Both the position numbers and the translations under genes were made by a program. A DNA stretch of 64,000 bases from Patescibacteria group bacterium (GTDB taxonomy: Bacteria > Patescibacteriota > Patescibacteriia > Veblenbacterales > UBA10138): positions 125,784 through 189,783 of the forward strand of contig JAHITT010000004.1 in the NCBI GenBank assembly GCA_018817715.1, in the 5' to 3' direction. Each line of letters opens with the position of its first letter. Within the stretch, counting starts at the first letter, position 1. This document shows, piece by piece, positions 1 through 64,000 of this stretch. Under the pieces are notes generated by a model. The model was not told where the DNA came from. It saw nothing but the letters and a program-made list of their open reading frames with translations, and searched no databases.

Positions 1-480
1 TTAACAATTCTTTTAGTAGCTGGCGTATTTATGTAATTTTCTTCTACTAAAGGAACTAATAAGGGAGCAGCACAAGCTTGCACTTTAATAGATGCCTGGT
101 TTAACTTTGTTTGATAAGCTTGACTGTTAATAGTCGCCCGCGTTCCCATAATACCCACCTTTTTAAAATTACTTAGCTTAATTTTTTCCACTACTGGACT
201 AATTACTTCAAAAATTGGTACCTTAGGCCAAGTTTGCCTAATTTCCTCTATCCCCACTGCTGAAACAGTATTACAAGCCACTACCAAAACAGTAGCTCCT
301 TTTTCTAATAAAAACTTAGAAGCTTCCAAGCCATAGCCTTTAACTACCTGGGCACTTTTATTACCATAAGGTGTCCGGGCCGTATCACCAAAATAAACTA
401 AAGAAACATCGGGCAATAAACGTTGTAAAGCCCGTACCACTGTTAAACCACCAATACCAGAATCAAATAAACCAATCATA
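1..480 (-). CDS. murI: Glutamate racemase MurI, partial (the C-terminus lies beyond the window start).
   Basis: The reverse-strand translation starts MIGLFDSGIGGLTVVRAL... and contains ...VVACNTVSAV. The DSGxGG and ACNT motifs are diagnostic of Asp/Glu racemases. The ATG is at 478-480. Confidence 0.7.
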
Positions 481-482
481 AT

Positions 483-1814
483 TTATAAAATCTCTTTAAC
501 AAAATCTACTACTTCTTTTTTCTTCTCAACCAACAACTGTTCAGTATCGGCTTCTATAGTAATCCTTAAAAGCGGTTCTGTATTAGAAGGGCGCATATTG
601 CACCACCAATCATCATAAGATACTGTTACGCCGTCTAATTCCTCTATAGTAGCTAAGTGATATTTCTTTTTAAACTCTTGTAAAACAAATTGGGTATTAC
701 TGACTGCTAAATTAATTTCTGGAGATTTGGCATATGGTTTGTACTCTTTAACTAAAAGGGACAAGGGTTTATCTTCCAACGATAACAATTCTAAAATCAA
801 TAAAGCGGCAATAAATCCCGAATCAGCATAAAAATTATCTTTAAAAGAATAATGAGCTGACAATTCTCCACCCATTACCCCTTGCTGTTCTTTCATAGCT
901 GTACCGACATTCACATAACCAACCGCACTGCGAATTGGTCGACCTCCCCATTTGGCTATAAACTCCGGCACGGCCCGAGAACAAATCAAATTATAAGCTA
1001 TACCCGCACCAGGTTGACGATTAATAAACTGTTTGGCTAGTAAAAGCAAGGTTACATCGGCTGGCACAAAATTACCCAACTCATCAATTAAAAAAACCCT
1101 GTCCGTGTCACCATCAAACATTATTCCTAAATCAGCCTGACTAGCCAATACCTTGGCCTTAGCTTCGTCGGCTGCACCTGGCATTAAAGGATTAGACGGG
1201 CGGTTAGGAAAAGAACCATCCAACTCAAAAAATAACGACTCTACTCGGCAGGGTAAATTCTTCATCAATAAAGGTATAACCTTACCAGCTAAACCATTAC
1301 CAGCATCGATTACTATTTTTAAAGGTTTTAATTTATTTATATCAATAAAGGACCAAACATGTTCTAAATATTCTGGCCAAATATTTCGCTGATTAAAACT
1401 ACCAGATGTTCTAGCTGGCTTTCTTTCTGCTACCAATTTTTTTAAATCCCGCCCTCTTATCCAACTAACTCCCTGACCAACCACTTTAAAACCGTTATAA
1501 TCAGCTGGATTATGTGATGCTGTTACCATAACACCAGCTTGGTAACCATAAGTACCGACAGCAAAATAAACCGCATCAATTGGCACCATTTCTAAATCAT
1601 CTACCTCTAGGCCACCAGCTATTAAACCTTTTATCAAAGCTTCGTGCAATTGAGGCGATGATAACCTCATATCCCGACCTACTACCACCCGGCCAGTTTT
1701 AACTAAATTAGCTATGGCTAATCCAATCGCTTCAGCCGCTGCTTCGTTTATTTCTGAAGGGTAAAGACCTCTAACATCATAGGATTTAAAAATGGTTTCT
1801 GACCACTGTGACAT
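483..1814 (-). CDS. Phosphohexomutase of the phosphoglucomutase/phosphomannomutase family, possibly GlmM.
   Basis: 443 aa with the active-site motif TASHNPADYNGFK, which carries the phosphoserine loop, and an alpha-D-phosphohexomutase domain order. Confidence 0.75.
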   Translation of the reverse strand: MSQWSETIFKSYDVRGLYPSEINEAAAEAIGLAIANLVKTGRVVVGRDMRLSSPQLHEALIKGLIAGGLEVDDLEMVPIDAVYFAVGTYGYQAGVMVTASHNPADYNGFKVVGQGVSWIRGRDLKKLVAERKPARTSGSFNQRNIWPEYLEHVWSFIDINKLKPLKIVIDAGNGLAGKVIPLLMKNLPCRVESLFFELDGSFPNRPSNPLMPGAADEAKAKVLASQADLGIMFDGDTDRVFLIDELGNFVPADVTLLLLAKQFINRQPGAGIAYNLICSRAVPEFIAKWGGRPIRSAVGYVNVGTAMKEQQGVMGGELSAHYSFKDNFYADSGFIAALLILELLSLEDKPLSLLVKEYKPYAKSPEINLAVSNTQFVLQEFKKKYHLATIEELDGVTVSYDDWWCNMRPSNTEPLLRITIEADTEQLLVEKKKEVVDFVKEIL

Positions 1815-1821
1815 AAATTAA

Positions 1822-2973
1822 CTATTTATTAAAACTTAAACGAACTATCTGCCACAAAGCTCCCCAAACGGCCAAAGCGGCCAAAATAACAAAAACCATA
1901 CCTAAATAAGGTACTTGGGCAATTATTTCATATAAAATAATACCGACAAAAAGCAGCACTAAACCCGGCCATTTACCAAAAAATTTACTAAACAAGCCAT
2001 TGATTTTTAATAAATTAATCAAAACTAAACCAGCTAAAACCGGCACAACAATAAAACCAGCAATATAAAAAATTACCAGCAAGACAGCCAGTGGCCAACC
2101 GATTACTGTGATTAAAAAAATTATAGATAACAAAGGAACAAAAACTGCCCAAACCGCTCCCCAACCCAAACTAACCCACGGTCTTTTTATAATAACCTCA
2201 GCTGTGGCTTGCAAAGTTTTTGGCCACCAACTAAACAACACCATACCTAAAACCAAGGCGCTAAAAATTGCCACCAGCCAATTCCACCAAACGGCTGGTT
2301 TAGCAGAATTTTTTTCTGAGATTGGTATAAACTGTAAAGGGTAACTTAATTGGGCACCTTCAGCTATAACAGCTTGGTTATAGCTATGATAAGTAATTTG
2401 ATCGGCCATTACCGCTCCGGAACTTATTTTAAATTGACCATCTTTACCTAACCAATATTCAGCCGGACCTTTAACAATACCTGATAAATTAATTAAACCG
2501 CCAGCCGCTTTAACACTACCTTCTATTGTGCCAGCCATTTCCAAAGTACCAGCGGCAGCTGTTAAGTGTCCCAAAACTACACTGCCCGGCATTAACCTTA
2601 AAGTACCAGCCCCAGCCAAAACATTTTTAGACACTTGACTAGAAATTTCCACTGTACCACCCACCACTCTTACATTACCCTGTACCGGACCTTGTATTCT
2701 AACATTGCCACCAGCCACCAACACATCCCCACCTACTGGACCCAAAATTTCTACTGTACCACCAAAAACAAAAACATCGCTTAGCACTTGACCAATTACC
2801 TCCACAGTGGAACCTGTAACATAATAATTACCATTAACAATCTCGGTTGCCCCCAATTGATCCGAAGAGTTATCGGCCGAAACAGATTGAGTCAAAACAA
2901 AAAATAAACCTATAAAAAAAATACCGCAAATAAACACTTTAAAACCTTTTATCATAAAAAATAATTCTAACAA
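1822..2973 (-). CDS. Membrane protein with an N-terminal signal/TM, a bactofilin-like beta-helical repeat region and a C-terminal polytopic domain.
   Basis: 383 aa. The central region has repeated G-x-V-x-I/V-x-G-x-V units (GNVRIQGPVQGNVRVVGGTVEI...). The C-terminal half has about 5 hydrophobic helices. Confidence 0.4.
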   Translation of the reverse strand: MLELFFMIKGFKVFICGIFFIGLFFVLTQSVSADNSSDQLGATEIVNGNYYVTGSTVEVIGQVLSDVFVFGGTVEILGPVGGDVLVAGGNVRIQGPVQGNVRVVGGTVEISSQVSKNVLAGAGTLRLMPGSVVLGHLTAAAGTLEMAGTIEGSVKAAGGLINLSGIVKGPAEYWLGKDGQFKISSGAVMADQITYHSYNQAVIAEGAQLSYPLQFIPISEKNSAKPAVWWNWLVAIFSALVLGMVLFSWWPKTLQATAEVIIKRPWVSLGWGAVWAVFVPLLSIIFLITVIGWPLAVLLVIFYIAGFIVVPVLAGLVLINLLKINGLFSKFFGKWPGLVLLFVGIILYEIIAQVPYLGMVFVILAALAVWGALWQIVRLSFNK

Positions 2974-3013
2974 TTATAACATCATTATAATGCTTTAAAC
3001 CGACTTTAACAAG

Positions 3014-3043
3014 TAAAAAAGCCTCACTTAGGTGAGGCTTTTG
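3014..3043 (-). terminator. Rho-independent terminator for the 3061..4401 gene; hairpin plus T-run, bidirectional in shape.
   Basis: The sequence aaaaaagcctcac-tta-ggtgaggctttt forms a perfect 8-bp stem flanked by A- and T-runs. Confidence 0.6.
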
Positions 3044-3060
3044 GATTATTCTTTTTTAAT

Positions 3061-4401
3061 CTAATCAAAAATAACTGTTGATAAATAAGTATTTCGAGCG
3101 CCATGAACTAAAGGTGTGCCACGAGCCATAACCTCTAATCCGGCTAACCGCCCATTAAACAAAAAAGCTCCGTACTTGGTAAAAAGCTCTGCTTCACTTG
3201 GTTTACCGGCCTTATCCGCTAAAACTACTTTTTCTTTAACCGGTTCGTATTTTTGTACTACACTGCCAATCATCTCAGGCTGACTAAAAATACTATTCCA
3301 GTTTTTTTGACTGACGAACTCACCAATTATTATACCTCGACCACTAGAACCTGCTGGCGATTTTAAAATCCACTCTTGCCTTATTAATTGGCTAAAGTGT
3401 TTAGTCTCTTGGGTAAACATTATCAAACCACCTGACCGCAACAAACCTACTTCACAACAACTATCTACTAACAATTGATAATCAAATCCTAAATCTTCTT
3501 TAAACAAACTTCCTAATAAAAAATGTTGCCAAGCAAAAAACCATTTTTTATTACCAATAAAACGTCGACCTAAGGGACTTATTAAACATATCTTATGACG
3601 AGGCAACTGCAATAAATCATTATACCAACTATGCCCTTGTTTAATTCTACCTCTTAACAAACAATTATAACCAAGACCTATAAAATCAAACCAACCAGTA
3701 AAAATATCAACCCCCTCTACCCATGATTGATCCAGAAGAACTTTTTTTAAATTAACAAAATTATGCCAATCACCAGCCACGGAATCTAACAATATAGCAA
3801 TCTTAGCTGATCGTTGATAATTATTCTGATTACTCCAAGATAAATAAGCAGCCTTAAAAGTACTAACAAATTCCTCCTTAAGACAGAATTGATGGTGGTC
3901 CCCAGATCGTCCATAGGCTTCACTCAAAATAATATTATCACCTACCCCAGCTGGTCTGGTTGAATTTATATCTACCACTTTAAATCCTTGAGTAGTCCTT
4001 ATTAAATCCAGACGGATAAAGGGAGACAAAGGTTGATTATAGCCAGCATCCAGTAAACAATCTTCTTCTTCGCCAGATAATATTCCATCTAATCCATAAA
4101 TTTCCAGACTATTATCAGTTAACCAGCCAGCTTGAGCTAAATCTAACTGGCGGGTAATAATCTTAGGCCATAATTTAGCTAACCCTTCAAGTTGTTCAAC
4201 TTCTTTCATTTTTAATTTTATTGGACAAAGCAAGGGTTGAATTAACTCATCTACATACTTTCTTCCTTTTACATGGACCTCTTTGAATAAAGATGGATAT
4301 TTAGCACCGGATCGGTGGCTTAATAATTGCCAATCTACAAAAGGATAACGATAAGTTAAACCACTATTAAATAATTCGATAAATTTGTTTTTGTTTAACA
4401 T
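3061..4401 (-). CDS. Hypothetical protein, possibly an ATP-grasp-like ligase (weak).
   Basis: A 446-aa ORF immediately upstream of, and co-oriented with, the AstE/AspA-like gene. No unambiguous motif was recognised. Confidence 0.3.
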   Translation of the reverse strand: MLNKNKFIELFNSGLTYRYPFVDWQLLSHRSGAKYPSLFKEVHVKGRKYVDELIQPLLCPIKLKMKEVEQLEGLAKLWPKIITRQLDLAQAGWLTDNSLEIYGLDGILSGEEEDCLLDAGYNQPLSPFIRLDLIRTTQGFKVVDINSTRPAGVGDNIILSEAYGRSGDHHQFCLKEEFVSTFKAAYLSWSNQNNYQRSAKIAILLDSVAGDWHNFVNLKKVLLDQSWVEGVDIFTGWFDFIGLGYNCLLRGRIKQGHSWYNDLLQLPRHKICLISPLGRRFIGNKKWFFAWQHFLLGSLFKEDLGFDYQLLVDSCCEVGLLRSGGLIMFTQETKHFSQLIRQEWILKSPAGSSGRGIIIGEFVSQKNWNSIFSQPEMIGSVVQKYEPVKEKVVLADKAGKPSEAELFTKYGAFLFNGRLAGLEVMARGTPLVHGARNTYLSTVIFD

Positions 4402-4417
4402 TTTAAACTCCTATTTT

Positions 4418-5368
4418 TTATTTTAGATATCCTATTTTCTTACCAATCGTAGCAACTTTTTTACCAGCCATTATAAACCCGGGATAGGCAATAGTTAATA
4501 AAACACCAGGTAAGCCCCGCAAGGATTTTTTCTTAAAATCAACTAAACTAACTTGATCTCCTATTTTATCCGCGCTCTTCAATTTATCCAGCGGTTCTTT
4601 TGTTGGCCAAAACCAACCATTAACCTTCATTCTAATCAGCCGGCTAGTATATACTGAAATTGATCGCTTTACTGTCACACATTTTAAAAGGTCAACAGTT
4701 AACAAACCATAAAATTCAAAAACCACTAAAAACCTTTCCAACAAAGAATTCAAAAAACCTTCTGTCAAAACTATTGGCGGTGGTAATTCCAAAGCGATAG
4801 CCAATTTATTCTGTTGACCCAACCAAACAGTCAAGGCGCCAGCCTGTTCCTTATCGGATGATTGGCTAGAATTTATATACCAGATTAATTCTGGATCGAA
4901 CAATCTTAATACTTGCTTGGCTTTATCCTCCACTAACCGATTACTTTTAACCATCACTCCAGTAAAAACCGACCGACGACTGGTAAAGTTATGCAAATCA
5001 ATAACTAACTCTGCTGACTGACATTCTTTAGCTACCACATAAGCTATTTTGGTAGCACGATTATCTTGATTACCAGGGTACTGACGATTAATATCCAAAC
5101 CAGTAAAAGGCTCCTGCCTTTGTTTTTTTAATAAGCCTAAAACATTTACTGCTGGTAAAATAACCAAAGAACCCTTTAATAAAGGAAACTGCCGAAAATA
5201 ACAGAGCAATTTTTCTAACAGAAAAAAGGAAGAAACTTCGGCACCGTGCTGAAGCGCAATAATAACTATTTTAGGGCCTGGCTGTCCGGAAATAATCCGC
5301 CAACGCTGTAAATAAAACAAATTATCATTTGTTTTATTTACCTTAATATAATCTTTTAGAATTTTCAT
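4418..5368 (-). CDS. Zinc hydrolase of the succinylglutamate desuccinylase/aspartoacylase (AstE/AspA, M14-like) family.
   Basis: 316 aa carrying the family motifs in order: IVIIALQHGAEVSS (HGxE), GLDINRQYPG (DxNR) and VIDLHNF (DLH). Confidence 0.55.
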   Translation of the reverse strand: MKILKDYIKVNKTNDNLFYLQRWRIISGQPGPKIVIIALQHGAEVSSFFLLEKLLCYFRQFPLLKGSLVILPAVNVLGLLKKQRQEPFTGLDINRQYPGNQDNRATKIAYVVAKECQSAELVIDLHNFTSRRSVFTGVMVKSNRLVEDKAKQVLRLFDPELIWYINSSQSSDKEQAGALTVWLGQQNKLAIALELPPPIVLTEGFLNSLLERFLVVFEFYGLLTVDLLKCVTVKRSISVYTSRLIRMKVNGWFWPTKEPLDKLKSADKIGDQVSLVDFKKKSLRGLPGVLLTIAYPGFIMAGKKVATIGKKIGYLK

Positions 5369-5533
5369 AAAATAAAAAATTAACTATCCAAGCGGGTATG
5401 TTTTACCCGCTTGGCCTATAAGTGTGGACCTTGACCACCTAGGGAAAACCCTTGGCGTCCTTTTGTTTTTGGCATTAGTTCCTCCGTTTATTTTTTCCCC
5501 GATTAGGCCGGGGTAGCCCTTTAAATTTTTAAA

Positions 5534-5562
5534 GAACAAAAAACCCTCTCAGCGAGAGGGGT
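5534..5562 (-). terminator. Rho-independent terminator of the yerC-like gene.
   Basis: ccctctc-agc-gagaggg forms a 7-bp perfect stem. On the minus strand it is followed by TTTTTTGTTC. Confidence 0.65.
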
Positions 5563-5585
5563 AAAAAGATTAAAACAAAAACTAC

Positions 5586-5945
5586 TTACCTCTCCCGACG
5601 AGACAAAATAGTGTGATGGTTAGCCTTTGTTAAACGATCCAAAACTAATTGATAACCGCCCATACCCCGACGAAGCCAAGTAGCCACCCGGCCTACCGTG
5701 GTAGTGCTCATACCTAATTTATCAGCCACCTGCCGATAATCTACGTCTTTAGCTAATAATTTAGCTGCCTGCCATCTATCAGTCATATCAATCAATTCTT
5801 CGGGCGTGCATAAATCCCTAAAAAAACGTTTAGCTTCCTCGGTTGTTTTAAGACTAGTAATAGCCTTAAAAAGATCCTGACTATTTAAATTGTTCCAAGT
5901 TTTATTCTTTTTCATATCTTTAAAAATTATTCTTAAAAATTCCAC
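5586..5945 (-). CDS. TrpR-like protein of the YerC/YecD family, a helix-turn-helix regulator-like protein.
   Basis: 119 aa containing ...RWQAAKLLAKDVDYRQVADKLGMSTTTVGRVATWL..., typical of the YerC/YecD TrpR-like family. Confidence 0.6.
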   Translation of the reverse strand: MEFLRIIFKDMKKNKTWNNLNSQDLFKAITSLKTTEEAKRFFRDLCTPEELIDMTDRWQAAKLLAKDVDYRQVADKLGMSTTTVGRVATWLRRGMGGYQLVLDRLTKANHHTILSRRER

Positions 5946-6083
5946 CTTATTTTTTGTACCAATGTATTAACACATTAACACATAAAAAATACTGGGTCAA
6001 ATAGTAAAATTGTGGATAACTTTTCTACACTATCCCTTAAACAAAAAATAGACAAAAATACTAAGTAAAGCTAACATAAAGCC

Positions 6084-7376
6084 ATGCTAGAATACCTCTC
6101 TTCTCAAGATAAACCCATGGCTGATTTAATAAAATCAGAACTTGCTAGACAGCAAGCTGATTTACAAATGATACCATCAGAAAACTTTACTTCACTAGCT
6201 GTTATGGAAGCTTTAGGCTCTGTTTTAACTAACAAATATTCCGAAGGCTATCCGGGAAAACGTTACTATGGCGGCAACCACTATATTGACCAAATAGAAA
6301 ATTTAGCCAGACAAAGAGCTTGTCAATTATTTGGCGTACAACACGCCAATGTCCAAGCTTACTCTGGTTCACCAGCTAATCAAGCAGTTTATTTTGCCTT
6401 ACTTAAACCGGGCGACAAAGTAATGGGTTTAGAGCTTAATCAGGGAGGACATTTAACCCATGGTTATAAACTAAATTTCTCGGGAAAATACTATAAACCT
6501 TTAGGCTACAACCTTAACCCACAAACTCACTTATTGGATTATGATTTAATTAGGCAAGCTGCCCTAACTTATAAACCTAAATTAATAGTCTGTGGGGCCA
6601 CAGCTTATCCCAGACAAATAGACTTTGCCGCTTTTAGAAAAATTGCTGATGAAGTTAAAGCTTACTTACTGGCTGATGTTTCCCATATTAGCGGCCTTAT
6701 TATTAGTGGTGATCACCCCTCACCCGTACCTTATGCCGATGTAGTAATGACTACTACCCACAAAACACTACGTGGGCCACGAGGTGCTTTAATATTAATA
6801 CCTAACAAGCAAGATCGCTGGCACGACTTATATAGACCTAAAAGTAAAAAAAATTTAGCCGAACTGATAGATTCAGCTATTATCCCCGGCCTACAAGGTG
6901 GGCCTCATAATCAACAAACCGCTGCCATTGCTGTAGCCCTACAAGAAGCTTTATTGCCTGATTTCCAAAATTATGGTCACCAAATAGTTAAAAATGCCCA
7001 AGCGCTGGCTAATAGTTTAATTAAAAACGGTTTAGAGTTAATTACCGGCGGGACAGATAATCACCTAATCCTAATTAATCTTAATAACCAAGGTTTAACT
7101 GGTCAACAAGCCGAAACAGTGCTTGATTCAGTGGGTATTACTGTTAATAAAAACTTAATACCTTATGACTCTAGATCTCCTTTAGACCCTTCAGGCATAC
7201 GTTTAGGCACACCCGCCCTAACTAGTCGTGGTTTTAAAGAGTTAGAAATGACCACTATTGGCTATTTAATAAGCCAAACTTTAAAAAGCTGGCAAAATGA
7301 ATCTTCTCTTACAATTATTAAAAAACAAGTAAAAGAATTAAGTACTCAGTTCCCGCTCTACCCAGAGCTTAAATAA
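6084..7376 (+). CDS. glyA: Serine hydroxymethyltransferase.
   Basis: It contains the PLP-lysine motif TTTHKTLRGPRG and is similar to SHMT along its full length. An alternative start at 6117 (MADLIKSEL...) is possible. Confidence 0.9.
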   Translation: MLEYLSSQDKPMADLIKSELARQQADLQMIPSENFTSLAVMEALGSVLTNKYSEGYPGKRYYGGNHYIDQIENLARQRACQLFGVQHANVQAYSGSPANQAVYFALLKPGDKVMGLELNQGGHLTHGYKLNFSGKYYKPLGYNLNPQTHLLDYDLIRQAALTYKPKLIVCGATAYPRQIDFAAFRKIADEVKAYLLADVSHISGLIISGDHPSPVPYADVVMTTTHKTLRGPRGALILIPNKQDRWHDLYRPKSKKNLAELIDSAIIPGLQGGPHNQQTAAIAVALQEALLPDFQNYGHQIVKNAQALANSLIKNGLELITGGTDNHLILINLNNQGLTGQQAETVLDSVGITVNKNLIPYDSRSPLDPSGIRLGTPALTSRGFKELEMTTIGYLISQTLKSWQNESSLTIIKKQVKELSTQFPLYPELK

Positions 7377-7378
7377 AT

Positions 7379-8215
7379 ATGACCTTCTGTCTGGATGGAA
7401 AAAAACTGGCTAATAATCTATTAAAAGAACTAAGCCAGCAGGTTAGTCAGCTACCCCGGCCACCACATTTGGCCGTTTTATTAATAGGCGACGACCCAGC
7501 TTCTCATCTTTATGTTAATTTAAAAGCTAAAGCCGCTACCAAAACTGGTCTTAGAGTAACCAAGGTTATGTTACCAACCAAAACAAACCAACCAACTTTA
7601 CTTAAACTTATACAAGATTTTAATCAACAACCTGATATCGATGCCATCTTAGTTCAATTACCCCTACCTAAACATCTGGATGAATCAATCATCATCCAAA
7701 CTATTAAGCCCTCTAAAGATGCTGATGGTTTTCAGCCAATAAATATTCAAAAATTTCTAAACGGTCAAAACCAATTTATACCGGGTTTGATAGAAGGTAT
7801 AATTAAATTAATCAACCTAAGCAAAAAAAACTTAAACGGCGGGCAAGCCTGTTTATTAGTCAACAGTCCCCAATTCGGCCAACCCTTGGAAAAAGCCTTA
7901 ATTAATATGGGTTTAAAAGTCAATCTACTAAAAAATAAAACTGATAATATTTTAGCCCAAGCTGATTTAGTAATTAGCGCCCTGGGCCAACCACATTACT
8001 TAACAATTAATGATTTTAAAGACGAAGCCATAATTATTGATGTCGGCACTACTAAAATAAATAGTCATCTTCTAGGTGATGTTGACCCCAACAACCCTTT
8101 AAACAAACCAATCTTTCTAACTCCCGTACCAGGTGGCGTTGGCCCAGTAACAGTAGCCATGCTTTTATGGAGTGTTTATCGACTGACTATAAAAAACCTT
8201 TCTTCAAACATTTAA
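7379..8215 (+). CDS. folD: Bifunctional methylene-tetrahydrofolate dehydrogenase/methenyl-tetrahydrofolate cyclohydrolase.
   Basis: 278 aa with the motifs ILVQLPLPKHLDE and PVPGGVGPVTVAMLL. It directly follows glyA. Confidence 0.85.
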   Translation: MTFCLDGKKLANNLLKELSQQVSQLPRPPHLAVLLIGDDPASHLYVNLKAKAATKTGLRVTKVMLPTKTNQPTLLKLIQDFNQQPDIDAILVQLPLPKHLDESIIIQTIKPSKDADGFQPINIQKFLNGQNQFIPGLIEGIIKLINLSKKNLNGGQACLLVNSPQFGQPLEKALINMGLKVNLLKNKTDNILAQADLVISALGQPHYLTINDFKDEAIIIDVGTTKINSHLLGDVDPNNPLNKPIFLTPVPGGVGPVTVAMLLWSVYRLTIKNLSSNI

Positions 8216-8223
8216 ACCTCTAA

Positions 8224-8610
8224 CTACTTAGAAATAGAGGCTAGTGATTTAAAAAATAATTTAGCTGCTTTAATATCGGCTTGGATTATTTTTTTTAAAT
8301 TAGCTTTATTTGTTATAACAACCAAATCTCGCATTTTATCAAATAATTCGATAGTCAATTTCTCACCATATAAATTACCTTGCCAATCCAACAAATAAAC
8401 TTCCAAACGTGGCTGACCAGTTGCCTCTTTGTAAACACCACTAACTAAAATAGCCTCATATTTTAAACCAGTGGACCGTTTAACACGACAGGCGTAAATT
8501 CCCGGTTTTGGTCGAACCGTTTTAACAAATAATTTTAAATTAGCTGTAGGATAACCCAACTTTCTACCCTCTTTAAAACCCGGTACCACCAAACCCTTAA
8601 TTAGCTTCAT
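8224..8610 (-). CDS. Riboflavin kinase (monofunctional, RibF C-terminal-domain type).
   Basis: 128 aa with the motif GRKLGYPTANL, the flavokinase GxPTANL signature. Confidence 0.65.
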   Translation of the reverse strand: MKLIKGLVVPGFKEGRKLGYPTANLKLFVKTVRPKPGIYACRVKRSTGLKYEAILVSGVYKEATGQPRLEVYLLDWQGNLYGEKLTIELFDKMRDLVVITNKANLKKIIQADIKAAKLFFKSLASISK

Positions 8611-9184
8611 AATTCTTCTTAATAGCCAAATCGTAATTTATTTCTTCCAATCTGATTAAATGACGTTTAGCTTGATCAAATTTACTTCTTAAGGGTCCAG
8701 TTAAATTAAATTCCGCCAACCAGCCAGTTAAATTCGTGGCTAAAATTTGTAAAGATTTTACCTCGGCAACTTTTGATTGAGCGGCATACTTAACAGCTAA
8801 ACGAACGGTTTCCCCAATTGCATCACTTACAGCACCTAAATAAATTTCCGGAGAAATATTAAACTGCGGCAAAGACGAAATAGGTTGGTGTTTAAGTATA
8901 TCCAAAAATAATTTAGCCTCCACATATTCTTCCAAAGCCGCTCGATAAACTCCTAAATTTTCTAAATCTTGAAATTTTTTAAAGATTGGCTGAATTTTTT
9001 TTAAATAACCAGTCGCCTTAGTTAATAAACTAACAGACAAAGCCAAATCCCCGCGCTGAGCAACAAAAATAGACTGCTTGCTTAAATGCTGGGCTTCGCT
9101 AGCCAAACCGGTTAACCAACGCCTTTTAATTTGAGTTCTTTGATAATTCGTTTTTAATTTTTTAAAAAATCTTTTATCTATCAT
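8597..9184 (-). CDS. Hypothetical all-alpha protein.
   Basis: A 195-aa ORF that overlaps the riboflavin kinase start by 14 nt. No motif was recognised. Confidence 0.3.
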   Translation of the reverse strand: MIDKRFFKKLKTNYQRTQIKRRWLTGLASEAQHLSKQSIFVAQRGDLALSVSLLTKATGYLKKIQPIFKKFQDLENLGVYRAALEEYVEAKLFLDILKHQPISSLPQFNISPEIYLGAVSDAIGETVRLAVKYAAQSKVAEVKSLQILATNLTGWLAEFNLTGPLRSKFDQAKRHLIRLEEINYDLAIKKNYEAN

Positions 9185-9272
9185 GATAATATTTGTTAAT
9201 TATAAATTTACCCAATAATCTAGCAATTGCCAGCTACTTTATTTGCTGACATCTAAATGATATACTAATTAT

Positions 9273-9782
9273 ATGCCTATTAACCTTAATTTGGAACCCC
9301 AGACTAATCTGGGTACCGAACAAATCAGTTGGTCTTTTAAAGAATTTAACCCTATTATACGTAGCCGACGTTGGTGGTGGTTAGCCGGCGTTATCAGCCT
9401 GCTACTGCTCTTATACGCCGTTTTAACAGGTAATTTCTTATTTGCCTTAATACTCCTAATGGGCGCTATTTTATTCGTTAATGAAACCAAAAGGCAACCT
9501 CGCCATTTAAAATGCCAAATAACTAACAAGGGTTTAGCGGTTGGTAAAAAATTTTGGCGTTGGTCGGAACTAAATGAATTTTGGATAGCTTATCAACCAC
9601 CAACTATAGACAACCTTTATGTCTTACCAAAAAATCTCTTTGATCCCAGATTGTCTATACCCTTAAACAAAACCAATCCTTTAAAAGTCCGAACTGAACT
9701 TAAAAAATTTTTAAACGAAGATTTATCTAAAGAAGACGAACCAACCTCTGAAGCCTTGGCCAAACTCCTTAAATTACAATAA
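9273..9782 (+). CDS. Hypothetical membrane protein with 2 TM helices.
   Basis: 169 aa. A WWWLAGVISLLLLLYAVLTGNFLFALILLMGAILFV hydrophobic hairpin is followed by a terminator hairpin at 9806..9836. Confidence 0.35.
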   Translation: MPINLNLEPQTNLGTEQISWSFKEFNPIIRSRRWWWLAGVISLLLLLYAVLTGNFLFALILLMGAILFVNETKRQPRHLKCQITNKGLAVGKKFWRWSELNEFWIAYQPPTIDNLYVLPKNLFDPRLSIPLNKTNPLKVRTELKKFLNEDLSKEDEPTSEALAKLLKLQ

Positions 9783-9805
9783 TCCTAAAACCTTGATTTT
9801 TCCCC

Positions 9806-9836
9806 AAGCTTCACCTATACTGGTGAAGCTTTTAGT
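9806..9836 (+). terminator. Rho-independent terminator.
   Basis: aagcttcacc-tatact-ggtgaagctt forms a 10-bp perfect stem and is followed by TTAGTTG. Confidence 0.55.
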
Positions 9837-9973
9837 TGTAAATAATAGATCTTTGATAGTATTATAGCGTCAATTTTGCCCTCGTAGTTTCCGCCCAAGG
9901 CGGATCAGCCTCTGGCTGACAAGGGTATAAATTATGTAATTAATCATCATTTATTCACCATGTTATTTATTTT

Positions 9974-10048
9974 GCCCTCGTAGTTCAATGGATAGAACGC
10001 GAGCTTGCGGAGCTTGTGATGTAGGTTCGATTCCTACCGAGGGCACCA
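9974..10048 (+). tRNA. tRNA-Arg (anticodon GCG as read), with CCA encoded.
   Basis: The sequence folds as a cloverleaf: acceptor GCCCTCG/CGAGGGC, D-arm GTTC-AATGGATA-GAAC, anticodon stem CGAGC/GCTTG, loop TTGCGGA, T-arm GTAGG-TTCGATT-CCTAC, then A-CCA. Confidence 0.8.
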
Positions 10049-10167
10049 CGTAGGAAAAGTCAAAGAGTTTTGGTTCGCCTCGCTTCGCTCGGCGACTAAT
10101 TTGTATTCAATTTTGGGGGAAGAAAAGTTTTTAATCATAAAGTCGAAAATTAATCAAGAATTTTAAT

Positions 10168-10839
10168 ATGAATACTCAAAAAGGATTTGCAAACATTGTT
10201 TTGATTGTAATTGTTGTTGGCATTGTCGCTGTTGGTGGATATTTTGTTTTTTCTAAAAAATCAGTAACGCCGACTCAAAACGTAACCGATCAGACCACAT
10301 CTACGGACACTCCTATTAGTAAAAAATCGGTGATACAAGTTCCTTTCATTGATATGGGCGGCTCGGTTGGCTTTGGGGACAAAGTAGGTTATGACCAAAA
10401 TGCCATGAAGAAGGCTTACGAAACAGGAGAACTGATTGGTTGTGGCGATAAAGTTGTTTACGTCAGTAAAGAAGTTACGGCAACAACTCAACCACTCGCC
10501 GCCGCTTACAAAGAACTTTTTGCCACTGGAGCCACTGTGCGCTTTGCAGGAAAGGAACTTGCCAATCCAATCGCAGACCAAGCGAAGGAACGAACTATCA
10601 CTTATGAAAACAGGCCTGCCGATGTCTTCAAGCCACTGCGTTTCATCAAGGCAGAAATCCGTGGTAATGTAGCAATGGTTTATCTTGAAGGTGATCTTGT
10701 TTCTAATGAATGCAATGATCCGCGTGTTGAAGCACAAATTATTTTTACAGCAAAGCAGTTTACTAACATCAGCGAAGTCAAAACCTATTTGAACGGCAAA
10801 GAATTTAATTGGCGTGCATGGATGGATCAACGAGGATAA
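10168..10839 (+). CDS. Hypothetical secreted or membrane-anchored protein with a pilin-like N-terminus; possibly horizontally acquired.
   Basis: 223 aa. The N-terminus is MNTQKGFANIVLIVIVVGIVAVGGYFVF (KGF + hydrophobic helix, no E5). GC content and codon usage are visibly higher than in neighbouring genes. It lies immediately downstream of tRNA-Arg. Confidence 0.45.
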   Translation: MNTQKGFANIVLIVIVVGIVAVGGYFVFSKKSVTPTQNVTDQTTSTDTPISKKSVIQVPFIDMGGSVGFGDKVGYDQNAMKKAYETGELIGCGDKVVYVSKEVTATTQPLAAAYKELFATGATVRFAGKELANPIADQAKERTITYENRPADVFKPLRFIKAEIRGNVAMVYLEGDLVSNECNDPRVEAQIIFTAKQFTNISEVKTYLNGKEFNWRAWMDQRG

Positions 10840-11082
10840 CATTTGATCTATTTTCATTTTTTCAAAGAATTTGCCGCCAAGGAAAAACTTGAAATTGTCA
10901 GCGGTGTGGCTCCACCGCCTTTCCGAATTTTCGCGGAGGACTTCCTCGCCACCTGCGGCGGCGAAATGCGTTCGGACTAATTCAAGAATACTGCACCAGA
11001 AAACTATTTTAAAACCAGACAATGTATATTGTTTGTTTTTTATTTAATTGGCTTTTACAAAAATAACAGCCATAATGTATTT

Positions 11083-13131
11083 ATGAATAATTTAGCCAAA
11101 TCTTTAACTGATTTTAAGGGCGTAGGCCCGGTTCTACTAAAAAAATTAAACAAACTTGGGCTTAATACTGCTCAAGACTTATTATGGCACCTACCAACCA
11201 GATATGAAGATTTTTCCAATATTAAAAAAATTAAAGATTTAAAACCTAATGAAAAAATAACTATTAAAGGTAAAATTCAAACCATAAAAACCCAACGGCT
11301 CTGGCCACGACGATTAACTTTAACCCAAGCCTTATTAAATGACGGTAGCGGCACTATAAAAGCTATTTGGTTTAATCAACCTTATTTAGCTAAAAATTTA
11401 AAACCAGGTGAAGAAATTTGGTTATCTGGCCAATTAAAAGCCACCACTTATGGCCAGCAATTAGAACAACCTCATTATGAAAAATCATCCTCTCAAAAAA
11501 CCACTACTGCAAACCATTTAATACCTTATTATCCTTTAAGCGATGGCCTAACCCACCATACTTTTAGGCAATTAATAAAACAAATCCTGCCTTATACGCC
11601 GAGTTTAACAGATTGGCTACCAACAGAAATAAAAAATAAATTTAAGCTGCTCCACCATTCTAAAATGCTTACAGAGCTCCATTTTCCATCTGACAAAATA
11701 TCCTTAAGCCAAGCCAGGCGACGGCTAGTCTTTGATGAATTGTATTTAACCAGTTTACAAAATAATTTAGCCAAAATTAAAAGGGAGCAAAAAGAAGCGC
11801 CGCCTATGCCCTTTCAACCAGCCTTAAAAAATTTCGTTAACAAATTACCCTACCAGTTAACTAGTGACCAAAAAATAGCTGCCTGGGAAATAATAAAAGA
11901 TTTAGAAAAAGATAGTCCCATGTTCCGCTTATTACAAGGTGATGTTGGCTCGGGTAAAACAGTGGTAGCCGGCTTAGCCGCTTTAAATTGTTTCCTTAAC
12001 AACTACCAAACTGCTTTATTAGCACCGACCGAGGTATTAGCCAATCAACATTTTAACACCTTAAAAAAAATGCTGGCTGATTTTGATATTTCTTTAGCTC
12101 TACTAACCCAAGGACAAAGTTTAACAAATAATGACAATAAAATAAGTAAGGTTAATCTAAAAAAACTATTGGCTGACGGAAAAATAAATATTATTATCGG
12201 CACCCATACTTTATTGAAACCGGCTATAAAAATACCGCAATTAGGCCTGGTTATTGTAGATGAACAACACCGTTTTGGTGTTAACCAAAGACAAATTTTA
12301 ACCACTAAAAACAAAACACTTGCCCCGCATTTCCTGTCTTTAACTGCCACCCCAATTCCCCGCTCCTTAAGTTTGGCGCTGTATGGCGATTTAGCTATAT
12401 CTTTAATAAAAAAATTACCACCCGGCCGTAAGGCTATTATCACCAAAATAATTACCGACCGACAAAAAAAAGAAGCCTACCAACTGATTGAAAAAGAAAT
12501 TGCCTTAGGTAACAAGGTTTTTATTATTTGTCCTTTGGTGGAAGAAAGTGATTTATTAAACGCTACGGCAGCTAATCAAGAACACACCAGATTACAAAAA
12601 GAAATTTTTCCTAATATAAAATTAGGCTTATTGCATGGCCGTTTGAATAGTGCTGCTAAACAGCAAGCTTTAACAAATTTTAAAAACGGCCACACGCCTA
12701 TATTGGTGGCCACCTCGGTGGTGGAGGTTGGTTTAGATATACCCGAAGCTACTGTTATGGCCATAGAAAACGCCGAAAGGTTCGGCCTGGCCCAGCTACA
12801 CCAACTACGCGGTCGAATTGGCCGATCTAACCTAGACAGCCATTGCTTATTAATAACTAATAATGCTAAAAATGAACGTCTAACCGCCATGATTAAATAC
12901 CCCAATGGTTTTGATTTGGCTGAATTTGATTTAAAAACCCGAGGCCCGGGCAGTCTTTTGGGGGCTACTCAATCCGGTTTTATTAAATTAAAATACTGGG
13001 AACTGGTTAACAGTGAAATTATTAAAATAGTCCGCCAAGCAGTCTTACAAACTATTTCTTTAGATGCAACTTTACAAACCTGGCCTGAACTTAAACTTAA
13101 AATTAAACAAGAAAATACCCATTTAGAATAA
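11083..13131 (+). CDS. recG: ATP-dependent DNA helicase RecG.
   Basis: It has an N-terminal wedge/OB region and the helicase motifs GDVGSGKT, VIVDEQHRFGV and LTATPIPRSL. The start is taken at the MNNLAK ATG (the track ORF begins at 11029). Confidence 0.85.
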   Translation: MNNLAKSLTDFKGVGPVLLKKLNKLGLNTAQDLLWHLPTRYEDFSNIKKIKDLKPNEKITIKGKIQTIKTQRLWPRRLTLTQALLNDGSGTIKAIWFNQPYLAKNLKPGEEIWLSGQLKATTYGQQLEQPHYEKSSSQKTTTANHLIPYYPLSDGLTHHTFRQLIKQILPYTPSLTDWLPTEIKNKFKLLHHSKMLTELHFPSDKISLSQARRRLVFDELYLTSLQNNLAKIKREQKEAPPMPFQPALKNFVNKLPYQLTSDQKIAAWEIIKDLEKDSPMFRLLQGDVGSGKTVVAGLAALNCFLNNYQTALLAPTEVLANQHFNTLKKMLADFDISLALLTQGQSLTNNDNKISKVNLKKLLADGKINIIIGTHTLLKPAIKIPQLGLVIVDEQHRFGVNQRQILTTKNKTLAPHFLSLTATPIPRSLSLALYGDLAISLIKKLPPGRKAIITKIITDRQKKEAYQLIEKEIALGNKVFIICPLVEESDLLNATAANQEHTRLQKEIFPNIKLGLLHGRLNSAAKQQALTNFKNGHTPILVATSVVEVGLDIPEATVMAIENAERFGLAQLHQLRGRIGRSNLDSHCLLITNNAKNERLTAMIKYPNGFDLAEFDLKTRGPGSLLGATQSGFIKLKYWELVNSEIIKIVRQAVLQTISLDATLQTWPELKLKIKQENTHLE

Positions 13132-13204
13132 TTCCAGAATCTAAAAATTATTTTTTAAAATTAAAAATCCTAACGTCTAATACTTAGAATTATGACTTTT
13201 TACA

Positions 13205-13262
13205 AATACTTCCATACTTCCCAGTATCAAAGAATTTCCCTTAATTCTTAATTCTAATCTAT
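13205..13262. repeat. Left copy of a repeat unit (AATACTTCCATACT ... TTAATTCTTAATTCTAATCTAT) that flanks the recG-radA mini-cassette.
   Basis: The same core (aatacttccatact) and TTAATTC-TAATTCT-AATCTAAT tail recur at 13941..14098. Confidence 0.5.
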
Positions 13263-13269
13263 CCAACTA

Positions 13270-13298
13270 TTGACAAATTGCTTAAACTGTGATACAAT
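13270..13298 (+). promoter_or_regulatory. Near-consensus sigma70 promoter: TTGACA, a 17-nt spacer, then TACAAT with an upstream TG.
   Basis: ttgacaaattgcttaaactgtgatacaat; the -35 is at 13270-13275 and the -10 at 13293-13298. Confidence 0.55.
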
Positions 13299-13515
13299 GT
13301 TATATTAAAATAAATAAACTCTTTAACAATTTGTGCAAGCAGGGTATAAACACGTGTCGGTGGCTTCCTCCACCAACGTGCTGCGCAGCTTACCCTGTTT
13401 GTATTTCAAAATAAACAACATTCACAAACGAAATGGAGGAAAAATGTTTAATTCAAGTTAAAAAACATTACTCACAATTTTAATCAATCACTATAATGTA
13501 AAACCTGGAGAAAAA

Positions 13516-13833
13516 ATGGAAAAATTTAGAATAGGCTACTTAATGAATGGTGGGCCCAAAGAAATACCAATAAACATAAATAAAAATCTTCTAATAATTA
13601 CACCAGAAGAAAAAGAAATATCTTTGAAAGAATTTATTGAAAAACAAGTTAAACAAAAAAATAAATTCATCATTGATGACATACGAATTCTGGAAAAATT
13701 AGCAAAAGATGGTATTTTACTCGAAAAATGTCATATCGAAAAATCTATCAGACGTTTAGCATTAACCAAAGATCTTATAGCTGAAGGAGACGTTGATTCA
13801 GCTATAATCCATTATCAAGTAGCACTCCCCTAA
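13516..13833 (+). CDS. Hypothetical small protein (105 aa) carried on the mini-cassette.
   Basis: An RBS ggagaaaaaATG precedes it. The ORF is AT-rich and followed by a strong terminator. There is no recognisable motif. Confidence 0.4.
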   Translation: MEKFRIGYLMNGGPKEIPININKNLLIITPEEKEISLKEFIEKQVKQKNKFIIDDIRILEKLAKDGILLEKCHIEKSIRRLALTKDLIAEGDVDSAIIHYQVALP

Positions 13834-13896
13834 AATTGTGAGTAATTAAGTAATTTATCAGTTTTAAATTACGTAAATTACCCCCCATAATCACAG

Positions 13897-13931
13897 CCGG
13901 CCACCCCGTAAGGTGTCCGGTTTTCTTTTTT
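13897..13931 (+). terminator. Rho-independent terminator.
   Basis: ccggccacc-ccgtaa-ggtgtccgg forms a 9-bp stem with 1 mismatch, followed by TTTTCTTTTTT. Confidence 0.7.
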
Positions 13932-13940
13932 ATAAACCAC

Positions 13941-14098
13941 TAATACTTCCATACTCGCAAGTATGGAAGTATTAGCTAAAAATCGTGACTCTGATTGCTT
14001 TAATCATCATCCCACTCCGCCAGTTGGCGGACACGGGATAAAAACGAAGCTTTTATTCGTGATTCTTAATTCGTAATTCTTAACTCTAATTTATTATC
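13941..14098. repeat. Right copy of the cassette-flanking repeat; it includes a perfect 15-bp-stem hairpin.
   Basis: taatacttccatact-cgca-agtatggaagtatta (13941..13974) is followed by gattcttaattcgtaattcttaactctaatttat, similar to 13241..13262. Confidence 0.5.
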
Positions 14099-14100
14099 CT

Positions 14101-15453
14101 TTATAACCAATCCATTACCTCAAACAAATTGCCAACCACGGAAATTTCTAATACCTTGGGAAACTTTATATTATTAGGCAATTTTGAACAAAGAACTTGT
14201 TTAAAACCCAAACGAGCGCTCTCCTGTAATCTTTTAGGCATATTATTAACTGCTCTTATTTCCCCGCCTAAACCCACCTCGCCAAAAACCACTAAATCTT
14301 TAGCCAGTGGTTTTTTTTGCCGAGCTGATATAACAGCTAAACAAACCGCTAAATCCAAAGCTGGTTCTCGACTTTTTAAACCTCCAGCTAAATTAACATA
14401 AACATCATTATAACCAAATTTAAGACCAACTTTTTCTTCTAAAACAGCTATTAACAATTGTAAACGGGCACTATCATAACCAGTTGTAGCTCTTTTGGGG
14501 TAATTCAATTTAGTTACTCTAGTCACCAAAGCTTGCACTTCCACCAACAAACTGCGCGAACCTTGCTGCAGGGCTGTAATACAAGAACCAGCACCAGCGT
14601 GCCGATCGTCTAAAAATAAAGCTGAGGGATTGTTTACTTCTATTAAGCCTCCTTCCTCCATTTGAAAAACCCCTACTTCATCAGTGGAACCAAATCTATT
14701 TTTAGTCGCCCGTAAAATTTTAACCGACTGCTTATCTAAACTTTCTAAACTTAACACCACATCTACCAAATGCTCAATTGTTTTAGGCCCAGCCGCCTGG
14801 CCAGATTTTATAACATGACCAATTACCATAACAGCTGTTTTGGTTTCCTTGGCCAAAGCTACTAAATCACTCAAAATACTTTTTAATTGATTAGGCGAAC
14901 TGGAACCGACTAATGAATCCTCCGAAACCACCGTTTGTAAAGAATCTATTATTAATAATTTTACAGAATTTTGCCGAACCGCTTGGGCAATAGCCTGAAT
15001 ATTTGTTTCTGCAGTAAAACCTAATTTATCACCTTTAACTTTAAGCCGCCTAGCTCTTTGCTCAATTTGTTCTAAAGCTTCTTCGCCCGAAGCATATAAA
15101 ACTGGTTGGCTACAACTATCAGCCAAAGCTAAAAGTAGAGTAGATTTACCCGCTCCCGGCTCACCAGTTAATAAAGTAACTCCTCCTTCCACTAAACCAC
15201 CACCTAAAACTCTATCCACTTCATTTAAACCAGAAACAAAACGCTTTAAAGATAAATTGCTACCAAGTCTTAAAGAAGTTACGCCGGCCGCTTTGGTTGT
15301 TTTAAGAGAGGAAATTGATTGAGATTTAATTATGGTTTCTGGTTGGCTGGCAATGGTACCGAACTGGCCACATTCAGAACAACGGCCCAACCAGGTAGCC
15401 TGTTGGGCATCACAATTAGAACAAGTATAAATAATCGTTGTTTTAGCCGCCAT
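14101..15453 (-). CDS. radA: DNA repair protein RadA/Sms.
   Basis: It has an N-terminal C4 zinc finger (CSNCDAQ...CSECGQ), a Walker A motif GEPGAGKST, a RecA-like core and a Lon-protease-like C-terminal domain. Confidence 0.9.
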   Translation of the reverse strand: MAAKTTIIYTCSNCDAQQATWLGRCSECGQFGTIASQPETIIKSQSISSLKTTKAAGVTSLRLGSNLSLKRFVSGLNEVDRVLGGGLVEGGVTLLTGEPGAGKSTLLLALADSCSQPVLYASGEEALEQIEQRARRLKVKGDKLGFTAETNIQAIAQAVRQNSVKLLIIDSLQTVVSEDSLVGSSSPNQLKSILSDLVALAKETKTAVMVIGHVIKSGQAAGPKTIEHLVDVVLSLESLDKQSVKILRATKNRFGSTDEVGVFQMEEGGLIEVNNPSALFLDDRHAGAGSCITALQQGSRSLLVEVQALVTRVTKLNYPKRATTGYDSARLQLLIAVLEEKVGLKFGYNDVYVNLAGGLKSREPALDLAVCLAVISARQKKPLAKDLVVFGEVGLGGEIRAVNNMPKRLQESARLGFKQVLCSKLPNNIKFPKVLEISVVGNLFEVMDWL

Positions 15454-15462
15454 TTATTTAAA

Positions 15463-16953
15463 TTATGTACATTTATCACTGCCAGCTGGTTTATCTTTAC
15501 CAGCCTGCCAGCGGGCTGTACCCCATTCAAAATGCCACCATTCACCACAATATCTAACCCAACCAACTTCTGACATAACTTGCTGTAATAAAGATATATC
15601 AGTCCAAACATCATTGGGTACTAAATTAATAGACGGCCGGGCAAAAGCCGAACTAATATAAGGACAACTTTGTCCTTGCAGACAAACATCCACTGCCCCG
15701 CCGGTTAAATGAGGTGCGGCACAACTAGGATAGGCCACAAAACTTCGAACCTTATCCGCACCATGTTTAGCTATACCTTCATTAAACAGTTTAGTTTGCG
15801 TAGCCAAACTTCGATGTGCTGAATTGATTTGTAAGGTTTTATTATATTGTGTTTTTAATATGTTTTGTACTTCCAATAATTTTTGATAAGCCTCCTTATT
15901 AAGCCTAGGGTCGCTGGCATAAACCGCGCCAAATTTTTTGGTTTCTATAGCTGTTAAATTATCTTCATTGGCGCATTTATTTTGATTGCTTGCCGCCGCA
16001 TCACTGTCTGAACCAGTTTTGGCTATAATAGTATCCTCTCTGGTAATTGTTTCCAATTTTAAATCCTTAAATTCAACCAAAGCCGGATTAATTAATTGCA
16101 GTAAAGAATAAGACATTAAAGCAATTACTAAACCAACAATAGCGCTAATAATAGTAGAATTGGCGTTTTTGATAGTTTCGGCGCTACCAGCCGCGGCAAT
16201 ACGTTTAAAACCGCCCCACATTATCATAACCACGGCTATAACAGCTATTAAACCAGTAAAAAATTTATAAAAATCCGCTATATATTGACCTAAAGTATTC
16301 CCTGTTACTACCACAGGTTTACCAGCAGTAAAAATCGTACCCGGTATAGTAACTTGCGGAACGAATTCTGTTGTTTTAGATTCTTGGCTTTGGTTTTGTG
16401 TAGTATTATAACTGTCAGCTGGCATCACACAACCTAATTGCAACACTACTCCATTATCACCATATATCTCTTGACAAGTAGATGGACTACAACAATTTAA
16501 ATTACTACAAGCCGCCCCAACTAGACCTAACAATCCCTCCCAAAGTGACGGAGATTTAAATTCTCCAGGACTTACACAATCAATATTAGTACTAACAGCT
16601 GTAGCATCCGGCACTGTTTCATTAAAAGTATTAAAACTAACACATTTATAAACTTTGGAACCCTGACCTATGTCTTTTTGGCAACAAGCTTTACCAGAGA
16701 TAGCTGAAATAGAACAACCATTACAGTCTACGGCATTAGCCGAACCATAACCACAAACATCTACACCAGCTTCATTTTTTTGACAAGCCGAGGTAACAGG
16801 TGAGCTAAAACCTAGTTCATAACCTTCTGCCTGACAAGCCTGAACAGCTTTAGAAGTCGGATCCGATTGAGCTAAAACAAAAGTCGGCCAAGCAACTAAC
16901 CAACTGACAATCAATAATAAATAAACAACTTTCTGTTTCATATTAATAACCAC
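15463..16953 (-). CDS. Secreted Cys-rich protein with an internal two-helix membrane hairpin (VirB2/TrbC-pilin-like) and a C-terminal LAS/M15 (VanY-type) peptidoglycan peptidase domain. It is a candidate T4SS-associated cell-wall hydrolase.
   Basis: It has a signal peptide and an N-terminal region with many Cys. The hairpin reads FYKFFTGLIAVIAVVMIMWGGFKRIAAAGSAETIKNANSTIISAIVGLVIALMSYSLLQLI. The C-terminal domain contains SAHRSLATQ...AYPSCAAPHLTGGAVDV, matching the SxHxxGxAxD motif of M15 peptidases. Confidence 0.6.
   Translation of the reverse strand: MVINMKQKVVYLLLIVSWLVAWPTFVLAQSDPTSKAVQACQAEGYELGFSSPVTSACQKNEAGVDVCGYGSANAVDCNGCSISAISGKACCQKDIGQGSKVYKCVSFNTFNETVPDATAVSTNIDCVSPGEFKSPSLWEGLLGLVGAACSNLNCCSPSTCQEIYGDNGVVLQLGCVMPADSYNTTQNQSQESKTTEFVPQVTIPGTIFTAGKPVVVTGNTLGQYIADFYKFFTGLIAVIAVVMIMWGGFKRIAAAGSAETIKNANSTIISAIVGLVIALMSYSLLQLINPALVEFKDLKLETITREDTIIAKTGSDSDAAASNQNKCANEDNLTAIETKKFGAVYASDPRLNKEAYQKLLEVQNILKTQYNKTLQINSAHRSLATQTKLFNEGIAKHGADKVRSFVAYPSCAAPHLTGGAVDVCLQGQSCPYISSAFARPSINLVPNDVWTDISLLQQVMSEVGWVRYCGEWWHFEWGTARWQAGKDKPAGSDKCT
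16096..16272. repeat. A ~177-bp segment nearly identical to 20092..20268. It is an intragenic duplication or gene-conversion tract encoding the shared membrane hairpin.
   Basis: Direct comparison by eye shows about 90% nucleotide identity (ttgcagtaaagaataagacattaaagc...ccgcggcaatacgtttaaaaccgccccacattatcataacca...). Confidence 0.7.
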
Positions 16954-17593
16954 TTAACAAATCATTTAGTTCCGTTTGTGTTAAAATGCCACTATGCACC
17001 CGACCATTAATTATATAATAAGGTGTACCATCTAAACCAACCGACCGACCTTCCATAATATTCCTTTGAATTAATGGCAAAGTTTCGTTATTACTCAAGC
17101 AAGTTAAAAATTTAGGCATATTTAATTTTAAATCATTAGCGATTGATTCATACACGAAATCACTTAAACTAGATTGATTTTGAAAAAGTTTATCATGATA
17201 ATCCCAAAATTTACCCTGCAGCGAGGCACACTGAGCCGCTTTAGCAGCCGGCAAAGACTGCTCGTGTTCGGCCAAAGGAAAATCTTTCCAAACTAAACTA
17301 ACTCTATCTTTATTTTGGGCAACCATCACAGACAATAAAACAGCCATTTGAGCACAATAAGGACAAGTAAAATCGCTAAACTGAACAATCGTTAGTTTGG
17401 CTCCATTTTTTACTCCTCTTACTGGGTCAGCTGGAAAAATAGTCACCTCACTAGGATTTTTAGGTTGAACTTTTTCTGTCGGCTGTTCCAAAACTGGATT
17501 AATTATTTTTGATTGCTCTTTTAAATTAAAAAAAATCACGACCAACAAAACCACCGCTAATAAACCAAACCAGAAAGAAATTTTTTTTAACAT
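16943..17593 (-). CDS. DsbA-family thiol:disulfide oxidoreductase, membrane-anchored.
   Basis: 216 aa with an N-terminal TM, the CxxC active site FSDFTCPYCAQM and a thioredoxin-fold length. Confidence 0.7.
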   Translation of the reverse strand: MLKKISFWFGLLAVVLLVVIFFNLKEQSKIINPVLEQPTEKVQPKNPSEVTIFPADPVRGVKNGAKLTIVQFSDFTCPYCAQMAVLLSVMVAQNKDRVSLVWKDFPLAEHEQSLPAAKAAQCASLQGKFWDYHDKLFQNQSSLSDFVYESIANDLKLNMPKFLTCLSNNETLPLIQRNIMEGRSVGLDGTPYYIINGRVHSGILTQTELNDLLSGY

Positions 17594-17644
17594 AAAATAT
17601 TAAAACTTAAATCCTAAATAAATCCCAAATCACAATTTCCAAAC

Positions 17645-17860
17645 TTACTTATCTTTTAACATCTCTTTGTTTTTAAGCTTAATTATTATGGAGTTAAAGA
17701 TTAAGTTTAATTCCTTAGCTTCTTGCCATAATTTGCGAGCTGACCTTATTAATTGACTTATAATCGGCTTAATAACGGTATTATTAGGTAAAGTTTTAAC
17801 AAACTTTATCACAGCTATACCAAAGGCAGCTGTCCTGTTTTCTAAATCATACCTTGGCAT
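17645..17860 (-). CDS. Fragment of a four-helix-bundle protein, possibly truncated or a pseudogene.
   Basis: 71 aa. The N-terminus YDLENRTAAFGIAVIKFVKTLP resembles the four-helix-bundle (23S rRNA-IVS-type) family, but the ORF is only about half the usual length. Confidence 0.3.
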   Translation of the reverse strand: MPRYDLENRTAAFGIAVIKFVKTLPNNTVIKPIISQLIRSARKLWQEAKELNLIFNSIIIKLKNKEMLKDK

Positions 17861-17964
17861 TTTGGGTATTATTTAAGATTTAGAAATTAGGATTTGAGAT
17901 TTTATTAAATTGTTAAACCCCTCCATAGGTTTATTTGTTAATATTTAACCTATTTAAAATAACA

Positions 17965-19200
17965 CTAATTGTTCAACTTAATACTTCTTAACTGTCTAGT
18001 AGCTGAATCCGTAAAATAAAGCCACTGACCATCTTTAGAAACAGTTACCTCACCGACACTCATTCCCTCACCCCGCTCGTTTACCGGACTAGCTAAAAGA
18101 ATGGCCGAACCTGTGCCCAAATCTACTCGCCAAATATTATCTGGCTGACCTGTGGCTAATTCTGGTACCAAACCGGCTCCCTGGGGCATTTCTTGTGGAG
18201 CTGTGCAATAAGCTGCTGAACCAGTCAAGGTACACCTATCGGCCCAAGTAGCAATATTTAACTGACGTTTATTGGTTCCCACATTATCCGTACTAGCGTT
18301 TACTAACCATAAAGCTGGTTTAAAATCCGTTTTATCACTATAAACAGAATATAATAATTTTTGACCATCGGGTGACCACTTAGAATTAAAACCTCGACCA
18401 TCTACATATAAACCCTTAAAATTTTCCTGATTAAAACCAATTAATAATACTTGCTGAGAAAAGGCTGTATTATCGGTACCGGTTCTCGATAAAGCCACCA
18501 CCTGATTATTGGGCGACCAAGCAACTTCTACCTTGCTGGCGTTTTCACCCATAGGTTCTATGCCAGTTAACCCGGATCCATCGCTGTTTATTTTTACCAC
18601 CCAACGATCATTAACGCTATCAGCCAAATATTTACCGGCGATTTGGCCACTATCTGGCGAAAAAGAAAATTCAGCCATTTCTTTAGGCAAGGTATATTGT
18701 TTTTTTGATTTAAAATCATACACAATATTAGCACCATCGGGAAATTCTAAAACAGCCTTATCGCTATCTTTAGACCAAGTAACATTTTGCACGCTACAAT
18801 AATCTGTTTGATTAATCACCCTTTTAACACCACTGGCATCTATTTCATAAAATTTACAATCCTGCGGATTATAATACCTAAGGCGCCCAGAAGCTGTGTC
18901 TGGTTTAACCACTGGATCAGTCGTAACCAAAGGTAAAGCTTCGGCACCCCCTTGATCCAAACCTGTTCCTGGCCCACCTGGAGTTACTGTATCGGCTCCA
19001 GGCAAAGTACCGGTACCAGGCTCGGTTGTTGTACCGCTACCCGGTCCAGTTATGGGAAAATTAGTTTGACCGCCTGGCGTAATAACCGATGGTTGAACTT
19101 TGGGCCGCCATAATAAATACAAAAACCAAACTATTAAACCAATAGCCACAACTATTAATACACCAATCCAAAATTTTTTACTTTTTAAAAATTGCCACAT
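17965..19200 (-). CDS. Membrane-anchored beta-propeller protein, TolB/PD40-like, with a Gly/Thr/Pro-rich linker.
   Basis: 411 aa. It has an N-terminal TM (FWIGVLIVVAIGLIVWFLYLLW) and a low-complexity PGGQTNFPITGPGSGTTTEPGTG linker. Repeated blade-like segments (WSPDG.., SPDSGQ.., WSPNN..) follow. Confidence 0.5.
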   Translation of the reverse strand: MWQFLKSKKFWIGVLIVVAIGLIVWFLYLLWRPKVQPSVITPGGQTNFPITGPGSGTTTEPGTGTLPGADTVTPGGPGTGLDQGGAEALPLVTTDPVVKPDTASGRLRYYNPQDCKFYEIDASGVKRVINQTDYCSVQNVTWSKDSDKAVLEFPDGANIVYDFKSKKQYTLPKEMAEFSFSPDSGQIAGKYLADSVNDRWVVKINSDGSGLTGIEPMGENASKVEVAWSPNNQVVALSRTGTDNTAFSQQVLLIGFNQENFKGLYVDGRGFNSKWSPDGQKLLYSVYSDKTDFKPALWLVNASTDNVGTNKRQLNIATWADRCTLTGSAAYCTAPQEMPQGAGLVPELATGQPDNIWRVDLGTGSAILLASPVNERGEGMSVGEVTVSKDGQWLYFTDSATRQLRSIKLNN

Positions 19201-19206
19201 AATATT

Positions 19207-20727
19207 TTATCTATCAGGAAATTCTGTGTCTGTAATATTTAAATCGCAAGCGATTGGTTGCATTTTACCATTACTATCAAACGGCTGGAATAATTTATCA
19301 GCACTAACCTTCGTATAATCAATATCATCCGCTAATAAATCTAAAGCACAAATCGGATAGCCACTATGCCAACGCGTTACACCTATCCCGTTATTGTCCA
19401 AAATTTTCTTACTTATAGTACCACAAGTTGAAGCATCTATAGCATACCAATCATCACAACCGTCCGATTCCCTTTCCACCAACAAAGCCAAACCCTTAAC
19501 CCCGCCCGCTGCTGCACAATGATTGGTATTCTTTAAAGTCAAACCACTCCAACAACCCGTCAAAGTATAATAACCATTATTTTCCACATCCATAGTATCA
19601 CTAATAGTACCATTCGGTTTCATCATGCCACAATCAAAACCTACTTTATCACCGTTATTGCAGATTAATAAAGCATCTAACCTGTTTACTTCTATACCCA
19701 CTAACTTACCCTTTAACATATAGCTACTGCAAGCATAAGGAAAACCCTCCCGAGAAGAATTTTTAAAACAACCCTGACCTGTTTCCTGACATTCCAAACC
19801 AGTACATTCACCAGTACTCAAAACCAATTTTTTACCACAACTGCTACTAGGGGAATTTTTGCCTTGCCGTTCCACACAGGTACCATTTTTTGTTTCACCA
19901 GCCGCTGGCTTACAATCTTCATCTTTAAAACAAGGTAGTCTATCAAATGAACCACCGACACATTCATAATAAGTGTACCCGGCATTATACAAAGATTTGG
20001 CTTCTTGGTATGCAGGGCAAAAACCAAATATTTCCGGCTTAACCATTTCTATGCCCGGCAAGGTATTTTTAACCAAAGCCGGGTTAACCAGTTGCAGTAA
20101 AGAATAAGACATTAAAGCGATTACTAAACCGACAATAGCACTAATAATAGTAGAATTGGCATTCTTTATGGTTTCAGCACTACCGGCCGCGGCAATACGT
20201 TTAAAACCGCCCCACATTATCATAACCACAGCAGCTACAGCCAAAAAACCAATAAAAAATTTATAAAAGGCTGCCAAATAACCAGGAAAACCACCAGTAA
20301 TCCCTGGTCGGCAAAAACCCAAACCTTTTTGCTGACAATCTTGATCAGTAGAACAAGAAGTTGGCTCCTCGCCTAAAGTATAACTGGAACAAAATTTTTC
20401 ACTAACTCCCGGTATACCTACTTGTAAGGGTATAGAGGGGCTGGGGGCAAAACAACGAGCCGTGGCCTGACCGCCAACTTCATCACAATTTTGACAACTG
20501 ATATTAGTCGGATTAGCGGCACAACCACCCGGCAAAACAGAAGGATCTTTTTCCCATAAGCCTTTGCCCTCTTTACAATTATCTTCAAACCAACAACGTT
20601 GCTGAACAAAATCTCCAGCCGCCGCTTTGGCGCTATAACTAAAAATAAAAAATAAAACCAAACTAAAAAAGAAAAATAATAATACTTTTGATGGCTTTAT
20701 TAAAAAAAATCTTTGTAAAATAATCAT
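19207..20727 (-). CDS. Secreted Cys-rich protein with the same VirB2/TrbC-pilin-like two-helix hairpin as 15463..16953. It is a paralogue without the peptidase domain.
   Basis: It has a signal peptide (start chosen at the MIILQRFF ATG) and more than 40 Cys. The hairpin FYKFFIGFLAVAAVVMIMWGGFKRIAAAGSAETIKNANSTIISAIVGLVIALMSYSLLQLV is almost identical to the module in the 15463..16953 protein. Confidence 0.5.
   Translation of the reverse strand: MIILQRFFLIKPSKVLLFFFFSLVLFFIFSYSAKAAAGDFVQQRCWFEDNCKEGKGLWEKDPSVLPGGCAANPTNISCQNCDEVGGQATARCFAPSPSIPLQVGIPGVSEKFCSSYTLGEEPTSCSTDQDCQQKGLGFCRPGITGGFPGYLAAFYKFFIGFLAVAAVVMIMWGGFKRIAAAGSAETIKNANSTIISAIVGLVIALMSYSLLQLVNPALVKNTLPGIEMVKPEIFGFCPAYQEAKSLYNAGYTYYECVGGSFDRLPCFKDEDCKPAAGETKNGTCVERQGKNSPSSSCGKKLVLSTGECTGLECQETGQGCFKNSSREGFPYACSSYMLKGKLVGIEVNRLDALLICNNGDKVGFDCGMMKPNGTISDTMDVENNGYYTLTGCWSGLTLKNTNHCAAAGGVKGLALLVERESDGCDDWYAIDASTCGTISKKILDNNGIGVTRWHSGYPICALDLLADDIDYTKVSADKLFQPFDSNGKMQPIACDLNITDTEFPDR
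20092..20268. repeat. Second copy of the ~177-bp near-identical segment (see 16096..16272).
   Basis: About 90% nucleotide identity to 16096..16272 over the hairpin-coding region. Confidence 0.7.
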
Positions 20728-20737
20728 AAAATAAAAA

Positions 20738-21115
20738 CTACTTAGCAATTGCCTCAATTGCCGCCTCCATACCAACAAAAGGAGTTGATACTGCCTTTAA
20801 ACCAAAAGTGGACACGCACTGAAAAGTATTATCTAAACACCAAGCCGACACAATAATAACAATTAAAACCCCTAAAATCACCCAAGTTATAGGATTGCCT
20901 AATATAGAAGCCACGACACTAATTAACCAAATCATTATTCTCTTCTTAATCTTTGCCTTAATTTTCTGAACTGCTTGTGTCTTAGCTTCACCTAAAGCAG
21001 CTTGCTGGCCCAAATTTTGTGCCTGTTTTAACACTTGTTGACGCCTAGCCATTTCCAGTTGTTCCTGGTATTGTTGTTGCATTTCTTGCTCTTTTTGTTC
21101 TGGTTGGTCGGGCAT
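20738..21115 (-). CDS. Small membrane protein with an N-terminal Q/E-rich coiled coil and two C-terminal TM helices.
   Basis: 125 aa containing MIWLISVVASILGNPITWVILGVLIVIIVSAW. It lies in the cluster between the VirB4-like gene and the pilin-like gene. Confidence 0.4.
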   Translation of the reverse strand: MPDQPEQKEQEMQQQYQEQLEMARRQQVLKQAQNLGQQAALGEAKTQAVQKIKAKIKKRIMIWLISVVASILGNPITWVILGVLIVIIVSAWCLDNTFQCVSTFGLKAVSTPFVGMEAAIEAIAK

Positions 21116-21271
21116 AATTTATAAAAACCCTAATTACTAATTTCTAAATCCTAATAAAATTCAAAACCACAACTTAAATTTAATATTCTTTTATGTCATC
21201 CTGAAATTACCTGATTCTTCGTTTCGCTCCGAATGACACAATTTTTAGTTTTAATTTGTGCTTTTTATTTT

Positions 21272-21853
21272 TTACTGCCACTCGGCGCCATTTACTAACC
21301 AATCATTATTAATTAAAATCATTTTTAGTTCAATAGCTTGATATTTTATAGTTGCTTCACCATCGCGTGCTTTACTTTCCTGACGCTGAGTACTAACCAA
21401 AACTGTAGCTTGATTTGTTTGGCTAGCTAATACTTCCACTGCCAAAGCCCTAGTAGCCACACTATAAAAAACATCGGTTAACTCCTGGTTAAGCAAAGAA
21501 TTCAAATAACTTTGATAAGCTGGGGTAGTTAAATCAGCCACACTAATTAAATTGGCAAAAGGGTTGTCAGTTGAATAAGAACCAAATTTCTCAACAAATA
21601 AACGTGCCTTGGCTTGTCTGGCATACTGCTGACTATCCGCTGAACTCGTTGCCTCTAAATTATCTAAAGGTAGTTCAATTGTAGAATTATTATTAGTAAT
21701 GGCCGAAAGACTATCGTCTAACTCGGTAATTTCCTGGTTACCAGGCATTTTAGGGGACTCTTGACCCTTAAATTGCCACAAAATAGCAACCACTATTAAT
21801 AAAACAACAATTGAACTTATGATGATGATTAGGTGACGGCGAGAGAGGTACAT
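21272..21853 (-). CDS. Bitopic membrane protein with the topology of a VirB8-like protein (inference).
   Basis: 193 aa. A short cytoplasmic N-terminus and one TM (LIIIISSIVVLLIVVAILW) are followed by a ~150-aa extracytoplasmic domain. It lies immediately downstream of VirB4. Confidence 0.35.
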   Translation of the reverse strand: MYLSRRHLIIIISSIVVLLIVVAILWQFKGQESPKMPGNQEITELDDSLSAITNNNSTIELPLDNLEATSSADSQQYARQAKARLFVEKFGSYSTDNPFANLISVADLTTPAYQSYLNSLLNQELTDVFYSVATRALAVEVLASQTNQATVLVSTQRQESKARDGEATIKYQAIELKMILINNDWLVNGAEWQ

Positions 21854-21928
21854 AAAACTGAAGGCTAAATAGTAAGGGTGCTAATTAAAAATCCTAAATT
21901 ATAAATATCAAATCTTCAAACTAATTAT

Positions 21929-23803
21929 CTATCCTATTTCCGGTTCTTGCAGGCTTTGTTCAAAATCTTTTTTAGCCTGCTCTATTTCCAACAATTGCCT
22001 AGGATCGGAAGTTATTAATTGATCTTCGGTATAAGAAGCCACTATTTTAATAGCGGCATGCTTAGCGCCAGCAAAAAATATTCCTTCACCCACACCACAC
22101 TCCAAAAGCAAATATTTTTCCCCTTCCGTCAATAAGAAAACAGAAGCGATTTTATCTATGGCCGCCGATGATTGTTTAAGCAGTAACTGTAAAGAAGAGT
22201 TAGTTACTATGGCCTGACCATAAGGTGAATTTAAAAAGTCATTAACATCTTGGGTAATAGTTGTAACACCCAAATAATACTTACGGCAACGTTTAACTAA
22301 AGCAAAAATAAACTTGGCGCTATCTTCGTTCTGCATTAACCACCAAGCTTCATCAATTACCAAAACTCGCTTTTTCATTTCCGAACGAACCACGTTCCAA
22401 ATATAATTAACTATGGTATAAATAGCGATCGGTCTTAACTCATCTTCCAAATCTCGGACCGAAAAAACCACCAATTGGTTCTTCATATCCACAGTGGTCG
22501 GACTATTAAATAATCCAGAAAAAGTGCCTTCGGTATATTTTTTAATTCTTAATACTAAACTTTCTCCACCTTCCATACCGGCCAAAACTTCCTGAAAATC
22601 CGACATAACTGGCGGTTCTACCTGAGATAAATCAGAAGAAATGGTAATATCTTTTTTAGCGTAAGTTTCCAGCAATGCTCGGTCTATCAAAGAATCTTCT
22701 TGATGAGTTAAATTACCCAACATTAAACGCATTAAACCTTTTAAGGTTATAACAGCCGAACGAATAATATCACCAGCCTTAACATCACCCACCGGCCGAG
22801 GTAAATCAAAAGGATTAATCTTGGCTTCAGAATTAAGAGAAATATTAACATAACTACCACCTACGGCCGCTGATAAATGTTTGTATTCCATTTCTGGGTC
22901 AATAATAATAACATCCGTGCCCATCATTAAAGAACGCAAAACTTCTAATTTAACAGCATAACTTTTACCCGCACCTGAAGTGGCAAAAACTACTGAGTTA
23001 GCGTTTTGCAAACTAAAACGATCAAATAGAATCAAAGAATTATTATGCCGATTGATGCCATATAATATACCATCGTCGCTAGTTAATTCGGCCGACATAA
23101 AAGGAAAGGATGAAGCGACCGGCGAAGAATTCATATTAAAATAAACCTGCAATTCATCCATACCCAAAGGCAAGGTTGAATTAAAACCCTGCTCCGCTTG
23201 CCACAAAGCCCGCCGAGAATAAACCAACTTAGAACCAAACAAACCTTCCACTTGTTGAGTTATTTTGTCTAACTCTTTTAGGGTAGACGCATACAAAGTT
23301 ACATATAAAGCATATTGAAAAAACCTTTCTGATCCTTGAGTCAAATTATCCCTTAATTGTTCAATATCCTGTAAAGCTGTCTCCCGAACCGGATCCCTAG
23401 GCGCTCCTTTTTCCCGATCAGCCATCATTTGCGCTTCTAGGGCACCAACTTTATTCCTAAGTTGTTTTAAAATTACTTCGGACGGTATCATATAAAAATA
23501 CATACCCACATCCAAAGTAACATTAAGATTAACTACCGGCACAAACCAACCTAAAGAAATATACCGAGGATAAGCCATTACAAAAATGGTACGTAAAAAC
23601 TGTCCGTTTAACTCTATGTGATTAGGCGTTACCTTAAAAGCTGCCGGAGCAATAAGTTCTTTTATTTTAACCGAACCCTCGCGCAATACTTTTTCCGCTT
23701 CAATCAATTCCTTTTCTGAAGATACGGTCATAGACGAACCAGCTTGTTCCAACTGCTCTTGGTCTTGTAATTCTTTTTTTGCTTGGTGTATAGAAATAGC
23801 CAT
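21929..23803 (-). CDS. Type IV secretion/conjugation ATPase of the VirB4/TrbE/CagE family.
   Basis: 624 aa with the Walker A motif FATSGAGKSYAV, which is immediately followed by the VirB4-typical IIDPEMEY (DPxGEY-like). The Walker B motif is VLVIDEAWWLM. Confidence 0.8.
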   Translation of the reverse strand: MAISIHQAKKELQDQEQLEQAGSSMTVSSEKELIEAEKVLREGSVKIKELIAPAAFKVTPNHIELNGQFLRTIFVMAYPRYISLGWFVPVVNLNVTLDVGMYFYMIPSEVILKQLRNKVGALEAQMMADREKGAPRDPVRETALQDIEQLRDNLTQGSERFFQYALYVTLYASTLKELDKITQQVEGLFGSKLVYSRRALWQAEQGFNSTLPLGMDELQVYFNMNSSPVASSFPFMSAELTSDDGILYGINRHNNSLILFDRFSLQNANSVVFATSGAGKSYAVKLEVLRSLMMGTDVIIIDPEMEYKHLSAAVGGSYVNISLNSEAKINPFDLPRPVGDVKAGDIIRSAVITLKGLMRLMLGNLTHQEDSLIDRALLETYAKKDITISSDLSQVEPPVMSDFQEVLAGMEGGESLVLRIKKYTEGTFSGLFNSPTTVDMKNQLVVFSVRDLEDELRPIAIYTIVNYIWNVVRSEMKKRVLVIDEAWWLMQNEDSAKFIFALVKRCRKYYLGVTTITQDVNDFLNSPYGQAIVTNSSLQLLLKQSSAAIDKIASVFLLTEGEKYLLLECGVGEGIFFAGAKHAAIKIVASYTEDQLITSDPRQLLEIEQAKKDFEQSLQEPEIG

Positions 23804-23841
23804 AAAATAATAAATTCAGAGTCAAAAATTATGAATAAACT

Positions 23842-24531
23842 CTATTCTGCTTCCACTTCCAATTTATCCATATTAACCAATTTTTGCTGTTGAGATAATT
23901 CTGGATTATAACTAGTATAATAAAGTTCTACTAAGCCTTGAGTGTCCAAACGAACGCTCTTAAGTCCCAAAGAAGACAAACCACCCGACACCGAATAAAC
24001 TCTTTGCTCTAAAGATTCTAAATAATGAACAAAACGCTCCCGAGAAAGTTGGATGGATTTAGCCGCCGAAAATATTGCTACCAATCTTTGCCAAAAACCA
24101 CGACTTTTATCAGCTCCTGGATTATAAGGTACCACCACATAAAAACGCTTAGTCATAATATCCCCCAAACCAATCAACTCTTTAATATAACCAATATAAT
24201 CTGTCATTTGAACACGCAATAATTCATTAGTTTGTTGTTTTAGTAGGCCACCTAATTTGTCCAAATAACCATCAATATTTAATCGGCGAGATTGGATAAC
24301 AATTTGTAAAGGAAATTCTAAAGAATTTAAAAATTGAACATAACCTTGAATAATGGCCTCTTGCTCTTGTTCACTTTTTAAAACAAAGTTAACTGAAGAG
24401 CAAAGCAAAACCGCCCTTAAAGTACCATCTTTAAGAACAACGGCATCTTCTCTGATTTCTTGAATAGCTAAATGAGAAACCGTGGAAGCCAGTTGGGATT
24501 TTTTACCTGATAATTCTTTTTTAGTAGCCAT
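23842..24531 (-). CDS. Hypothetical soluble protein in the T4SS-like cluster.
   Basis: A 229-aa ORF tightly packed between the VirB3-like and VirB4-like genes. No motif was recognised. Confidence 0.4.
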   Translation of the reverse strand: MATKKELSGKKSQLASTVSHLAIQEIREDAVVLKDGTLRAVLLCSSVNFVLKSEQEQEAIIQGYVQFLNSLEFPLQIVIQSRRLNIDGYLDKLGGLLKQQTNELLRVQMTDYIGYIKELIGLGDIMTKRFYVVVPYNPGADKSRGFWQRLVAIFSAAKSIQLSRERFVHYLESLEQRVYSVSGGLSSLGLKSVRLDTQGLVELYYTSYNPELSQQQKLVNMDKLEVEAE

Positions 24532-24537
24532 AAATAA

Positions 24538-24981
24538 TTATTGATTAATATCTTCTTCCGGATTATAAGCCCCGCCGGTATCTACCATTAAAACTAATTC
24601 CTGTAAGCGCGACTTATTAAAAGGTTGTTTGCTGGAAAGGCTAACTTTAGCCGGCATAACCACTGGCCGACGAACAGCCTTTTTTAAATCTTCCTCATTT
24701 ATTTCTTTCCGCCATATTCTCTCTTTGGGTTGTTTAATACCTTGGAATAAATTCAATAAAAAATAATGAACGGGCATACCATTAACTTTAACAAAAGAGA
24801 AAATAATAGATAAACCAGCTGTTATAATTCCCAACAATAAAAATAAAGCAAAATCAAATAGCTTAAATTCAGCAAACACCAAAAAACCACCAATCATTAA
24901 TATAATAAATTGTCGACTGGTTATCGGACCAAAAATTTTGTCCTCAATGTCTATAAATTGTGGTACCACAAACTGTTTCAT
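24538..24981 (-). CDS. PrgI/VirB3-like small membrane protein with 2 TM helices.
   Basis: 147 aa containing FIILMIGGFLVFAEFKLFDFALFLLLGIITAGLSIIFSFV. Its size, topology and position just upstream of VirB4 match VirB3/PrgI. Confidence 0.4.
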   Translation of the reverse strand: MKQFVVPQFIDIEDKIFGPITSRQFIILMIGGFLVFAEFKLFDFALFLLLGIITAGLSIIFSFVKVNGMPVHYFLLNLFQGIKQPKERIWRKEINEEDLKKAVRRPVVMPAKVSLSSKQPFNKSRLQELVLMVDTGGAYNPEEDINQ

Positions 24982-24986
24982 AAATT

Positions 24987-26846
24987 CTAGAACCTTAATT
25001 TTTCATTAAAATCCACTACCGCCTGGAACTCTTCTTCTGTTAAATAAATTTGGCCAACCAGCGATTGCTCGGAAATAATTTGACTGATTGATTTACCATG
25101 CTCAATACTTAGACGGCCTAAATCTAAATAATTACGATAAACCTCGGAGGCCTGCCAAGAACGAATAGCTTCAATTTTTTTAGCTATGGAAGTTTCACCA
25201 ATTAATTCTATTTTAGTTTGTATCTTACGCAAAGCCTCTGTAGGCTTAACAGACAAACGCCGAAAATCCACTAAGGTCAAGGTCTTTAATTCTTCTAAAG
25301 GACCTAAAAGTCTAGACGGCGCTTTAACATCAGTAAGTTGCGGTTTAGGTTTAGTTAAAATAACTGGCTGATCGGATTTAATAGAAGAATTTTTATTACT
25401 AACCGGACTAGCCGAACCAACAGAAACGGCAGCCGACCTGGCTAATTCTTGTAAAACTTTTTGCCGATCTAACTTAACATCTTCTTTTTTAACAAATTCT
25501 ATTTTTGGTTTTACTGTAATTTCCGGCCTAACTATAGAAGCCTGAGGCGACTCCACCTTTTTAACCACAGGTAAAGCTACTGGCTTGGCTGGTAAAACTA
25601 CTGGCAATTCAGCGGCGATTAATTTATCTATCTCTTGTTTGCCAGTTGAAATTTTAGCCGGCTTATTATTTATCTTTAACGATTGACGATCAACAATTGG
25701 CGATTCAAAATCCTTTTTAGCTTTTTCGATTATACCGGCTACTTTATCGGCTACTGGTTCACTTAGACCTAACCCACCAACAGTTACCAACTTCATTAAT
25801 GATTCCTTAACCTCTACTTGATTACGCACCTCTTTAAGCCTAGAAACAAACAATAATTCAAAGCGCCGAGCATTTACTTCATCTTTAAAACTCAAATTAT
25901 TCTTAACTATTACTTCCTTAGCAAAATCCCTTAGCCTCTCTTCTAGGGGTACTTTTGGGGTCTGCTTTGTTTCGTTAGTTTGATCTCGGTATTTATCAGC
26001 TTCTTTTTCATCAGCCTCGTCAAACAAAAAAGCAGGAGCTGATGATTTTAAAACTTGAGGAGTATTAGATGTTTCTATTTTTACTTCTTTCAACTCTTTC
26101 TTAGGTAATATTTTACTTATTATAGGACCAGCATCAGCTTCTTGTATTTCTCTAACTTGACCTTTGTCTAAAATTATTTTTTTATCATTTTCTATAAAAC
26201 TACCTTTTTCTTCTAAACCTTCTGGGGTCAAAGAAGAATGCCCTAAATAATCAAACAAGACTAATAACTTTCTTACCTCCTCTTTAACAGCTGGGTCTAA
26301 TTTCTTTAAAGATTCTCTTTGGGACATATATTGCTCCCTCTTAAGAGAATCCGATATCTCCACACCAACCACTGAAATATAATCTTTAAGCCAATCACCA
26401 ACTGTACGCAAAGAACCGCTTGCTCCGTGACTTTCCACAAAAATAGCTCTACTATTAACTAAAACCTCTTTTAAATTTTTCTTTAAAATATCTCTATCTT
26501 CGTGTATTAAAATTCTTAAAAGCTTGGCTTCTAATTTAGCCAATAAATCAATTTCATTACTTCCTAATACTACTGATAAACCCTGACGAAAAAATTCTAG
26601 TACCTCATCATTATTCAAAAAAGGTAAACACTCTCCATGCAATAACCAAATAATTTTATTATAATTATTTTTGGTTAATTGATCTAACGACTTATCTTGT
26701 TCCACAGCTGATTTTATTTTTTTTAAAAATTCATAAGAGGTTCCAATATCGTCTTGGACAATCAACCAGTTAGCATAATCAGACAATCTTTCAAAAAATT
26801 GTTGGTCTCTTAAGGGAATATTCTTTATAATATTTTGTGTAACCAT
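24987..26846 (-). CDS. Hypothetical charged or coiled cytoplasmic protein in the cluster.
   Basis: A 619-aa, K/E-rich ORF with no nucleotide-binding motif seen. It is operonic with its neighbours, with gaps of 5-14 nt. Confidence 0.4.
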   Translation of the reverse strand: MVTQNIIKNIPLRDQQFFERLSDYANWLIVQDDIGTSYEFLKKIKSAVEQDKSLDQLTKNNYNKIIWLLHGECLPFLNNDEVLEFFRQGLSVVLGSNEIDLLAKLEAKLLRILIHEDRDILKKNLKEVLVNSRAIFVESHGASGSLRTVGDWLKDYISVVGVEISDSLKREQYMSQRESLKKLDPAVKEEVRKLLVLFDYLGHSSLTPEGLEEKGSFIENDKKIILDKGQVREIQEADAGPIISKILPKKELKEVKIETSNTPQVLKSSAPAFLFDEADEKEADKYRDQTNETKQTPKVPLEERLRDFAKEVIVKNNLSFKDEVNARRFELLFVSRLKEVRNQVEVKESLMKLVTVGGLGLSEPVADKVAGIIEKAKKDFESPIVDRQSLKINNKPAKISTGKQEIDKLIAAELPVVLPAKPVALPVVKKVESPQASIVRPEITVKPKIEFVKKEDVKLDRQKVLQELARSAAVSVGSASPVSNKNSSIKSDQPVILTKPKPQLTDVKAPSRLLGPLEELKTLTLVDFRRLSVKPTEALRKIQTKIELIGETSIAKKIEAIRSWQASEVYRNYLDLGRLSIEHGKSISQIISEQSLVGQIYLTEEEFQAVVDFNEKLRF

Positions 26847-26860
26847 AGTCTAGTACAGTA

Positions 26861-29800
26861 TTATTTGATTTTTAATATTTTTTTAATATCATCAAATTCG
26901 TCATGCATACCTGTACCATAATTTCGAACACGACCCATAATTGATTTAAATTGACCATACTGACTTCTAGCAATAATACCTGTTTTTTGGGCTAAATTAT
27001 CTAAATTTTCTAAATTATTATTAGAACCAACTTTAGTAGCTAGGTTAACATTAAAACGACCTCGACCCATCATATCAGGATATTTTGAATAATTTTCTAA
27101 AATATAAGCTTTACCAAAATCGTTCAATTCGAATTTTCTATTACGATGTTCTCTATAATATTTGGCTTTTTCTTCGCGACTAGCGTCAGCTGGCAAATTA
27201 CCATACTCAATTACTTCACGCCCATAAGCCAAACGATTTGCTCGACGGCTAAAGTTTTCAAAATCCTGTTTTCTAACTTCAGCTAAACATTCAATCATTC
27301 TCTCATCTTCATCAGCCCATTCTAAACGACCATTTTTTACATTAACAGCCCTAGCTACACCCCAGTGCTGTACACCTTCTCCGGTATAAGCTATATCACT
27401 AGCGACGGACAAAGCTTGCTCCCTAGCCATACCTAATTTTTTAATAAATATATCCTCAACAAATTGTTTTAACCCACCAGCATCTGAATCATAACCATAC
27501 ATATTAAAAAATTCATTCTCATTTCCATATTCTGTAGCTTTCAAGGCAGCTGCTGCCGCTCGATTAGAATCACCCACATGAACAGCATCTTCAAATATTT
27601 TAAATAATTCTTCCCAGTTATCTGTCGTCATATCACCCTTTTCTTTATTAATAGCCAAACGTTGATCGCGCCTAATACCATAATCAGTTGATGGGCTAAA
27701 TTTTTCTGCACTTTTACCTAAGACACCCGCTTCGTCTTTTAATTGTTTAATTTGTCTATTAAGCTCATCTAATTCACCCGCACCAACTGCCGAAGATTTA
27801 AAGTTTTCTTGCAACTTTTCCGCCTCTTTCCTTAATATAGATGCTTGTTTAATATTCTCGTCTTTTTCTTTTTTAGTAAGTTGGTCATTTCTTCTCAAGT
27901 TTTTCAAATCTTCATCAATTCTTCTTAATAAATCATTATCCTTTTTTAATAATTCATTAATTTCTTGCGGTGTTCTGCCTTTAACCTTCTCTTGAGTTCG
28001 ACGGTTTTCTCTATCTTTAATAACATCTTTTTTTTGTTCCTCTAATTTATCAATTTCCTTTTTTCTACTGTGTCTTTGTTGTTTTGTTAATTTGTCTGGA
28101 CCTAAATTATCAGCCTCAATTAATAATTTATCTATATCATCTTTTAGCTCATTGTTTTTTAAATCAGCCAATTCACTATTAGGTAATAACAATTTTTTAT
28201 TTATATCATCTAATTTTTTTCGTGCTTGTGAAAATTTCAACCTATTATTCTGTAATAATTTTTCTTTTCCCGAATCAGTACTCATGATATCTATTAACTT
28301 AGATAACTCATCCGCCTCCTCTTGTTTTTCCATAGCCTGACTGACCTTACCTTGCCCTTGAAAATTAGCCATTTCCTTTTTTAAAGATTCGAGATGAACG
28401 TGAGCCTGTTTAATATTTCGACCATCCTCAATCATTTTATAATCATCATCAAAAACCTTCAATTCTTCCTCAAATAATTTTTGACCTCCTAATAATTCTC
28501 CCCTATAAGAACCTCCTTTATCTCGCATTTTTAACTGCTCTTCTAATGCCTTAGCTTGCTCCAATTTTTCTTGTTGCTGTTGATAATGTTCAGCAGCTTT
28601 TTTACCTGTTACTTCATCCATATGCCCCGTAGCCACCTTACCCAAGGTACGCCAATTCCACTGATGTTCAAATAAATGCTCGGGCGAGCCCAATACTTGC
28701 CAAAAACTGCCTTTTTCCCGACGTTTAGAATAAACACTTTGACGAATAGTATCTCGTGATTCTTCACGCTTATGCTTACCCGCTTCCCAACCATGCTTCC
28801 ATTTTTCAATTGAACCTTGTACACCTAAACGAGCGGAAGCTTCTGACCACAAATAACTACCCAATTCCTTGGCTCCTTTACCAGCTAAACCAGCCACCCC
28901 CTTAGCCACTGTAAACGGCGATTTAACTATAGACGAACCTATACTCTGCATTTTAGCCAAGGCGCTACCGGCTAATTTACCACCCGCCACACCTAATTTT
29001 TGTGTCATCCACAAACCACCCAACAAAATAACAATATTAATTATAAAAGACAGTAAAATCTCTGATTGACCAATGCCGGTTATAGCCACCCCTGGCACAT
29101 CTTTAAAAGAATAATCACTTCCACTCTGACCGACAAAAGAATCCAAAACATTATTAGAGGTTTGCATCATGGACAAAGCCAACCATAGAAAAAAAGCTAA
29201 AATCGGACCAGCTGACAAATATTTACCAAAATACTCCCACCATTCTGAAGAATATTTTTTAGCTTGCCCAGGAAAAGCTGCTAACAAAAAAGCCAAAGGA
29301 GACATAATAGTTAACAGCCACAAAAAAGCTATTCGCACCAAAAAAACCACTAAATAAATAGCCACCACCACCATAGCCACAGTTATACTGATAAGAGCTA
29401 AAATACTGGCCACAAAAAAACTGTTTTCATTCGGAGTAGCTCCTTCAATGGTCTTGCTTTTAGAGAATTCAAACATTTCCGACAAATGAAAACCATTCAC
29501 CAAATTGCCAGCGGCCGCTTCTTTAAAACCATTAACAAAAGTCAACATGACCACCTGAGCAAAATCAATAAAAAAACCGGTTAACATTTTGGAAAAATTA
29601 ACCAGCACCGACATTATTAAAAGTTTACTTAATAGTTTTTTATATTGATACTCTTCTATGCGAAAAACTGTGGCAAAAGCTATAACCAACATCACCACGA
29701 TAACAAACATGTTGGCTAGATCCCTAATAATTACCCAGCCCTTAGCTACGGCCGGAGCATTTATAAAATCATTATATTGAACTATGCCAATTAAAATGCC

Positions 29801-29989
29801 AATTAAAGTAACGGTTAAACCACCAATAAATTCGGCCAAAGGCAGTATTAAATTCTGTCCTAACCAGCTACCAAAATTAGCTGAGGCAGTTGTTGGCAAA
29901 AAAAGTCCTAAACCCAAAATTAAAACCAAACCCAGCAAAAAACCGGTTTTTTTTAAGCTTATTTTAGTAAAAACCTTTGCTAGGTTCAT
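26861..29989 (-). CDS. VirB6/TrbL-like polytopic membrane protein with a long C-terminal coiled-coil/charged extension.
   Basis: 1042 aa. The N-terminal ~400 aa have 7 or more TM helices, starting after an N-terminal signal-like TM. A ~350-aa coiled coil rich in E/K/Q and a ~250-aa globular C-terminus follow. Confidence 0.5.
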   Translation of the reverse strand: MNLAKVFTKISLKKTGFLLGLVLILGLGLFLPTTASANFGSWLGQNLILPLAEFIGGLTVTLIGILIGIVQYNDFINAPAVAKGWVIIRDLANMFVIVVMLVIAFATVFRIEEYQYKKLLSKLLIMSVLVNFSKMLTGFFIDFAQVVMLTFVNGFKEAAAGNLVNGFHLSEMFEFSKSKTIEGATPNENSFFVASILALISITVAMVVVAIYLVVFLVRIAFLWLLTIMSPLAFLLAAFPGQAKKYSSEWWEYFGKYLSAGPILAFFLWLALSMMQTSNNVLDSFVGQSGSDYSFKDVPGVAITGIGQSEILLSFIINIVILLGGLWMTQKLGVAGGKLAGSALAKMQSIGSSIVKSPFTVAKGVAGLAGKGAKELGSYLWSEASARLGVQGSIEKWKHGWEAGKHKREESRDTIRQSVYSKRREKGSFWQVLGSPEHLFEHQWNWRTLGKVATGHMDEVTGKKAAEHYQQQQEKLEQAKALEEQLKMRDKGGSYRGELLGGQKLFEEELKVFDDDYKMIEDGRNIKQAHVHLESLKKEMANFQGQGKVSQAMEKQEEADELSKLIDIMSTDSGKEKLLQNNRLKFSQARKKLDDINKKLLLPNSELADLKNNELKDDIDKLLIEADNLGPDKLTKQQRHSRKKEIDKLEEQKKDVIKDRENRRTQEKVKGRTPQEINELLKKDNDLLRRIDEDLKNLRRNDQLTKKEKDENIKQASILRKEAEKLQENFKSSAVGAGELDELNRQIKQLKDEAGVLGKSAEKFSPSTDYGIRRDQRLAINKEKGDMTTDNWEELFKIFEDAVHVGDSNRAAAAALKATEYGNENEFFNMYGYDSDAGGLKQFVEDIFIKKLGMAREQALSVASDIAYTGEGVQHWGVARAVNVKNGRLEWADEDERMIECLAEVRKQDFENFSRRANRLAYGREVIEYGNLPADASREEKAKYYREHRNRKFELNDFGKAYILENYSKYPDMMGRGRFNVNLATKVGSNNNLENLDNLAQKTGIIARSQYGQFKSIMGRVRNYGTGMHDEFDDIKKILKIK

Positions 29990-30258
29990 AAATTAGTTTA
30001 AAGTTTTTAAACTTAAATTTTAAGTTAAAAAGCCTAACTTAACCACTTTTATCATACCACAGTTTTAACTAAAAAAGACAGGCACTATTACCTTAATTAT
30101 ACCATAATTTTATATTTTAAGCAAGAAAAACACTCCTCTAAATACCCTGACCACAAAACAACTCCTCCAAGCAAATATTTAAAACCGACCCTCCTATTTT
30201 TGGACACCATTTCTCGTCAGTGCAAAAAAGACGTCCTAAGTAAAACTAAATAATAAAT

Positions 30259-30284
30259 AACGCCACTTAAGTGGCGTTATTTTT
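30259..30284 (-). terminator. Terminator-like hairpin just after the stop of the giant gene.
   Basis: aacgccac-ttaa-gtggcgtt forms an 8-bp perfect stem with T/A-rich flanks on both sides. Confidence 0.4.
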
Positions 30285-30303
30285 GAAACTAATTAAATAA
30301 TTT

Positions 30304-33300
30304 CTAATTCTTGGGCTTAACAATAATTCGTTTAGGATAATAATCAGCCCGAGCTGACCAATTAAAACCAGTATTAATGCTAGGCAATTTATCTTCATAT
30401 TGTCCATTATCCTTAGCCCACCAACCCCAGTTGTCCCGCAAAGCTACACCGGGTTTATAAACACAAGCCTGCAAAGTACTATCCCAATTTAAATTATTTT
30501 TACCACTACAAGTATAAGTAGTAGTATAAAAGAAATAACCTACTTGATTATCCTGATCGGCCACACAAGCTTCGGGACTATCACCAAAGTTAAAAGCTGG
30601 ATTGTTAAGACAAGTCTTACCGCTTGCACATTGTTTGTCCGTAGTGCAAGGTGTGGGTGTACCAATACAAACCTTGGGTGACTGACAGATAGGTTTATGA
30701 TTTCTTAAAGAAGCTTCCACTTCAATATTTCTAGATTTACCCAAAGCACCATTAATACCCCAATCTACACCCACAAATCTGATAGGCATTTGATTACCAT
30801 TGGGGTTATAACCATAAAAAGATAAAGTAATCGGCAAAGGACTTTGACCCATAATATCCTCACTAGTATGACTGGTACCAGAATAAGACACGGTTACTTT
30901 AGCACCAGCATCTTGACCCATGGTTTTACCTTTAGCATCAAAAGACACACCCGCTATAACAGGGGCTTGCGGTTCCACTACGCCCGGAATAGTCTGATTG
31001 CTTAAATCAAAACTACCACCTGGTAAAGTTATGGGAATATTAAATATCGGAATAGTAAAAGTTATAGGATCTTTAGGCAAGGCTTTATATTTGGCTGTGG
31101 CAGTATCCCAATTAAAAGTATTGTAAAACTTAACAAACAAATTCTTTATTAAATTAACTCCGCCAATACTACTCGTTGGCAAACTTAAGGCTGGGCTGGT
31201 ACCCGTACACATAAAAGGAGTTTTCTGAGTGGGACAAGGTTGGCCAGTCGAAGAATCACAATGAACCGTTGGATCATAATAGCCACAGAATCTGTTTTCG
31301 CCAGTGGCCGCTGGATCACACAACGATTTATCTTTGTTTATTGTTATATTAGGATTATCTTTATCTGGCACACCAGCTAAACACATCCAACCACTACAAC
31401 TGCCCCCACCGGCGCCACTACAACCATAAACACCCGGGGCATAAGGCTGAATTTCATTACTAATTAAAGGTTGATATTGAGCTACTGGTATTACCCTGGT
31501 CGGTTCCAATTCCGGACCTAAATGTCCTGTGTATTCAAAAGTAGTGGAAGATGGTACAAAAGCGCCAAAAGGTGCATTTAAATAATGATTAGCTTTACTA
31601 CCGGCGGTAGCATAAGTATAACCAACCTGGGGCACCACATAATTACTTAATTCATTAACCCGATTAGTTTGAGCCTTGTTATTAATAACATCATTAGGAT
31701 TAGAACTGACTACTTGGGCCACCACATCACACCACTCTCGCAAGGTATATTTAAGAACTATATAAAAATCGGCCGCCCCACCTGGATCTTTATCATTAAT
31801 CCGCAAAGTTAAATACTTATCCGGATCATTAGGATTAAAAACAGCAGTCATAGAACACAAACCCTTACCATCACTATCACAACTGTAACGATTTACCTGA
31901 TCGCTTAATTTATAACGACTAACAATTAAACGTGAGCGTTTATTATTACTATCGGTTTGACCGTATTTTCTAAAATGACCTTCAATTTCTATACTCTCAA
32001 TGGCATCTAAACCACCCAGTTGTTTTTCCAAACCGCCCAAACTTAAAGCAAAAGACATTTCATAATCCACTTTACCGGAAATTATTAATGGTGCAAAAGG
32101 TTGACCAGTCTTAGCTGGAGAAAAAATTCCCGTTAAGCCGAAAAGGCTAAATGACTGACCACCTACATTGGGACACACCTTATCTTTACCATCCCAAGCC
32201 GTGCTAGCATTCGGACTATATAAACAATCAGTAGTTGGGCCAGTTACCACATCACTAGGCGCTAATGGTACACCCTGAACCGACCGAGCGTTCTCGGGAA
32301 GAAAAGTAATCGGCTGAGGATTATCCAAATAATAAAGCTGACTCTGCTTAGAAGTTGTCTGAGCCAAACCACGAGCAGCGGCACAATAATACATAGCCTG
32401 ATTACCTGGTGACACAAAACCGGCTTTAGGCCTATCATCATAAATAGAAACTTCACCTTGTACCACATCTATCGGTAGCCAAGTTAAACAAGCGTCATCG
32501 GCGCCGTTATTTATTTTGCGAGCTGAATCTTTTTCTAAACAATAACCCTTTAACCCTTGAGCAAAAGTTATTTGTTTTAAGGCGCTTTGCTCCTGCTTGG
32601 CTTCTAGACAAGGTTCGCTGCCAGATAAAGAACCAGCACAAACCTCACCTACCGGATTAATCGGGTCAGTAGGCTGGCTACGATAATTATAAAACCTAGT
32701 TTCACCATTCTTATAAACCGCCCGTTGATAAGCGCACTCACAATTTTCATCTGGATCAGTACTTGGCTGACAAACATTAGCGTCTTTATAACCAGGCGCC
32801 CGGCTCATTAATTTAGCTTCTTTGCTTTCTGAATTCCAAGTAGCCACATTAGCTGGGAAGGGGGCGTCGGGCTCGGGATATAAGCGACAAGCTTTGGTGC
32901 TAGCCAAAGAAACTGCACAAGCTGAACTGGAATTAATAGCATCTAAAGAACACAAACCTGGTATAGAATAGCCAGTGTAATCCTGGCCAGCCCAAGTGGT
33001 GTTCCGCCCGATATAATCCGCTTCATCCAAAGGATGCTGTTCTGACTGCGGTTCTAACCAATTACCACAACCGCCAGCCGCATTGCCACTACTAGCCTGA
33101 TTACAACGACCCAAAGAATAACATAATTCCCGAGGCTTGCCAGCCGAATCGGTAATGGTCGTGCTAGTCTGACAACTTAACCACTCAGCACAAACCCGAT
33201 CACGCTGAACTTTTAAGATAGTATTAGCACTAGGTTGTTGACCTTGAGTAAACGAACAATAAACATTGTCACCTAAACAATCAGCAGTTTTTTGACAAGA

Positions 33301-36300
33301 ACGACTAGGCTCACTAGAACAAACCCCACGAGGCGCTAAGGGTGCTACCTGAGCATTATCTTGGCTACGACTTTGTTCATAAGTTAAAGGAGCAGACCAA
33401 GCTAAATCGCCACCCAGTGACAAATCGGTTACTAACAAACAACCATCTTTTTCACCAACTTTACCACCGCAAGTGGAACGATCCAATTTACCATTATCCA
33501 AATAATAATAAGTCCGGTTGGTTAAAGTATTGTCCTGGAAAGCTTTGCAAGACGAAGCTTCAGCTGGACAAGTATAAGCATAAGGCACAGCCAAAAACTC
33601 CTTAGCTTGATCATTAGTTAAACTATTAGGCAATTCTAATAAACGAACATCATCCACATAAACAGTGCTAGTTTGACGTAAACTACCTTCGTTAGTTATT
33701 AAACCAACTGATAAGGTATCAATATTAGGCTTAGTTTTTATAATATAAGTTCGATTGAGCCAAACTCCTTTAGGATCAGTGACTACAATTGTTGGATTAC
33801 CAGCCACCATCTCATAATGATGACAAGTACCCCCACCGCAACCCGTACCGACTTTGGGATAAGCGTGCCTAGACAAAGACCAACTACCCTGCAGAACTTC
33901 TTCCTTGGGTAAATAAATTTGAGCGGAAACTAAGAATAATCTTTCTTGGTTTTTAGGTTCCACTGTCACATGGGAGGACCAAACGCCAGAATATTGCTGA
34001 TCTGAAGTGGCTTTAACCTTAAGCAAACTACCACCCCAATATTGACCGTTTAAGGATCCTTGAGCGTATAACTGACCCTTACCATCTTCTTGACCGGCGC
34101 CATTTCTTTCCCAGCCGACAAAATAATCTTGAGTATTATCGTTTATTTGACCAGAACCCTTCAGGCCACTTATACCGGCAAAATTTTCAAAACTACCATT
34201 AATCAAAAGATTACAAGGCTCGGTTGTGCCAGTCTTGTACCAATCATAAGATTGGCCAGCCCGAAGTTGTTTATATTCACAAGTTCTAGAACCAGGATCT
34301 TTAAAATAATAAGTACTATTACCAGCTTTATATTCCTGACAACGATCTTGTTCTTTAGAACAAAGAGGTGAAGTTGGTCCAGCGGCAAAATTATCCGGAT
34401 CTAAACGCATAAATTTATCTGACCAACCCTGCAAAAATCCAGCAGCCGTAAAACTCGGTTCACCCAATCTTTGGCAAGATTGCATTTGTGCCGAACACTG
34501 TTTAGTCCGATCATAAATACGGTAAACCACCTGATCTTTAGCTGTGGTGACAGTCTGCCCGCCTACGGTAACTGTTTGCAATTGAGGACTTAGAGAATTT
34601 TTAGTGTCGACCAAAGCTTCACAACCAACAGCTTCTTGACGGCACAATTTAGAAAAACCAGTAAAAGAATAGGCTCGATTCTGCCTATCTTTATAAGATC
34701 GGCAACCTAAATATTTTAATTGATCGCCGTTAGGCTGACAGCTTGTCGGCGTAGTCCAAGAATCTTTTTTCAAAAAGAACCGGTCACCAACTTCTTGCAC
34801 AGCAATATTATCAGCCACAAATCTTACACCGGCCGCGGCCAATTGCACCCTGACACCTTGGCTAATATTGGCACTGGTTGGTAAAGTAACTGGTCCAATA
34901 GTATAAAGTTGCCAATCATTAGTTAGTTCGGAAGCTGGTAAATTAAAATTAATAGTTGCTTGAGGATTCAAACTGGATTCGGCCGCACTAACATAATTAA
35001 CTGTATAAGTTAAAGATCCGTTGTCAGTCAAAATACCATTAACTGGTCCACAATCATTACCAATACAAGTCTGGCTACCACCGGGATTAGCTTCTACGGA
35101 ATAAACTGTGGCACCACTAGTGCCTACTGGATTACCTGAACGCCAAATAAAATTAAAATCTCCTGATGGCTGATTGGAACGTATTACTAAACCAGTTATG
35201 GGAATATTACTACCAGCCGTATTGTTATTTAAACTGTAAGCTCCACCACCAGCCACTGGCTGACCATTCAAAGTCATTTTTAAATAAACCGTGCCTTGGT
35301 TGGTGACCACAGGATCACCCGACCCAGTGCCAGGGGGGGTAGTAGGTGTACGTGGGGTACTAACAACAGTTGTTAAACCTTTGGATTCACCACCACTATT
35401 ATAAGCCCTAACCTGATAAACAAACCGACCATCCAAACTTAAACCTTTGTTTTGACCATCAACAGGATCTACTCCTAAATCCGGAAAACTAACCGCGCCG
35501 GCATTGGGCAATACTTGAATAAGTTTAACGGCCCGACCATTATCGCCCCGATAAACAGTAAAACCAGTTTCATTATCACTACTATCTTGCCAATTTAAAG
35601 TAGCCTTATATTGACCGCTAGGACAATCGCCCGAACAAATCGCTAAACTGGCGGTTAAACCAGTAGGCGCAATTGGTAATTGAATATTTTTATTAGAACC
35701 AACATCTTTAGGTAAAGAAAAGAAACCAGTGCCAGAACCCGCCTGGGCAACAAAAGTATCTACTAAAAAGTAAGAAAATTTACCCCCATCACTAATTGTT
35801 TGACCAGCCAAATTTTTAGCCGTTACTCGCCAAGCATAAGTACGGCCTGGCTCTAAACCGATAAAATCACTTGCTGCTAACCCAGCCACGGGCAAACTTA
35901 AAGTAAATCTATCAACATCATTTTTTCGGCCAATTTCTTGCCAACCATCAGCTAAAGTTGATTTATCGTCATAGTGCATCAATTGAACATCATACTTATC
36001 AGCATAATTGGCCCGCTGCCAAGTCAAAACCGGATTATTAGTATTCACTTTAGCGTAATTGTCCTGACTGCCGTGCGGATCTACCGTAGCAAAAGCCTGC
36101 GGTGGCACCTGAGTAATAAATTCAATAGCTCTTTCCGTTGGCGTGCCAGCGCTATTGTAAGCCACCACCCTAATTTTAGTAGCCTGACCTAATTTAATTG
36201 CTCCAACATTAACCGGCATAGTCAATTCCGTTTTGGCTAAAGCGCGCCAAATAACTGGCGTGCCATAAGGTTGTTCAATAATTACTAAATAATTAACAGC

Positions 36301-39300
36301 GTCGCTGGAAGCTCCCCAAGCAACAGTAAAGGGTAAGGGCATGCTCTTTTTTTCGTCCTCAGGTGTGGTTGGATCATCGGCTGGTGAATAAATATCAAAC
36401 GGTTTAGCAGCCAAAGAACCGGTAGTAAAAGTAATAGTTTTTTCTTCTGTTTTAGAACTATCATTTTTAGCTATTACCCTAACTGTATAATTAGTATTGG
36501 CTGATAAAATATTACCAGGTACAGTAAAACTGGTAGCTGTAGTTGTAGTACTATAAGCTGTACCACCAGTTATAGAAATATCATACTTGTTAGCCCGTAA
36601 AGAACTCGTCCATTGAATAGTTGGGCTTAAAACCTGATTACTAGAACCGTCGACCGGTACTGTAATATTAAATTTACCTGGTGGGTTATTTACTTGAACT
36701 GGCGCCTGCCGATTAACAGTCGTTGTACCATTATAAACTACTGTTAAATCATAAGTTTTAGAAATCGGTAAAGTATAACCATCGCTAAAACTTTGCGTGG
36801 GTAAATTAACATTAATGGTACCTGATTTGGGTCCAGTGGGAGCTGACTGACAAACCGGTGTCTTATCTATACAATCATCTTTAACACCACAAACCTGACC
36901 AGACTTAAAACCAGAATCACATTTACTAACAGTGGATAAACATTGGGCACTAGGATAACGACAGTCGCTATCCAAAGAACAAATTTTGGTATTTTCGTTA
37001 GAACAAATCTTTTTAGTTGCTTGACAAAGAGCCGTAGTACTACGACAAGGAGTAGTATCGGTTCCTACGCAAGCAATGGCATTATTATTGGAACACTTAT
37101 TATCCACACAGGTGGCGGTGGTATTCCGACAGTCACTATTACCATTAGCTATATTACAAGCGCTATCGTTATAAGGCCCACCTACACATTTATAATCAAC
37201 AGAATTACAAGTAGCTGTGGGTTGCTGACAAAAATTATTGTCTGTCGGCGAACAAGTTTTATTTATATTTAAACCGCTAGTACATTTAAAATCCTGCGGC
37301 ACACAAGCCGGCGTTAAATCACGACAAGCATCATTATTAGTACAAGGATTATCGGTCTTAGAACCGGCATAAAAACAACGACTGTCGGCCTTAAAAGAAG
37401 TACTTAAAACACCAGGAATATTAACAGTAATAGCGTCCGTGGCTGTAGTGGAGGCTGACCAGCTTAAATTGGTAGAAAAAGCATTAGCAAAACCAGTATT
37501 ATCAAAAACCGACGGACTAGCCTGCAAAGCTACGGTGGCGGTTTGAGCAATGGCTTCGCTAATAAAAGTCCAATTGCCAAATAAATTTTGCCAAGCTAAT
37601 TTATTGGCCTTAATTAAAGAATTAACCAATTGGTTAGACCAGCTAACTTTAGCCGGCAAGTTGGTTGTTAAAGTAACTGCCGGAACTTGACTGCTAGTCT
37701 CCGCCAAACCCAAACTGCTTTTTTTGGCCCAAACAGACACTAAATACTGTTGGCCTAAAACTGCCGAACCAACGACATCTTTATAAATTGCTCCATCCGT
37801 ACCCGAATCATAGGAATGTCCAAAAGCTGAAGTAGACTCGTTAGATGGCGTACCTGAATACCAGCCACTAGAAGGTGCTGCATCATAAGTTACACGAGCT
37901 GTGGAATCCTTATCGCCAAAAGTAGATAAAGGAAAAACTAATTTTACACTATTAGCATTAGGGCCTTTATACTCACGGCAACCATTATATTGCACAGAAC
38001 ATTTTTTACCCTCCTGTGGTATAGCTCGATAATAACAAGCGTTATTTTCCCAATTACCCCCTGTGGCTAAACAATCAACTTGATTGCCTTCGGTTTTTCG
38101 ATAACGTGTACAACTACTGGAAGCGGTAACTGTTTTAGAAGCCAAACGATAATAAACCTGGCCATCAGAAGCGTATAATTGTTTACAATCTGGATTACTG
38201 GTTGGCCAACTACCACTTAACCGACAATCTCCTGAATTATCCGTAGTTACTGGGCCGGTGGCCTCGAATTTTAATTGCCAAGCCTTAAGTTGATAACCAG
38301 TTAAATCTGAACCAACCCAAGTATAATATGTCCTATCACCCTCCCCCGGCTGAACACACTGCCTAAGTTCGGTAAAATATTCTTTTTGTTCACCTAAACC
38401 AACATTAGTAAACTCACTACAACCCACCGCCTCAGCCGGACAAGTTTGAGCAGTTTTTGTTATAAAATATTTAACTGATTTATCTGACGGATTAAGCTTG
38501 GTTGGCTGTTGTTCATAAGCCTGATAACCCACGCACTCCCCCGGACAAGTATAATCCGGATGCGGTTGACCGGGCACGGCCGGTGTGCCATCCAACGGTG
38601 TATAAAGCTCACAACCAACTTCACCAGCCGCACACCAACCTATATATTTAGCACACTCTGGGGAATCATTTTTTAAATCATTGTCATAACACTTTAAATA
38701 ATCGGGCGCCTGTTTTAAATAAACTTCAGCTGTTGTGGCATAGGTTGAATAATCCTGACCTGACTGACTTGTCACCTGATTAACCACTTTTTCCACCGGA
38801 TTAGCCCCGGCAGCAGTTAAACTAGTTGAAATATTACTTAAACGAAGTAAAGCCGTACAACCTTCGTCATTAGACGAACAAGAATAACGATCTATATTCT
38901 TGGCATACAAACGACTATTTAAATCATACCGGCCTAAAGAAGTATCCAAAGAATTAAAAGCCGTGGAATACCACTTACAACCAGTTGCACCAGTACAATT
39001 ACCATCATTAAAACTGGCTAAAGAATTAGTTAAGTAAGAAGCCGAACCGCCACCGCTAGAAGAAAAAGTTTGGCAAGAAGCAAAAGGCGCCTGACCAGAA
39101 TCCCTGGGGAATTCACAACTGTCGCCACCTAAACGCCAAACATTTTTTTCTTTAGTACAATAACCCCAAGAAGCGCAAGTTCCATCAGGATTTTCCACCA
39201 CACAGTTCTGCGTATCCACACAAATATCCTGACGATTAGAACCCTGTTGTTCCAATATTTGCCCGGAGCCTTGCAAACGACACTGGGCCAAAGGGGCTTT

Positions 39301-40731
39301 AATAATCCAATTAGGATCTATTAAATGATAATAAGGGTTGGTTTGATTAACGTCGTTATTTAAATAAGGTTGGCCAAAATTAGATAAGACTTCATTCAAG
39401 GTAACACCCCGTGAGCCAACTTTTTGCGTAGCCAATTCCCAACCCAAAGGCAAAATCCTGGCCAAACGTAATTTTTTAATATCTGAAAGATACCAAGCAT
39501 CCGGTGTTCTAATATTACGCGGCCTGTCCAATTTAAACACCCAATTACCATTAAGCAATCCAGCGTCCACGGCTTCCTGAACCGTTACTGCTTTACCTTC
39601 TTGAGCCTGACGTAAGGCTCTTTCGAACTTGGAATCAATTGTACAATTATTAAGCGCTGCATAATCCTGATTTTGTGGACAATTGGAAAATTCACTTATG
39701 ACATCAATTGCTTCACCACCAACTATCTGCGGCATAGCAATTAAAGTATTAATTTTTGTGGCGTAATCAGTACCGCTACCGAATTCAGCGGCAAAAATTG
39801 AACCCTTACCAATAGAAGCCGGATTAGGTATTTCTCCTTCCATTAATCTTTTTAATAAACGGGCGGCTAAGGTATTAGTAAAAGTTCCCAAAGCATCAGC
39901 CATAATATCGCCAGTAAACACTAAAGGCTCGGCCAAAGCTTGCTGAAACGACCAGTCCTTAGTATTAGCCACACTACGAGCCGGTGTTTTAATAAAACCA
40001 GTAATAGATTGAACTATATCTTTGTAACCCTGATTAGATGTTTGCTCTAATTTAGCCAGTTCTTTTTTAGTATTAACATCTTTAATTAAATTTTGCTGAA
40101 TATTTAAGGATACACCCAAATCATGTTGCTTGGGATCTAAAGAAACTTTAAAATTCTTTAAAAAATTCTTACGCTCTATTGGATCATTCAAAGCTTTGTC
40201 CCAATTATTTCTTAATTGGCTTAAGGTACACTTAGGTACTGGCGGTTTTTGCTCTTGAAAAGCTGTTAAGCCAATAATTAACTTAACCGAAGGAGCGCCC
40301 GGGCCACTTGGCTGACAAACATTAAAATTACCCCAGGCGTCGCCACTGGTTATACCATCTAAAAAATCTCCCGCCGCCGCATCACCAGCATCCTTAACTG
40401 ATTGCCCTAAATTTTTCCAAGTAAAAAGCGGAGTTTGACCAGTACCACCCGAAGCCAACATTACAGCCGCATCATAAGCTATTTTTTGCGTAAAAGTCCG
40501 GGCAGCATTCCTAAAACCAATAGCTGCCCCATGTTCCAAAGTCCAACTAACAGCTGACTGAACCTTTTCCCAAATAAAATTAGCTAATTTTATTGGGGCA
40601 CCCAAAATATCTGATACTGGAATCGCCTGAGCAGGCCGAGCTGTTAAGGTAAAACCTCCCAACAAAACAAAAATTATGGCAAAAATTGTTGCTATTTTTT
40701 TGAGTGTTTCCCAAAGGGAGTGTTTAAACAT
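30304..40731 (-). CDS. Giant secreted multidomain surface protein (3475 aa) with a signal peptide, FN3-like modules, EGF-like Cys-rich repeats and beta-rich domains. It is a candidate adhesin or tip/cargo of the T4SS-like system.
   Basis: The ORF is uninterrupted for 10.4 kb and begins with a signal peptide (...LTARPAQA|IPV). FN3-like repeats containing YxVxVxAxN are encoded at about nt 35900-36800. A Cys-rich module with spacings of the CxxxxC..C type is encoded at about nt 36850-37400. Cys is abundant throughout. Confidence 0.8.
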   Translation of the reverse strand: MFKHSLWETLKKIATIFAIIFVLLGGFTLTARPAQAIPVSDILGAPIKLANFIWEKVQSAVSWTLEHGAAIGFRNAARTFTQKIAYDAAVMLASGGTGQTPLFTWKNLGQSVKDAGDAAAGDFLDGITSGDAWGNFNVCQPSGPGAPSVKLIIGLTAFQEQKPPVPKCTLSQLRNNWDKALNDPIERKNFLKNFKVSLDPKQHDLGVSLNIQQNLIKDVNTKKELAKLEQTSNQGYKDIVQSITGFIKTPARSVANTKDWSFQQALAEPLVFTGDIMADALGTFTNTLAARLLKRLMEGEIPNPASIGKGSIFAAEFGSGTDYATKINTLIAMPQIVGGEAIDVISEFSNCPQNQDYAALNNCTIDSKFERALRQAQEGKAVTVQEAVDAGLLNGNWVFKLDRPRNIRTPDAWYLSDIKKLRLARILPLGWELATQKVGSRGVTLNEVLSNFGQPYLNNDVNQTNPYYHLIDPNWIIKAPLAQCRLQGSGQILEQQGSNRQDICVDTQNCVVENPDGTCASWGYCTKEKNVWRLGGDSCEFPRDSGQAPFASCQTFSSSGGGSASYLTNSLASFNDGNCTGATGCKWYSTAFNSLDTSLGRYDLNSRLYAKNIDRYSCSSNDEGCTALLRLSNISTSLTAAGANPVEKVVNQVTSQSGQDYSTYATTAEVYLKQAPDYLKCYDNDLKNDSPECAKYIGWCAAGEVGCELYTPLDGTPAVPGQPHPDYTCPGECVGYQAYEQQPTKLNPSDKSVKYFITKTAQTCPAEAVGCSEFTNVGLGEQKEYFTELRQCVQPGEGDRTYYTWVGSDLTGYQLKAWQLKFEATGPVTTDNSGDCRLSGSWPTSNPDCKQLYASDGQVYYRLASKTVTASSSCTRYRKTEGNQVDCLATGGNWENNACYYRAIPQEGKKCSVQYNGCREYKGPNANSVKLVFPLSTFGDKDSTARVTYDAAPSSGWYSGTPSNESTSAFGHSYDSGTDGAIYKDVVGSAVLGQQYLVSVWAKKSSLGLAETSSQVPAVTLTTNLPAKVSWSNQLVNSLIKANKLAWQNLFGNWTFISEAIAQTATVALQASPSVFDNTGFANAFSTNLSWSASTTATDAITVNIPGVLSTSFKADSRCFYAGSKTDNPCTNNDACRDLTPACVPQDFKCTSGLNINKTCSPTDNNFCQQPTATCNSVDYKCVGGPYNDSACNIANGNSDCRNTTATCVDNKCSNNNAIACVGTDTTPCRSTTALCQATKKICSNENTKICSLDSDCRYPSAQCLSTVSKCDSGFKSGQVCGVKDDCIDKTPVCQSAPTGPKSGTINVNLPTQSFSDGYTLPISKTYDLTVVYNGTTTVNRQAPVQVNNPPGKFNITVPVDGSSNQVLSPTIQWTSSLRANKYDISITGGTAYSTTTTATSFTVPGNILSANTNYTVRVIAKNDSSKTEEKTITFTTGSLAAKPFDIYSPADDPTTPEDEKKSMPLPFTVAWGASSDAVNYLVIIEQPYGTPVIWRALAKTELTMPVNVGAIKLGQATKIRVVAYNSAGTPTERAIEFITQVPPQAFATVDPHGSQDNYAKVNTNNPVLTWQRANYADKYDVQLMHYDDKSTLADGWQEIGRKNDVDRFTLSLPVAGLAASDFIGLEPGRTYAWRVTAKNLAGQTISDGGKFSYFLVDTFVAQAGSGTGFFSLPKDVGSNKNIQLPIAPTGLTASLAICSGDCPSGQYKATLNWQDSSDNETGFTVYRGDNGRAVKLIQVLPNAGAVSFPDLGVDPVDGQNKGLSLDGRFVYQVRAYNSGGESKGLTTVVSTPRTPTTPPGTGSGDPVVTNQGTVYLKMTLNGQPVAGGGAYSLNNNTAGSNIPITGLVIRSNQPSGDFNFIWRSGNPVGTSGATVYSVEANPGGSQTCIGNDCGPVNGILTDNGSLTYTVNYVSAAESSLNPQATINFNLPASELTNDWQLYTIGPVTLPTSANISQGVRVQLAAAGVRFVADNIAVQEVGDRFFLKKDSWTTPTSCQPNGDQLKYLGCRSYKDRQNRAYSFTGFSKLCRQEAVGCEALVDTKNSLSPQLQTVTVGGQTVTTAKDQVVYRIYDRTKQCSAQMQSCQRLGEPSFTAAGFLQGWSDKFMRLDPDNFAAGPTSPLCSKEQDRCQEYKAGNSTYYFKDPGSRTCEYKQLRAGQSYDWYKTGTTEPCNLLINGSFENFAGISGLKGSGQINDNTQDYFVGWERNGAGQEDGKGQLYAQGSLNGQYWGGSLLKVKATSDQQYSGVWSSHVTVEPKNQERLFLVSAQIYLPKEEVLQGSWSLSRHAYPKVGTGCGGGTCHHYEMVAGNPTIVVTDPKGVWLNRTYIIKTKPNIDTLSVGLITNEGSLRQTSTVYVDDVRLLELPNSLTNDQAKEFLAVPYAYTCPAEASSCKAFQDNTLTNRTYYYLDNGKLDRSTCGGKVGEKDGCLLVTDLSLGGDLAWSAPLTYEQSRSQDNAQVAPLAPRGVCSSEPSRSCQKTADCLGDNVYCSFTQGQQPSANTILKVQRDRVCAEWLSCQTSTTITDSAGKPRELCYSLGRCNQASSGNAAGGCGNWLEPQSEQHPLDEADYIGRNTTWAGQDYTGYSIPGLCSLDAINSSSACAVSLASTKACRLYPEPDAPFPANVATWNSESKEAKLMSRAPGYKDANVCQPSTDPDENCECAYQRAVYKNGETRFYNYRSQPTDPINPVGEVCAGSLSGSEPCLEAKQEQSALKQITFAQGLKGYCLEKDSARKINNGADDACLTWLPIDVVQGEVSIYDDRPKAGFVSPGNQAMYYCAAARGLAQTTSKQSQLYYLDNPQPITFLPENARSVQGVPLAPSDVVTGPTTDCLYSPNASTAWDGKDKVCPNVGGQSFSLFGLTGIFSPAKTGQPFAPLIISGKVDYEMSFALSLGGLEKQLGGLDAIESIEIEGHFRKYGQTDSNNKRSRLIVSRYKLSDQVNRYSCDSDGKGLCSMTAVFNPNDPDKYLTLRINDKDPGGAADFYIVLKYTLREWCDVVAQVVSSNPNDVINNKAQTNRVNELSNYVVPQVGYTYATAGSKANHYLNAPFGAFVPSSTTFEYTGHLGPELEPTRVIPVAQYQPLISNEIQPYAPGVYGCSGAGGGSCSGWMCLAGVPDKDNPNITINKDKSLCDPAATGENRFCGYYDPTVHCDSSTGQPCPTQKTPFMCTGTSPALSLPTSSIGGVNLIKNLFVKFYNTFNWDTATAKYKALPKDPITFTIPIFNIPITLPGGSFDLSNQTIPGVVEPQAPVIAGVSFDAKGKTMGQDAGAKVTVSYSGTSHTSEDIMGQSPLPITLSFYGYNPNGNQMPIRFVGVDWGINGALGKSRNIEVEASLRNHKPICQSPKVCIGTPTPCTTDKQCASGKTCLNNPAFNFGDSPEACVADQDNQVGYFFYTTTYTCSGKNNLNWDSTLQACVYKPGVALRDNWGWWAKDNGQYEDKLPSINTGFNWSARADYYPKRIIVKPKN

Positions 40732-40743
40732 GGTTTAATTTAA

Positions 40744-41457
40744 TTAAAAACCAAATAACTGTTTAACCGTAGCCTGCAAAGTAGTGTCATCTATTATATC
40801 TAATTCCTTAGCATCGGCGCCGCCAGCTATTAAAAACTGCCTTAATTCAGCACCGGACATTTTTTGTAAAAGCTCTTTTTCTTGATCCGTTAACTGAAGA
40901 CTGGTATCTAAAGCTCCGGCTGACCCTGTAGTTGCTTTATTTTCACCAGCCACTTGCTGATAAATATTAATTAATGTTTGGTCATTATATTTAGCCAACA
41001 TTTCATCAGTGGCGCCGTTATTCTTAAGCATTTGCCTAATTTCCTCGGGACTGGGCGCTGCTTCAACATCATAACCAGCGGTTTCTGATTGGCTAACTGG
41101 AGCCACAAATTTTAAACAATCCTGACCTTGAGGACAATTAGGATCACTACCATTATCCACTTCCGCTTTGTCATCTAAACCATCTGAATCAGTATCTTTT
41201 AAATAAAGACTAGTCCGGTAAAAATTTATTTCCTCATAATCAGACAAACCATCACCATCCGTATCACTAGCCCGTAAAACCGTTTCATTAGCTACTGTCA
41301 TTTGACTATCGTCATTGTAAATTTTGGGTGCAAAGGGCAATTTTATTGAATTACTAATCTGCCAAACTCCGAAAACTACTGCCAATAAAGCTATGGTGGC
41401 CAAACCCCAATTATGCCCAGTCGGCCCGTTTATTTCGGAAATATCTTGCTCGGCCAT
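40744..41457 (-). CDS. Membrane-anchored protein with calcium-binding DxDxDG repeats (thrombospondin type-3-like).
   Basis: 237 aa with an N-terminal TM and the repeats DTDGDGLSDYEE and DTDSDGLDDKAE. Only 12 nt separate it from the giant gene. Confidence 0.45.
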   Translation of the reverse strand: MAEQDISEINGPTGHNWGLATIALLAVVFGVWQISNSIKLPFAPKIYNDDSQMTVANETVLRASDTDGDGLSDYEEINFYRTSLYLKDTDSDGLDDKAEVDNGSDPNCPQGQDCLKFVAPVSQSETAGYDVEAAPSPEEIRQMLKNNGATDEMLAKYNDQTLINIYQQVAGENKATTGSAGALDTSLQLTDQEKELLQKMSGAELRQFLIAGGADAKELDIIDDTTLQATVKQLFGF

Positions 41458-41609
41458 TGTTTTAAAAAATAATTTTTTGAAAAGATTTGGAATTAGCTAA
41501 ATCTCAAAACAAAAAATACTCTAAAAGATATCTGAATTATATCACATCAACACCCAAATGTCAAAAGCCTTCAAAAACAAAAATCCAGCTTCAAGAGTAA
41601 AAAAATGTT

Positions 41610-42485
41610 TTATAAAAACCGAATAACTAACTCCTTAGATAGCCCAATCCACTGCTCCAAAGATAATTCTTGAGGGCGAGCAGTTGTTTTTAAATTAACT
41701 TTATGAAGAGCTTGAGTGATAAAAGCTCTATCTAAAGCTAAACCAGCGCTTAAACTACCTACTAATTGCTTACGTTTGGTAGTAAAAGCTGTTTTAGCTA
41801 CTCGCCAAAAAAAATCTTCTGATAAACCGGCTAATAATTTAGTCTTGTCCTCAGCAGATTTAATATCCAGCCTAACCACAGCTGATCCCACTTTGGGTGG
41901 CGGTAAAAATGCGGCTGGGGTAACTTTCTTAAACACTTGTACCTGGGCATTAAGTTGAGCTTGCAAACCCAACAAGCTTAATTGGCCAGGTTTGGCTGCT
42001 AATCTATCCGCCACTTCCTTTTGTAAAAGCAAAACCATCCTACTGGGTTTAAAACTACCTGACAAAAATCGACGTAAAAAGGCACCGGATATTTCGTAAG
42101 GTAAATTAGCCAATAAAAACCAAGACTGGTTAATTGATAAATTAAGAGCTTGTTTTAATTCAGTATCACTAATTTTTAATATATCAGCCTCTACTACCTT
42201 AAAGTTAGTACTAAATTTTTTATAACCCTCTAAAATGCTTGCTAATTTTTTATCTAATTCCACAACTGTCAAATTAACTTTCTTCTCTAACAAAAATAAA
42301 GTTAAAGTGCCGAAACCGCCACCAACTTCTAAAACCGCTTGATTGGGTTTTAAATCAGCCACTGTTAAAACTTCTTCAATAACCGACCGATCAATTAAAA
42401 AATGTTGTCCCAAACGACGACCAGGTTTAAGTTGATATTTAGCAATCAAAACTTTAGTCCACTTTAACAAATTATCAGGTAACAT
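41610..42485 (-). CDS. rsmA: 16S rRNA (adenine1518/1519-N6)-dimethyltransferase.
   Basis: 291 aa with the motifs GQHFLID and LEVGGGFGTLT (SAM-binding), characteristic of the KsgA/Dim1 family. Confidence 0.85.
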   Translation of the reverse strand: MLPDNLLKWTKVLIAKYQLKPGRRLGQHFLIDRSVIEEVLTVADLKPNQAVLEVGGGFGTLTLFLLEKKVNLTVVELDKKLASILEGYKKFSTNFKVVEADILKISDTELKQALNLSINQSWFLLANLPYEISGAFLRRFLSGSFKPSRMVLLLQKEVADRLAAKPGQLSLLGLQAQLNAQVQVFKKVTPAAFLPPPKVGSAVVRLDIKSAEDKTKLLAGLSEDFFWRVAKTAFTTKRKQLVGSLSAGLALDRAFITQALHKVNLKTTARPQELSLEQWIGLSKELVIRFL

Positions 42486-42512
42486 AATGGAATAAAAAAT
42501 TTAAAACACAAA

Positions 42513-43673
42513 CTACTTTAACAGCAAATAAAGTAATGACATAGCGGCGCCAGTTAACCAAGCGGCTGTCCAAGATTCACCAAAACTAAAAATCGCTAAA
42601 AGTATTAAGGCGGCTACGATTTTGCCAACCGATAAACTCATTTCAAAAAAAACACCTCCGGCCATAACCGAAGTCAGTTTTGATCGACGATAAGTAATAG
42701 ACATTAAAGGAATAATCACAGCATTTTTAGACACCCTCGACCAAGCATCCACCACAAAAACCGAAAAAGGTAAACGGGTGGCCAGTCGACCCAACCAGCT
42801 TAAAAAATAAACTAACACCGATAAACGTAAAACTTTTCCCGCATCTTGCTCGTCACTTAATTTACCAATATACAAAGTAACTAAAGCCATAACTAACGTC
42901 GAAGCGGCTACCACCGCACCGATTTCCGCATAATTAACTAAAACAACAGCTATAAAAACCGGCCAAAGCACCATAACAATAAGCTCTTCACCAAACCCAA
43001 TATAAGCTAATAAACGCCGCCAATTTTGCCGACCAAAAACTTGTTTATAAGTATCCCAATAAGAAAAATCCGTTGGTTTAAAAATCTCTTTAGTACGCAA
43101 CAGGGGCCAATTAGACAACAATAAAATAAAACTACCAATTATAAAAAGCCACAACCAAGAAAAAAAGGTTAACAACAAACCGGCCAATAAAGGACCCAGT
43201 ACATAAACCAAGGCTATACAAACCGACAACCCACTCAATTCCTTACCTTGTTCAGCAGAATCGGAATTATGGGCAAAATCTGCATGATAAGCCGGCCAAT
43301 ATAAACTCTTTTGTCCGGCATAAGCCACCACCGTAATAACCAACCACCACCAAGACCAAGCCGACAGAAACAAAGTCAATAAATAAATTGCTTGACTAAC
43401 AGTTGATAAAGCAATTGATGTTTCATAGCCAAAACGATTGGCCAGTTTGGCTCCCAGCGGCATAATCAAAACATATAAAACATAAACCGCTAGATAAAAA
43501 ATCAATATTCCTTTAAGCCCCAGTCCTTGTTGCCACAAATAAATCGGTTCAAAAATAATAATCATGGCCAAAGCCAATGATTGTAAAATAGTAGCCAAAT
43601 AAAGTTCCTTAACCTGCCTGGCTAAACGTTTAGGAAATAAACGACCAAAACTTAAAGCAAATTGATGAAGCAT
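42513..43673 (-). CDS. Polytopic membrane transporter, MFS-like.
   Basis: 386 aa with about 10-12 hydrophobic helices. The assignment rests on general MFS-like organisation, which is weak. Confidence 0.4.
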   Translation of the reverse strand: MLHQFALSFGRLFPKRLARQVKELYLATILQSLALAMIIIFEPIYLWQQGLGLKGILIFYLAVYVLYVLIMPLGAKLANRFGYETSIALSTVSQAIYLLTLFLSAWSWWWLVITVVAYAGQKSLYWPAYHADFAHNSDSAEQGKELSGLSVCIALVYVLGPLLAGLLLTFFSWLWLFIIGSFILLLSNWPLLRTKEIFKPTDFSYWDTYKQVFGRQNWRRLLAYIGFGEELIVMVLWPVFIAVVLVNYAEIGAVVAASTLVMALVTLYIGKLSDEQDAGKVLRLSVLVYFLSWLGRLATRLPFSVFVVDAWSRVSKNAVIIPLMSITYRRSKLTSVMAGGVFFEMSLSVGKIVAALILLAIFSFGESWTAAWLTGAAMSLLYLLLK

Positions 43674-43818
43674 AATAAAAGTAAAATCCTAAACCTTAAA
43701 ACTTAAATAATCTACAGCTATAAATAAATTCCCGAACTACTTACTACCAAATTAATTAATTTGGCTATTAAGTATTGATTGTAAATTTGTAATTTAATAT
43801 TGGGAATTAAAATTTTAG

Positions 43819-44457
43819 TTACTTATATCTTATCACATCCTCTATTCTGGCTAAGGAAATAGCCCCCCTCCTTAAAACTCGTAAGTGACCTTTACGTACT
43901 CTAACTACCGTGGAAACTGGCCTAATTGGTAAACGTCGACTAGCGACTAAATACTTTAAATTATTAGGCGCCAACTGTTTAGCTACTTCCTTATAATCAT
44001 ATAAAACAGGTTGTCCCGACAAATTAGCTGAAGTGGCGGTTACAGGACGACCTAAGCTTCCAGATAATTTACGTAACCAAGAGGAACTAGTTAAACGCAA
44101 ACCAATTTCTGCTTGACCAGCTAACAGCCGAGCTGGCCAAAAAGACTGCTGGGTGGGTAAAACCAAAGTTAAAGGTCCTGGCCAAAAAGCTTGAGCTAAT
44201 TTTAAAGACAAACTATCAAAATCAGCCCATTTTTTGGCCATGGCCAAAGTCGCCACGACCACTGGACAGGGTTTATGGGCGGGACGACCTTTAATATAAA
44301 AAATTTTTTTAAGAGCTGCTTGATTGGTGGCATCGGCCAATAAACCGTAAGCTGTTTCTGTTGGACCAGCCACCACTTGCCCTTTTTTAAATAAACTCAC
44401 CAGCTTAAGTATATCTAAATCAGTTTTGGAAAAAAATTCCATAAATTTAACCCTCAA
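43819..44457 (-). CDS. tsaC: L-threonylcarbamoyladenylate synthase of the YrdC/Sua5 family.
   Basis: 212 aa carrying the YrdC domain motif IKGRPAHKP...LTLVLPT. Confidence 0.7.
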   Translation of the reverse strand: MRVKFMEFFSKTDLDILKLVSLFKKGQVVAGPTETAYGLLADATNQAALKKIFYIKGRPAHKPCPVVVATLAMAKKWADFDSLSLKLAQAFWPGPLTLVLPTQQSFWPARLLAGQAEIGLRLTSSSWLRKLSGSLGRPVTATSANLSGQPVLYDYKEVAKQLAPNNLKYLVASRRLPIRPVSTVVRVRKGHLRVLRRGAISLARIEDVIRYK

Positions 44458-44460
44458 CCA

Positions 44461-46917
44461 TTAATCAATTACAAAATTTACTATTTTATCAGCCACATAA
44501 ATTGTTTTTTTGATTGTTTGGTTGGCTAAATATTTTTGTACACCCGGCAAAACCTTAGCCTGATTAATTATTTCTTCTTTAGATAAACTAACGGAACAAT
44601 TTAATTGCCCTCTTAATTTACCATTAACCTGAATGGCTAAAACCGTGGTTAATGTTTGTAAAGCAGCTGCCTGATAGGTTGGCCACACCTGCTCAGCCAA
44701 AGAACCAACCCACTTAAACTGACTCTGACTCAATTGCCATAATTCACTGGTAATATGCGGTGCCAACGGATAAAGCAAAATCAAAAGATTTTTAAAACCT
44801 TCCAAACGATTGTTTAATAAATTATTTTTATCTTCTGTTAAATAATTAGTAAACTCCATTAAACCACTAATAGCTGTATTAAAACGAAACGACTCTATAT
44901 CTTCGGTTGTTTTCTTTATGGTTAAATTCAATTGCCACTTGAATTCGGCTGATTGATCCGCTAAATCTGTTGGCACTATTTCTTTAGGCAATAAATTATT
45001 GCCCAAGTTCCAAATCTTTTCTAAAAATCTTCTTAAACCAACAATTCCCCGTTCTTGCCAAGGTTTAGCATCCTCCAAAGGACCTAAAAACATTTCAAAC
45101 AAACGTAAACAATCAGCGCCCCATTGTTCAATGACTTCATCAGGGTTAACAACATTATCAAAACTTTTAGACATTTTACGTCCATCAGCCGCTAAAATTA
45201 TTCCTTGATTTACTAGACGTAAAAAAGGTTCTTGATGATTAACCAAACCCTGATCATACAAAACTTTATGCCAGAACCTAGCATATAATAAATGCAAAAC
45301 GGCGTGCTCAGCACCACCTACATAAATATCAACTGGCGCCCACTTAGAAACTGCTTGGGAATCAAAAAGCTCCTGAGAATTATTAGGATCACAAAATCTT
45401 AACCAATACCAAGAAGAGCCCGCCCATTGCGGCATGGTATCTGTTTCCCGTTTAGCTGACTTACCACATTTAGGGCAAACTGTCTCAACCCAGTCAGTAA
45501 TTGTGGCCAAAGGCGATTCGCCAGTACCCGACGGCTGATAAAATTCTACCTCGGGCAAAGTTACTGGTAAATCCTCAACTGGCACTGGTACGGCTCCGCA
45601 AGATAAACAATGAATTATAGGAATAGGTTCACCCCAATAACGCTGACGAGAAAATAACCAATCTTTAAGTTTATAATTAACAGCTGGTTGACCTAAATTT
45701 TGTTTTTTTAACCAATCAGTTATTTGCTTTCTAGCCTGCTCGGAAGATAAACGAGTAAATTGTCCAGAGTCAACCAGGCGACCCTCACCTAAATAAGCCT
45801 TGCGGGCAGCTTGACGCACTGAAGAATCTGGCACAATGACTACTCTTTCTGGTAAACCAAATTTTTGAGCAAAAGCAAAATCTCTTTCATCATGAGCCGG
45901 CACAGCCATAACTGCTCCAGTACCATAAGAAGCTAAAACATAATCCGCTACCCAAATAGGCACTGGTTCATTAGTGGCTGGATTAATAGCATAACTACCC
46001 GTAAAAACTCCGGTTTTTTTTCTTTTAAAATCAGCCCGATCATACTCACTAACGGTTTTTACTTTTTCCACATAACGCCCAACCTCACTCCGTTGTTCCA
46101 ATTTTATTAATTTATCCAATTGAGCATATTCCGGAGCTACTACCAAATAAGTAACTCCAAATAAAGTATCTGACCTAGTAGAAAAAACTGAAATAAAAAA
46201 ATCATCATCTACTAATTTAAATTTAATATAAGCCCCGACTGAACGACCAATCCAATTGGCCTGCATAGTTTTTATTTTTGTTGGCCAGGTCAAAGAATCT
46301 AAATCGGCCAACAAGCGATCGGCATAATCGGTAATTTTTAACAGCCACTGTTTTTTTTGTTTTTTTATAATAATTGTCTGACAACGTTCACAAGCACCAT
46401 CAATTACTTCCTCATTGGCCAAACCAGTCTGACAAGAAGGACACCAATTAATCGGCACGACCGCCTGATAGGCTAATTGCTGGGCAAAAAGTTTTAAAAA
46501 AATCCATTGTGTCCAGCGGTAATACTGAGGATCAGAAGTAGCAACTTCCCTGGACCAATCATAAGAACAACCCAAACGCTTTAACTGCTGACGAAAACGA
46601 TTAATATTTTGTTCCGTTACTAACTTAGGATGAATCTTTTTTTTAATAGCGTAATTTTCGGCCGGCAAACCAAAAGAATCCCAACCCATCGGATGCAAGA
46701 CTTCAAAACCTTTAAGTCGAAAATAACGGCTAATAATATCAGCCGCCGTATAACTTTCCACGTGCCCAACATGCAAACCGGCTCCAGACGGATAAGGGAA
46801 CATATCCAAAATATACTTTTTGGGTTTAACTGAACTGTTGTCCGCCTGATAATAATTATTAGTTTGCCAGATTTTCTGCCACTTGTCTTCAACTAGTTGA
46901 TGATCATACTTAGCCAT
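44461..46917 (-). CDS. leuS: Leucyl-tRNA synthetase.
   Basis: 818 aa with the HIGH motif (PYPSGAGLHVGH), the KMSKS motif (GRKMSKSFDN) and a CP1 editing-domain insertion. Confidence 0.9.
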   Translation of the reverse strand: MAKYDHQLVEDKWQKIWQTNNYYQADNSSVKPKKYILDMFPYPSGAGLHVGHVESYTAADIISRYFRLKGFEVLHPMGWDSFGLPAENYAIKKKIHPKLVTEQNINRFRQQLKRLGCSYDWSREVATSDPQYYRWTQWIFLKLFAQQLAYQAVVPINWCPSCQTGLANEEVIDGACERCQTIIIKKQKKQWLLKITDYADRLLADLDSLTWPTKIKTMQANWIGRSVGAYIKFKLVDDDFFISVFSTRSDTLFGVTYLVVAPEYAQLDKLIKLEQRSEVGRYVEKVKTVSEYDRADFKRKKTGVFTGSYAINPATNEPVPIWVADYVLASYGTGAVMAVPAHDERDFAFAQKFGLPERVVIVPDSSVRQAARKAYLGEGRLVDSGQFTRLSSEQARKQITDWLKKQNLGQPAVNYKLKDWLFSRQRYWGEPIPIIHCLSCGAVPVPVEDLPVTLPEVEFYQPSGTGESPLATITDWVETVCPKCGKSAKRETDTMPQWAGSSWYWLRFCDPNNSQELFDSQAVSKWAPVDIYVGGAEHAVLHLLYARFWHKVLYDQGLVNHQEPFLRLVNQGIILAADGRKMSKSFDNVVNPDEVIEQWGADCLRLFEMFLGPLEDAKPWQERGIVGLRRFLEKIWNLGNNLLPKEIVPTDLADQSAEFKWQLNLTIKKTTEDIESFRFNTAISGLMEFTNYLTEDKNNLLNNRLEGFKNLLILLYPLAPHITSELWQLSQSQFKWVGSLAEQVWPTYQAAALQTLTTVLAIQVNGKLRGQLNCSVSLSKEEIINQAKVLPGVQKYLANQTIKKTIYVADKIVNFVID

Positions 46918-47311
46918 AAAAACTATAAGCTGTTAACTACTTAAGGCTGATATAATGCTAGCATCTTAAAACCACTTAAGACAAGACAAAAAAATAAAAT
47001 CAGAAATTACAAATTGAGTTAAACCGTCTTATGATGACAATTAATAATTCGCACCCTTTAATTCTAATTCTTGTTTGGTTACTTTGACCTAAAGCCTTAA
47101 AAATGTTATGTTATAGTTCACTTGTTTACTTTAAACCGCTTGGTGAAACGGTCGGAAAATCGGCCTTTTATTTTTGAACAAACCGCTGTAATCAAACGGT
47201 AAAAGGGTTAATACTATTAGTAAACATTTAATCATAATAATCTGGCATAAGGTTAAGCAAGTCGCCTGGCTTTTAAAAAAAATAAGCCCCTGGCTTAAGA
47301 AACCATTTAGC

Positions 47312-48535
47312 TTGCTAACCACCTTAATAAAAATTATCTCCCAACCAGTCGGTCAAGCCATCTGGCGTTTTTTGGTTGTCTGGCCGTATGATTTTTACCT
47401 ACGTTGGCACAGAAAATTACGCCAAGGCCAATTAAATTTTAATTTAAGACTGGTTTTAAGAAGTCACCGCACGATTTTAATTGCTTTAATCTGTGGCGGT
47501 TTATTAATTAGTCTTAATAATCTTCAAGCTAAACAAACTAATCGACAATTAACCGCTGGGCAAAATAATCTTATTTATCCTTTAATTAAAAATGAATTCG
47601 ACGGTACCATCATAGATGATAATACGCCTGGCATCCTCCCCCCCAGCCAAAATAGTCTGCAACTTAAAGCTGATAATACAGAAAGAGGCGTTGGTATTCC
47701 AACTGATCTGCCTATAACTTTAATAAATGGCACTTCTATTTTGAAACCCAATATTATTCACTCCCAAATTAGTGTAGCCAAACGACAAGAAATTGAAAAA
47801 TACACAGTTGAAACCGGTGACACCTTGGCCAGTATAGCCAAAAAATTCGGTTTAAGCCTTAACACTTTATTATGGGAAAATAATCTAAGAAGTGGCAGCC
47901 TAATTAGGCCCGGACAAAACATAACAATTTTGCCAATTAATGGCCTAAGTTACAAAATACGATCGGGTGACACTTTATCAGCCATTGCCAGCCGTTATCG
48001 AGTTTCCATTGATGCCATTACTGAAGCTAATCCTGTGGGTAACAAATTAACCATTGGCCAAAACATCATTATACCGGGTGCCCAGCCCCTAACAATCAGA
48101 ACCAGCCCAGTGGTAGCCAGCCAACCCGGACAAAACAATCTCCAACCGTCAGGCAGTAGTGCTTCTATTAGTAACACTAAATTACAATGGCCGACTGTTA
48201 GACGAAAAATTACTCAATATTATAGCTGGCGACACACTGGTTTAGATATTGCTGATAAAGTAGGCACCCCACTTTACGCTGCCGAAGACGGTGTTGTTAC
48301 GGTGGCTGGTTGGAATCGAGGCGGCTACGGTTATTACATAATTATTGACCACGGTGGCGGATTACAAACATTATACGGACACAATAGCAAACTATTCGTA
48401 TCGGTTGGAGAAAAAGTAAACCGCGGCCAAGAGATTGCCGCTATGGGGTCCACCGGCCGTTCTACTGGACCACATATTCATTTTGAAGTGCGCTTAAACG
48501 GCCGACGTCTTAATCCTTTAAGTTACACCCGCTAA
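47312..48535 (+). CDS. Peptidoglycan endopeptidase with LysM domains and a C-terminal M23 (LytM) peptidase domain.
   Basis: An N-terminal TM is followed by two LysM repeats (YTVETGDTLASIAKKFG...; YKIRSGDTLSAIASRY...). The C-terminal M23 signature is HTGLDI...GSTGRSTGPHIHFEV. The start is a TTG. Confidence 0.75.
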   Translation: MLTTLIKIISQPVGQAIWRFLVVWPYDFYLRWHRKLRQGQLNFNLRLVLRSHRTILIALICGGLLISLNNLQAKQTNRQLTAGQNNLIYPLIKNEFDGTIIDDNTPGILPPSQNSLQLKADNTERGVGIPTDLPITLINGTSILKPNIIHSQISVAKRQEIEKYTVETGDTLASIAKKFGLSLNTLLWENNLRSGSLIRPGQNITILPINGLSYKIRSGDTLSAIASRYRVSIDAITEANPVGNKLTIGQNIIIPGAQPLTIRTSPVVASQPGQNNLQPSGSSASISNTKLQWPTVRRKITQYYSWRHTGLDIADKVGTPLYAAEDGVVTVAGWNRGGYGYYIIIDHGGGLQTLYGHNSKLFVSVGEKVNRGQEIAAMGSTGRSTGPHIHFEVRLNGRRLNPLSYTR

Positions 48536-50058
48536 TTAAAATTAGCGCGCGGGCGATATTGCAAGGCCTCAGCCAAATGGTTTGTTCTAACTTCAGCTGA
48601 TCCGGCCAAATCGGCAATCGTCCGCGCTACTTTAAGCAAACGATGATAAGACCGACCAGAAAGCTGCCAACGCTCCATAGCTTGTTTTAATAAAAGAGAA
48701 CTGCCTGATTCTAAATTAATCCACTTTTTTAAATCCTGATTAGACATAGTGCTATTAAGTTGAACTGCCGAGTTGTTAAACCTAAGTAATTGTTTTTGCC
48801 TGGCCAAAATTACTCTTTGTTGAACAATTGAACTATTTTCACCCCCTTCAGCTGCCGCCATTTTAGAATAAGGTAAGCGCGGTACCATAATATGTAAATC
48901 AAACCGGTCCAACAACGGGCCAGACAGCCGTCTTTGATAACGATAAATTTGATTGACAGTACATTGGCAATCTTTTTTGGGATCACCAGCAAAACCACAA
49001 GGACAAGGATTAAGGGCGGCTATTAAAATAAATCTGGCTGGAAATTTTACACTACCGCTGGCCCGAGAAATTGTTACCCAACCCTCTTCCAAAGGTTGGC
49101 GCAAACTTTCTAAAACCGATCGAGGAAATTCTGGTAACTCATCCAAAAAAAGTACTCCTCGATGAGCTAATGATATTTCACCTGGCCGCAGGGCAGTACC
49201 ACCACCGATTAAAGATATTTCTGAAGCAGTATGATGGGGCGACCGACAAGGTCTTAAATAAACCAAAGGCTCCTCCTTGGTTAATAAACCGGCCACACTA
49301 TAAATAGCTGTTACCTCTAAAACCTCTTGCCTGGCTAAATCAGGCAACAAACCAGTTAAAGCTCGAGCTAATAAAGTTTTACCTGAACCAGGCGGCCCAA
49401 ATAATAACAAATTATGGCCACCAGCCGCTGCTATTTCTAAAGCTCTTTTAGCCTGCTCCTGACCATAAATATCAGCCAAATTAACCAAAGGATTAAATCC
49501 TTTGCTTTGCTTCAAACTAGTAACAGGTTGAGGTGATAAAATTTTACGACTAGTTAAATACTGTAAAACTTCAGCTAAATTATTAACAGCTAAAATTTTT
49601 ATATCTTCTATTAAAGCAGCCTCCTTAGCATTAGCTTGAGGTACCAACAAACAATCAAAACCCAAACGTCGAGCCGCCTGAGCCATAACCAAAATACCCT
49701 TAACTGGCCGTAAATCACCAGCCAAAGACAGTTCCCCAATAAACAAAAGCTTCTTTAAATCAACCGCTGGTTTTAATTGACCACTAGCTAAAAGCAAGGC
49801 CAAGGCGATGGGTAAATCGTAAGAGGAGCCTTCTTTTTTTAAATCAGCCGGTGCTAAATTTACTGTTACCTTTGTCCTAGGAAAATAACAATCAGAATTT
49901 TTTAAAGCCGAACGAACCCTCTCTTTAGCCTCATCAACCGCCTTGTCAGGCAAACCTACAATAAAAATACCTGGTAATTGACTGGAGGTATCTGCCTCTA
50001 CCTCAATTAACCTGGCTGCTAGACCTAAAACATGGATAGTAAATACTTTAGCTGCCAT
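48532..50058 (-). CDS. comM: Mg-chelatase-like AAA+ ATPase of the YifB/ComM family.
   Basis: 508 aa with an N-terminal Lon-like domain and a Walker A motif LLFGPPGSGKTLLA. The sensor and arginine-finger regions are typical of ComM. Confidence 0.8.
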   Translation of the reverse strand: MAAKVFTIHVLGLAARLIEVEADTSSQLPGIFIVGLPDKAVDEAKERVRSALKNSDCYFPRTKVTVNLAPADLKKEGSSYDLPIALALLLASGQLKPAVDLKKLLFIGELSLAGDLRPVKGILVMAQAARRLGFDCLLVPQANAKEAALIEDIKILAVNNLAEVLQYLTSRKILSPQPVTSLKQSKGFNPLVNLADIYGQEQAKRALEIAAAGGHNLLLFGPPGSGKTLLARALTGLLPDLARQEVLEVTAIYSVAGLLTKEEPLVYLRPCRSPHHTASEISLIGGGTALRPGEISLAHRGVLFLDELPEFPRSVLESLRQPLEEGWVTISRASGSVKFPARFILIAALNPCPCGFAGDPKKDCQCTVNQIYRYQRRLSGPLLDRFDLHIMVPRLPYSKMAAAEGGENSSIVQQRVILARQKQLLRFNNSAVQLNSTMSNQDLKKWINLESGSSLLLKQAMERWQLSGRSYHRLLKVARTIADLAGSAEVRTNHLAEALQYRPRANFN

Positions 50059-50488
50059 AAGGTTGTTTGATCCCTCTTAACAAACAACTTAAACCAATAA
50101 TTAAATAAACATCTGCCAGATTAAAAGAAAAAAAGTTAAACCAATGCCAATAATCCACTACGCCAGCCCAAAATAAACGATCATAAAAATTACTTAACCC
50201 ACCCACCAATAAAAAAAGCAACCCTGCCGTTAACCAAGTCCGGTCTAAGGGCCAAATTTTCAATAAACCAACCAACAAACCAACTATTATTAATAAATTA
50301 AAAATTACTAACCACCAATTAGACAAAGGCAAACTAAAAATACCTTGGGAATTAAGAGAAAAGCCAAAAGAAAAAAAACTCTGACCAATCGTTTTAATCG
50401 GCTGAGTTACTGCCCCTTGTTTTATCAAACGGTCAACTATTAATAACACCATAACCCCTCCCAGGGTGCTAAAAGACCTTTTAATCAT
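50048..50488 (-). CDS. lspA: Lipoprotein signal peptidase (signal peptidase II).
   Basis: 146 aa with 4 TM helices and the motifs VGGLSNFYDRL and FNLADVYLIIG (catalytic Asp). Confidence 0.7.
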   Translation of the reverse strand: MIKRSFSTLGGVMVLLIVDRLIKQGAVTQPIKTIGQSFFSFGFSLNSQGIFSLPLSNWWLVIFNLLIIVGLLVGLLKIWPLDRTWLTAGLLFLLVGGLSNFYDRLFWAGVVDYWHWFNFFSFNLADVYLIIGLSCLLRGIKQPYGS

Positions 50489-50853
50489 TAAAGCTTATTT
50501 AACAATTTGGTTTTACAATCAACACAAGAACTTGATTCTGGTCGAGCCCGCAGGCGTCGCTCATCAATCTTTGTTTGGCAATATTTACACACACCATAAC
50601 TACCGTCCGTTATCCTACGTAAAGCTGACTCCACATCTTCTAAGGTTTCTTCTAAAGCCCTGTTTAAAGACAACTTATCAGAAAAAGTCGCCACTTCAGC
50701 GGCATTTTCATCATCTTTATCGCCATATTCAGGCCAAGTAGCTTTGTCGGTTTTTTTACCAGATTCAGCCTTGACCAAATCCAACTCCTGCCGCAAGCGG
50801 TTTTGAGTCTGGCCTAAAATAGTCTTCATTTCTTCAACAAAAGTTTGCTTCAT
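50488..50853 (-). CDS. Zinc-finger regulator of the DksA/TraR family.
   Basis: 121 aa with the C4 finger CKYCQTKIDERRLRARPESSSCVDCK and an N-terminal coiled coil. Confidence 0.6.
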   Translation of the reverse strand: MKQTFVEEMKTILGQTQNRLRQELDLVKAESGKKTDKATWPEYGDKDDENAAEVATFSDKLSLNRALEETLEDVESALRRITDGSYGVCKYCQTKIDERRLRARPESSSCVDCKTKLLNKL

Positions 50854-51003
50854 AAATTTTAGCTGCCAACTAAGATCTACCCAATAAAATGTAGTGGAAT
50901 TATAGCCTGAGAGTTAAATTTATTCAAGCCTTAAAAGGGTTTTGGCTAATTTGGCAATAATATTAAATTACAAGACTAGTTATTTAATCTGTTAAAATTT
51001 AAC

Positions 51004-51038
51004 AATAAAAATAGGCGCCAGTAGGCGCCCATTTTTTA
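51004..51038 (-). terminator. Bidirectional terminator-like hairpin in the pnp-dksA intergenic region.
   Basis: aataaaaat-ggcgcc-agta-ggcgcc-cattttttaaaaaa forms a 6-bp GC stem flanked by an A-run and a T-run. Confidence 0.4.
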
Positions 51039-51504
51039 AAAAACTTAATTAATGGCGTACTGGCGCCTTAATTGCGACGCTTGCGCTACTTAGTAAATCC
51101 CAAATTAATTTGAAACTTGCTAAGAATGTATCCTCAAGCGACTTGATTAGGCGCGTACACTGGCTAAATATAAAGTACGCTTTGTTCTTACCGTCCTGTG
51201 GCAACTCTCCCACCCTTATTAAGGCAGAAGCGCCATTTTAGTTTTTGTTTCAAAATTTTTTTTGGTACTGCCACCAGTTAACAGTTCCAAAAGGACAGTA
51301 AGAAAAGAATTATTGCCAAATTTTATCTAGCCACAAATCTTTACCTCTGTCTTTTTAAAGAACATCTTTAATATAGCATACTTTTTAAAATCAGTCAATA
51401 GCTATTTTTTAGCTTAAATTAAACAAAAAACCTCTATAATAGATGGGCACATATTATGTTCATTATCCACAGTAATCACAACTTATCCACAAAAATAACC
51501 ACAA

Positions 51505-51556
51505 CTAAAAACCAGCTTATTCACCAATTAATTAACTGGTTTAAGCTGGTTTTTCG
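51505..51556 (-). terminator. Rho-independent terminator downstream of pnp.
   Basis: aaaaaccagctta...taagctggttttt forms a 10-bp stem flanked by an A-run and a T-run, 20 nt after the pnp stop. Confidence 0.55.
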
Positions 51557-51577
51557 CTAACCTTAAATAAATATTAA

Positions 51578-53809
51578 CTAACGTCTTGAACCATGTCCTT
51601 GTGATTCTCGACCGCGCCCACCAGCAAAAGGCCGACTATTACGAGCCGGCTGATAAGCTGTCTCAGCGGAAGCAACATAACCCTCGGGTTTAGGTAAAAG
51701 CTGTTTATGGGACAAATTAACCCGTCCTTGATCATCTATCTCAGTCACCTTCACTTCTATCTCATCGCCTACATTAACCGCTTCCTGCACAGTATTAATT
51801 CTGGCCCAAGCCAATTCAGAAATATGAACCAAACCTTCAGTCCGAGGCAATATTTCCACAAAAGCCCCAAAATTCATTAAACGAGTTACCTTGCCTTTAT
51901 AAACTTCACCGACTACTACCTGCCGAGTAAGATTCTTTATCCAATCAACTGCTTGAGCTGAACCCGAAGCATTATTAGAAGTTACCATGACCAAACCACT
52001 ATCCTCGATATCTATAGCTACACCCGTTACAGCAATGATTTCATTGATCATCTTGCCACCTGGCCCAATAACATCTCTAATTTTATCAACTGGTATATAA
52101 AAAGAGATTATTCTAGGAGCGTAAGGTGACATTTCTGGCCGGGGCTGGGCTAAAGCCTTAGACATCACTTCTAATATCTGTAATCTAGCTTCCTTAGCTT
52201 TGTTTAAAGTTTCTTCTACTATAGCCAAAGAAATACCACCTAATTTAATATCTAGTTGAACAGCCGTAATACCTTTAGTCGTACCACCAACTTTAAAATC
52301 CATATCGCCAGAATGATCTTCAATACCTTGAATATCAGTCAAAATGGCATATTTAGTCGGCTGATCCAAATCGGTTATTAAACCCATAGCTATACCAGCC
52401 ACTGGCGCACTAATTGGTACACCGGCATCCATTAAAGCCAAAGAGGATCCACAAATGGAAGCCTGAGAAGAAGAACCATTAGAAGATAACACTTCGGAAA
52501 CCACTCTAATAGTGTAAGGAAACTTTTCTTTGTCTTGAGGAATCACTGGCATCAAAGCTTTTTCTGCTAGAGCACCATGGCCAATTTCCCGGCGACCCGG
52601 TGAACGAATTGGTTTTACTTCGCCTACTGAATAAGCTGGAAAATTATAATGATGCATATAGCGCTTTTTACCATCTTCTTCCATGCCATCTAAAGTCTGT
52701 TCATCACCTGGGCTACCTAAGGTCACCACCGATAAAACTTGCGTTTCGCCACGTTGAAACAAACCACTACCATGAGTACGCGGTAACAAACCTACTTCCG
52801 CTGACAAAGACCTAATTTGATCAAAAGCCCGACCATCTACTCTTTTACCAGTTGCTAAAACATACTGGCGTGAAGCTTTATCCAAATAAAACTCTATCAA
52901 CTTTAAGCCTCGACCGGCCTCTTCTTTACTAACCTCATTATCAGCTTTTAAAGCCTCGGACAAACCTTGTTCTATTTGACGTAAACCATCCTTAAAAGAC
53001 TGCTTGGAAGAGCCACCAAATAATGAATCAAATTTACCATTTAAATACTGCTCCACCTTAGCTTTAAGTTTGGCTTGTTGTTCTTTAAGTTCAGTAGAAA
53101 TTTCTATTTCAGCCAATTTAGGTTGAGCGCAAGCTTGAATAACCTCCTGCATAAAAGGAAACAATTTGGCGATTTGTTGATGACCAAAAGTTATAGCGGC
53201 AGACATATCAGCTTCTACAACTTCTTGGCTACCTGCTTCCAACATAACTATTTCTTCAGCCGTAGCCGAAATAAAAACATCCAAATCCGACTTACTTCTA
53301 GCTTCATAAGAAGGATTAAAAACCCATTGACCATCAACCCGACCAACTCGGCCAGCCGCAATCGGACCTGACCACTTAACCGGTGAAATAGCCAAAGCCA
53401 AAGAAGCGGCTAACAAAGATGGTACATCTGGATCGTTTTCTCCATCCACAGACAAAACCGTAACCATTACTTGAACATCTCGCCGTTCACTGTCACCAAA
53501 TAACGGCCGCACCGAACGATCAATTACTCGAGCGGTTAGAATAGCCTCATCGGTAGGGCGGCCTTCTCGTTTAATAAACCGAGAACCTTTAATTTTTCCA
53601 GCTGCATACAATCTTTCTTCGTAATCCACCATCAAAGGGAAATAATCTATACCCTCCCTTGGGGTAGAAGCTTGAACAACTGTTGCTAAAACAACTGTAT
53701 CGCCGTAACGAACAGTACAAGCACCTTGGGCCTGATTGGCTAATTTACCAACTTCCACCTCTAAAGGCTGGCCGGCTAATTCGTGCTTAAAAATTTTTAC
53801 ATTACTCAT
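51578..53809 (-). CDS. pnp: Polyribonucleotide nucleotidyltransferase (PNPase).
   Basis: 743 aa with two RNase PH domains followed by KH and S1 domains. A Gly/Arg-rich C-terminal tail is present. Confidence 0.9.
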   Translation of the reverse strand: MSNVKIFKHELAGQPLEVEVGKLANQAQGACTVRYGDTVVLATVVQASTPREGIDYFPLMVDYEERLYAAGKIKGSRFIKREGRPTDEAILTARVIDRSVRPLFGDSERRDVQVMVTVLSVDGENDPDVPSLLAASLALAISPVKWSGPIAAGRVGRVDGQWVFNPSYEARSKSDLDVFISATAEEIVMLEAGSQEVVEADMSAAITFGHQQIAKLFPFMQEVIQACAQPKLAEIEISTELKEQQAKLKAKVEQYLNGKFDSLFGGSSKQSFKDGLRQIEQGLSEALKADNEVSKEEAGRGLKLIEFYLDKASRQYVLATGKRVDGRAFDQIRSLSAEVGLLPRTHGSGLFQRGETQVLSVVTLGSPGDEQTLDGMEEDGKKRYMHHYNFPAYSVGEVKPIRSPGRREIGHGALAEKALMPVIPQDKEKFPYTIRVVSEVLSSNGSSSQASICGSSLALMDAGVPISAPVAGIAMGLITDLDQPTKYAILTDIQGIEDHSGDMDFKVGGTTKGITAVQLDIKLGGISLAIVEETLNKAKEARLQILEVMSKALAQPRPEMSPYAPRIISFYIPVDKIRDVIGPGGKMINEIIAVTGVAIDIEDSGLVMVTSNNASGSAQAVDWIKNLTRQVVVGEVYKGKVTRLMNFGAFVEILPRTEGLVHISELAWARINTVQEAVNVGDEIEVKVTEIDDQGRVNLSHKQLLPKPEGYVASAETAYQPARNSRPFAGGRGRESQGHGSRR

Positions 53810-53962
53810 TGATAACTAATTCCTTATGGCGTTGTTGGCCAAAAACTTTTTGGGAGATTGGTTATTTGAAAGGAGCTGGCCTTAAAACAAGGCAACCTCT
53901 CTTCAAATAACATATCCAACCCTAGATTGAACCAAACCACGCTTAATTAATAATTTTTTAAT

Positions 53963-54490
53963 CTACTTAGAACGTCTAATTTGACCTTGACGACCTCTTA
54001 ATAAGAACTTATTTTTTTCTTCTGACAAGTCAAAAAAATCATCCGCTTGCTCTTTTAATTTCGCTGAGGTGGTTTCAATAAAAGCCATAACTTCCACCCG
54101 CTGGCCCAAAAACTGCAAATACTGAACTAAAGGCACAAAGTCACCGTCGCCAGTTACTAAAATAACCACATCCAACTTATTAGCCATAGTCACAGCGTCA
54201 ATAGTTATACCAACATCCCAATCGCCCTTTTTGGCTCCCCCCACGAAAACCTGCAGATCTTTCATATTTACTTCAAAACCCTGTTTATCCAAAGCTTCAA
54301 AAAACTTTATTTCCTCAGGTGCTTCAGCCTTAACTACGTAGGCCACTGCCCGAATAAGTTTTCGATCTTGCACAGCCTGCTGCAAGATATTGGCAAAATT
54401 AACCCGAGAACCATAAAGGTTGCGGGCTGAATAATACATATTCTGCACATCGACAAAAACTCCAACGCGCTGATCTTTGTGTTTAAGCAT
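53963..54490 (-). CDS. NYN-domain (LabA-like, PIN-related) protein.
   Basis: 175 aa with VGVFVDVQNMYYSA...DVGITIDAVTMA...VILVTGDGDFVPLV, typical of the NYN/LabA family. It lies between rpsO and pnp. Confidence 0.6.
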   Translation of the reverse strand: MLKHKDQRVGVFVDVQNMYYSARNLYGSRVNFANILQQAVQDRKLIRAVAYVVKAEAPEEIKFFEALDKQGFEVNMKDLQVFVGGAKKGDWDVGITIDAVTMANKLDVVILVTGDGDFVPLVQYLQFLGQRVEVMAFIETTSAKLKEQADDFFDLSEEKNKFLLRGRQGQIRRSK

Positions 54491-54507
54491 ATTAACTCTA
54501 ATTCTTT

Positions 54508-54852
54508 CTAAGATTCATCCGACTCCACAGATTGCTCTATCGACTCTTCGGCTTCTTCGCCTAAAATAGCCGACTGGTCAGAAATCTTAACTTTAAGTTT
54601 TAATTTCTTTACTATTTCTTCAAAACTAACTTTATTCTCACGTTGTAAAAATTTAAGCAATTTACGGCGTTGATTAACCTTTTTAATCAGACCACGACGA
54701 GAAGAAAAATCTTTCTTATGACCCTTTAAATGCTCGGTTAATCGGGTTATTTCTTCGGTCAGAATAGCTATCTGAACTTCGGCCGAACCTGTATCCTGAT
54801 CATGCGTCTTAAACTTCTTAATTATCTTATCCTTAGCTACTTTATCCAACAT
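54508..54852 (-). CDS. rpsO: 30S ribosomal protein S15 with an acidic C-terminal extension.
   Basis: The core reads TGSAEVQIAILTEEITRLTEHLKGHKKDFSSRRGLIKKVNQRRKLLKFLQ. The start is taken at the MLDKV ATG, with GAGGA 8 nt upstream. It has the classic position upstream of pnp. Confidence 0.8.
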   Translation of the reverse strand: MLDKVAKDKIIKKFKTHDQDTGSAEVQIAILTEEITRLTEHLKGHKKDFSSRRGLIKKVNQRRKLLKFLQRENKVSFEEIVKKLKLKVKISDQSAILGEEAEESIEQSVESDES

Positions 54853-55044
54853 ATTTTTATCCTCTATGAGCGTCGAGTCGAGTTTAGGGATTTTCCACCA
54901 ACCCAAGTTCGCGCCTTAATGATTAAGCGACATAACTGTAACAGATTAAACAAATAAAATCAAGTGCTAAGGGTAAGGTAATTAAAAAACAATATTTTTG
55001 CTTAATTTTAAGATGTGTCGTAAAATATGAACAACTGAAAAAAT

Positions 55045-55923
55045 ATGCCTAACCAATCTACCAATTTAATAAAAACTTTCTTAACTGATTTGGAAAATCA
55101 GGGGAAAAATAATCTGACTATAAAAAATTATCAACTATATTTAAAAAAATTCGCTCTATGGCTTAAAACAAAAAACCTAAGTCTGCCACAAGTTGATAGT
55201 TTGGTAATAAAAAACTTTGCTCAGAGCCTGGCTAACCAACAGCCAACTTTAAAAAATAATACCATTAATTATCATTTAACAGCTCTGCGTTCCTTCAATC
55301 GATTCTTAAAAAATAAAAATCTTTCTAATCTAAAAACCAATGATATAAAATTAAATCCCTTAAAAAGGAAAACGGTCACAAAAGAAATCGACCCAACAGA
55401 TAAATTACACCAAGCAATCCAATCAACCCTAGCCAGTCAAGTTATTAACTTAAGAGATTCAACTATAATAGAATTGCTTTTAACTAATGGCCTAAAAGTT
55501 TCGGAGGTTTCCAACCTAACTAAAGCCGATGTTGATTTTGAAAAAAAAGAACTAACTGTAAAAAAATCAAAGCACACTCGAAAATTAATTCTAACCGCAG
55601 AATCTCAACAATTATTAATAAATTATTTAAAAGAACGGCATGATACTGACCCAGCTTTATTTATTAACCACGACCGAGCGGCTAAATCTGCTAAACGGAC
55701 TCAAAAAATCAACCATAATTTAAGCAGTCGCAGCATCCAAAGATTAATCGCTTATTATGGACGACTGGCCGGTTTAGAAAAACCACTAACTCCTAGTCAT
55801 TTAAGAAAAATTTACAGTCAAAAATTAATTCAAAATAAAATTCCAACAATTCAGATTAAAAGCCTTCTTGGTTACAAACATACTAGTAGTATTAATTGGT
55901 ATAAACCCAGTCAGGTTGACTAA
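55045..55923 (+). CDS. Tyrosine site-specific recombinase of the XerC/XerD phage-integrase family.
   Basis: 292 aa with an N-terminal SAM-like core-binding domain. The C-terminal catalytic residues are ...LLTNGLKVSEV (R), HLRKIY (HxxR) and LLGYKHTS (Y). Confidence 0.75.
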   Translation: MPNQSTNLIKTFLTDLENQGKNNLTIKNYQLYLKKFALWLKTKNLSLPQVDSLVIKNFAQSLANQQPTLKNNTINYHLTALRSFNRFLKNKNLSNLKTNDIKLNPLKRKTVTKEIDPTDKLHQAIQSTLASQVINLRDSTIIELLLTNGLKVSEVSNLTKADVDFEKKELTVKKSKHTRKLILTAESQQLLINYLKERHDTDPALFINHDRAAKSAKRTQKINHNLSSRSIQRLIAYYGRLAGLEKPLTPSHLRKIYSQKLIQNKIPTIQIKSLLGYKHTSSINWYKPSQVD

Positions 55924-55985
55924 AACAGACAGTTGGCCTTAACTTATCGTTACAGTCTTTTAAGAAATTACTTGGTCTAACTTAT

Positions 55986-56057
55986 GCCCCTGTAGTTCAA
56001 TGGATAGAACTGTGGACTTCTAAGCCACTAATAGAGGTTCGATTCCTCTCAGGGGCA
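55986..56057 (+). tRNA. tRNA-Arg (anticodon TCT), with no CCA encoded.
   Basis: Acceptor GCCCCTG/CAGGGGC, D-arm GTTC-AATGGATA-GAAC, anticodon loop CTTCTAA, T-arm AGAGG-TTCGATT-CCTCT, discriminator A. Confidence 0.75.
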
Positions 56058-56179
56058 CAAGTTAGCTCAAGTCGCCAATCTAAAAAGAGTGGCGCAGTTG
56101 GCCTAAGCAAGTTATAATATATAACATATAAAAATATCTTCCCTCAAAAGATATTACTAATGGAGGTAACCTAAAAAAT

Positions 56180-57514
56180 ATGCCAGAAAAAAAACACCGT
56201 TCAACAACTAGTCAAAAAAAACAACCAGTTGTTAAAAAAACCATTTCTAAACAGCCGGCTAAACCAAAACCAACGACTAAAAGAAAAAAACCACTCCGCC
56301 GTCCTAAAAAACCAGCACCCAAAAAAGTAACATCGGCCAAACCTTCGGTGGGGGCCAAAACAATCCAACCAATTACAGAAAATAACTTCCCGCCAGCCAC
56401 TTTAACTTACCAAAAAACACCCACTAGCTATTGGAGTTGGTTAATTGGTTTTACTATAGTGGCTTTAGCTTTACTAATTGTTTCCGGTTTAATATCCATA
56501 TTTTCTTTTTCTAATAATTTTAAAAAAAACTCACCCTTAGCCCCGACGCCGCCTGTCCAAGACTCCTTACTTCAACCAGCTTTAACAGCCTTAGCCCCTT
56601 TAACTGGACTTAAAACCGATGAAGTTTCAGCTAGACGTCGACCTTGGGCAATAATTATAGAAAATTTTCCAACCGTCAGGCCCCAAAGTGGCCTATCTTT
56701 CGCTGATGTGGTAATTGAATCACCAACTGAAGGTGGCATTACCCGTTTTGCTGCTATTTTCCAAAGTCAATTGCCCACCGGCCAAATTGGCCCAATTCGT
56801 AGTGCCCGCTCTTATTTTAATGATTGGCTAAGACCTTTAGCTCCTTTTTTTAGCCATTCTGGTGGCAGTACCAAAGCCTTGCAACAATTAGCCAAAGGCT
56901 ATGGTGATATTCAAGACGTTAATGAATTTTATAACGGTTCAGCTTACCAAAGAAACAATTCATTAAACGCTCCACACAATCTTTTTACCACGGCGGAAAA
57001 ATTCTTTAGTTATGTCCAACAAAAAAATTGGCCTAGCCAACAGAACATACAACCACTTAATTTTTCCACTAACTATCAGCCGGGCCAACCAGCCAATCAA
57101 ATAATGATTCCCTACCAACCCGAAGAATATACTGTCACCTACCAATACTTACCTGAAAGCAAAGTTTACCAGCGCAGTTTAATGGGTGTAAAACAAACTG
57201 ATGCCAGCAACAACCAACCAATCCTGGTAACCAATGCTATAGTCCTAGCTACCGACATTGATCCTATACCTAATGACGAACTAAAAAGAACCGAACTTAG
57301 AACTTTGGGCACGGGTACAGCTTGGTTATTCACTAATGGCCAAATTTATAAAGGCCAATGGCGCAAAGACAAACCAGACAGTTACTTAGAATTCGTTGAT
57401 TCATCTGGCCAACCCCTACCTTTGCAACCTGGTAATACTTGGATTTCGGTAATTGATAACAGTCTGCTTAAAGATATAAAAATAGACAGTCTGCTACCCA
57501 GTCTTGAATCTTAA
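56180..57514 (+). CDS. Membrane-anchored protein with a Lys/Pro-rich N-terminus and a DUF3048 (YerB-like) domain.
   Basis: 444 aa. A basic, K/P-rich N-terminus and a TM are followed by a domain starting RRPWAIIIENFPTVRPQSGLSFADVV..., reminiscent of the DUF3048 family. Confidence 0.4.
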   Translation: MPEKKHRSTTSQKKQPVVKKTISKQPAKPKPTTKRKKPLRRPKKPAPKKVTSAKPSVGAKTIQPITENNFPPATLTYQKTPTSYWSWLIGFTIVALALLIVSGLISIFSFSNNFKKNSPLAPTPPVQDSLLQPALTALAPLTGLKTDEVSARRRPWAIIIENFPTVRPQSGLSFADVVIESPTEGGITRFAAIFQSQLPTGQIGPIRSARSYFNDWLRPLAPFFSHSGGSTKALQQLAKGYGDIQDVNEFYNGSAYQRNNSLNAPHNLFTTAEKFFSYVQQKNWPSQQNIQPLNFSTNYQPGQPANQIMIPYQPEEYTVTYQYLPESKVYQRSLMGVKQTDASNNQPILVTNAIVLATDIDPIPNDELKRTELRTLGTGTAWLFTNGQIYKGQWRKDKPDSYLEFVDSSGQPLPLQPGNTWISVIDNSLLKDIKIDSLLPSLES

Positions 57515-57561
57515 ATAAAGCCGTGTTAAAATCTGTTCTACCCTAATTAAACAGGGTTTAT

Positions 57562-57636
57562 GGCGGCTATAGTTCAATGGTAGAACACTGGTTTGTGGTA
57601 CCAGTTACGAGGGTTCGATTCCCTCTAGTCGCCCCA
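57562..57636 (+). tRNA. tRNA-His (anticodon GTG) with the extra 5' G(-1), and CCA encoded.
   Basis: G-1 pairs with C73. Acceptor GCGGCTA/TAGTCGC, anticodon stem CTGGT/ACCAG with loop TTGTGGT, T-arm GAGGG-TTCGATT-CCCTC, then C-CCA. Confidence 0.85.
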
Positions 57637-57717
57637 CAAAGGACATCAGTGTTGACTGGTGTTTTTTGTTTAACTAATAAGCTTTTTTCGGTTCTGATTG
57701 AGTGGTATAATTTACTT

Positions 57718-58110
57718 ATGCTAGCTGAGATAGAAAAAGTTCCTCTCTGGAAAGAGGACGAACGAGGTAAGGCTTATCAATTCTCAACTCGAGAGAGTAG
57801 TTTTTATATTGCCCTCTACCGCCGCAAAGGGACCACGAGTGGTGACCATTACCACAAGGGAACAATTAAATCTAAATCTCCCGAGATATTTTATTTTATT
57901 GACGGTAAAGCAGAATTACACCTCAAAGACCAGAAAAGCGGGCTTGAAGAAAGGCACATCATAGAGCCTGGTACCAAAATCCAAATACCGCCCAACATTT
58001 ACCACTCGTTCAGGGCCTTAACTGATATTATCCTAATCGAGTTTAATGTTAGTAAGAGCGACTTTGAAAACTACGAGGCCGATACAATTAAGCTTAACCC
58101 ACACCAATAG
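57718..58110 (+). CDS. Cupin-fold protein.
   Basis: 130 aa with the start trimmed so it does not overlap tRNA-His. It has the cupin motifs (GDHYHKGT...YFIDG...IIEPGTKIQIPPNIYHS). A TGgTATAAT extended -10 box ends 7 nt upstream of the ATG, so the mRNA may be leaderless. Confidence 0.5.
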   Translation: MLAEIEKVPLWKEDERGKAYQFSTRESSFYIALYRRKGTTSGDHYHKGTIKSKSPEIFYFIDGKAELHLKDQKSGLEERHIIEPGTKIQIPPNIYHSFRALTDIILIEFNVSKSDFENYEADTIKLNPHQ

Positions 58111-58382
58111 CGGTAAATACAGTCACGACTTTACCCCAATCCACCCCAAGAAAAATAGCTTTCTCGCCTGCCGAGGAGGCTATTTTTCTTTGTAGGAATT
58201 ACTTAGGGAATCAAAGGGTACGGATAAAAAGTGAACTGCTTCACTTTTTAGACGACCCCGGTCTCTGGAGGAGAAACGAGCGTTGCCCCACGAATGTGGG
58301 GCCGCGAGATTCGGGGGAATAGGATTTCTTGCTCTAACCACCACATCAAAAAGAAAATTGATTTAGTTTATTTACACGATCT

Positions 58383-58685
58383 CTAACTCTTAACTCGCCA
58401 ACGATAATAGGCCACCAAGATTAAACTAAGACTGGTAATAATCAAACTTATCAAATTAGAAACAAAGATGCTCATCACCCGATTGCGCCAAGCATCATAA
58501 GTAATAATAGCAATACCAGCCACGGTTAAAGCATACATAGCTAAACTAATATCAGCGCTGCTTTTTCTTTTAAGCAAACGATAAATCTGTGGCAAACCAG
58601 AAATAGTAAAAAAAACCGCTGGCAAATAATAAAACATTTGTCCCATAATTTTATAGCTTATCCTAATTATTCTAAATAATAACAC
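58383..58685 (-). CDS. PQ-loop/SemiSWEET-like small transporter with 3 TM helices.
   Basis: About 100 aa with the motif SGLPQIYRLLKRK (PQ-loop) and three hydrophobic helices. The start may instead be the internal MGQMFYY ATG at 58646. Confidence 0.5.
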   Translation of the reverse strand: MLLFRIIRISYKIMGQMFYYLPAVFFTISGLPQIYRLLKRKSSADISLAMYALTVAGIAIITYDAWRNRVMSIFVSNLISLIITSLSLILVAYYRWRVKS

Positions 58686-58803
58686 ATTTAAATTTAAAAA
58701 ATACCCCTATAACACATTGACTGAGCGACTAAAAAATGGTAATGTTGGCTTCGGAAGAAATTGTCCTTATTGTAAGGCAATTTTTTCGCATTTGGACAAT
58801 TTT

Positions 58804-59997
58804 ATGAAAATACTGTTTAATGGCTATCAAAATTTATTGCCACCACGCAACGGTCACCACTATGGCGGACCGCAAAGTTTTACTAATTCCTTTATTAATT
58901 ACTTGAAACAAAAAACCAATCACACCTTCACGGCTATTATTTTAAGAAGTGACCAAAGAATCAAAGGCTCTGACTTAAAAATTAAAAAAACTAAAGAAGG
59001 CCCAAATAACTGGCTAACTATTCGGGCCAATTTAAAAATTAAAAAAATCATTAAAGCCTCAACAACCACCTTACCTTATGGCTATCAAGCAATTATTAAA
59101 AAATTGACTGCCGAGATAAAAAATATTCAACCAGATGTTATTTTATTTAATGGTTTTTCCGTACCTAATTGGTATTTGTTAAAAGCTGCTCACCAAAGTG
59201 GTTTGCCCATTTTAGTTGCCCATCACGGTTTATGGTTTAAAGACATTCAAGCCACTGGCCAGTTATATAGCAACTCTGGTAAAAAATTAGCCTTAAAAAT
59301 GGAAAAAGATATTTATCTATTAGCTGATCAACAAATATTTTTTAATGATTTTAGTCAAAAAATTTTTACTACTAAAATTGGGGGTTTTTTCGCAAATAAA
59401 ATAAACTACCTACCTCTACCCTATAATACTGTTTACTTAAATAAGAAAAAACCAGCCACGGCTAATAGTAAAATATTAAAAATCGGCTTAATCGGCCGTT
59501 GGGATAATATAAAAAATCACCGCGCCTTTTGGCAACTGGCTAAAACAACTACTAAACAAAAATTACCTTGGAAATTTTATTCCGTTACCCATTGGCCAGA
59601 CAATAAACCACTTAATAATCTGCAAAAAAAATATAAAAAACATATCCAACTAGTCGGCCAAATGACGCCAGCTAAACTTAAAAAATTTTACCAGTCTATG
59701 AATCTACTAGTCCTACCCTCACATTTTGATGTGTCACCGACGGTTGTTATGGAAGCGGCTTTGCAAAATCGTCTAACCCTTATTTCGGCTAATGTCGGCT
59801 GGGTAAGTATTTATAAAAAATTCGGTTTAAACAAATTAATTGCTAACTTTAATCAACCTAAACAAATTATCAATCTCATAAAAAATAATACTAAACAACC
59901 GGCGCCAACAAAATTTTATAATTACATAAAAACCCAACATCATCCCAGTGAAGTGTTTAAAAAATATTTAAAACTAGCTTCCCTAGCTAAAAAATAG
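58804..59997 (+). CDS. Glycosyltransferase, GT-B fold, family-4-like.
   Basis: The C-terminal sugar-donor region reads PSHFDVSPTVVMEAALQNRLTLISANVG (EX7E-like). The start is taken at the MKILFNG ATG (the track ORF begins at 58717). Confidence 0.5.
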   Translation: MKILFNGYQNLLPPRNGHHYGGPQSFTNSFINYLKQKTNHTFTAIILRSDQRIKGSDLKIKKTKEGPNNWLTIRANLKIKKIIKASTTTLPYGYQAIIKKLTAEIKNIQPDVILFNGFSVPNWYLLKAAHQSGLPILVAHHGLWFKDIQATGQLYSNSGKKLALKMEKDIYLLADQQIFFNDFSQKIFTTKIGGFFANKINYLPLPYNTVYLNKKKPATANSKILKIGLIGRWDNIKNHRAFWQLAKTTTKQKLPWKFYSVTHWPDNKPLNNLQKKYKKHIQLVGQMTPAKLKKFYQSMNLLVLPSHFDVSPTVVMEAALQNRLTLISANVGWVSIYKKFGLNKLIANFNQPKQIINLIKNNTKQPAPTKFYNYIKTQHHPSEVFKKYLKLASLAKK

Positions 59998-60000
59998 ACT

Positions 60001-61059
60001 ATGAAAATCGCCCAATTAGTTTCTAATTACCATCGTGTCAGTCCCAGCACCAAACAAGCCATTTATTCCCTAGTGGCCGCTTTAAGTAATGGTTTAACTA
60101 AACAAAATAATGAAGTAACCCTCTTCGCCAGTGGCGATTCTATTAGCCAAGCTAAATTAATCTCGGTAACTGCCAGCGCCACTTATAAATTGAATCTGGA
60201 TGAACCAATGAAACGTTATCATTTGCATAATCTCATTTCCGAATGCTACAGACAGGCAGATAGTTTTGATATTATTCATTCTCATTTTAATTTATTATCT
60301 TCTTTTTACGCCGACTTAGTAAAAACGCCCAGCCTTAAATCCTTGCACAGTCCGATTAATACCGAGCTAAAACCCTTGCTAAAAAAATTCAAGCACCATA
60401 ATTACATATCTTTTTCTTTGGCCCAGCGCAAACAAATGCCCGAACTTAACTGGGTAGCCAATATTTATCATGGCGTGGATACCCACAAATTCAAATTCAA
60501 ATTGCGACCAAAAAATTATTTGATGTATTTAGGTAGAATTACCGAAGACAAGGGTGTCCACTTAGCTATTGAAGCGGCCCAAGCCGCCAAATTACCACTA
60601 GTCATTGCCGGTATGAGCTACGAAAACGAAGGCTATTGGCACAACGCCATTGAATCTAAGATTGATGGCAAAAATATTATTTATGCTGGCCAATTGGATT
60701 TTGATACTAAAATAGAATACTTAAGGAATGCCCGTGGCTTACTGTTTCCCACTCAATACGATGAAGTATTTGGTCTGGTAATGATAGAAGCTATGGCTTG
60801 TGGCACACCGGTTATCGGTTGGAAAAGTGGTTCCGTACCAGAAATAATTCAGCACAAACAAACCGGCTATGTGATTAAAAGTGTGACCGAAATGGTAAAA
60901 GCTATAAGCCATTTAGGTAAAATTAACCGTCAAGCTGCTCGTCAACGAGTGGAAAACTTATTCAGCATAGAAAAAATGGTACTTGGTTATGAAAAAGTTT
61001 ATCAACGCATAGTAGAAGAACACCGCCAGCAGGCCGATAAAAACAACCTAACCAAATAA
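60001..61059 (+). CDS. Glycosyltransferase family 4 (group 1).
   Basis: 352 aa with GRITEDKGVHLAIEA...FPTQYDEVFGLVMIEAMACGTPVIGWKSGSVPEII, the canonical GT4 C-terminal motif. Confidence 0.8.
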   Translation: MKIAQLVSNYHRVSPSTKQAIYSLVAALSNGLTKQNNEVTLFASGDSISQAKLISVTASATYKLNLDEPMKRYHLHNLISECYRQADSFDIIHSHFNLLSSFYADLVKTPSLKSLHSPINTELKPLLKKFKHHNYISFSLAQRKQMPELNWVANIYHGVDTHKFKFKLRPKNYLMYLGRITEDKGVHLAIEAAQAAKLPLVIAGMSYENEGYWHNAIESKIDGKNIIYAGQLDFDTKIEYLRNARGLLFPTQYDEVFGLVMIEAMACGTPVIGWKSGSVPEIIQHKQTGYVIKSVTEMVKAISHLGKINRQAARQRVENLFSIEKMVLGYEKVYQRIVEEHRQQADKNNLTK

Positions 61060-61068
61060 ACCTTAATT

Positions 61069-61881
61069 ATGTCTGGACAAAAAAATAAACTAGGTTTGGC
61101 TTTGGGTAGTGGTGGACCAAGAGGCTTAGCACATATTGGCGTACTTAAATTTTTAATTTCCAAAAACCTAAAACCAAACTTTTTAGCCGGCAGTAGTATA
61201 GGTGCCTGGGTGGCGGCGCATTATGCAGTGCACGAAAACATAGACAAACTTATTCAAGACACTCTGGGTAATAAGTGGGAAAAATTTTATTCATTATTAG
61301 AACCTGCTTGGTCTAGCGGGTTAATTCAAGGGCACCGACTAGAAAAATTATTACAGAATTTTTTGGGCACACCTAATTTCGAAGATTTAAAAATACCCTT
61401 AACTATAGTAGCCACTGATTATCAAACCGGCCAAATTATTAATATTAATTCTGGCCCTCTATTAACTGCTCTACGTGGCAGTATGGCCGTACCGCCGATT
61501 TTCCAACCAGTTAAATATCAAAATTATTTTTTAATAGACGGCGCCCTAAGCAATCCTGTACCAGTCCAATCTTTAAAAGCCATGGGGGCCAACCAAATAA
61601 TCGCTGTTAATCTAAACCAATTAATTTCTGATCCAGAAACTAAAATTGATTTAAAGCCCTCCTTAACCCAAACCAGTCGCCGCAGTTTAAATATTATACA
61701 CCATCATTTAGCTGATTTATCTTGCGCGGCAGCTGACGTTGTAATAACTCCCCAACTAAAAAACAATGGCTTTAAATCTTGGCGACAATATTTTACCGGC
61801 GATCACCACCAACAAATTATTGAACAAGGTTTTTTGGCTACCGAAACTAATTGGCCAAAAATAAAAAACCTGCTTAATTAA
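61069..61881 (+). CDS. Patatin-like phospholipase.
   Basis: 270 aa with the motifs GSGGPRGLAHIGVL (GxGxxG), GSSIGA (GxSxG nucleophile) and DGALSNPVP (DGA catalytic Asp). Confidence 0.8.
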   Translation: MSGQKNKLGLALGSGGPRGLAHIGVLKFLISKNLKPNFLAGSSIGAWVAAHYAVHENIDKLIQDTLGNKWEKFYSLLEPAWSSGLIQGHRLEKLLQNFLGTPNFEDLKIPLTIVATDYQTGQIININSGPLLTALRGSMAVPPIFQPVKYQNYFLIDGALSNPVPVQSLKAMGANQIIAVNLNQLISDPETKIDLKPSLTQTSRRSLNIIHHHLADLSCAAADVVITPQLKNNGFKSWRQYFTGDHHQQIIEQGFLATETNWPKIKNLLN

Positions 61882-62162
61882 AAAGTGTCTCCTCTTAATT
61901 CTCGCCGACTGGCGAAAAATCTAAAAAGAGACACCAAGATATTTTCTGACTGACTTTCTTTACTGCATTTCTTCTTCACTGGCTTCAGTACCACAGGTGC
62001 ATGGCTCATTACCGCATACTGGGCAAATGTCCATCATATAACTTTTCCTTATGCCTGCTGGCCAATTAATTGGCAGCAGAATTAAGATTAAGGGCCTTAC
62101 TAAGGCCTTTTTATATTAGCATATTGACCTTAAAAATAAACCCCGCCAAAACATTGCTTTAA

Positions 62163-62546
62163 GTGGCTAAAATGTTAATCTTAAAACATATGAAAAATCA
62201 ACCAACTAATCAAAGCAACGAAGGAATTGAACTACTTTATACTAAAGATTGCCAAGCTTGGCCAACTACTCTAGTTAACCTTAAAAAAGCCTTAGCCGAA
62301 CTTAAAGTAACAGATAAACCTAAAATAATTAAAATAAACACTATTATTGAGGCCCAATTGTACAATTTTTTTGCTTCACCAGCCATTCATATTAATGGCC
62401 AAGATATTGATCCGACTGCTAGGCGCTCCCATAAACGGGGCCTAGGCTACGGCCGACCTTATTTTTACAATAAATCCAGCCACCCTTACCCCAGCGTTGA
62501 ACAAATTAAATCCGCCCTGCAAAAACTATATTTTGATAAAGTTTAA
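62163..62546 (+). CDS. Hypothetical small protein, possibly with a thioredoxin-like fold and a single Cys.
   Basis: A 127-aa ORF. The only Cys is in YTKDCQAW, and an SPAIHINGQ stretch is also present. There is no clear family assignment. Confidence 0.3.
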   Translation: MAKMLILKHMKNQPTNQSNEGIELLYTKDCQAWPTTLVNLKKALAELKVTDKPKIIKINTIIEAQLYNFFASPAIHINGQDIDPTARRSHKRGLGYGRPYFYNKSSHPYPSVEQIKSALQKLYFDKV

Positions 62547-62588
62547 TATTTAGGTACACTATTAATACTCAAGACTAACAAAAAATTT

Positions 62589-63626
62589 ATGCCTAACTCT
62601 TCTTTGGAACAATTATTCAGTCAAGCAGCTGAAGCTGGAGCCTCCGATCTTCACTTAGTGGCTGGCCAACCGCCAGTCATTAGATTACATGGCGCCTTAA
62701 AACCTATAAACGAAGGTGTCCTAAACGCCGATGTTCTACAAAAAATAGTTTATGGCATACTCAGTCCGGAAATAAAAACCAAACTAGAAAAAAATCGTGA
62801 ACTAGATACTTCCTACCAAATTAGTGATGGTACCCGTTTTAGGGTGAACGTTTTTTACGAAAAAGGTAATTTAAGTTTAGCCGCCCGAGTAATTCCCACC
62901 ACCATTCCCAGCCCAGAAGAATTATACTTACCAGAAGTTGCTCAAAATCTTACCAAATTAAATCATGGTTTAGTTTTAGTTACTGGGCCAACTGGCTCGG
63001 GTAAATCTACTTCCATTGCCTCTTTAATCGAAATGATTAATCAGCAAAGGAATTTAAATATAATAACTCTAGAAGATCCAATCGAATTTCTGTTTGAATC
63101 CAAAAAAAGCCTAATCCAACAAAGACAACTGGGCACGGATATGCTGTCCTTTGCTGAGGGGCTAAAGCATGTTTTAAGGCAGGATCCTAATGTTATTATG
63201 ATTGGCGAAATGCGCGATCTAGAAACCATTTCTACCACTTTAACCTTAGCCGAAACCGGTCACTTGGTATTTGCCACCTTGCATACCAATAACGCTGCCG
63301 AAACTATTGATCGTATCGTGGATGTTTTTCCACCCCACAAACAAAACCAGGTTCGCCTTCAACTATCCCTTTCCTTACAAGCTGTGGTTTCACAAAGACT
63401 ACTGCCCTTACTAGCCGGTGGCCGACGAGCAGCCTTTGAAGTCTTAATAAATAATCCAGCTGTTGCCAACCTCATAAGAGAAAATAAAATAGGCCAGATA
63501 AAATCTGTTATCCAAACCAGTGCCGACCAAGGTATGATAACCTTAGAAAGATCAGTTAAAGATTTATTGCAACAAGGTTTAATAAATGAAGAAATAGCCA
63601 GTCGACACATTAATCTGGAAGACTAG
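62589..63626 (+). CDS. pilT: Type IV pilus retraction ATPase PilT (twitching motility protein).
   Basis: 345 aa with the Walker A motif GPTGSGKST, the Asp box IITLEDPIEF, the Walker B motif IMIGEMRDLET and the His box FATLHTNNA. Confidence 0.85.
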   Translation: MPNSSLEQLFSQAAEAGASDLHLVAGQPPVIRLHGALKPINEGVLNADVLQKIVYGILSPEIKTKLEKNRELDTSYQISDGTRFRVNVFYEKGNLSLAARVIPTTIPSPEELYLPEVAQNLTKLNHGLVLVTGPTGSGKSTSIASLIEMINQQRNLNIITLEDPIEFLFESKKSLIQQRQLGTDMLSFAEGLKHVLRQDPNVIMIGEMRDLETISTTLTLAETGHLVFATLHTNNAAETIDRIVDVFPPHKQNQVRLQLSLSLQAVVSQRLLPLLAGGRRAAFEVLINNPAVANLIRENKIGQIKSVIQTSADQGMITLERSVKDLLQQGLINEEIASRHINLED

Positions 63627-63771
63627 CCAAAATAAAAGACTTCCCGACTTGAAACCAAACAAACTTTATGTTACTTTGGGTGATGCTTTGATAAAGCATC
63701 TAAGGCTTCTTATCGACCCGTTCTTTTAAAAATTAACCAATCATTAAATCAAATACCATCTATCTAATTAG

Positions 63772-63843
63772 GCCCTCGTGGTGAAATGGATATCACGGCT
63801 GGCTTCGGACCAGTTATTGGGGGTTCGAATCCCTCCGGGGGCA
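63772..63843 (+). tRNA. tRNA-Arg (anticodon TCG), with no CCA encoded.
   Basis: Acceptor GCCCTCG/CGGGGGC (one G-U pair), D-arm GTGA-AATGGATA-TCAC, anticodon stem GCTGG/CCAGT with loop CTTCGGA, T-arm GGGGG-TTCGAAT-CCCTC. Confidence 0.7.
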
Positions 63844-63871
63844 AAATAATTAGCAGCCATCTAGTAACTTA

Positions 63872-63946
63872 GGGTCGTTAGCTCAATGGTAGAGCAGCTG
63901 CCTCTTAAGCAGTTGGTTACAGGTTCGAGTCCTGTACGACCCACCA
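63872..63946 (+). tRNA. tRNA-Lys (anticodon CTT), with CCA encoded.
   Basis: Acceptor GGGTCGT/ACGACCC, D-arm GCTC-AATGGTA-GAGC, anticodon stem GCTGC/GCAGT with loop CTCTTAA, T-arm ACAGG-TTCGAGT-CCTGT, then A-CCA. Confidence 0.85.
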
Positions 63947-64000
63947 AACGCTAAAAAATAATTACAGTTTATAGTCAGTAATTATTACTATATAAACTAC

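What the first reader, a model, noticed from the sequence alone, without database searches (positions are those of the whole stretch)
16096..16272. Near-identical 177-bp module shared by two different genes, suggesting gene conversion of a VirB2-like membrane hairpin.
Segments 16096..16272 and 20092..20268 are about 90% identical at nucleotide level, whereas the rest of the two genes (15463..16953 and 19207..20727) is not alignable by eye. The shared segment encodes a two-helix hairpin (FYKFF-[helix]-MIMWGGFKRIAAAGSAETIKNANSTIIS-[helix]-YSLLQL) with the topology of the VirB2/TrbC pilin. The rest of each protein is a Cys-rich extracellular domain, and one additionally carries a peptidase domain. 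Nucleotide-level conservation this far above protein-level need implies recent recombination or homogenisation between paralogues. A pilin-like hairpin embedded in a large secreted protein is atypical.
Basis: seen in the sequence. Interest (0 to 1): 0.75.

Follow-up and report, generated by a model that had tools for sequence, protein, structure and literature searches.

The report
Shared pilin hairpin kept uniform by gene conversion
Two otherwise unrelated surface-protein genes in the type IV secretion locus of an ultra-small (Patescibacteria) bacterium share a roughly 200-base membrane-hairpin segment that DNA copying between the genes repeatedly makes uniform, a pattern seen in at least 18 related genomes, which suggests (not shown) that the two proteins must fit into the same machine.

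Summary
16096..16272 and 20092..20268 are 89.3% identical. The full match is 201 nt at 88%, it is the only internal repeat in the 64-kb window, and its borders are sharp.

The segment encodes a two-helix hairpin that passes Pfam PF18895 (T4SS_pilin) in both proteins. Both genes lie in a chromosomal Patescibacteria (ABY1-type) T4SS locus. Gene A joins the hairpin to a VanY/LdcB-type cell-wall peptidase. Gene B carries Cys-rich ectodomains with no structural match.

Homogenisation is supported:
- In four syntenic genomes the flanks follow orthology, while the module follows the genome.
- Across 44 copies, 31 of 37 copies in multi-copy genomes have their nearest nucleotide neighbour in the same genome (permutation maximum 8).
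- Codon sharing exceeds expectation, and within-genome dS runs from 0 to saturation.

- The event is not recent. Core dS is 0.49 with dN of 0, so purifying selection maintains most of today's identity.
- A hairpin inside a large protein is normal for this family: about 8,400 cluster representatives, mostly 250-600 aa.

The locus and domain are published. Module-limited concerted evolution and the peptidase fusion were not mentioned in the papers I read. Novelty: new variant of a known kind. Interest: moderate.

The parts
15463..16953 (-). Gene A (496 aa from the GTG start; the database form P0001 starts at 16941, 492 aa). Layout: signal peptide, Cys-rich N-terminal ectodomain (14 Cys), T4SS_pilin hairpin, VanY/M15 peptidase.
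   Evidence: ORF. Pfam PF18895 38.3 bits and PF02557 30.3 bits, both above cut-off. AF2 model. Cys counts.
16075..16284 (-). Hairpin module of gene A (codons Y224-V293): TM helix 1, an 18-aa loop (KRIAAAGSAETIKNANST; three K/R, one E), TM helix 2. The nucleotide match to B spans 16072..16272.
   Evidence: PF18895 39.8 bits on the 70-aa segment alone; helices 214-249 and 254-284 in P0001 numbering.
16093..16236 (-). Core of the last conversion tract in gene A. It holds 7 'genome-specific' against 2 'orthology' informative sites relative to the closest relative. 47 codons are 100% identical to B at protein level (dN 0, dS 0.49).
15514..15906 (-). VanY / LAS-type zinc peptidase domain of gene A (about residues 350-480). 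Candidate Zn/catalytic residues are invariant in 16 homologues (S374, R377, H411, D418, E467, H470 in P0001 numbering).
   Evidence: Foldseek to VanXYc 4oak E 4e-7 and to LdcB 4ox3 E 3e-5.
19207..20727 (-). Gene B (506 aa, P0020, named 'pilin' by NCBI). Layout: signal peptide, Cys-rich N-terminal ectodomain (10 Cys), T4SS_pilin hairpin, beta-rich C-terminal ectodomain (18 Cys) with no structural match.
   Evidence: (PF18895 27.3 bits, cut-off 26.6).
20071..20280 (-). Hairpin module of gene B (codons Y150-V219). The nucleotide match to A spans 20068..20268 and the conversion-tract core is 20089..20232.
   Evidence: (PF18895 31.8 bits on the segment alone).
16943..17593 (-). DsbA-like thioredoxin-fold protein between A and B. 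Its presumed role is as oxidase for the disulfide-rich ectodomains. Its position is conserved in the syntenic loci.
   Evidence: Pfam PF13462 84.9 bits and PF01323 61.5 bits. Synteny. The functional link is inferred.
17965..19200 (-). PD40 / beta-propeller-like protein with an N-terminal TM segment, lying between B and DsbA. Conserved in synteny.
20738..21853 (-). Two small membrane ORFs (125 aa and 193 aa) between VirB4 and B, with no family match. Counterparts of similar size occur in the syntenic loci.
21929..23803 (-). VirB4-like T4SS ATPase.
   Evidence: Pfam PF19044 TraG P-loop 101.5 bits, AAA_10 and DUF87.
23842..24981 (-). TraC-like protein (23842..24531) and PrgI/VirB3-like protein (24538..24981).
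   Evidence: PrgI PF12666 34.8 bits. The TraC-like PF26593 assignment comes from the orthologues.
24987..29989 (-). A 619-aa protein and a 1,042-aa polytopic membrane protein, the latter a candidate VirB6/PrgH analogue (not verified). Both are conserved upstream of PrgI in the syntenic loci.
   Evidence: There is no Pfam hit, so the VirB6 assignment rests on position and TM-rich sequence only.

Best explanation
Genes A and B are two old, positionally conserved components of the chromosomal type IV secretion locus of an ABY1-type Patescibacterium. Each is a secreted, disulfide-rich protein held in the membrane by the same PF18895 'T4SS pilin' two-helix hairpin. The predicted topology is N-terminal ectodomain outside, helix 1, short positively charged cytoplasmic loop, helix 2, C-terminal ectodomain outside. 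In A the C-terminal ectodomain is a VanY/LdcB-type peptidoglycan peptidase. In B it is a beta-rich domain with no structural match.

The roughly 200-nt hairpin-coding segment is the only homologous DNA the two genes share. It undergoes episodic non-reciprocal homologous recombination (gene conversion) between the two direct copies 4 kb apart, and the non-homologous flanks delimit the tract. Between events strong purifying selection acts (omega about 0.01-0.09, against 0.12-0.26 in the flanks). The result is concerted evolution: the hairpin changes between lineages but stays nearly the same in all hairpin-bearing genes of one genome.

Inferred, not shown: the hairpin is the part that docks to or polymerises on the VirB4/VirB6-type machinery. 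All hairpin-bearing subunits would therefore have to stay mutually compatible, much as the conserved N-terminal helix is shared by major and minor type IV pilins. Convertants that restore identity would then be favoured.
For: Shown:
1. Module identity and sharp borders.
2. PF18895 above the gathering score in both proteins and on the isolated 70-aa segments. Two long helices in the AF2 models. Signal-peptide-like N-termini, a loop with three K/R and one E, and no Cys in the module against 20 and 28 Cys in the ectodomains.
3. Conserved synteny, in the order VirB6-like, PrgI, TraC-like, VirB4, two small ORFs, B, PD40, DsbA, A, RadA. This matches the published ABY1 context next to recG and radA (PMC12102498).
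4. Flanks follow orthology (A-A 26-79% aa, B-B 39-70%; all A-B comparisons 19-40%, same-genome A-B 20-29%, with no significant local match in the window). The module follows the genome: within-genome 81-88% nt, against 60-72% for the same gene in distant genomes.
5. Among 44 copies in 26 assemblies, 31 of 37 copies in multi-copy genomes have their nearest nt neighbour in the same genome (permutation mean 0.9, max 8). Restricted to same-contig pairs the count is 23 of 25.
6. In 17 of the 18 multi-copy genomes blastn finds a single A-B HSP, and it is the module (168-240 nt, same borders; 351-362 nt in L031 and L032). One genome (CAZRDN) gives no HSP at all.
7. The DNA-level signal goes beyond protein constraint. 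Same-codon use at identical residues exceeds each genome's own codon-usage expectation in all four genomes examined closely (43/57 vs 25.5; 32/52 vs 23.7; 35/59 vs 20.8; 32/55 vs 19.4). It is 0.64 pooled, against 0.38 between distant genomes.
8. Within-genome dS runs from 0.00 (L031, L032) and 0.04 (L014) through 0.3-1.0 to saturation, as expected for episodic events of different ages.
9. In the window, the central 144 nt carry 7 genome-type against 2 orthology-type informative sites, while the edges carry 2 against 20 (Fisher p = 4e-4). Reading the alignment, five of the seven lie at third codon positions.
10. Module synonymous sites are not intrinsically slow. Ortholog dS is about 1.0 in the core against 0.9-1.4 in the flanks, while A-B core dS within the window is 0.49.
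Against: - The last event in this genome is old (dS about 0.5), so most of the present identity is maintained by selection, not by ongoing exchange.
- In four genomes dS between the copies is at or near saturation although aa identity is 80-92% (JAUYKG, CAZRDN, JBMORS, CAYVOI). Protein-level co-selection alone can therefore hold the copies together for long periods. Three of these pairs lie on separate MAG contigs and could be binning mixtures.
- The module is only 66-70 codons, so individual dS values are noisy.
- The functional rationale (co-assembly or a shared docking site) is inference. No multimer model, expression data or experiment was available.
- The AF2 confidence for B's hairpin is low (pLDDT 45-65).
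Confidence: 0.8

Rival explanations
1. There is no DNA exchange. The two hairpins are ancient paralogous segments kept alike purely by protein-level co-evolution, for example because both must pack against each other or the same partner, so substitutions in one select for the same substitution in the other.
For: dN is 0 over 47 codons while dS is 0.49. Module omega is 0.013-0.09. Four genomes show near-saturated dS with 80-92% aa identity.
Against: Synonymous codon sharing is above the codon-usage expectation in all four genomes examined closely. Five of the seven genome-type informative sites in the window are third-position sites. Copies are 100% or 96% nt-identical in L031, L032 and L014. 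Within-window A-B dS is half the ortholog dS. Exact matching at dozens of residues by independent parallel substitution is implausible.
Confidence: 0.1
2. It is a simple recent tandem duplication, or a mobile or horizontally acquired cassette: the module was recently copied or inserted into both genes in this genome, rather than being a long-standing shared part that is periodically homogenised.
For: In L031 and L032 the repeat is larger (351-362 nt at 99%) and lies in adjacent overlapping genes, which could be a recent local duplication.
Against: A and B each have orthologues with the hairpin at the same place and the same synteny in genomes ranging from 38% to 58% GC. Identity does not extend beyond the module. 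No transposase or recombinase was found among the cluster ORFs scanned.
Confidence: 0.04
3. The hairpin is only a generic bitopic membrane anchor unrelated to T4SS function, for example a stop-transfer hairpin for displaying exo-enzymes, and its similarity reflects low-complexity hydrophobic composition.
Against: PF18895 is matched above its curated threshold by both copies. 106 of 109 close relatives match PF18895 and 5 also match PF04956. NCBIfam NF045849, a pilin-like conjugal transfer protein family, is the next hit. The genes sit in conserved synteny inside a VirB4/PrgI cluster. 88% nt identity over 201 nt is not a compositional effect (shuffles reach at most 41 bits against 255).
Confidence: 0.06

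Closest known systems
PF18895 T4SS_pilin proteins ('VirB2-like pilins') of the Patescibacteria T4SS (Quinonero-Coronel et al. 2025, PMC12102498; Wang et al. 2023, PMC10633639; review PMC12857230)
   Same: Same Pfam family, same chromosomal monoderm-type T4SS context (VirB4, PrgI/VirB3, no relaxase or coupling protein detected), and several pilin-domain genes per locus. The ABY1-type neighbourhood next to recG and radA matches.
   Different: Published arrays are described as sequence-divergent (mean 25%, maximum 54% aa identity over whole proteins) and 'structurally conserved but sequence-divergent'. Here the hairpins are 89-92% identical within the genome, while the rest of the two proteins shows no detectable similarity. 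The proteins are about 500 aa with large ectodomains on both sides, and one is fused to a peptidoglycan peptidase. Neither gene conversion nor this fusion turned up in term searches of PMC12102498.
Classical TrbC/VirB2/TraA conjugative pilins (PF04956)
   Same: Two hydrophobic helices joined by a short basic loop, with both termini predicted outside, encoded next to a VirB4 ATPase. 5 of 109 close relatives of the module also match PF04956.
   Different: There is no PF04956 hit for A or B even at E<=10. The proteins are four to five times larger, with the hairpin internal. The organism is a monoderm. Pilus formation is unproven.
Concerted evolution of the tandem trwL (VirB2) / trwJ (VirB5) copies in the Bartonella Trw T4SS (Nystedt et al. 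2008, Mol Biol Evol 25:287; seen only as reference 82 of PMC12102498, content recalled from memory)
   Same: T4SS pilin paralogues within one locus are homogenised by recombination while other parts diversify.
   Different: In Bartonella whole small genes are tandemly amplified paralogues. Here the exchange is confined to a roughly 200-nt module between two genes whose remaining sequence shows no detectable similarity and which have separate orthologues.
Conserved N-terminal helix of type IV pilins and minor pilins, and pilE/pilS gene conversion in Neisseria (general knowledge)
   Same: A short hydrophobic assembly helix is shared by subunits that carry different globular domains. Gene conversion acts between pilin loci.
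   Different: This is an unrelated protein family and secretion machinery. In Neisseria conversion diversifies the variable part, whereas here it homogenises the conserved part.
Monoderm T4SS cell-wall hydrolases (PrgK, TraG of pIP501, TcpG; VirB1 analogues)
   Same: A membrane-anchored peptidoglycan hydrolase encoded inside a T4SS cluster. Gene A fits this role, and about a quarter of close hairpin proteins carry VanY/M15, SLT, 3D, NlpC/P60, CHAP or C39-like domains.
   Different: The catalytic domain is a VanY/LdcB LAS metallopeptidase, not SLT or CHAP, and the anchor is a pilin-type hairpin rather than a single N-terminal TM helix. Whether the target is the cell's own wall or the host's is unknown.

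Membership tests
Pfam PF18895 T4SS_pilin | Profile match at or above the curated gathering score (26.6 bits) | tested here: met
   A scores 38.3 bits and B 27.3 bits on the whole proteins. The isolated 70-aa segments score 39.8 and 31.8 bits. B is only just above threshold.
Pfam PF18895 T4SS_pilin | Two hydrophobic helices joined by a short polar/basic loop, preceded by a secretion signal | tested here: met
   AF2 helices 214-249/254-284 in A and 146-180/187-212 in B. Kyte-Doolittle peaks at the N-terminus and at both helices, and a loop with three K/R and one E. No dedicated signal-peptide or topology predictor was available.
Pfam PF18895 T4SS_pilin | Encoded in a T4SS cluster with a VirB4-type ATPase | tested here: met
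   VirB4 lies 1.2 kb upstream of B, with PrgI and a TraC-like gene adjacent, and the same order holds in the three other syntenic loci that extend that far (L002, L003, L004); L001 is too short to include VirB4.
Classical TrbC/VirB2 pilin (PF04956) | Profile match to PF04956 | tested here: not met
   No PF04956 hit at E<=10 for either hairpin. Only 5 of 109 relatives match it.
Classical TrbC/VirB2 pilin (PF04956) | Small pre-pilin (about 100-130 aa) processed to a roughly 70-aa hairpin that polymerises into a conjugative pilus | tested here: not met
   Size is not met: the proteins are 496 and 506 aa with ectodomains of about 150-280 aa on both sides. Processing and polymerisation cannot be tested with these tools.
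Concerted evolution by gene conversion between paralogous segments | Within-genome copies are more alike than orthologous copies between genomes, while the flanks follow orthology | tested here: met
   31 of 37 and 23 of 25 nearest neighbours lie in the same genome or contig, with a permutation maximum of 8.
Concerted evolution by gene conversion between paralogous segments | Similarity at synonymous sites beyond what amino-acid constraint and codon bias explain | tested here: met
   Exceptions are the four genomes with near-saturated dS.
Concerted evolution by gene conversion between paralogous segments | A discrete tract with mosaic phylogenetic signal | tested here: met
   The centre has 7 genome-type against 2 orthology-type sites and the edges 2 against 20, p = 4e-4. 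Within the module only, the counts are 7:2 against 2:8, p = 0.023.
Concerted evolution by gene conversion between paralogous segments | Homologous-recombination machinery present, and enough uninterrupted identity to initiate exchange | tested here: inconclusive
   The longest exact run is 44 nt, and RadA and RecG flank the locus. recA was not looked for.
VanY / LAS (M15) peptidoglycan peptidase (C-terminal domain of A) | Profile match, fold, and conserved zinc/catalytic residues | tested here: met
   PF02557 scores 30.3 bits against a cut-off of 25. Foldseek gives VanXYc E 4e-7 and LdcB E 3e-5. S374, R377, H411, D418, E467 and H470 are invariant in 16 homologues. Enzyme activity is not testable here.
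   There is no [LIV]Px[TSA]G motif in A or B, the C-termini are polar, and the hydrophobic hairpin is internal.

The most novel reading that the evidence does not exclude
The identical hairpins are the polymerisation unit of a heteropolymeric T4SS filament or stalk in a monoderm epibiont. Its subunits would display large disulfide-locked ectodomains on the outside, including a VanY-type peptidoglycan peptidase aimed at the host cell wall. Gene conversion would then be the mechanism that keeps all subunits of one cell co-polymerisable while the lineage's hairpin drifts. Supporting hints are the covalent 'poly-pilin' proteins with 3-8 tandem hairpins and the recurrent fusion of the hairpin to at least six classes of cell-wall hydrolase.
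Probability: 0.15. Interest if true: 0.8.

Novelty: new variant of a known kind. Interest (0 to 1): 0.5.

Why it matters
The Patescibacteria T4SS is essential for epibiotic growth in the one species tested (PMC10633639). Its substrate, and the role of its unexpected 'pilins', are open questions (PMC12857230).

This result singles out the hairpin as the part of these proteins that must stay matched within a cell. That gives a concrete, testable handle: hairpin-swap experiments, co-purification, and multimer modelling.

It also bears on the puzzle, raised in PMC12102498, that most pilin-bearing Patescibacteria lack a VirB1 homologue. In this lineage a peptidoglycan peptidase is fused directly to a pilin hairpin, and about a quarter of close relatives carry some cell-wall hydrolase domain.

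There is a methodological point as well. Whole-protein identity (maximum 54% in published arrays) hides near-identical modules, so surveys of pilin arrays should be repeated per domain.

Tried and rejected
- **Tandem duplication with even identity.** Rejected: there is a single 201-nt HSP and no other A-B similarity.
- **Sortase/LPXTG anchor.** Rejected.
- **Further module copies.** An HMM of the module over all six-frame ORFs finds only the two.
- **PF04956 membership.** No hit.
- **Pfam and NCBIfam on the other cluster ORFs.** The small ORFs 20738..21115 and 21272..21853, the 619-aa protein and the 1,042-aa membrane protein gave no usable hits. The VirB6 label is therefore only positional.
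- **GC-biased gene conversion.** GC3 of the module is higher than the flanks (+0.086, 39 of 44 copies, p = 6.5e-9) but total GC is not. Amino-acid composition confounds the comparison, so this is left as a hint.
- **Distant-genome codon-sharing baseline.** It is confounded by GC differences of 38-58%, so I re-did the test against each genome's own codon usage.
- **MAG binning as a cause of within-genome patterns.** Addressed by repeating the test with same-contig pairs only.
- **Literature on gene conversion of Patescibacteria pilins.** Nothing found.
Full report
**1. Observation**

blastn extends the match to 201 nt at 88.1% (16072..16272 vs 20068..20268, E 5e-68). It contains a 44-nt exact run. 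It is the only internal repeat of the 64-kb window at E<=1e-5: it scores 255 bits, while shuffled windows give at most 41 bits.

Both copies are on the minus strand, 3,996 bp apart, inside ORF A (15463..16953, 496 aa) and ORF B (19207..20727, 506 aa). A codon-by-codon comparison shows very sharp borders. A Y224-V293 aligns with B Y150-V219, and nearly every codon immediately outside that range differs at two or three positions. Outside the module neither blastp nor blastn finds anything significant.

**2. What the module is**

Both proteins, and the isolated 70-aa segments, pass the Pfam gathering score of PF18895 (T4SS_pilin). A scores 38.3 and 39.8 bits, B scores 27.3 and 31.8 bits, against a cut-off of 26.6. 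The classical TrbC/VirB2 profile PF04956 is not hit even at E<=10. Five of 109 close relatives do match it. NCBIfam's 'Mbov_0395 family pilin-like conjugal transfer protein' is a sub-threshold hit.

AlphaFold2 models place two long helices exactly on the module. These are residues 214-249 and 254-284 in A (P0001 numbering) and 146-180 and 187-212 in B. Both proteins have:
- a hydrophobic N-terminal signal-like segment;
- a loop (KRIAAAGSAETIKNANST) with three K/R and one E;
- no cysteine in the module, against 14+6 (A) and 10+18 (B) cysteines in the flanking domains.

The inferred topology places both large domains outside the cell and the loop in the cytoplasm. This is the VirB2-type topology.

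A's C-terminal domain is a VanY/LAS metallopeptidase. The evidence is PF02557 above cut-off, Foldseek hits to VanXYc at E 4e-7 and to LdcB at E 3e-5, and candidate Zn and catalytic residues invariant in 16 homologues. B's ectodomains have no significant structural match. There is no LPXTG motif.

**3. Context**

The database names the source as a Patescibacteria group bacterium on a 251,903-bp contig, and calls B 'pilin'. The genes lie in one minus-strand cluster, listed here from the RadA end upstream:

| Gene | Window coordinates |
|---|---|
| RadA | 14101..15453 |
| A | 15463..16953 |
| DsbA-like | 16943..17593 |
| PD40 propeller | 17965..19200 |
| B | 19207..20727 |
| two small membrane ORFs | 20738..21853 |
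| VirB4 | 21929..23803 |
| TraC-like | 23842..24531 |
| PrgI/VirB3 | 24538..24981 |
| 619-aa protein | 24987..26846 |
| 1,042-aa polytopic protein | 26861..29989 |
| 3,475-aa Cys-rich giant | 30304..40731 |

. No relaxase or coupling-protein domain was found among the cluster ORFs scanned.

The same gene order occurs in the related contigs L002, L003 and L004; L001 (7.2 kb) carries the B-PD40-DsbA-A-RadA part. This matches the published Patescibacteria T4SS: monoderm MPF-FATA-like, usually without a relaxase, with PF18895 'VirB2-like pilins' near virB4, and in class ABY1 lying next to recG and radA (PMC12102498). The T4SS and its pilin array are essential in Southlakia epibionticum (PMC10633639; PMC12857230).

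**4. Is the module homogenised?**

*Four syntenic genomes.* Locus GC ranges from 38% to 58%. The N- and C-flanks group by orthology: A-A 26-79% aa and B-B 39-70%. All A-B flank comparisons fall at 19-40% (same-genome A-B 20-29%), and in the window no local A-B match outside the module is significant. The module groups by genome: 81-88% nt within a genome, against 60-72% for the same gene in distant genomes.

*Wider sample.* A scan of species-representative genomes gave 28 more loci. An HMM of the module finds 44 copies, and 18 genomes have two or three.
- 31 of 37 such copies have their nearest nucleotide neighbour in the same genome. Permuted labels give a mean of 0.9 and a maximum of 8 in 10,000.
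- Using same-contig pairs only, to exclude binning errors, the count is 23 of 25. The two exceptions are the pair in L001, whose nearest neighbours are the window's orthologues.
- In 17 of the 18 genomes the only blastn HSP between the paralogous genes is the module, 168-240 nt with the same borders. L031 and L032 are larger at 351-362 nt and 99% identity. CAZRDN gives no HSP.

**5. DNA exchange or protein co-selection?**

- Same-codon use at identical residues exceeds each genome's own codon-usage expectation in the four genomes examined closely: 43/57 vs 25.5, 32/52 vs 23.7, 35/59 vs 20.8 and 32/55 vs 19.4 (P from <5e-6 to 0.01).
- Pooled, the same-codon fraction is 0.64 within genomes and 0.38 between distant genomes.
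- Within-genome dS ranges from 0.00 (L031, L032) and 0.04 (L014) through 0.3-1.0 to saturation. That spread is expected from episodic conversion events of different ages.
- Comparing the window with its closest relative (L001; protein A 74% identical), the central 144 nt (A 16093..16236, B 20089..20232) carry 7 'genome' against 2 'orthology' informative sites. The edges carry 2 against 20 (Fisher p = 4e-4; module only, p = 0.023). Five of the seven genome-type sites are at third codon positions.
- Module synonymous sites are not intrinsically slow. Ortholog dS is about 1.0 in the core and 0.9-1.4 in the flanks, while A-B core dS within the window is 0.49 with dN = 0.

The last homogenisation in this lineage therefore postdates the split from the L001 lineage. 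It is nevertheless old in absolute terms. Since then purifying selection has removed every amino-acid change in 47 codons (omega 0.013 for B-B and 0.09 for A-A, against 0.12-0.26 in the flanks).

Four genomes have near-saturated dS but 80-92% aa identity. Selection on the protein alone can evidently hold the copies together for long periods. Three of those pairs are on different MAG contigs and are less reliable.

**6. How it most likely works**

*Shown:* two distinct, positionally conserved T4SS-locus genes share a pilin-type hairpin module that evolves in concert by conversion plus strong purifying selection. The tract is limited by the absence of homology in the flanks.

*Inferred:* the hairpin is the element that interacts with the T4SS membrane machinery, or packs with other hairpins. 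Mismatched hairpins would then be deleterious and convertants favoured.

Three observations are consistent with the inference:
- All three copies in L010 are homogenised.
- Single polypeptides exist that chain 3-8 hairpins with near-identical repeats (P0057, P0058).
- The same hairpin is fused to many different ectodomains. Of 109 close relatives, 106 match PF18895 and about a quarter carry a VanY/M15, SLT, 3D, NlpC/P60, CHAP or C39-like domain.

Gene A is thus a plausible functional analogue of VirB1/PrgK. This bears on the remark in PMC12102498 that most pilin-bearing Patescibacteria lack a VirB1 homologue. The DsbA gene between A and B fits the need to oxidise the Cys-rich ectodomains; that link is also inferred.

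**7.

The gene-conversion reading and the pilin-like nature of the hairpin hold, with three corrections:
- 'Recent' should read 'after the split from the nearest sampled relative, at dS about 0.5'.
- The family is PF18895, not PF04956.
- An internal hairpin in a large secreted protein is not atypical here. A phmmer search with the 70-aa hairpin finds 8,397 cluster representatives at E<=1e-3, and the best 150 are almost all 250-600 aa proteins with an internal hairpin.

**8. Novelty**

The T4SS locus, the PF18895 pilins and multi-gene pilin arrays in Patescibacteria are published. Concerted evolution of T4SS pilin paralogues has a precedent in Bartonella Trw (Nystedt 2008), which I saw only as a reference and recall from memory.

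Three things were not mentioned in the papers I searched:
- concerted evolution confined to the hairpin, between genes whose remaining sequence shows no detectable similarity;
- its generality across at least 18 genomes;
- the pilin-hairpin/peptidoglycan-peptidase fusion.

Published arrays are described as sequence-divergent (at most 54% identity over whole proteins), a measure that hides this module. I rate it a new variant of a known kind, of moderate interest (0.5). It is a clean evolutionary signal that points to the functionally critical part of an essential but poorly understood machine. It does not reveal a new kind of system.

Noticed in passing
Proteins P0057 (820 aa), P0058 (552 aa), P0059, P0087, P0155 (not in the window): Single polypeptides contain 3-8 tandem T4SS_pilin hairpins ('poly-pilins'). 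Within P0058 the repeats fall into two sets of three near-identical units, so they are internally homogenised or recently duplicated.
   Followed up: partly
L031:9832-11639 and L032:9832-11415: Two adjacent, slightly overlapping pilin-domain genes share a 351-362-nt segment at 99% nucleotide identity (hairpin 100% identical). This is a very recent conversion or a local duplication in a Saccharibacteria-labelled MAG and in a second MAG.
   Followed up: partly
window about 16339..16356 (gene A, QVTIPG) and about 20407..20424 (gene B, QVGIPG); alignments A3 and A4: A conserved 'QV.IPG' motif lies N-terminal of the hairpin in both the A and B families, at variable distance (22 aa in A, 47 aa in B, with a Cys-rich insert in B). 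I/P/G are invariant or nearly so in both alignments. It may be a processing site or the true start of the pilin domain.
   Followed up: no
window 30304..40731 (-) and 40744..41457 (-): A 3,475-aa Cys-rich secreted giant protein lies directly upstream of the T4SS genes on the same strand, followed by a bacterial TSP3-repeat protein. It is probably part of the same surface apparatus.
   Followed up: no
window 17645..17860 (-): A 71-aa ORF fills a 370-bp gap between the DsbA and PD40 genes. In L001 the two genes are only 49 bp apart, so this is a lineage-specific insertion. It has no Pfam hit.
   Followed up: partly
module copies in the window and in L001-L032: Third-position GC of the module exceeds that of the flanks of the same gene by 0.086 on average (39 of 44 copies, Wilcoxon p = 6.5e-9), while total GC does not differ. 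This is compatible with GC-biased gene conversion but is confounded by amino-acid composition.
   Followed up: partly
L007, L009, L010, L016, L017, L021, L028, L029 (record titles): Contigs that carry this Patescibacteria-type T4SS locus in full synteny are titled 'uncultured Gammaproteobacteria bacterium' in their public records. The taxonomic labels are probably wrong.
   Followed up: no
L010:8017-14955: One genome (CAYGDX) has three hairpin genes, two tandem B-like and one A-like. All are homogenised (80-90% nt), and the two tandem copies are the closest pair (dS 0.47).
   Followed up: partly
window 47312..48535 (+): A LysM + Peptidase_M23 cell-wall hydrolase is encoded 6 kb beyond the T4SS cluster. 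It is a second candidate wall-remodelling enzyme near the locus.
   Followed up: no

Follow-up and report, generated by a model that had tools for sequence, protein, structure and literature searches.

Type IV secretion (T4SS)-like systems of Patescibacteria are essential for epibiotic growth. They are regarded as repurposed (PMC12102498, PMC10633639); epibiotic growth depends on their pilin genes, and DNA-transfer parts are missing (PMC10633639, PMC12857230). According to surveys, most of these systems have no recognisable VirB1 wall hydrolase, and VirB1 homologues are mostly absent near virB4 (PMC12102498), yet, oddly, VirB2-like pilins are present. These VirB2/TrbC-like pilins (PF18895; the SEML1_0014-0019 array) carry a signal peptide, are encoded near virB4 and occur as several divergent paralogues of about 130 aa with a mean identity of 25% (PMC12102498).

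The VirB1-class hydrolases of monoderm systems (PrgK of pCF10, TraG of pIP501, Orf14 of Tn916) are encoded in the T4SS cluster, anchored in the membrane and extracytoplasmic, and their wall-lytic domains are modular and interchangeable. LAS-fold peptidases have precedents in such systems: PrgK carries a LAS-type LytM domain (PMC12857230), and an essential Saccharibacterial T4SS cluster has already been recorded as containing a LAS-fold peptidase. SEML1_0007 of Ca. Southlakia epibionticum ML1, which adjoins virB4 and is essential in Tn-seq, has a C-terminal domain classed as Hedgehog/DD-peptidase (LAS), with a "Peptidase M15B domain-containing protein" as its top structural neighbour; a lysozyme-like protein adjoining virB4 is essential as well. 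The same fold is found in the LdcB/DacB and VanXY/VanY/VanX enzymes (M15B/M15D), which share the motifs SxxR, HxxGxAxD, and ExxH, are small, soluble or singly anchored, and have neither a pilin hairpin nor a link to secretion systems. It is also found in phage M15 endolysins (Ply500, 2vo9; LysB4, 6akv; those of Microbacterium and Clavibacter phages), which are soluble, have wall-binding domains and no membrane hairpin, and show that VanY-type domains can act as endolytic L-Ala-D-Glu peptidases. In the literature consulted, we found no description of pilin-hydrolase fusions.

Results

The gene and its product

The gene described here was found in a 64-kb stretch of DNA, the whole of which we call the window (Table 1). 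Its minus-strand open reading frame, 15463-16953, comprises 496 aa when counted from a GTG at 16953 and contains the peptide quoted in the original prediction. That GTG is a mechanical ORF start; the true start is probably ATG 16941, which sits 1 nt past the stop of the upstream DsbA-like gene and yields a protein of 492 aa, identical to MBU1039030.1 at NCBI (492 aa; "D-alanyl-D-alanine carboxypeptidase family protein"). The DsbA-like gene is probably translationally coupled to it. The protein begins with a signal peptide, which is followed by a Cys-rich ectodomain, the two-helix T4SS_pilin hairpin (PF18895), a linker, and, at the C terminus, an M15/LAS peptidase; the tripartite architecture originally proposed, of ectodomain, hairpin, and M15 domain, is real according to Pfam, hydropathy, and the AF2 model. 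The domain and motif matches are far beyond chance. As read from its sequence, the gene product is an exported zinc peptidase of the M15 family (VanY/LdcB type) that a VirB2-like pilin hairpin holds in the membrane, with a predicted enzymatic activity.

Table 1. Coordinates in the window of the fusion gene, its domains and motifs, and neighbouring cluster genes
Feature	Position	Strand	Evidence
Whole gene, pilin-hairpin/M15 fusion, 492 aa, stop codon included	15463..16941	-	ORF, NCBI match
Signal peptide, aa 1-25, MKQKVVYLLLIVSWLVAWPTFVLAQ; cleavage inferred after VLA	16867..16941	-	Hydropathy, modelled helix 3-22
Cys-rich N-terminal ectodomain, aa 26-205, 14 Cys, poorly conserved	16327..16866	-	Hydropathy, AF2 model
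VirB2-like T4SS_pilin hairpin, aa 206-290: TM1, basic loop GFKRIAAAGSAETIKNANS, TM2, NPALV motif	16072..16326	-	PF18895, AF2 model
Linker, aa 291-325, low model confidence, semi-conserved GSDS motif, 1 Cys	15967..16071	-	Homologue alignment, AF2 model
M15/LAS zinc peptidase domain, aa 326-492, 5 Cys	15466..15966	-	Pfam profiles, AF2 model, Foldseek
SAHR motif, S374 and R377; counterpart of SG(Y/F)RS in LdcB/VanXY	15811..15822	-	Alignment, DNA translation
HLTGGAVD motif, H411 and D418 as predicted Zn ligands	15688..15711	-	Alignment, DNA translation
EWWH motif, E467 as predicted catalytic base, H470 as third predicted Zn ligand	15532..15543	-	Alignment, DNA translation
DsbA/MdbA-like membrane-anchored thiol-disulfide oxidoreductase, CPYC; directly upstream	16943..17593	-	Profile search, PMC6744442
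PD40 beta-propeller protein, N-terminal TM segment, conserved cluster member	17965..19200	-	Profile search, related loci, hydropathy
Second hairpin protein, 506 aa, 28 Cys; NCBI "pilin" MBU1039034.1	19207..20727	-	Profile search, NCBI
VirB4-like ATPase (TraG P-loop/AAA_10/DUF87)	21929..23803	-	Profile search
229-aa protein at position of PF26593 "TraC-like" proteins in related loci	23842..24531	-	Position only
PrgI (VirB3-like) protein	24538..24981	-	Profile search
1042-aa polytopic protein, candidate extended VirB6	26861..29989	-	Hydropathy; VirB6 by analogy with SEML1_0011

The hairpin matches PF18895 with an E value of 1.4e-9 (38.3 bits; gathering score, 26.6) and stays just under the cut-off of the NCBIfam Mbov_0395 pilin-like model (36.4 versus 40). 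Hydropathy places the TM segments at aa 227-245 and 260-278, joined by the loop GFKRIAAAGSAETIK, and the AF2 model has helices at 214-249 and 254-284. At the N terminus, a hydrophobic segment (aa 5-23) is followed by VLA and then QS. The Pfam search assigned the N-terminal ectodomain to no family; its model is of low confidence (pLDDT 36-75), and its similarity to the 3D-variant protein is weak (C-x-GC...CC-x-K, E 0.013). The two ectodomains of the fusion protein contain 14 and 6 Cys (the 6 comprising those of the M15 domain and the linker), whereas four large proteins of the cluster, namely VirB4 (624 aa) and those of 229, 619, and 1042 aa, have 1 or 2 each. From this difference, the signal peptide, the two TM segments with a basic loop, and the abutting DsbA-like gene, we infer that the M15 domain lies outside the cell.

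The M15 domain

The assignment of the C-terminal region to M15/LAS was confirmed by both profiles and structure. VanY (PF02557) scores above its cut-off (E 4e-7, 30.3 bits versus 25), and Peptidase_M15 (PF01427) remains under it (E 7e-5, 23.1 bits versus 27). The modelled domain (pLDDT 71-95) matches VanXYc, LdcB, VanX, and DacB with a Foldseek probability of 1.0 (E 3.8e-7 to 1e-3 against 4oak, 4ox3, 1r44, 4mph, and 4d0y); phage endolysins and virion peptidases are matched as well. The catalytic set SxxR, HxxGxAxD, ExWH is complete and aligns with SGFRS, SEHQTGLTMD, and EPWH of LdcB and with the VanXYc motifs. Regarding the SxHxxGxAxD motif that had been claimed, the actual sequence is A-P-H-L-T-G-G-A-V-D, in which an Ala takes the place of the Ser. 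The third ligand motif, ExWH, which had gone unmentioned, is present in the protein. S374, R377, Q382, H411, G414, D418, E467, W469, and H470 are invariant in 12 of 12 homologues (29-74% identity), and the Zn ligands, catalytic Glu, and substrate Arg are kept in 99 of the top 150 cluster representatives. Taken together, motifs and model make the C-terminal domain an M15/LAS peptidase that has every catalytic motif, a Hedgehog/DD-peptidase fold like that of VanXY, LdcB, and VanX, and a predicted activity. A word-index search with this domain alone retrieved nine small proteins of the PF01427 family that stand alone and are of a GC-rich type, whereas the hairpin alone retrieved three proteins.

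The gene cluster

On the same strand, genes for a candidate extended VirB6, PrgI, VirB4, the second hairpin protein, PD40, and DsbA precede the fusion gene, which comes last, 5 kb downstream of the VirB4 gene. The T4SS setting that had been proposed is upheld by VirB4 and PrgI, and judging from its gene content, the cluster is of the Patescibacteria T4SS-like type. The candidate VirB6 has seven predicted TM segments in its first 330 aa, and the 229-aa protein found no match in a profile search of a local Pfam copy. The second hairpin protein (AF2 model pLDDT 63) has a beta-rich C-terminal domain, and a fold search of the PDB gave nothing at E <= 0.001. Apart from the fusion gene, no recognised wall hydrolase was found within the cluster. 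Between 13.8 and 21.5 kb, a scan for promoters and terminators found them to be as numerous as in shuffled controls. The cluster was originally taken for a conjugation system; it is, however, chromosomal with housekeeping genes on its flanks, and a search of any ORF of at least 100 aa in the window gave no relaxase or coupling protein; the reading as a conjugative element is accordingly set aside as unsupported.

Related loci

The gene order of the cluster is kept in six related loci (L003, L005, L007, L009, L010, and L011). In the corresponding slot, L007 and L009 keep the layout of signal peptide, ectodomain, and hairpin but combine it with a 3D and a Peptidase_C39_2 domain, respectively; a second syntenic context repeats the M15/3D swap. 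Among the top 113 cluster representatives, 95 match T4SS_pilin and 82 match VanY, and the other domains are SLT (6), C39_2 (3), M15_4 (3), 3D (2), NlpC/P60 (1), and CHAP (1). The fusion architecture is widespread, and as MBU1039030.1 shows, it has already been annotated automatically. In the Falkowbacteria-type loci L001 and L008, the gene comes after a PFOR operon and has no VirB4 gene closer than 10 kb. Gene order alone may reflect shared ancestry rather than function, because the conserved block also includes the housekeeping genes RadA, RecG, and SHMT.

An unusual cell wall had also been suggested. The SLT, 3D, CHAP, and NlpC/P60 domains that relatives carry on this hairpin are ordinary ones, however, and speak for an ordinary peptidoglycan; with SLT, 3D, and LysM-M23, all canonical peptidoglycan-specific domains, on the same scaffold or in the window, we set this reading aside as unsupported.

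Comparison with described systems

Like PrgK, TraG, and Orf14, the fusion protein is encoded in a T4SS cluster, membrane anchored, and, by prediction, extracytoplasmic, and its family shares their modular, interchangeable wall-lytic domains. It is unlike them in that its sole catalytic domain is M15 (VanY/LdcB/VanX type) and none of those of the known VirB1 classes (SLT, muramidase, CHAP, NlpC/P60, and LytM), in that it is anchored by a VirB2-like two-helix pilin hairpin and has a second, Cys-rich ectodomain, and in that its cluster is without relaxase or coupling protein. Describing it as a non-canonical solution is overstated given the LAS-fold peptidases already present in T4SS hydrolases. 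SEML1_0007, as far as a comparison by description goes, likewise belongs to a Patescibacteria T4SS cluster and has a LAS C-terminal domain, but it is 1113 aa long, is not reported to have a PF18895 hairpin, and has its gene immediately after virB4, not at the cluster end. With the Patescibacteria VirB2/TrbC-like pilins, the fusion protein shares the hairpin profile, the signal peptide, the vicinity of virB4, and the presence of paralogues. In contrast to those pilins, the hairpins here are embedded in proteins of 492 and 506 aa and are 84-89% identical; with an N-terminal ectodomain of about 180 aa and roughly another 200 aa after the hairpin (a 35-aa linker plus the 167-aa M15 domain), the fusion protein exceeds the size of a typical VirB2-like pilin.

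Discussion

We give an even chance to the reading that the fusion protein is the enzyme with which the T4SS-like system cuts the wall of its own cell, that is, an analogue of VirB1, PrgK, and TraG carried on a pilin hairpin. The signal peptide would export the protein, and the hairpin would insert into the membrane such that the Cys-rich N-terminal domain and the M15 peptidase both face outward, where the co-encoded DsbA-like enzyme probably oxidises their cysteines. The linker of about 35 residues would hold the peptidase beside the apparatus; by cutting stem peptides or cross-links in the peptidoglycan of its own cell, the peptidase may allow the apparatus to span the monoderm wall. The swapping of the catalytic domain on one hairpin scaffold, in the same slot, points to a generic wall-lytic, VirB1-like job and strengthens the role of wall hydrolase originally envisaged. 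On the other hand, the characterised enzymes closest to it (LdcB, VanY, and VanXY) are carboxypeptidases and dipeptidases, and since the former only trim stem peptides and the latter cleave free D-Ala-D-Ala, neither would open the wall. The lack of a nearby VirB4 in L001 and L008 and a hairpin conservation beyond the need of an anchor also speak against an own-wall T4SS role.

The hairpin is the best conserved part of the protein across all variants. In addition, the two hairpins of one genome have genome-specific loop sequences in common and are closer to each other than to their orthologues in distant genomes. Such conservation and co-variation suggest that the hairpin may be more than an anchor. 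Possibly, it is a true polymerising or tip-forming VirB2-type subunit that the T4SS extracts from the membrane, so that M15, or its SLT, 3D, or cysteine peptidase counterpart in relatives, is displayed on a structure resembling a pilus and breaches the wall of the host bacterium at the epibiont-host contact. The likeness of the paired hairpins would fit co-assembly or a shared docking partner, as would their raised fraction of identical codons: the mean between genomes is 0.49, whereas six of the seven within-genome pairs reach 0.57-0.74, L009 being the exception with 0.45. Codon usage common to one genome inflates this figure, however. Consistent with such a subunit, the only hairpin proteins in the 64 kb are these two large ones, the pilin genes are essential for epibiotic growth while DNA-transfer parts are absent (PMC10633639, PMC12857230), the M15 fold matches phage virion-associated and endolysin peptidases, which attack walls from outside, and the hairpin has a weak Foldseek match (E 1.1) to 8dfu, a conjugation pilin of A. 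pernix. However, domains of some 180 to 200 residues at both termini would be hard to pack in a VirB2-type shaft, and no pilus has been seen for the lineage, and we consider an enzyme-bearing pilin unlikely. The fuller picture, in which hairpin subunits bearing interchangeable wall-degrading enzymes (M15, SLT, 3D, and cysteine peptidases) form a T4SS-dependent surface structure that drills the host wall, strikes us as quite unlikely; if true, drilling would set up the epibiotic feeding contact, and co-assembly of the two hairpins would account for the way they co-vary from genome to genome.

Alternatively, the protein might be an LD- or DD-carboxypeptidase similar to LdcB/DacB or VanXY that trims stem peptides during growth, with the hairpin, common in Patescibacteria, as a mere membrane anchor and the place beside T4SS genes as inherited gene order. 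Its best profile and fold matches are indeed to the LdcB, VanY, and VanXY carboxypeptidases, its NCBI name says as much, housekeeping genes lie inside the conserved block, and in L001 and L008 the gene is not beside VirB4. Likewise, the stand-alone relatives, which have PPHLTGGAVD and GEWWHFEWGT in common with it, match PF01427, the D-Ala-D-Ala dipeptidase family. Yet one would not expect a stem trimmer to give way to 3D, SLT, C39-like, NlpC/P60, and CHAP domains in a shared slot and on a shared scaffold, and the conservation of the hairpin exceeds what a passive anchor needs. Moreover, despite the common fold and motifs, identity to LdcB/DacB and VanXY/VanY/VanX is only about 20%, and the NCBIfam equivalog cut-offs are missed widely (vanXY, 39.9 versus 250; DdpX, 30.2 versus 176; LdcB, 17.1 versus 275). 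We therefore doubt a role in housekeeping. That the M15 domain just binds peptidoglycan or is a decayed enzyme, in a protein acting as adhesin or scaffold, is very improbable: the LytM domain of PrgK is a T4SS-associated LAS domain of doubtful activity, but here the Zn ligands, catalytic Glu, and substrate Arg are invariant in homologues down to 29% identity and persist in most of the top cluster representatives.

Since its domains are ordinary and their combination is common, the fusion refines a known system and reveals no new one. By their sequences, a large class of the Patescibacteria "pilins" are hairpins fused to interchangeable peptidoglycan hydrolases, and such fusions offer a concrete answer to the question of the missing VirB1. 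The family also supplies testable proteins, namely point mutants and, for muropeptide assays, a soluble M15 domain, and raises the possibility that in Patescibacteria, wall-cutting enzymes may be delivered on the secretion apparatus itself.

Architecture and genomic setting

The fusion gene is the last of its T4SS-like cluster. Its open reading frame, counted from a GTG that overlaps the final codons of the upstream DsbA-like gene, contains the peptide quoted in the original prediction. The ATG at 16941 lies 1 nt past the TAA stop of the DsbA-like gene, and a public entry of identical sequence, MBU1039030.1 ('D-alanyl-D-alanine carboxypeptidase family protein [Patescibacteria group bacterium]'), comprises 492 aa; residues are therefore numbered from this ATG. 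Hydropathy analysis revealed three hydrophobic segments, of which aa 5-23 form a predicted signal peptide, followed by VLA|QS, and aa 227-245 and 260-278 the two segments of a predicted hairpin. Pfam matches over the gathering score were T4SS_pilin (PF18895, aa 215-281; E 1.4e-9) and VanY (aa 346-426; E 4e-7), while Peptidase_M15 (aa 448-476; E 7e-5) fell under it. In NCBIfam, vanXY, DdpX, and LdcB were sub-threshold matches and the Mbov_0395 pilin-like conjugal transfer protein a near-threshold one.

Table. Coordinates of the fusion gene, its cluster, and other features of the window
Feature	Position	Strand
Fusion-gene ORF, 496 aa counted from GTG	15463..16953	minus
Fusion gene	15463-16941	minus
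DsbA-like protein	16943-17593	minus
PD40 propeller	17965-19200	minus
Second hairpin protein, 506 aa	19207-20727	minus
Small membrane proteins (two)	20738-21115 and 21272-21853	minus
VirB4-like ATPase	21929-23803	minus
229-aa protein, in the position of 'TraC-like' proteins in relatives	23842-24531	minus
PrgI	24538-24981	minus
619-aa protein	24987-26846	minus
1042-aa polytopic protein, 7 TM segments, candidate extended VirB6	26861-29989	minus
Giant secreted protein, 3475 aa	30304-40731	minus
Bacterial TSP3-repeat protein	40744-41457	minus
LysM x2 + Peptidase_M23 protein	47312-48535	plus
XerC/D-type tyrosine recombinase	55045-55923	plus
PilT/PilB-type T2SSE ATPase (type IV pilus machinery)	62589-63626	plus

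All cluster members lie on one strand and are followed by RadA and RecG; the remaining window is ordinary chromosome (PGM, SHMT, FolD, LeuRS, KsgA, PNPase, S15, and others). Searches of all window ORFs of at least 100 aa found neither a relaxase nor a coupling protein, which matches the published picture of Patescibacteria T4SSs as MPF-FATA-related and chromosomal, with VirB2-like pilins and usually without a relaxase (PMC12102498). The PD40 and DsbA-like genes are separated by 371 nt (17594-17964), within which lies a 71-aa ORF (17645-17860, minus strand) without a Pfam match. The giant secreted protein, with weak fn3 matches, flanks the cluster opposite the fusion-gene end, and the TSP3-repeat protein comes next; giant protein, TSP3, KsgA, and LeuRS are similarly arranged in L008, one of the loci of related genomes that hold homologues (designated by L and a number). 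Apart from the fusion protein, the window encodes a single further recognisable peptidoglycan hydrolase, the LysM-M23 protein, whose gene lies outside the cluster and on the other strand.

Identity and predicted topology of the peptidase

T4SS_pilin and M15 are each a known family. In an alignment of 12 homologues (29 to 74% identity to the query), S374, R377, Q382, L385, H411, G414, D418, M456, G460, E467, W469, and H470 were invariant in the C-terminal region. A profile built from this alignment matched, in the PDB, B. anthracis LdcB (4mph; E 8e-11), B. subtilis LdcB (4ox3), VanY (5hnm), VanXYc (4mur), and VanX (1r44), as well as the L-Ala-D-Glu endopeptidase Ply500 (2vo9) and LysB4 (6akv), with SAHRS, PHLTGGAVD, and EWWH aligned onto SGFRS, EHQTGLTMD, and EPWH. 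The AF2 model of the fusion protein has a mean pLDDT of 68.9 (71 to 95 across aa 330-492); used as a Foldseek query, it matched VanXYc, LdcB, VanX, VanXYg, and DacB with a probability of 1.0 and, more weakly, ChiX, LysECD7, and MepA. Among viral structures, actinophage endolysins and virion-associated peptidases were matched. Since the H/D/H triad is present as residues and neither profile nor fold searches matched an unrelated family, the M15 identity put forward in the original prediction stands.

The N-terminal ectodomain (aa 26-205) contains 14 cysteines, the hairpin none, and the linker plus M15 domain 6. Across 15463-41457, cysteine content splits the predicted extracellular proteins (20 in the fusion protein, 28 in the second hairpin protein, and 116 in the giant neighbour) from VirB4 (624 aa) and the three large proteins of 229, 619, and 1042 aa, with one or two each. 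The adjoining DsbA/MdbA-like gene carries a CPYC motif, and such oxidoreductases are reported to be enriched in CPR (PMC6744442). Cysteine distribution and this neighbour both fit a predicted location of ectodomain and M15 domain outside the cell.

Hairpin conservation

The hairpin is the best conserved segment among the M15, 3D, and C39 variants of the protein and the second hairpin protein; with a custom HMM, the fusion protein and the second hairpin protein were the only hairpin ORFs in the 64-kb window. Their hairpin-coding segments form a 213-nt direct repeat of 86% identity (16072-16284 and 20068-20280). The second hairpin protein, which NCBI names 'pilin' (MBU1039034.1), also has a conserved beta-rich C-terminal domain without a Pfam family or PDB fold match. 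Across genomes, loop sequences are genome specific and common to paralogous hairpins, and in distant genomes a hairpin resembles its paralogue more than its orthologues (for example, 0.88 for the hairpin proteins P0009 and P0031 versus 0.71 for P0009 and P0001). At conserved residues, the fraction of identical codons ranges from 0.57 to 0.74 within genomes (0.45 in L009), versus a between-genome mean of 0.49. Gene conversion, or coevolution with a shared partner, is only suggested by these values, because shared codon bias confounds them. L003 encodes two tandem large hairpin proteins (4395-7673; 528 and 560 aa) besides its hairpin-M15 protein, so that this cluster alone has three hairpins, whose loops are nearly identical. 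Such conservation might be expected of a true assembly subunit presenting the enzyme to the host wall, a reading that we consider unlikely.

Module exchange in related genomes

An exhaustive search yielded 12,928 cluster representatives with E values up to 1e-3, of which 2,191 reached E <= 1e-10. HxxGxAxD and ExWH occurred together in 99 of the top 150, and matches typically comprised one aligned stretch from the hairpin through ExWH. Among 113 top representatives, Pfam identified T4SS_pilin in 95, VanY in 82, and Peptidase_M15 in 71, alongside SLT (6), Peptidase_C39_2 (3), M15_4 (3), M15_3 (3), 3D (2), NlpC/P60 (1), and CHAP (1). The hairpin-M15 fusion is widespread and already automatically annotated.

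The gene order of the window recurs at six homologues (L003, L005, L007, L009, L010, and L011): PrgI, TraC-like, VirB4, two small genes, a hairpin-type protein of ~420-560 aa (two in L003), PD40, (DsbA), the slot of the fusion gene, RadA, and RecG, L009 being a short contig that starts downstream of VirB4. The slot holds a hairpin-M15 protein in L003, L005, L010, and L011, and an ectodomain-hairpin protein with a terminal 3D domain in L007 or Peptidase_C39_2-like domain in L009. L011 also carries a 23S_rRNA_IVP (four-helix bundle) gene within the cluster. Because this first block includes housekeeping genes, shared ancestry may by itself explain the conserved order. In a second context (Exo_endo_phos, DsbA, ..., slot), the occupant of the slot is a hairpin-M15 protein in L001 and L008 and a hairpin-3D protein in L012; no VirB4 lies within 10 kb of the fusion gene in L001 or L008. 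In this second lineage (L001 3827-11392; L008 5662-11191; L012 1326-5275), a DsbA-like gene and the operon for pyruvate:ferredoxin oxidoreductase (PFOR) come before the hairpin-hydrolase gene. Unannotated genes lie between the PFOR subunit genes in L001 (two; 372 and 437 aa) and L008 (one; 266 aa), and two unknown genes occupy that place in L012.

The closest characterised relatives of the M15 domain are carboxypeptidases and dipeptidases, although endolytic enzymes belong to the same family too. Such relatives would be expected of a housekeeping carboxypeptidase that had borrowed the hairpin as its anchor, an explanation that we think improbable. The strongest argument comes from module exchange: because modules that cleave glycans or are cysteine peptidases take the place of the M15 peptidase on a common scaffold, the comparison indicates that the conserved job of the scaffold would be generic wall lysis and not specific stem-peptide trimming. 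With the triad residues retained, a non-catalytic module is a very remote prospect.

Relation to known systems

A LAS-fold domain adjoining virB4 is already on record: SEML1_0007 of "Ca. Southlakia epibionticum" ML1 (listed in a supplement on this species) has such a domain (ECOD class Hedgehog/DD-peptidase) and is essential by Tn-seq. Pilin-hydrolase fusions are not described in PMC12102498, PMC10633639, or PMC12857230, and the terms M15, VanY, and carboxypeptidase are absent from the main text of PMC12102498 and PMC12857230. For proteins of the VirB1 type, a review names no domains other than CHAP, SLT, muramidase, and LytM (PMC12857230), and VirB1 homologues near virB4 are mostly missing in Patescibacteria (PMC12102498). 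The T4SS is essential for epibiotic growth of "Ca. S. epibionticum" (PMC10633639; PMC12857230). At roughly even confidence, we propose that the fusion protein is the wall-opening enzyme of the T4SS-like machine: an M15 peptidase held outside the cell by the hairpin and stabilised by disulfides, which would open the wall for this machine as a functional analogue of VirB1.

Follow-up and report, generated by a model that had tools for sequence, protein, structure and literature searches.

A 3475-residue cysteine-rich protein encoded beside a T4SS-like gene cluster belongs to a large, hitherto unannotated family of secreted giants in Patescibacteria

The window analysed here, a stretch of 64,000 nucleotides, contains a 10.4-kb ORF on the minus strand (30304..40731) that starts with ATG and runs through 3475 codons with no internal stop. 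These coordinates and the uninterrupted frame agree with the preliminary description of the stretch, and the peptide quoted there, KCTSGLNINKTCSPTDNNFCQQPTATCNSVDYKC, was found at aa 1149-1182. The predicted protein has a mature mass of ~371 kDa, a pI of 5.6 and 116 cysteines (3.3%). At 37-41% GC, stops would make up ~5-6% of the codons in a random frame, so a stop-free run of this length is hardly attributable to chance. A syntenic and collinear orthologue in an independent metagenome-assembled genome (MAG) shares 73% identity overall and retains all 100 alignable cysteines; it is stop-free across aa 1-3079, with the remainder on a second contig, and identity over aa 3039-3458 of the giant is 77%. 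Of 52 ORFs that had both ends closed and came from unrelated metagenomes, 49 were 2525-3545 aa long; three metagenome loci had only ~770-aa ORFs around module C (defined below), and at one further locus (L004) the homologous region was called as two ORFs of 2499 and 1121 aa with a 4-bp overlap. Neither DNA tandem repeats (TRF) nor long internal protein repeats (BLASTP self-comparison) were found, so a repeat collapse is rejected; this lack of repeats, together with the independent stop-free orthologue and the metagenome ORFs of similar length, makes misassembly unlikely.

The first 36 residues (40624..40731; all features given below also lie on the minus strand) have the layout of a signal peptide: a KK n-region at aa 11-12, a 19-residue h-region (aa 13-31) and the sequence ARPAQA|IPV, with alanine at -3 and -1. 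This is the AQA|IPV site proposed earlier, and a heuristic call assigned it to the Sec (SPase I) type. An N-terminal hydrophobic segment is present in 132 of 138 family members and the AxA site is kept as P-x-P-A-x-A|Q in 70 of 137. The segment at aa ~12-31 is the sole hydrophobic one in the giant, which has no other transmembrane (TM) segment and no C-terminal LPXTG. Cleavage after AxA is predicted; given the long 19-residue h-region, the segment may alternatively serve as an uncleaved signal anchor.

Directly upstream is the gene of a 237-aa TM protein (40744..41457), whose stop lies 12 nt before the ATG of the giant. This partner matches Pfam TSP3_bac at 35.7 bits (cutoff 25) and consists of an N-terminal TM helix (aa 16-38), two DxDxDG motifs of the TSP3 type (DTDGDG at aa 65 and DTDSDG at aa 88), a CPQGQDC pair and an acidic helical tail, which bears out the calcium-binding neighbour of the preliminary description. 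A homologue (~240-aa TM protein) directly precedes the giant gene in 48 of 49 loci, as well as in L002, L005, L006 and L008, and ksgA neighbours the pair in 37 of 41. The intergenic gap between ksgA and the partner gene harbors a sigma-70 consensus promoter (41536..41564; TTGACA-17-TATAAT, with TG before the -10 box) that matches at 12 of 12 positions and is the only such promoter in 17 kb. Promoters matching at 11 or more of 12 positions were found upstream of the partner in 19 of 49 related loci, compared with none of 49 controls taken inside the giant gene. At the other end of the pair, an intrinsic-terminator-like hairpin (30255..30282; 12-bp stem and T-rich tail) starts ~20 nt past the stop of the giant. 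Hairpins of at least 8 bp followed by a T tract occur within 120 nt of the stop in 31 of 73 related loci and in none of 73 controls. A promoter and a strong terminator thus bracket the pair, which suggests a two-gene unit with a transcript of its own.

Beyond the hairpin lies a T4SS-like block. Its first gene (26861..29989) encodes a polytopic membrane protein of 1042 aa with about eight hydrophobic segments in aa 1-330, a putative VirB6/PrgH analogue. The topology and position of this protein fit the VirB6-like label given to it earlier, but no Pfam model, TrbL/VirB6 included, matched it even at E≤5. A 1088-aa protein at a comparable position in Southlakia is tied to TrbL/VirB6 by a weak structural match only (PMC10633639). 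The rest of the block (15463..26846), assigned with Pfam and co-oriented, encodes a 619-aa protein, PrgI/VirB3 (24538-24981), a TraC-like protein of 229 aa (23842-24531), a VirB4-like ATPase with a TraG-P-loop (21929-23803), small TM proteins, a T4SS_pilin fusion (19207-20778), a PD40 beta-propeller protein, a DsbA-like protein (16943-17593) and a fusion of T4SS_pilin and VanY (15463-16953). The T4SS-like setting with a DsbA gene was therefore correctly recognized from the outset, with PrgI, a VirB4-like protein, two T4SS_pilin proteins and the DsbA-like gene all downstream on the same strand.

This linkage is conserved. A VirB6-like homologue was found downstream of the giant gene on the same strand in 39 of 46 loci (85%), and loci with at least 8 kb of flank contained PrgI (10/10), a TraC-like gene (10/10) and VirB4 (9/10). 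All 135 T4SS-gene matches were co-oriented with the giant, and L006 has the same gene order as the window. The downstream flanks (about 4-10 kb) of the other 7 of the 46 loci (~15%), and those of L007 and L008, contain no T4SS genes, and the order ksgA-partner-giant is kept. The giant gene, placed inside the T4SS operon by the preliminary description, is probably not part of it: the bracketing promoter and terminator signals recur across loci and ~15% of the loci are without downstream T4SS genes. Moreover, the giant itself matched no mating-pair-formation protein among the T4SS profiles of Pfam and NCBIfam.

An exhaustive HMMER search with the first 1100 aa of the giant matched 1426 cluster representatives (clusters at 50% identity), nearly all of them 2000-3800 aa long, with a median family length of 2827 aa. 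All matched representatives bearing organism names are Patescibacteria, and existing annotation is limited to "hypothetical" or "CBM domain-containing". The size of the family became visible only by this search; indexed searches were far narrower, returning three matches for the N-terminal 520 aa, five for the C-terminal 1075 aa and nine for a 20-sequence profile. The giant is thus a member of a large, hitherto unannotated family of secreted cysteine-rich giants in the ultra-small Patescibacteria, also known as CPR bacteria. Proteins of this size had been called unusual for reduced genomes, a view that does not hold with a median of 2827 aa in a family of over 1400 sequence clusters. The FhaB-domain proteins of Patescibacterium danicum (>5000 aa) were considered as relatives and rejected, as they form a different, non-conserved class. 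PMX.50_00003, a highly expressed protein with a 'galactose-binding fold' (PMC10936435), might be a member. One family member, P0052, contains a Hint/intein-like autoprocessing domain.

Alignment of the family revealed four conserved modules separated by variable sites: A (aa ~50-1000), B (aa ~1930-2190), C (aa ~2400-2800) and D (aa ~3250-3450), with 35-50% identity across classes. Module A, encoded at 37702..40623 over a full span of aa ~37-1010, comprises a helical N-terminal part of ~300 aa, an alpha/beta subdomain (aa ~345-475), cysteine-rich beta regions and the first half of a jelly roll (aa ~925-1010). The cysteine-rich module B (34162..34944) is common to ~145 of 156 members. Module C (32332..33534), a cysteine-rich beta module shared by 70-136 of 156 members, has invariant motifs that include DRxC[AGS][EQ]WLxC and has no relative in the PDB. 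Module D (30382..30984), C-terminal and also containing cysteines, is common to 36-52 of 156; it ends in a conserved beta-strand motif, and 69 of 132 members fit a loose hydrophobic-strand pattern, typically W-x-x-F-x-G-x-I-x-V-x-P. Pfam and NCBIfam were scanned with overlapping 500-aa segments and then with each putative module at E≤5, and fn3 (see below) was the only match; modules A-D have no relative in Pfam, NCBIfam or the PDB, the similarity of module D to Myxo_Cys_RPT (E 2.8e-4) being weak and below cutoff. The AF2 models reached a mean pLDDT of 62-64 and only their confident subdomains were used. Together, the modules amount to about 2000 conserved residues without a recognized fold or domain, including invariant D/E/R/W/Y positions.

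The cysteines of the modules are nearly invariant. In module A, 31 cysteines are conserved at a mean of 98.8% over 100 members that share ~35-50% identity; the 10 cysteines of module B are each 97-100% conserved (30 members), and modules A-C together contain ~90 near-invariant cysteines. Variable cysteines are gained or lost as adjacent pairs across the family, and three pairs in module C co-vary perfectly (C2520-C2537, C2654-C2664 and C2698-C2708; phi = 1.0). Within the gene cluster, only the extracytoplasmic proteins are cysteine-rich (3.3-5.4%, compared with 0-0.4%), and DsbA-like genes are located inside the cluster both here and in L006. The giant is probably folded oxidatively outside the cell, as had been proposed in the preliminary description, judging from the near-invariance and pairwise gain and loss of its cysteines and from their confinement to extracytoplasmic proteins.

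Between modules A and B, the giant carries a clade-specific nested insertion of ~900 aa (35032..37701; aa ~1011-1900). The A|B junction has a median length of 24-25 aa in 114-116 members, compared with 926 aa here, and the insertion is common to only 2 of 156 members; judging from consensus motifs, it apparently splits a family-conserved jelly-roll domain. It contains six tandem units of ~30 aa with four cysteines each (36832..37383; aa 1117-1300; C-x7-10-C-x5-8-C-x6-C), with 24 cysteines between aa 1119 and 1294. An EGF-like domain has about 40 aa and six cysteines paired C1-C3, C2-C4 and C5-C6, and a cystine knot has six cysteines forming a knotted three-disulfide core. The dense cysteine block reported earlier (nt ~36850-37380) is therefore real, but neither of the labels attached to it is kept: with ~30 aa and four cysteines per unit it corresponds to neither type, and no EGF-family or other cysteine-repeat model of Pfam or NCBIfam, and no cystine-knot profile, matched it even at E≤5. 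The block is followed by four FN3-like units (35407..36678; aa ~1352-1436, 1440-1535, 1538-1645 and 1675-1775). Pfam fn3 (PF00041) matched aa 1358-1434 with 26.4 bits when the full-length giant was scanned and 32.8 bits for a segment of 500 aa, above the cutoff of 25. Scanned singly, unit 1 scored 23.1 bits (E 8.7e-5) and unit 3 a sub-threshold 17 bits (E 0.007), while units 2 and 4 had no Pfam match and are FN3-like by eye only. The earlier count of at least three FN3-like modules thus stands for one unit above the Pfam cutoff and a second below it, but by eye only for the other two. In the PDB, the region weakly matched a tenascin FN3 domain (E 0.017), and units 2-4 are among the stretches least conserved with the orthologue (47-62% identity). 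The emphasis formerly placed on FN3 units and cysteine repeats is therefore misplaced, since both lie outside the protein core, within an insertion of a small clade.

The other junctions also vary. The B|C junction ranges from 6 to 892 aa across the family and in this giant holds a predicted beta jelly roll of the CBM4/9 (CenC) type (33535..34089; aa ~2215-2399). Foldseek comparison with the PDB gave CBM4-2 (2y64) as a match with E 7.7e-4, probability 1.0 and TM(target) 0.57; further matches were to CBM4 (CelK), CBM27, CBM16 and CBM6 (E 8e-4 to 2e-2, TM(target) 0.45-0.60). The region, with a pLDDT of 70-86, is the best-predicted part of the B-C model (mean pLDDT 62), and superposes on CBM4-2, CelK CBM4, CBM27 and CBM16. 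However, it accounts for fewer than 200 of the 3475 residues, this copy has no Pfam match (PF02018), and no glycoside hydrolase is attached to it. Relatives show weak or faint precomputed PF02018 (CBM_4_9) matches and have source names such as 'CBM-cenC domain-containing'; by sequence, the jelly roll is common to only ~14 of 156 members. The C|D region is always present, is 197-688 aa long and is unconserved. It contains a hypervariable patch (31612..32331; aa ~2800-3040) with 22-44% identity to the orthologue, compared with 73% overall. In the second of the two close pairs compared in all, the patch shows 44% identity against ~65%.

Patescibacteria, which represent a major part of the diversity of bacteria, grow attached to the cells of their hosts. 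To our knowledge, no contact molecule has been described in the phylum except in a few Saccharimonadia, nor has the envelope architecture been resolved. The giant family combines a fixed scaffold, near-invariant cysteines, a calcium-binding partner and strong expression signals, and in most lineages it heads a T4SS-like cluster; this makes it a candidate, concrete enough to be tested, for either the structure that contacts the host or the coat of the cell surface. Adhesin and surface layer, both named in the preliminary description next to host attachment, stay the two leading readings, by inference. We give an even chance to the view that the giant is a Sec-exported, disulfide-stabilized, glycan-binding host-contact protein that is tethered by its calcium-binding partner and cooperates with the T4SS-like machine. 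The protein would be exported by Sec and cut after the conserved AxA site, and would then acquire some 50-60 disulfides during extracellular folding, aided by the DsbA-like oxidoreductase of the cluster. Because the giant lacks an anchor of its own, it is proposed to be held on the cell surface by the co-transcribed, N-terminally membrane-anchored TSP3 partner. Modules A-D would form a rigid scaffold across Patescibacteria, with fixed junctions that accommodate binding modules differing between lineages (CBM4/9-like jelly rolls, FN3 units, 4-Cys repeats and the hypervariable patch at aa ~2800-3040), and these plug-in modules may recognize glycans or proteins of the host surface. Together with the adjoining MPF-FATA-like machine and the VirB2-like pilins of that machine, the giant would then serve for host contact or docking in an epibiotic life. 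In the one Patescibacterium tested, epibiotic growth requires T4SS genes (PMC10633639).

Several observations argue against a host-contact role. Identity of 35-50% across classes exceeds the conservation usual for adhesins, and the experimentally studied T4SS cluster of Southlakia (Saccharimonadia) contains no such giant. The adjacency to T4SS genes could reflect conserved gene order rather than function, given the promoter and terminator of the pair and the ~15% of loci without T4SS genes. The structural match to CBMs is a modest one (E ~1e-3, in a model of mean pLDDT 62). A bolder form of the host-contact reading is held only tentatively: the phylum-wide two-gene module (a secreted protein of ~2600-3500 aa, with plug-in binding modules set into ~2000 residues that would adopt novel, disulfide-locked folds, and a calcium-binding anchor) may be the missing extracellular half of the T4SS-like apparatus, either recognizing and docking onto host cells or giving the machine its passage to them, with host range in the non-Saccharimonadia classes encoded by the inserts and the hypervariable patch. 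Variable modules of this kind could serve to predict host range from genomes.

The main alternative, which we consider rather unlikely, is that the pair makes up an abundant S-layer-like coat or canopy of two components that is independent of the T4SS, with the partner as stalk and the giant as outer lattice; the variable inserts would then reflect phage or predator pressure and not host recognition. S-layers commonly depend on calcium and use a separate subunit as anchor; the archaeal S-layer of Sulfolobales pairs a large outer subunit, SlaA, with a membrane-anchored stalk, SlaB. Similar to SlaA/SlaB, the pair is a two-gene unit of a large secreted subunit and a small TM-anchored partner; its expression signals are strong, and calcium or glycans probably play a part on the cell surface. 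A bicistronic unit with a perfect promoter and a strong terminator is what would be expected of a very highly expressed structural gene, and near-consensus promoters (19/49) and terminators (31/73) recur in relatives and in no control. The position beside ksgA (37/41), the persistence of the ksgA-partner-giant order where downstream flanks lack T4SS genes, and the very wide spread of the family are also consistent with a coat. No S-layer gene has been identified for Patescibacteria, and the envelope of CPR bacteria 'remains unclear' (PMC5220378). Nevertheless, 85% of the loci place the pair directly before co-oriented T4SS genes. S-layer proteins usually contain few cysteines and diverge quickly; modules A-C, in contrast, are highly conserved and have ~90 cysteines that hardly vary. 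The Pfam and NCBIfam scans detected no S-layer domain (SLH, CWB2 or others), and 370 kDa is unusually large for a lattice subunit. The pair has no homology to SlaA/SlaB and also differs from them in that the anchor gene comes first, the anchor TM helix is N-terminal, cysteines are extremely frequent and T4SS linkage is the rule.

It is improbable that the giant is instead a released exoprotein or effector that attacks host cell walls or forms pores. Such a protein would leave the cell by Sec and be delivered or become active where the cells touch; the T4SS-like machine might take it up from outside the membrane, in the manner of pertussis toxin and Ptl. The Sec signal, the lack of a membrane or wall anchor of its own (no LPXTG) and the adjoining T4SS genes would suit such a function; CBM-like modules typically accompany glycan-active enzymes, a catalytic site could be hidden among the ~2000 conserved residues with their invariant D/E/R/W/Y positions, and the autoprocessing domain of P0052 points the same way. 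That the ORF is an artefact of chimeric assembly, of collapsed repeats or of sequencing errors that join several genes is already effectively refuted: the window is known as assembled sequence, L004 is split and three metagenome loci have short ORFs, but the repeat-free gene, the collinear stop-free orthologue with all its cysteines, the 49 independent loci and more than 1100 cluster representatives of like length and the same module order leave it next to no room.

Comparison with known systems revealed partial likenesses to the proposed host-contact protein. PrgB, the aggregation substance of pCF10 (MPF-FATA), is likewise a Sec-exported surface protein with a supposed role in cell-cell contact, encoded with a PrgI and VirB4 T4SS, and both systems are without an outer-membrane core complex. 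However, PrgB has ~1300 aa, is LPXTG-anchored and is cysteine-poor, whereas the giant has 3475 aa, 116 cysteines, a separate partner and its own promoter and terminator. Compared with PrgB-like adhesins, it shows no similarity of sequence or fold, no related Pfam domain and no LPXTG at its C-terminus. A survey of Patescibacteria T4SSs found no adhesin and no PrgB-like protein, and left neighbours without profiles unanalysed (PMC12102498). CagY of the Helicobacter pylori cag T4SS is also very large and T4SS-associated, with surface-exposed, cysteine-containing repeat regions. CagY is homologous to VirB10 and crosses the two membranes of a diderm cell, whereas the giant has no VirB10 domain or homology. 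The repeat regions of CagY reportedly vary between strains (PMC10706595, PMC3585145). Variation in the giant takes the form of junction insertions and a hypervariable patch, and not of repeat recombination, since the gene has no DNA repeats. RTX/BAP adhesins (LapA, SiiE, MpIBP) are giant, modular and calcium-associated as well, with Ig/FN3-like and sugar-binding modules. Nevertheless, they are cysteine-poor T1SS substrates with C-terminal RTX signals and near-identical repeat arrays, whereas the giant is predicted to be Sec-dependent, is essentially without tandem repetition and consists mostly of unique conserved sequence.

For structural biology, the about 2000 conserved residues without a known fold are a target. 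Even if the giant is merely a generic large adhesin, the family helps to annotate thousands of giant genes now listed as 'hypothetical'. Very large secreted proteins encoded beside T2SS, T4SS or pilus-like genes have also been described in another group of ultra-small, host-dependent bacteria, the Omnitrophota, where they are rare and have been proposed to act on the envelopes of prey or hosts (bioRxiv 10.1101/2023.11.21.568195). Compared by description only, the Omnitrophota giants belong to another phylum and are ~10 times larger (tens of thousands of aa), whereas the family described here is common, keeps its length and order, and comes with a partner gene of its own.

The giant protein is encoded by an ATG-started open reading frame (ORF) of 3475 stop-free codons on the minus strand at 30304-40731, exactly the interval assigned to it in the preliminary description, whose nucleotide positions for the FN3-like region and for the Cys-rich peptide that it quotes also hold. 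The product contains 116 cysteines (3.3%) and a single hydrophobic segment (aa ~12-31) followed by ARPAQA|IPV, and the mature protein has a computed mass of ~371 kDa and a pI of 5.6. No C-terminal LPXTG motif is present; in about half of the family members, a conserved W-x-x-F-x-G-x-I-x-V-x-P strand forms the C-terminal end. The gene contains no tandem repeats at the DNA level, and a BLASTP self-comparison of the protein showed no long internal repeats. The GC content over the gene (30000-40000) is 0.40-0.43, versus 0.32-0.38 in neighboring genes, which probably reflects the composition of a protein rich in Gly, Ala, Pro, Thr, Ser and Cys; a foreign origin is disfavored because synteny is conserved.

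The ORF is genuine. A collinear, stop-free ortholog was found in MAG186 ('Patescibacteria group bacterium', a GTDB species representative), where it covers aa 1-3079 up to the contig end, with the remainder on a second contig. The two proteins share 73% identity overall and keep 100 of 100 alignable cysteines, and the upstream gene order is the same as in the window (ComM, LysM/M23 peptidase, LeuRS, Sua5, MFS, KsgA, TSP3 protein, giant). The same synteny occurs in an error-prone ENA contig, where frameshifts interrupt the giant. The possibility that the ORF is an assembly artefact is effectively excluded.

Word-indexed searches turned up few relatives of the giant, and the size of the family was seen with exhaustive HMMER. 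With aa 1-1100 as the query, 1426 cluster representatives matched at E ≤ 1e-3, of which 1117 also passed E ≤ 1e-30; almost all of the 150 top matches measure 2000-3800 aa, and the median length of the large members is 2827 aa. Their source names are 'hypothetical protein', 'carbohydrate binding domain-containing protein' or 'CBM-cenC domain-containing protein', and the named carriers include Candidatus Kerfeldbacteria, Uhrbacteria, Magasanikbacteria, Buchananbacteria, Peregrinibacteria and Parcubacteria/Patescibacteria group bacteria. As an individual ORF, the giant is ordinary for its lineage.

When 156 family members were mapped onto the giant, four modules proved to be conserved: module A (aa ~50-1000) is present in ~150 of them, module B (aa ~1930-2190) in ~145, module C (aa ~2400-2800) in 70-136 and module D (aa ~3250-3450) in 36-52. 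One degenerate pattern from module C identified 342 confirmed relatives in metagenome contigs. The stretches between the modules are not conserved, and their lengths range across the family from 6 to 892 aa at the B|C junction and from 197 to 688 aa at the C|D junction. The A|B junction has a family median of 25 aa and a maximum of 204 aa, versus 926 aa in the giant, and on this ground the Cys block of six 4-Cys units (aa 1117-1300) and the four units resembling FN3 (aa ~1352-1775) are assigned to a ~900-aa insertion common only to the giant and its closest relatives. The FN3-like units and Cys block noted in the preliminary description are thus present, but as part of a clade-restricted insertion. 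The family consensus motifs flanking this junction (…Y-x-L-S-F-W-A-K… and …W-x-x-Y-x-x-G-P … F-x-I-D-N-I-x-L-x-E) suggest that the insertion interrupts a conserved, putative jelly-roll domain. Between the giant and its MAG186 ortholog, identity drops to 47-62% in FN3 units 2-4 and to 22-44% over aa ~2800-3079, and recovers to 77% over aa 3039-3458. Another pair of close relatives has a similar dip in the C|D region, to 44% versus ~65%. These two pairs are suggestive of hypervariability of the C|D region between close relatives. In L004, a contig from a relative, the giant is called as two ORFs (2505-10004 and 10001-13366; 2499 and 1121 aa with a 4-bp overlap), and three metagenome loci have only ~770-aa ORFs around module C. 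The split or short giants may reflect genes that are truly divided, programmed frameshifting or errors in sequencing.

The cysteines are the most conserved feature of the family. In module A, all 31 are kept at ≥91% (mean 98.8%) among 100 members sharing ~35-50% identity, and most of those in modules B and C are kept at 93-100%. Variable cysteines are gained or lost as adjacent pairs, with phi = 1.0 for C2520-C2537, C2654-C2664 and C2698-C2708 and phi = 0.73 for C681-C693; disulfide partners would be expected to behave in this way, although these correlations are inflated by relatedness and shared deletions. In the window cluster, a high Cys content is confined to proteins predicted to be extracytoplasmic (the giant, 3.3%; two pilin fusions, 5.4% and 4.0%), versus 0-0.4% in cytoplasmic proteins. 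Pfam and NCBIfam scans of the giant recognized fn3 alone, and weakly. The Cys block had been labeled EGF-like or Cys-knot-like; this label is rejected, as each unit has four cysteines and matches no profile in either collection. AlphaFold2 models built from family alignments gave a mean pLDDT of 63.8 for module A, in which the N-terminal helices are long and the subdomains at aa ~345-475 and ~765-915 are well predicted, and of 62.4 for the B-C block, with well-predicted beta-sandwiches. Altogether, ~2000 conserved residues of the family are without a known fold. In P0052, another family member, a Hint/intein-like stretch (…CFTGKTLILMADG…YFADGFYVHN) was spotted by eye just after module C, so that at least one giant may undergo autoprocessing or carry an intein.

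The window genes of the cluster all lie on the minus strand. In transcription order, those for a ComM-like ATPase, LeuRS, Sua5, an MFS transporter and KsgA precede the partner gene, which encodes a 237-aa protein with an N-terminal transmembrane (TM) helix and TSP3 calcium-binding repeats. After the giant come a 1042-aa protein whose first 330 aa contain about 8 TM-like segments, a 619-aa protein, PrgI (VirB3-like), a 229-aa TraC-like protein, a VirB4-like TraG-P-loop ATPase, two small TM proteins, a 523-aa T4SS_pilin protein, a PD40 beta-propeller protein, a DsbA-like thioredoxin, a 496-aa T4SS_pilin+VanY protein and RadA. The cluster corresponds to the T4SS of monoderm type (MPF-FATA-like) known from Patescibacteria (PMC12102498). 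Across 80 metagenome loci and individually fetched contexts, the gene immediately upstream of the giant encodes a TSP3-like TM protein in 48 of 49 loci, ksgA lies ≤3.5 kb upstream in 37 of 41, and a homolog of the 1042-aa protein lies downstream in 39 of 46 (flank ≥3 kb). Loci with ≥8 kb of flank contain PrgI (10/10), the TraC-like gene (10/10) and VirB4 (9/10), and all 135 downstream T4SS matches are co-oriented with the giant. On L006, a 1.06-Mb contig, the order is LeuRS, MFS, KsgA, TSP3, giant, five genes, PrgI, TraC-like, VirB4, one gene and DsbA. In 7 of 46 loci and on two fetched contigs (L007 and L008), T4SS genes are absent from the downstream flank (about 4-10 kb) and the ksgA-partner-giant order is kept.

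Although the giant had been placed inside the T4SS-like operon, the giant and its partner share a promoter of their own and a terminator-like hairpin. The gap between ksgA and the partner gene holds a promoter (41564-41536) that matches TTGACA-17-TATAAT perfectly and carries an extended -10 TG, the partner stop is separated from the giant ATG by 12 nt, and a hairpin with a 12-bp stem and a T-rich tail (30282-30255) starts about 20 nt after the giant stop. Promoter matches of ≥11/12 occur upstream of the partner gene in 19 of 49 loci versus 0 of 49 controls, and a strong hairpin with a T tract follows the giant stop in 31 of 73 loci versus 0 of 73 controls. Because this arrangement recurs across loci, partner and giant most likely form a separate, strongly expressed bicistronic unit heading the T4SS-like block.

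Judged from sequence features, the data support a predicted Sec-exported, disulfide-locked extracellular protein with a conserved scaffold and plug-in binding modules, plausibly anchored by the calcium-binding membrane partner. The giant would be exported by Sec and cleaved, stabilized outside the cell by disulfide formation and held at the membrane by the partner; its CBM/FN3-type modules would bind ligand, and it would cooperate with the adjacent T4SS-like machine in host contact. A role as the host-contact element of this machine, to which we give about even chances, is favored because the giant precedes T4SS-like genes in ~85% of loci and because CBM/FN3-type modules are present with no other recognized adhesin. 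The main rival, an S-layer-like two-component coat made of giant and partner, is less likely; in its favor are the independent strong promoter and terminator of the pair, its fixed position adjoining ksgA, its retention in the ~15% of loci that lack adjacent T4SS genes and the exceptional conservation of the scaffold. A released effector or enzyme is improbable, given the lack of a detected catalytic domain and the membrane-anchored partner. The family is a concrete, testable candidate for how non-Saccharimonadia CPR bacteria contact hosts, or for an envelope builder.

Both giant modular surface proteins and adhesins associated with T4SS are already known; the giant family has no detectable homology to them, and it differs from the Omnitrophota giant genes in phylum and scale. 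No description of it was found in the literature on Patescibacteria T4SS and giant proteins, and it appears to be undescribed; it has ~2000 residues lacking a known fold, a dedicated partner gene and a phylum-wide distribution. A survey of Patescibacteria T4SS detected no adhesin and left neighbors without profile matches unanalyzed (PMC12102498), and the essential T4SS cluster of Southlakia (Saccharimonadia) contains no protein above ~1100 aa (PMC10633639). The FhaB-type proteins of Patescibacterium danicum (>5000 aa) were considered as kin and rejected as a different class, since they are described as without full-length homologs (PMC11809585). A cultured Paceibacterium strongly expresses a protein with a signal peptide and a galactose-binding fold (PMC10936435); this protein may be a family member.

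Several further features of the locus were observed. The VirB2-like T4SS_pilin domains lie in minus-strand proteins (19207-20778, 523 aa; 15463-16953, 496 aa) that are unusually large compared with the ~100 aa of a canonical VirB2 pilin; both proteins carry a signal or TM segment, their N-terminal domains are Cys-rich (28 and 20 Cys, respectively), and the 496-aa protein is fused to a VanY/M15 D-Ala-D-Ala peptidase. A 125-aa ORF (20738-21115) overlaps the TTG-started 523-aa ORF by 41 nt, and the true start of the latter is probably further downstream. A protein with two LysM domains and Peptidase_M23 (47312-48535, plus strand) is encoded just upstream of the block, as in the related contig L002, and may be a cell-wall hydrolase of the T4SS-like system; M23/LysM domains occur on VirB1-like hydrolases of Patescibacteria (PMC12102498). 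Recombination/competence-associated genes lie on both sides of the block (RadA, 14101-15453; ComM-like Mg-chelatase ATPase, 48532-50058), in agreement with the published co-localization of T4SS loci of class ABY1 with comF, recG and radA; ksgA is also often near Patescibacteria T4SS (PMC12102498). This agreement hints at ABY1 as the class of the window organism, and the Kerfeld-, Uhr-, Magasanik- and Buchananbacteria named among the relatives would fit that class. DsbA-like thioredoxin genes flank the giant/T4SS block on both sides on L006 (2113-2790 and 28249-28697) and one lies within the block in the window, a recurrent, qualitative link between Dsb genes and the Cys-rich secretome of the locus. 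Finally, selfish or accessory elements seem to accumulate at the giant locus: small 23S_rRNA_IVP/bAvd-like genes are dispersed through one genome's ksgA-giant-T4SS region, and in another genome the giant has GIY-YIG endonuclease genes on either side, with such sites at 1699-2079, 7807-8175 and 22519-22890 on L006, 9017-9187 on the related contig L001, and 9611-9916 and 20181-20486 on L007.
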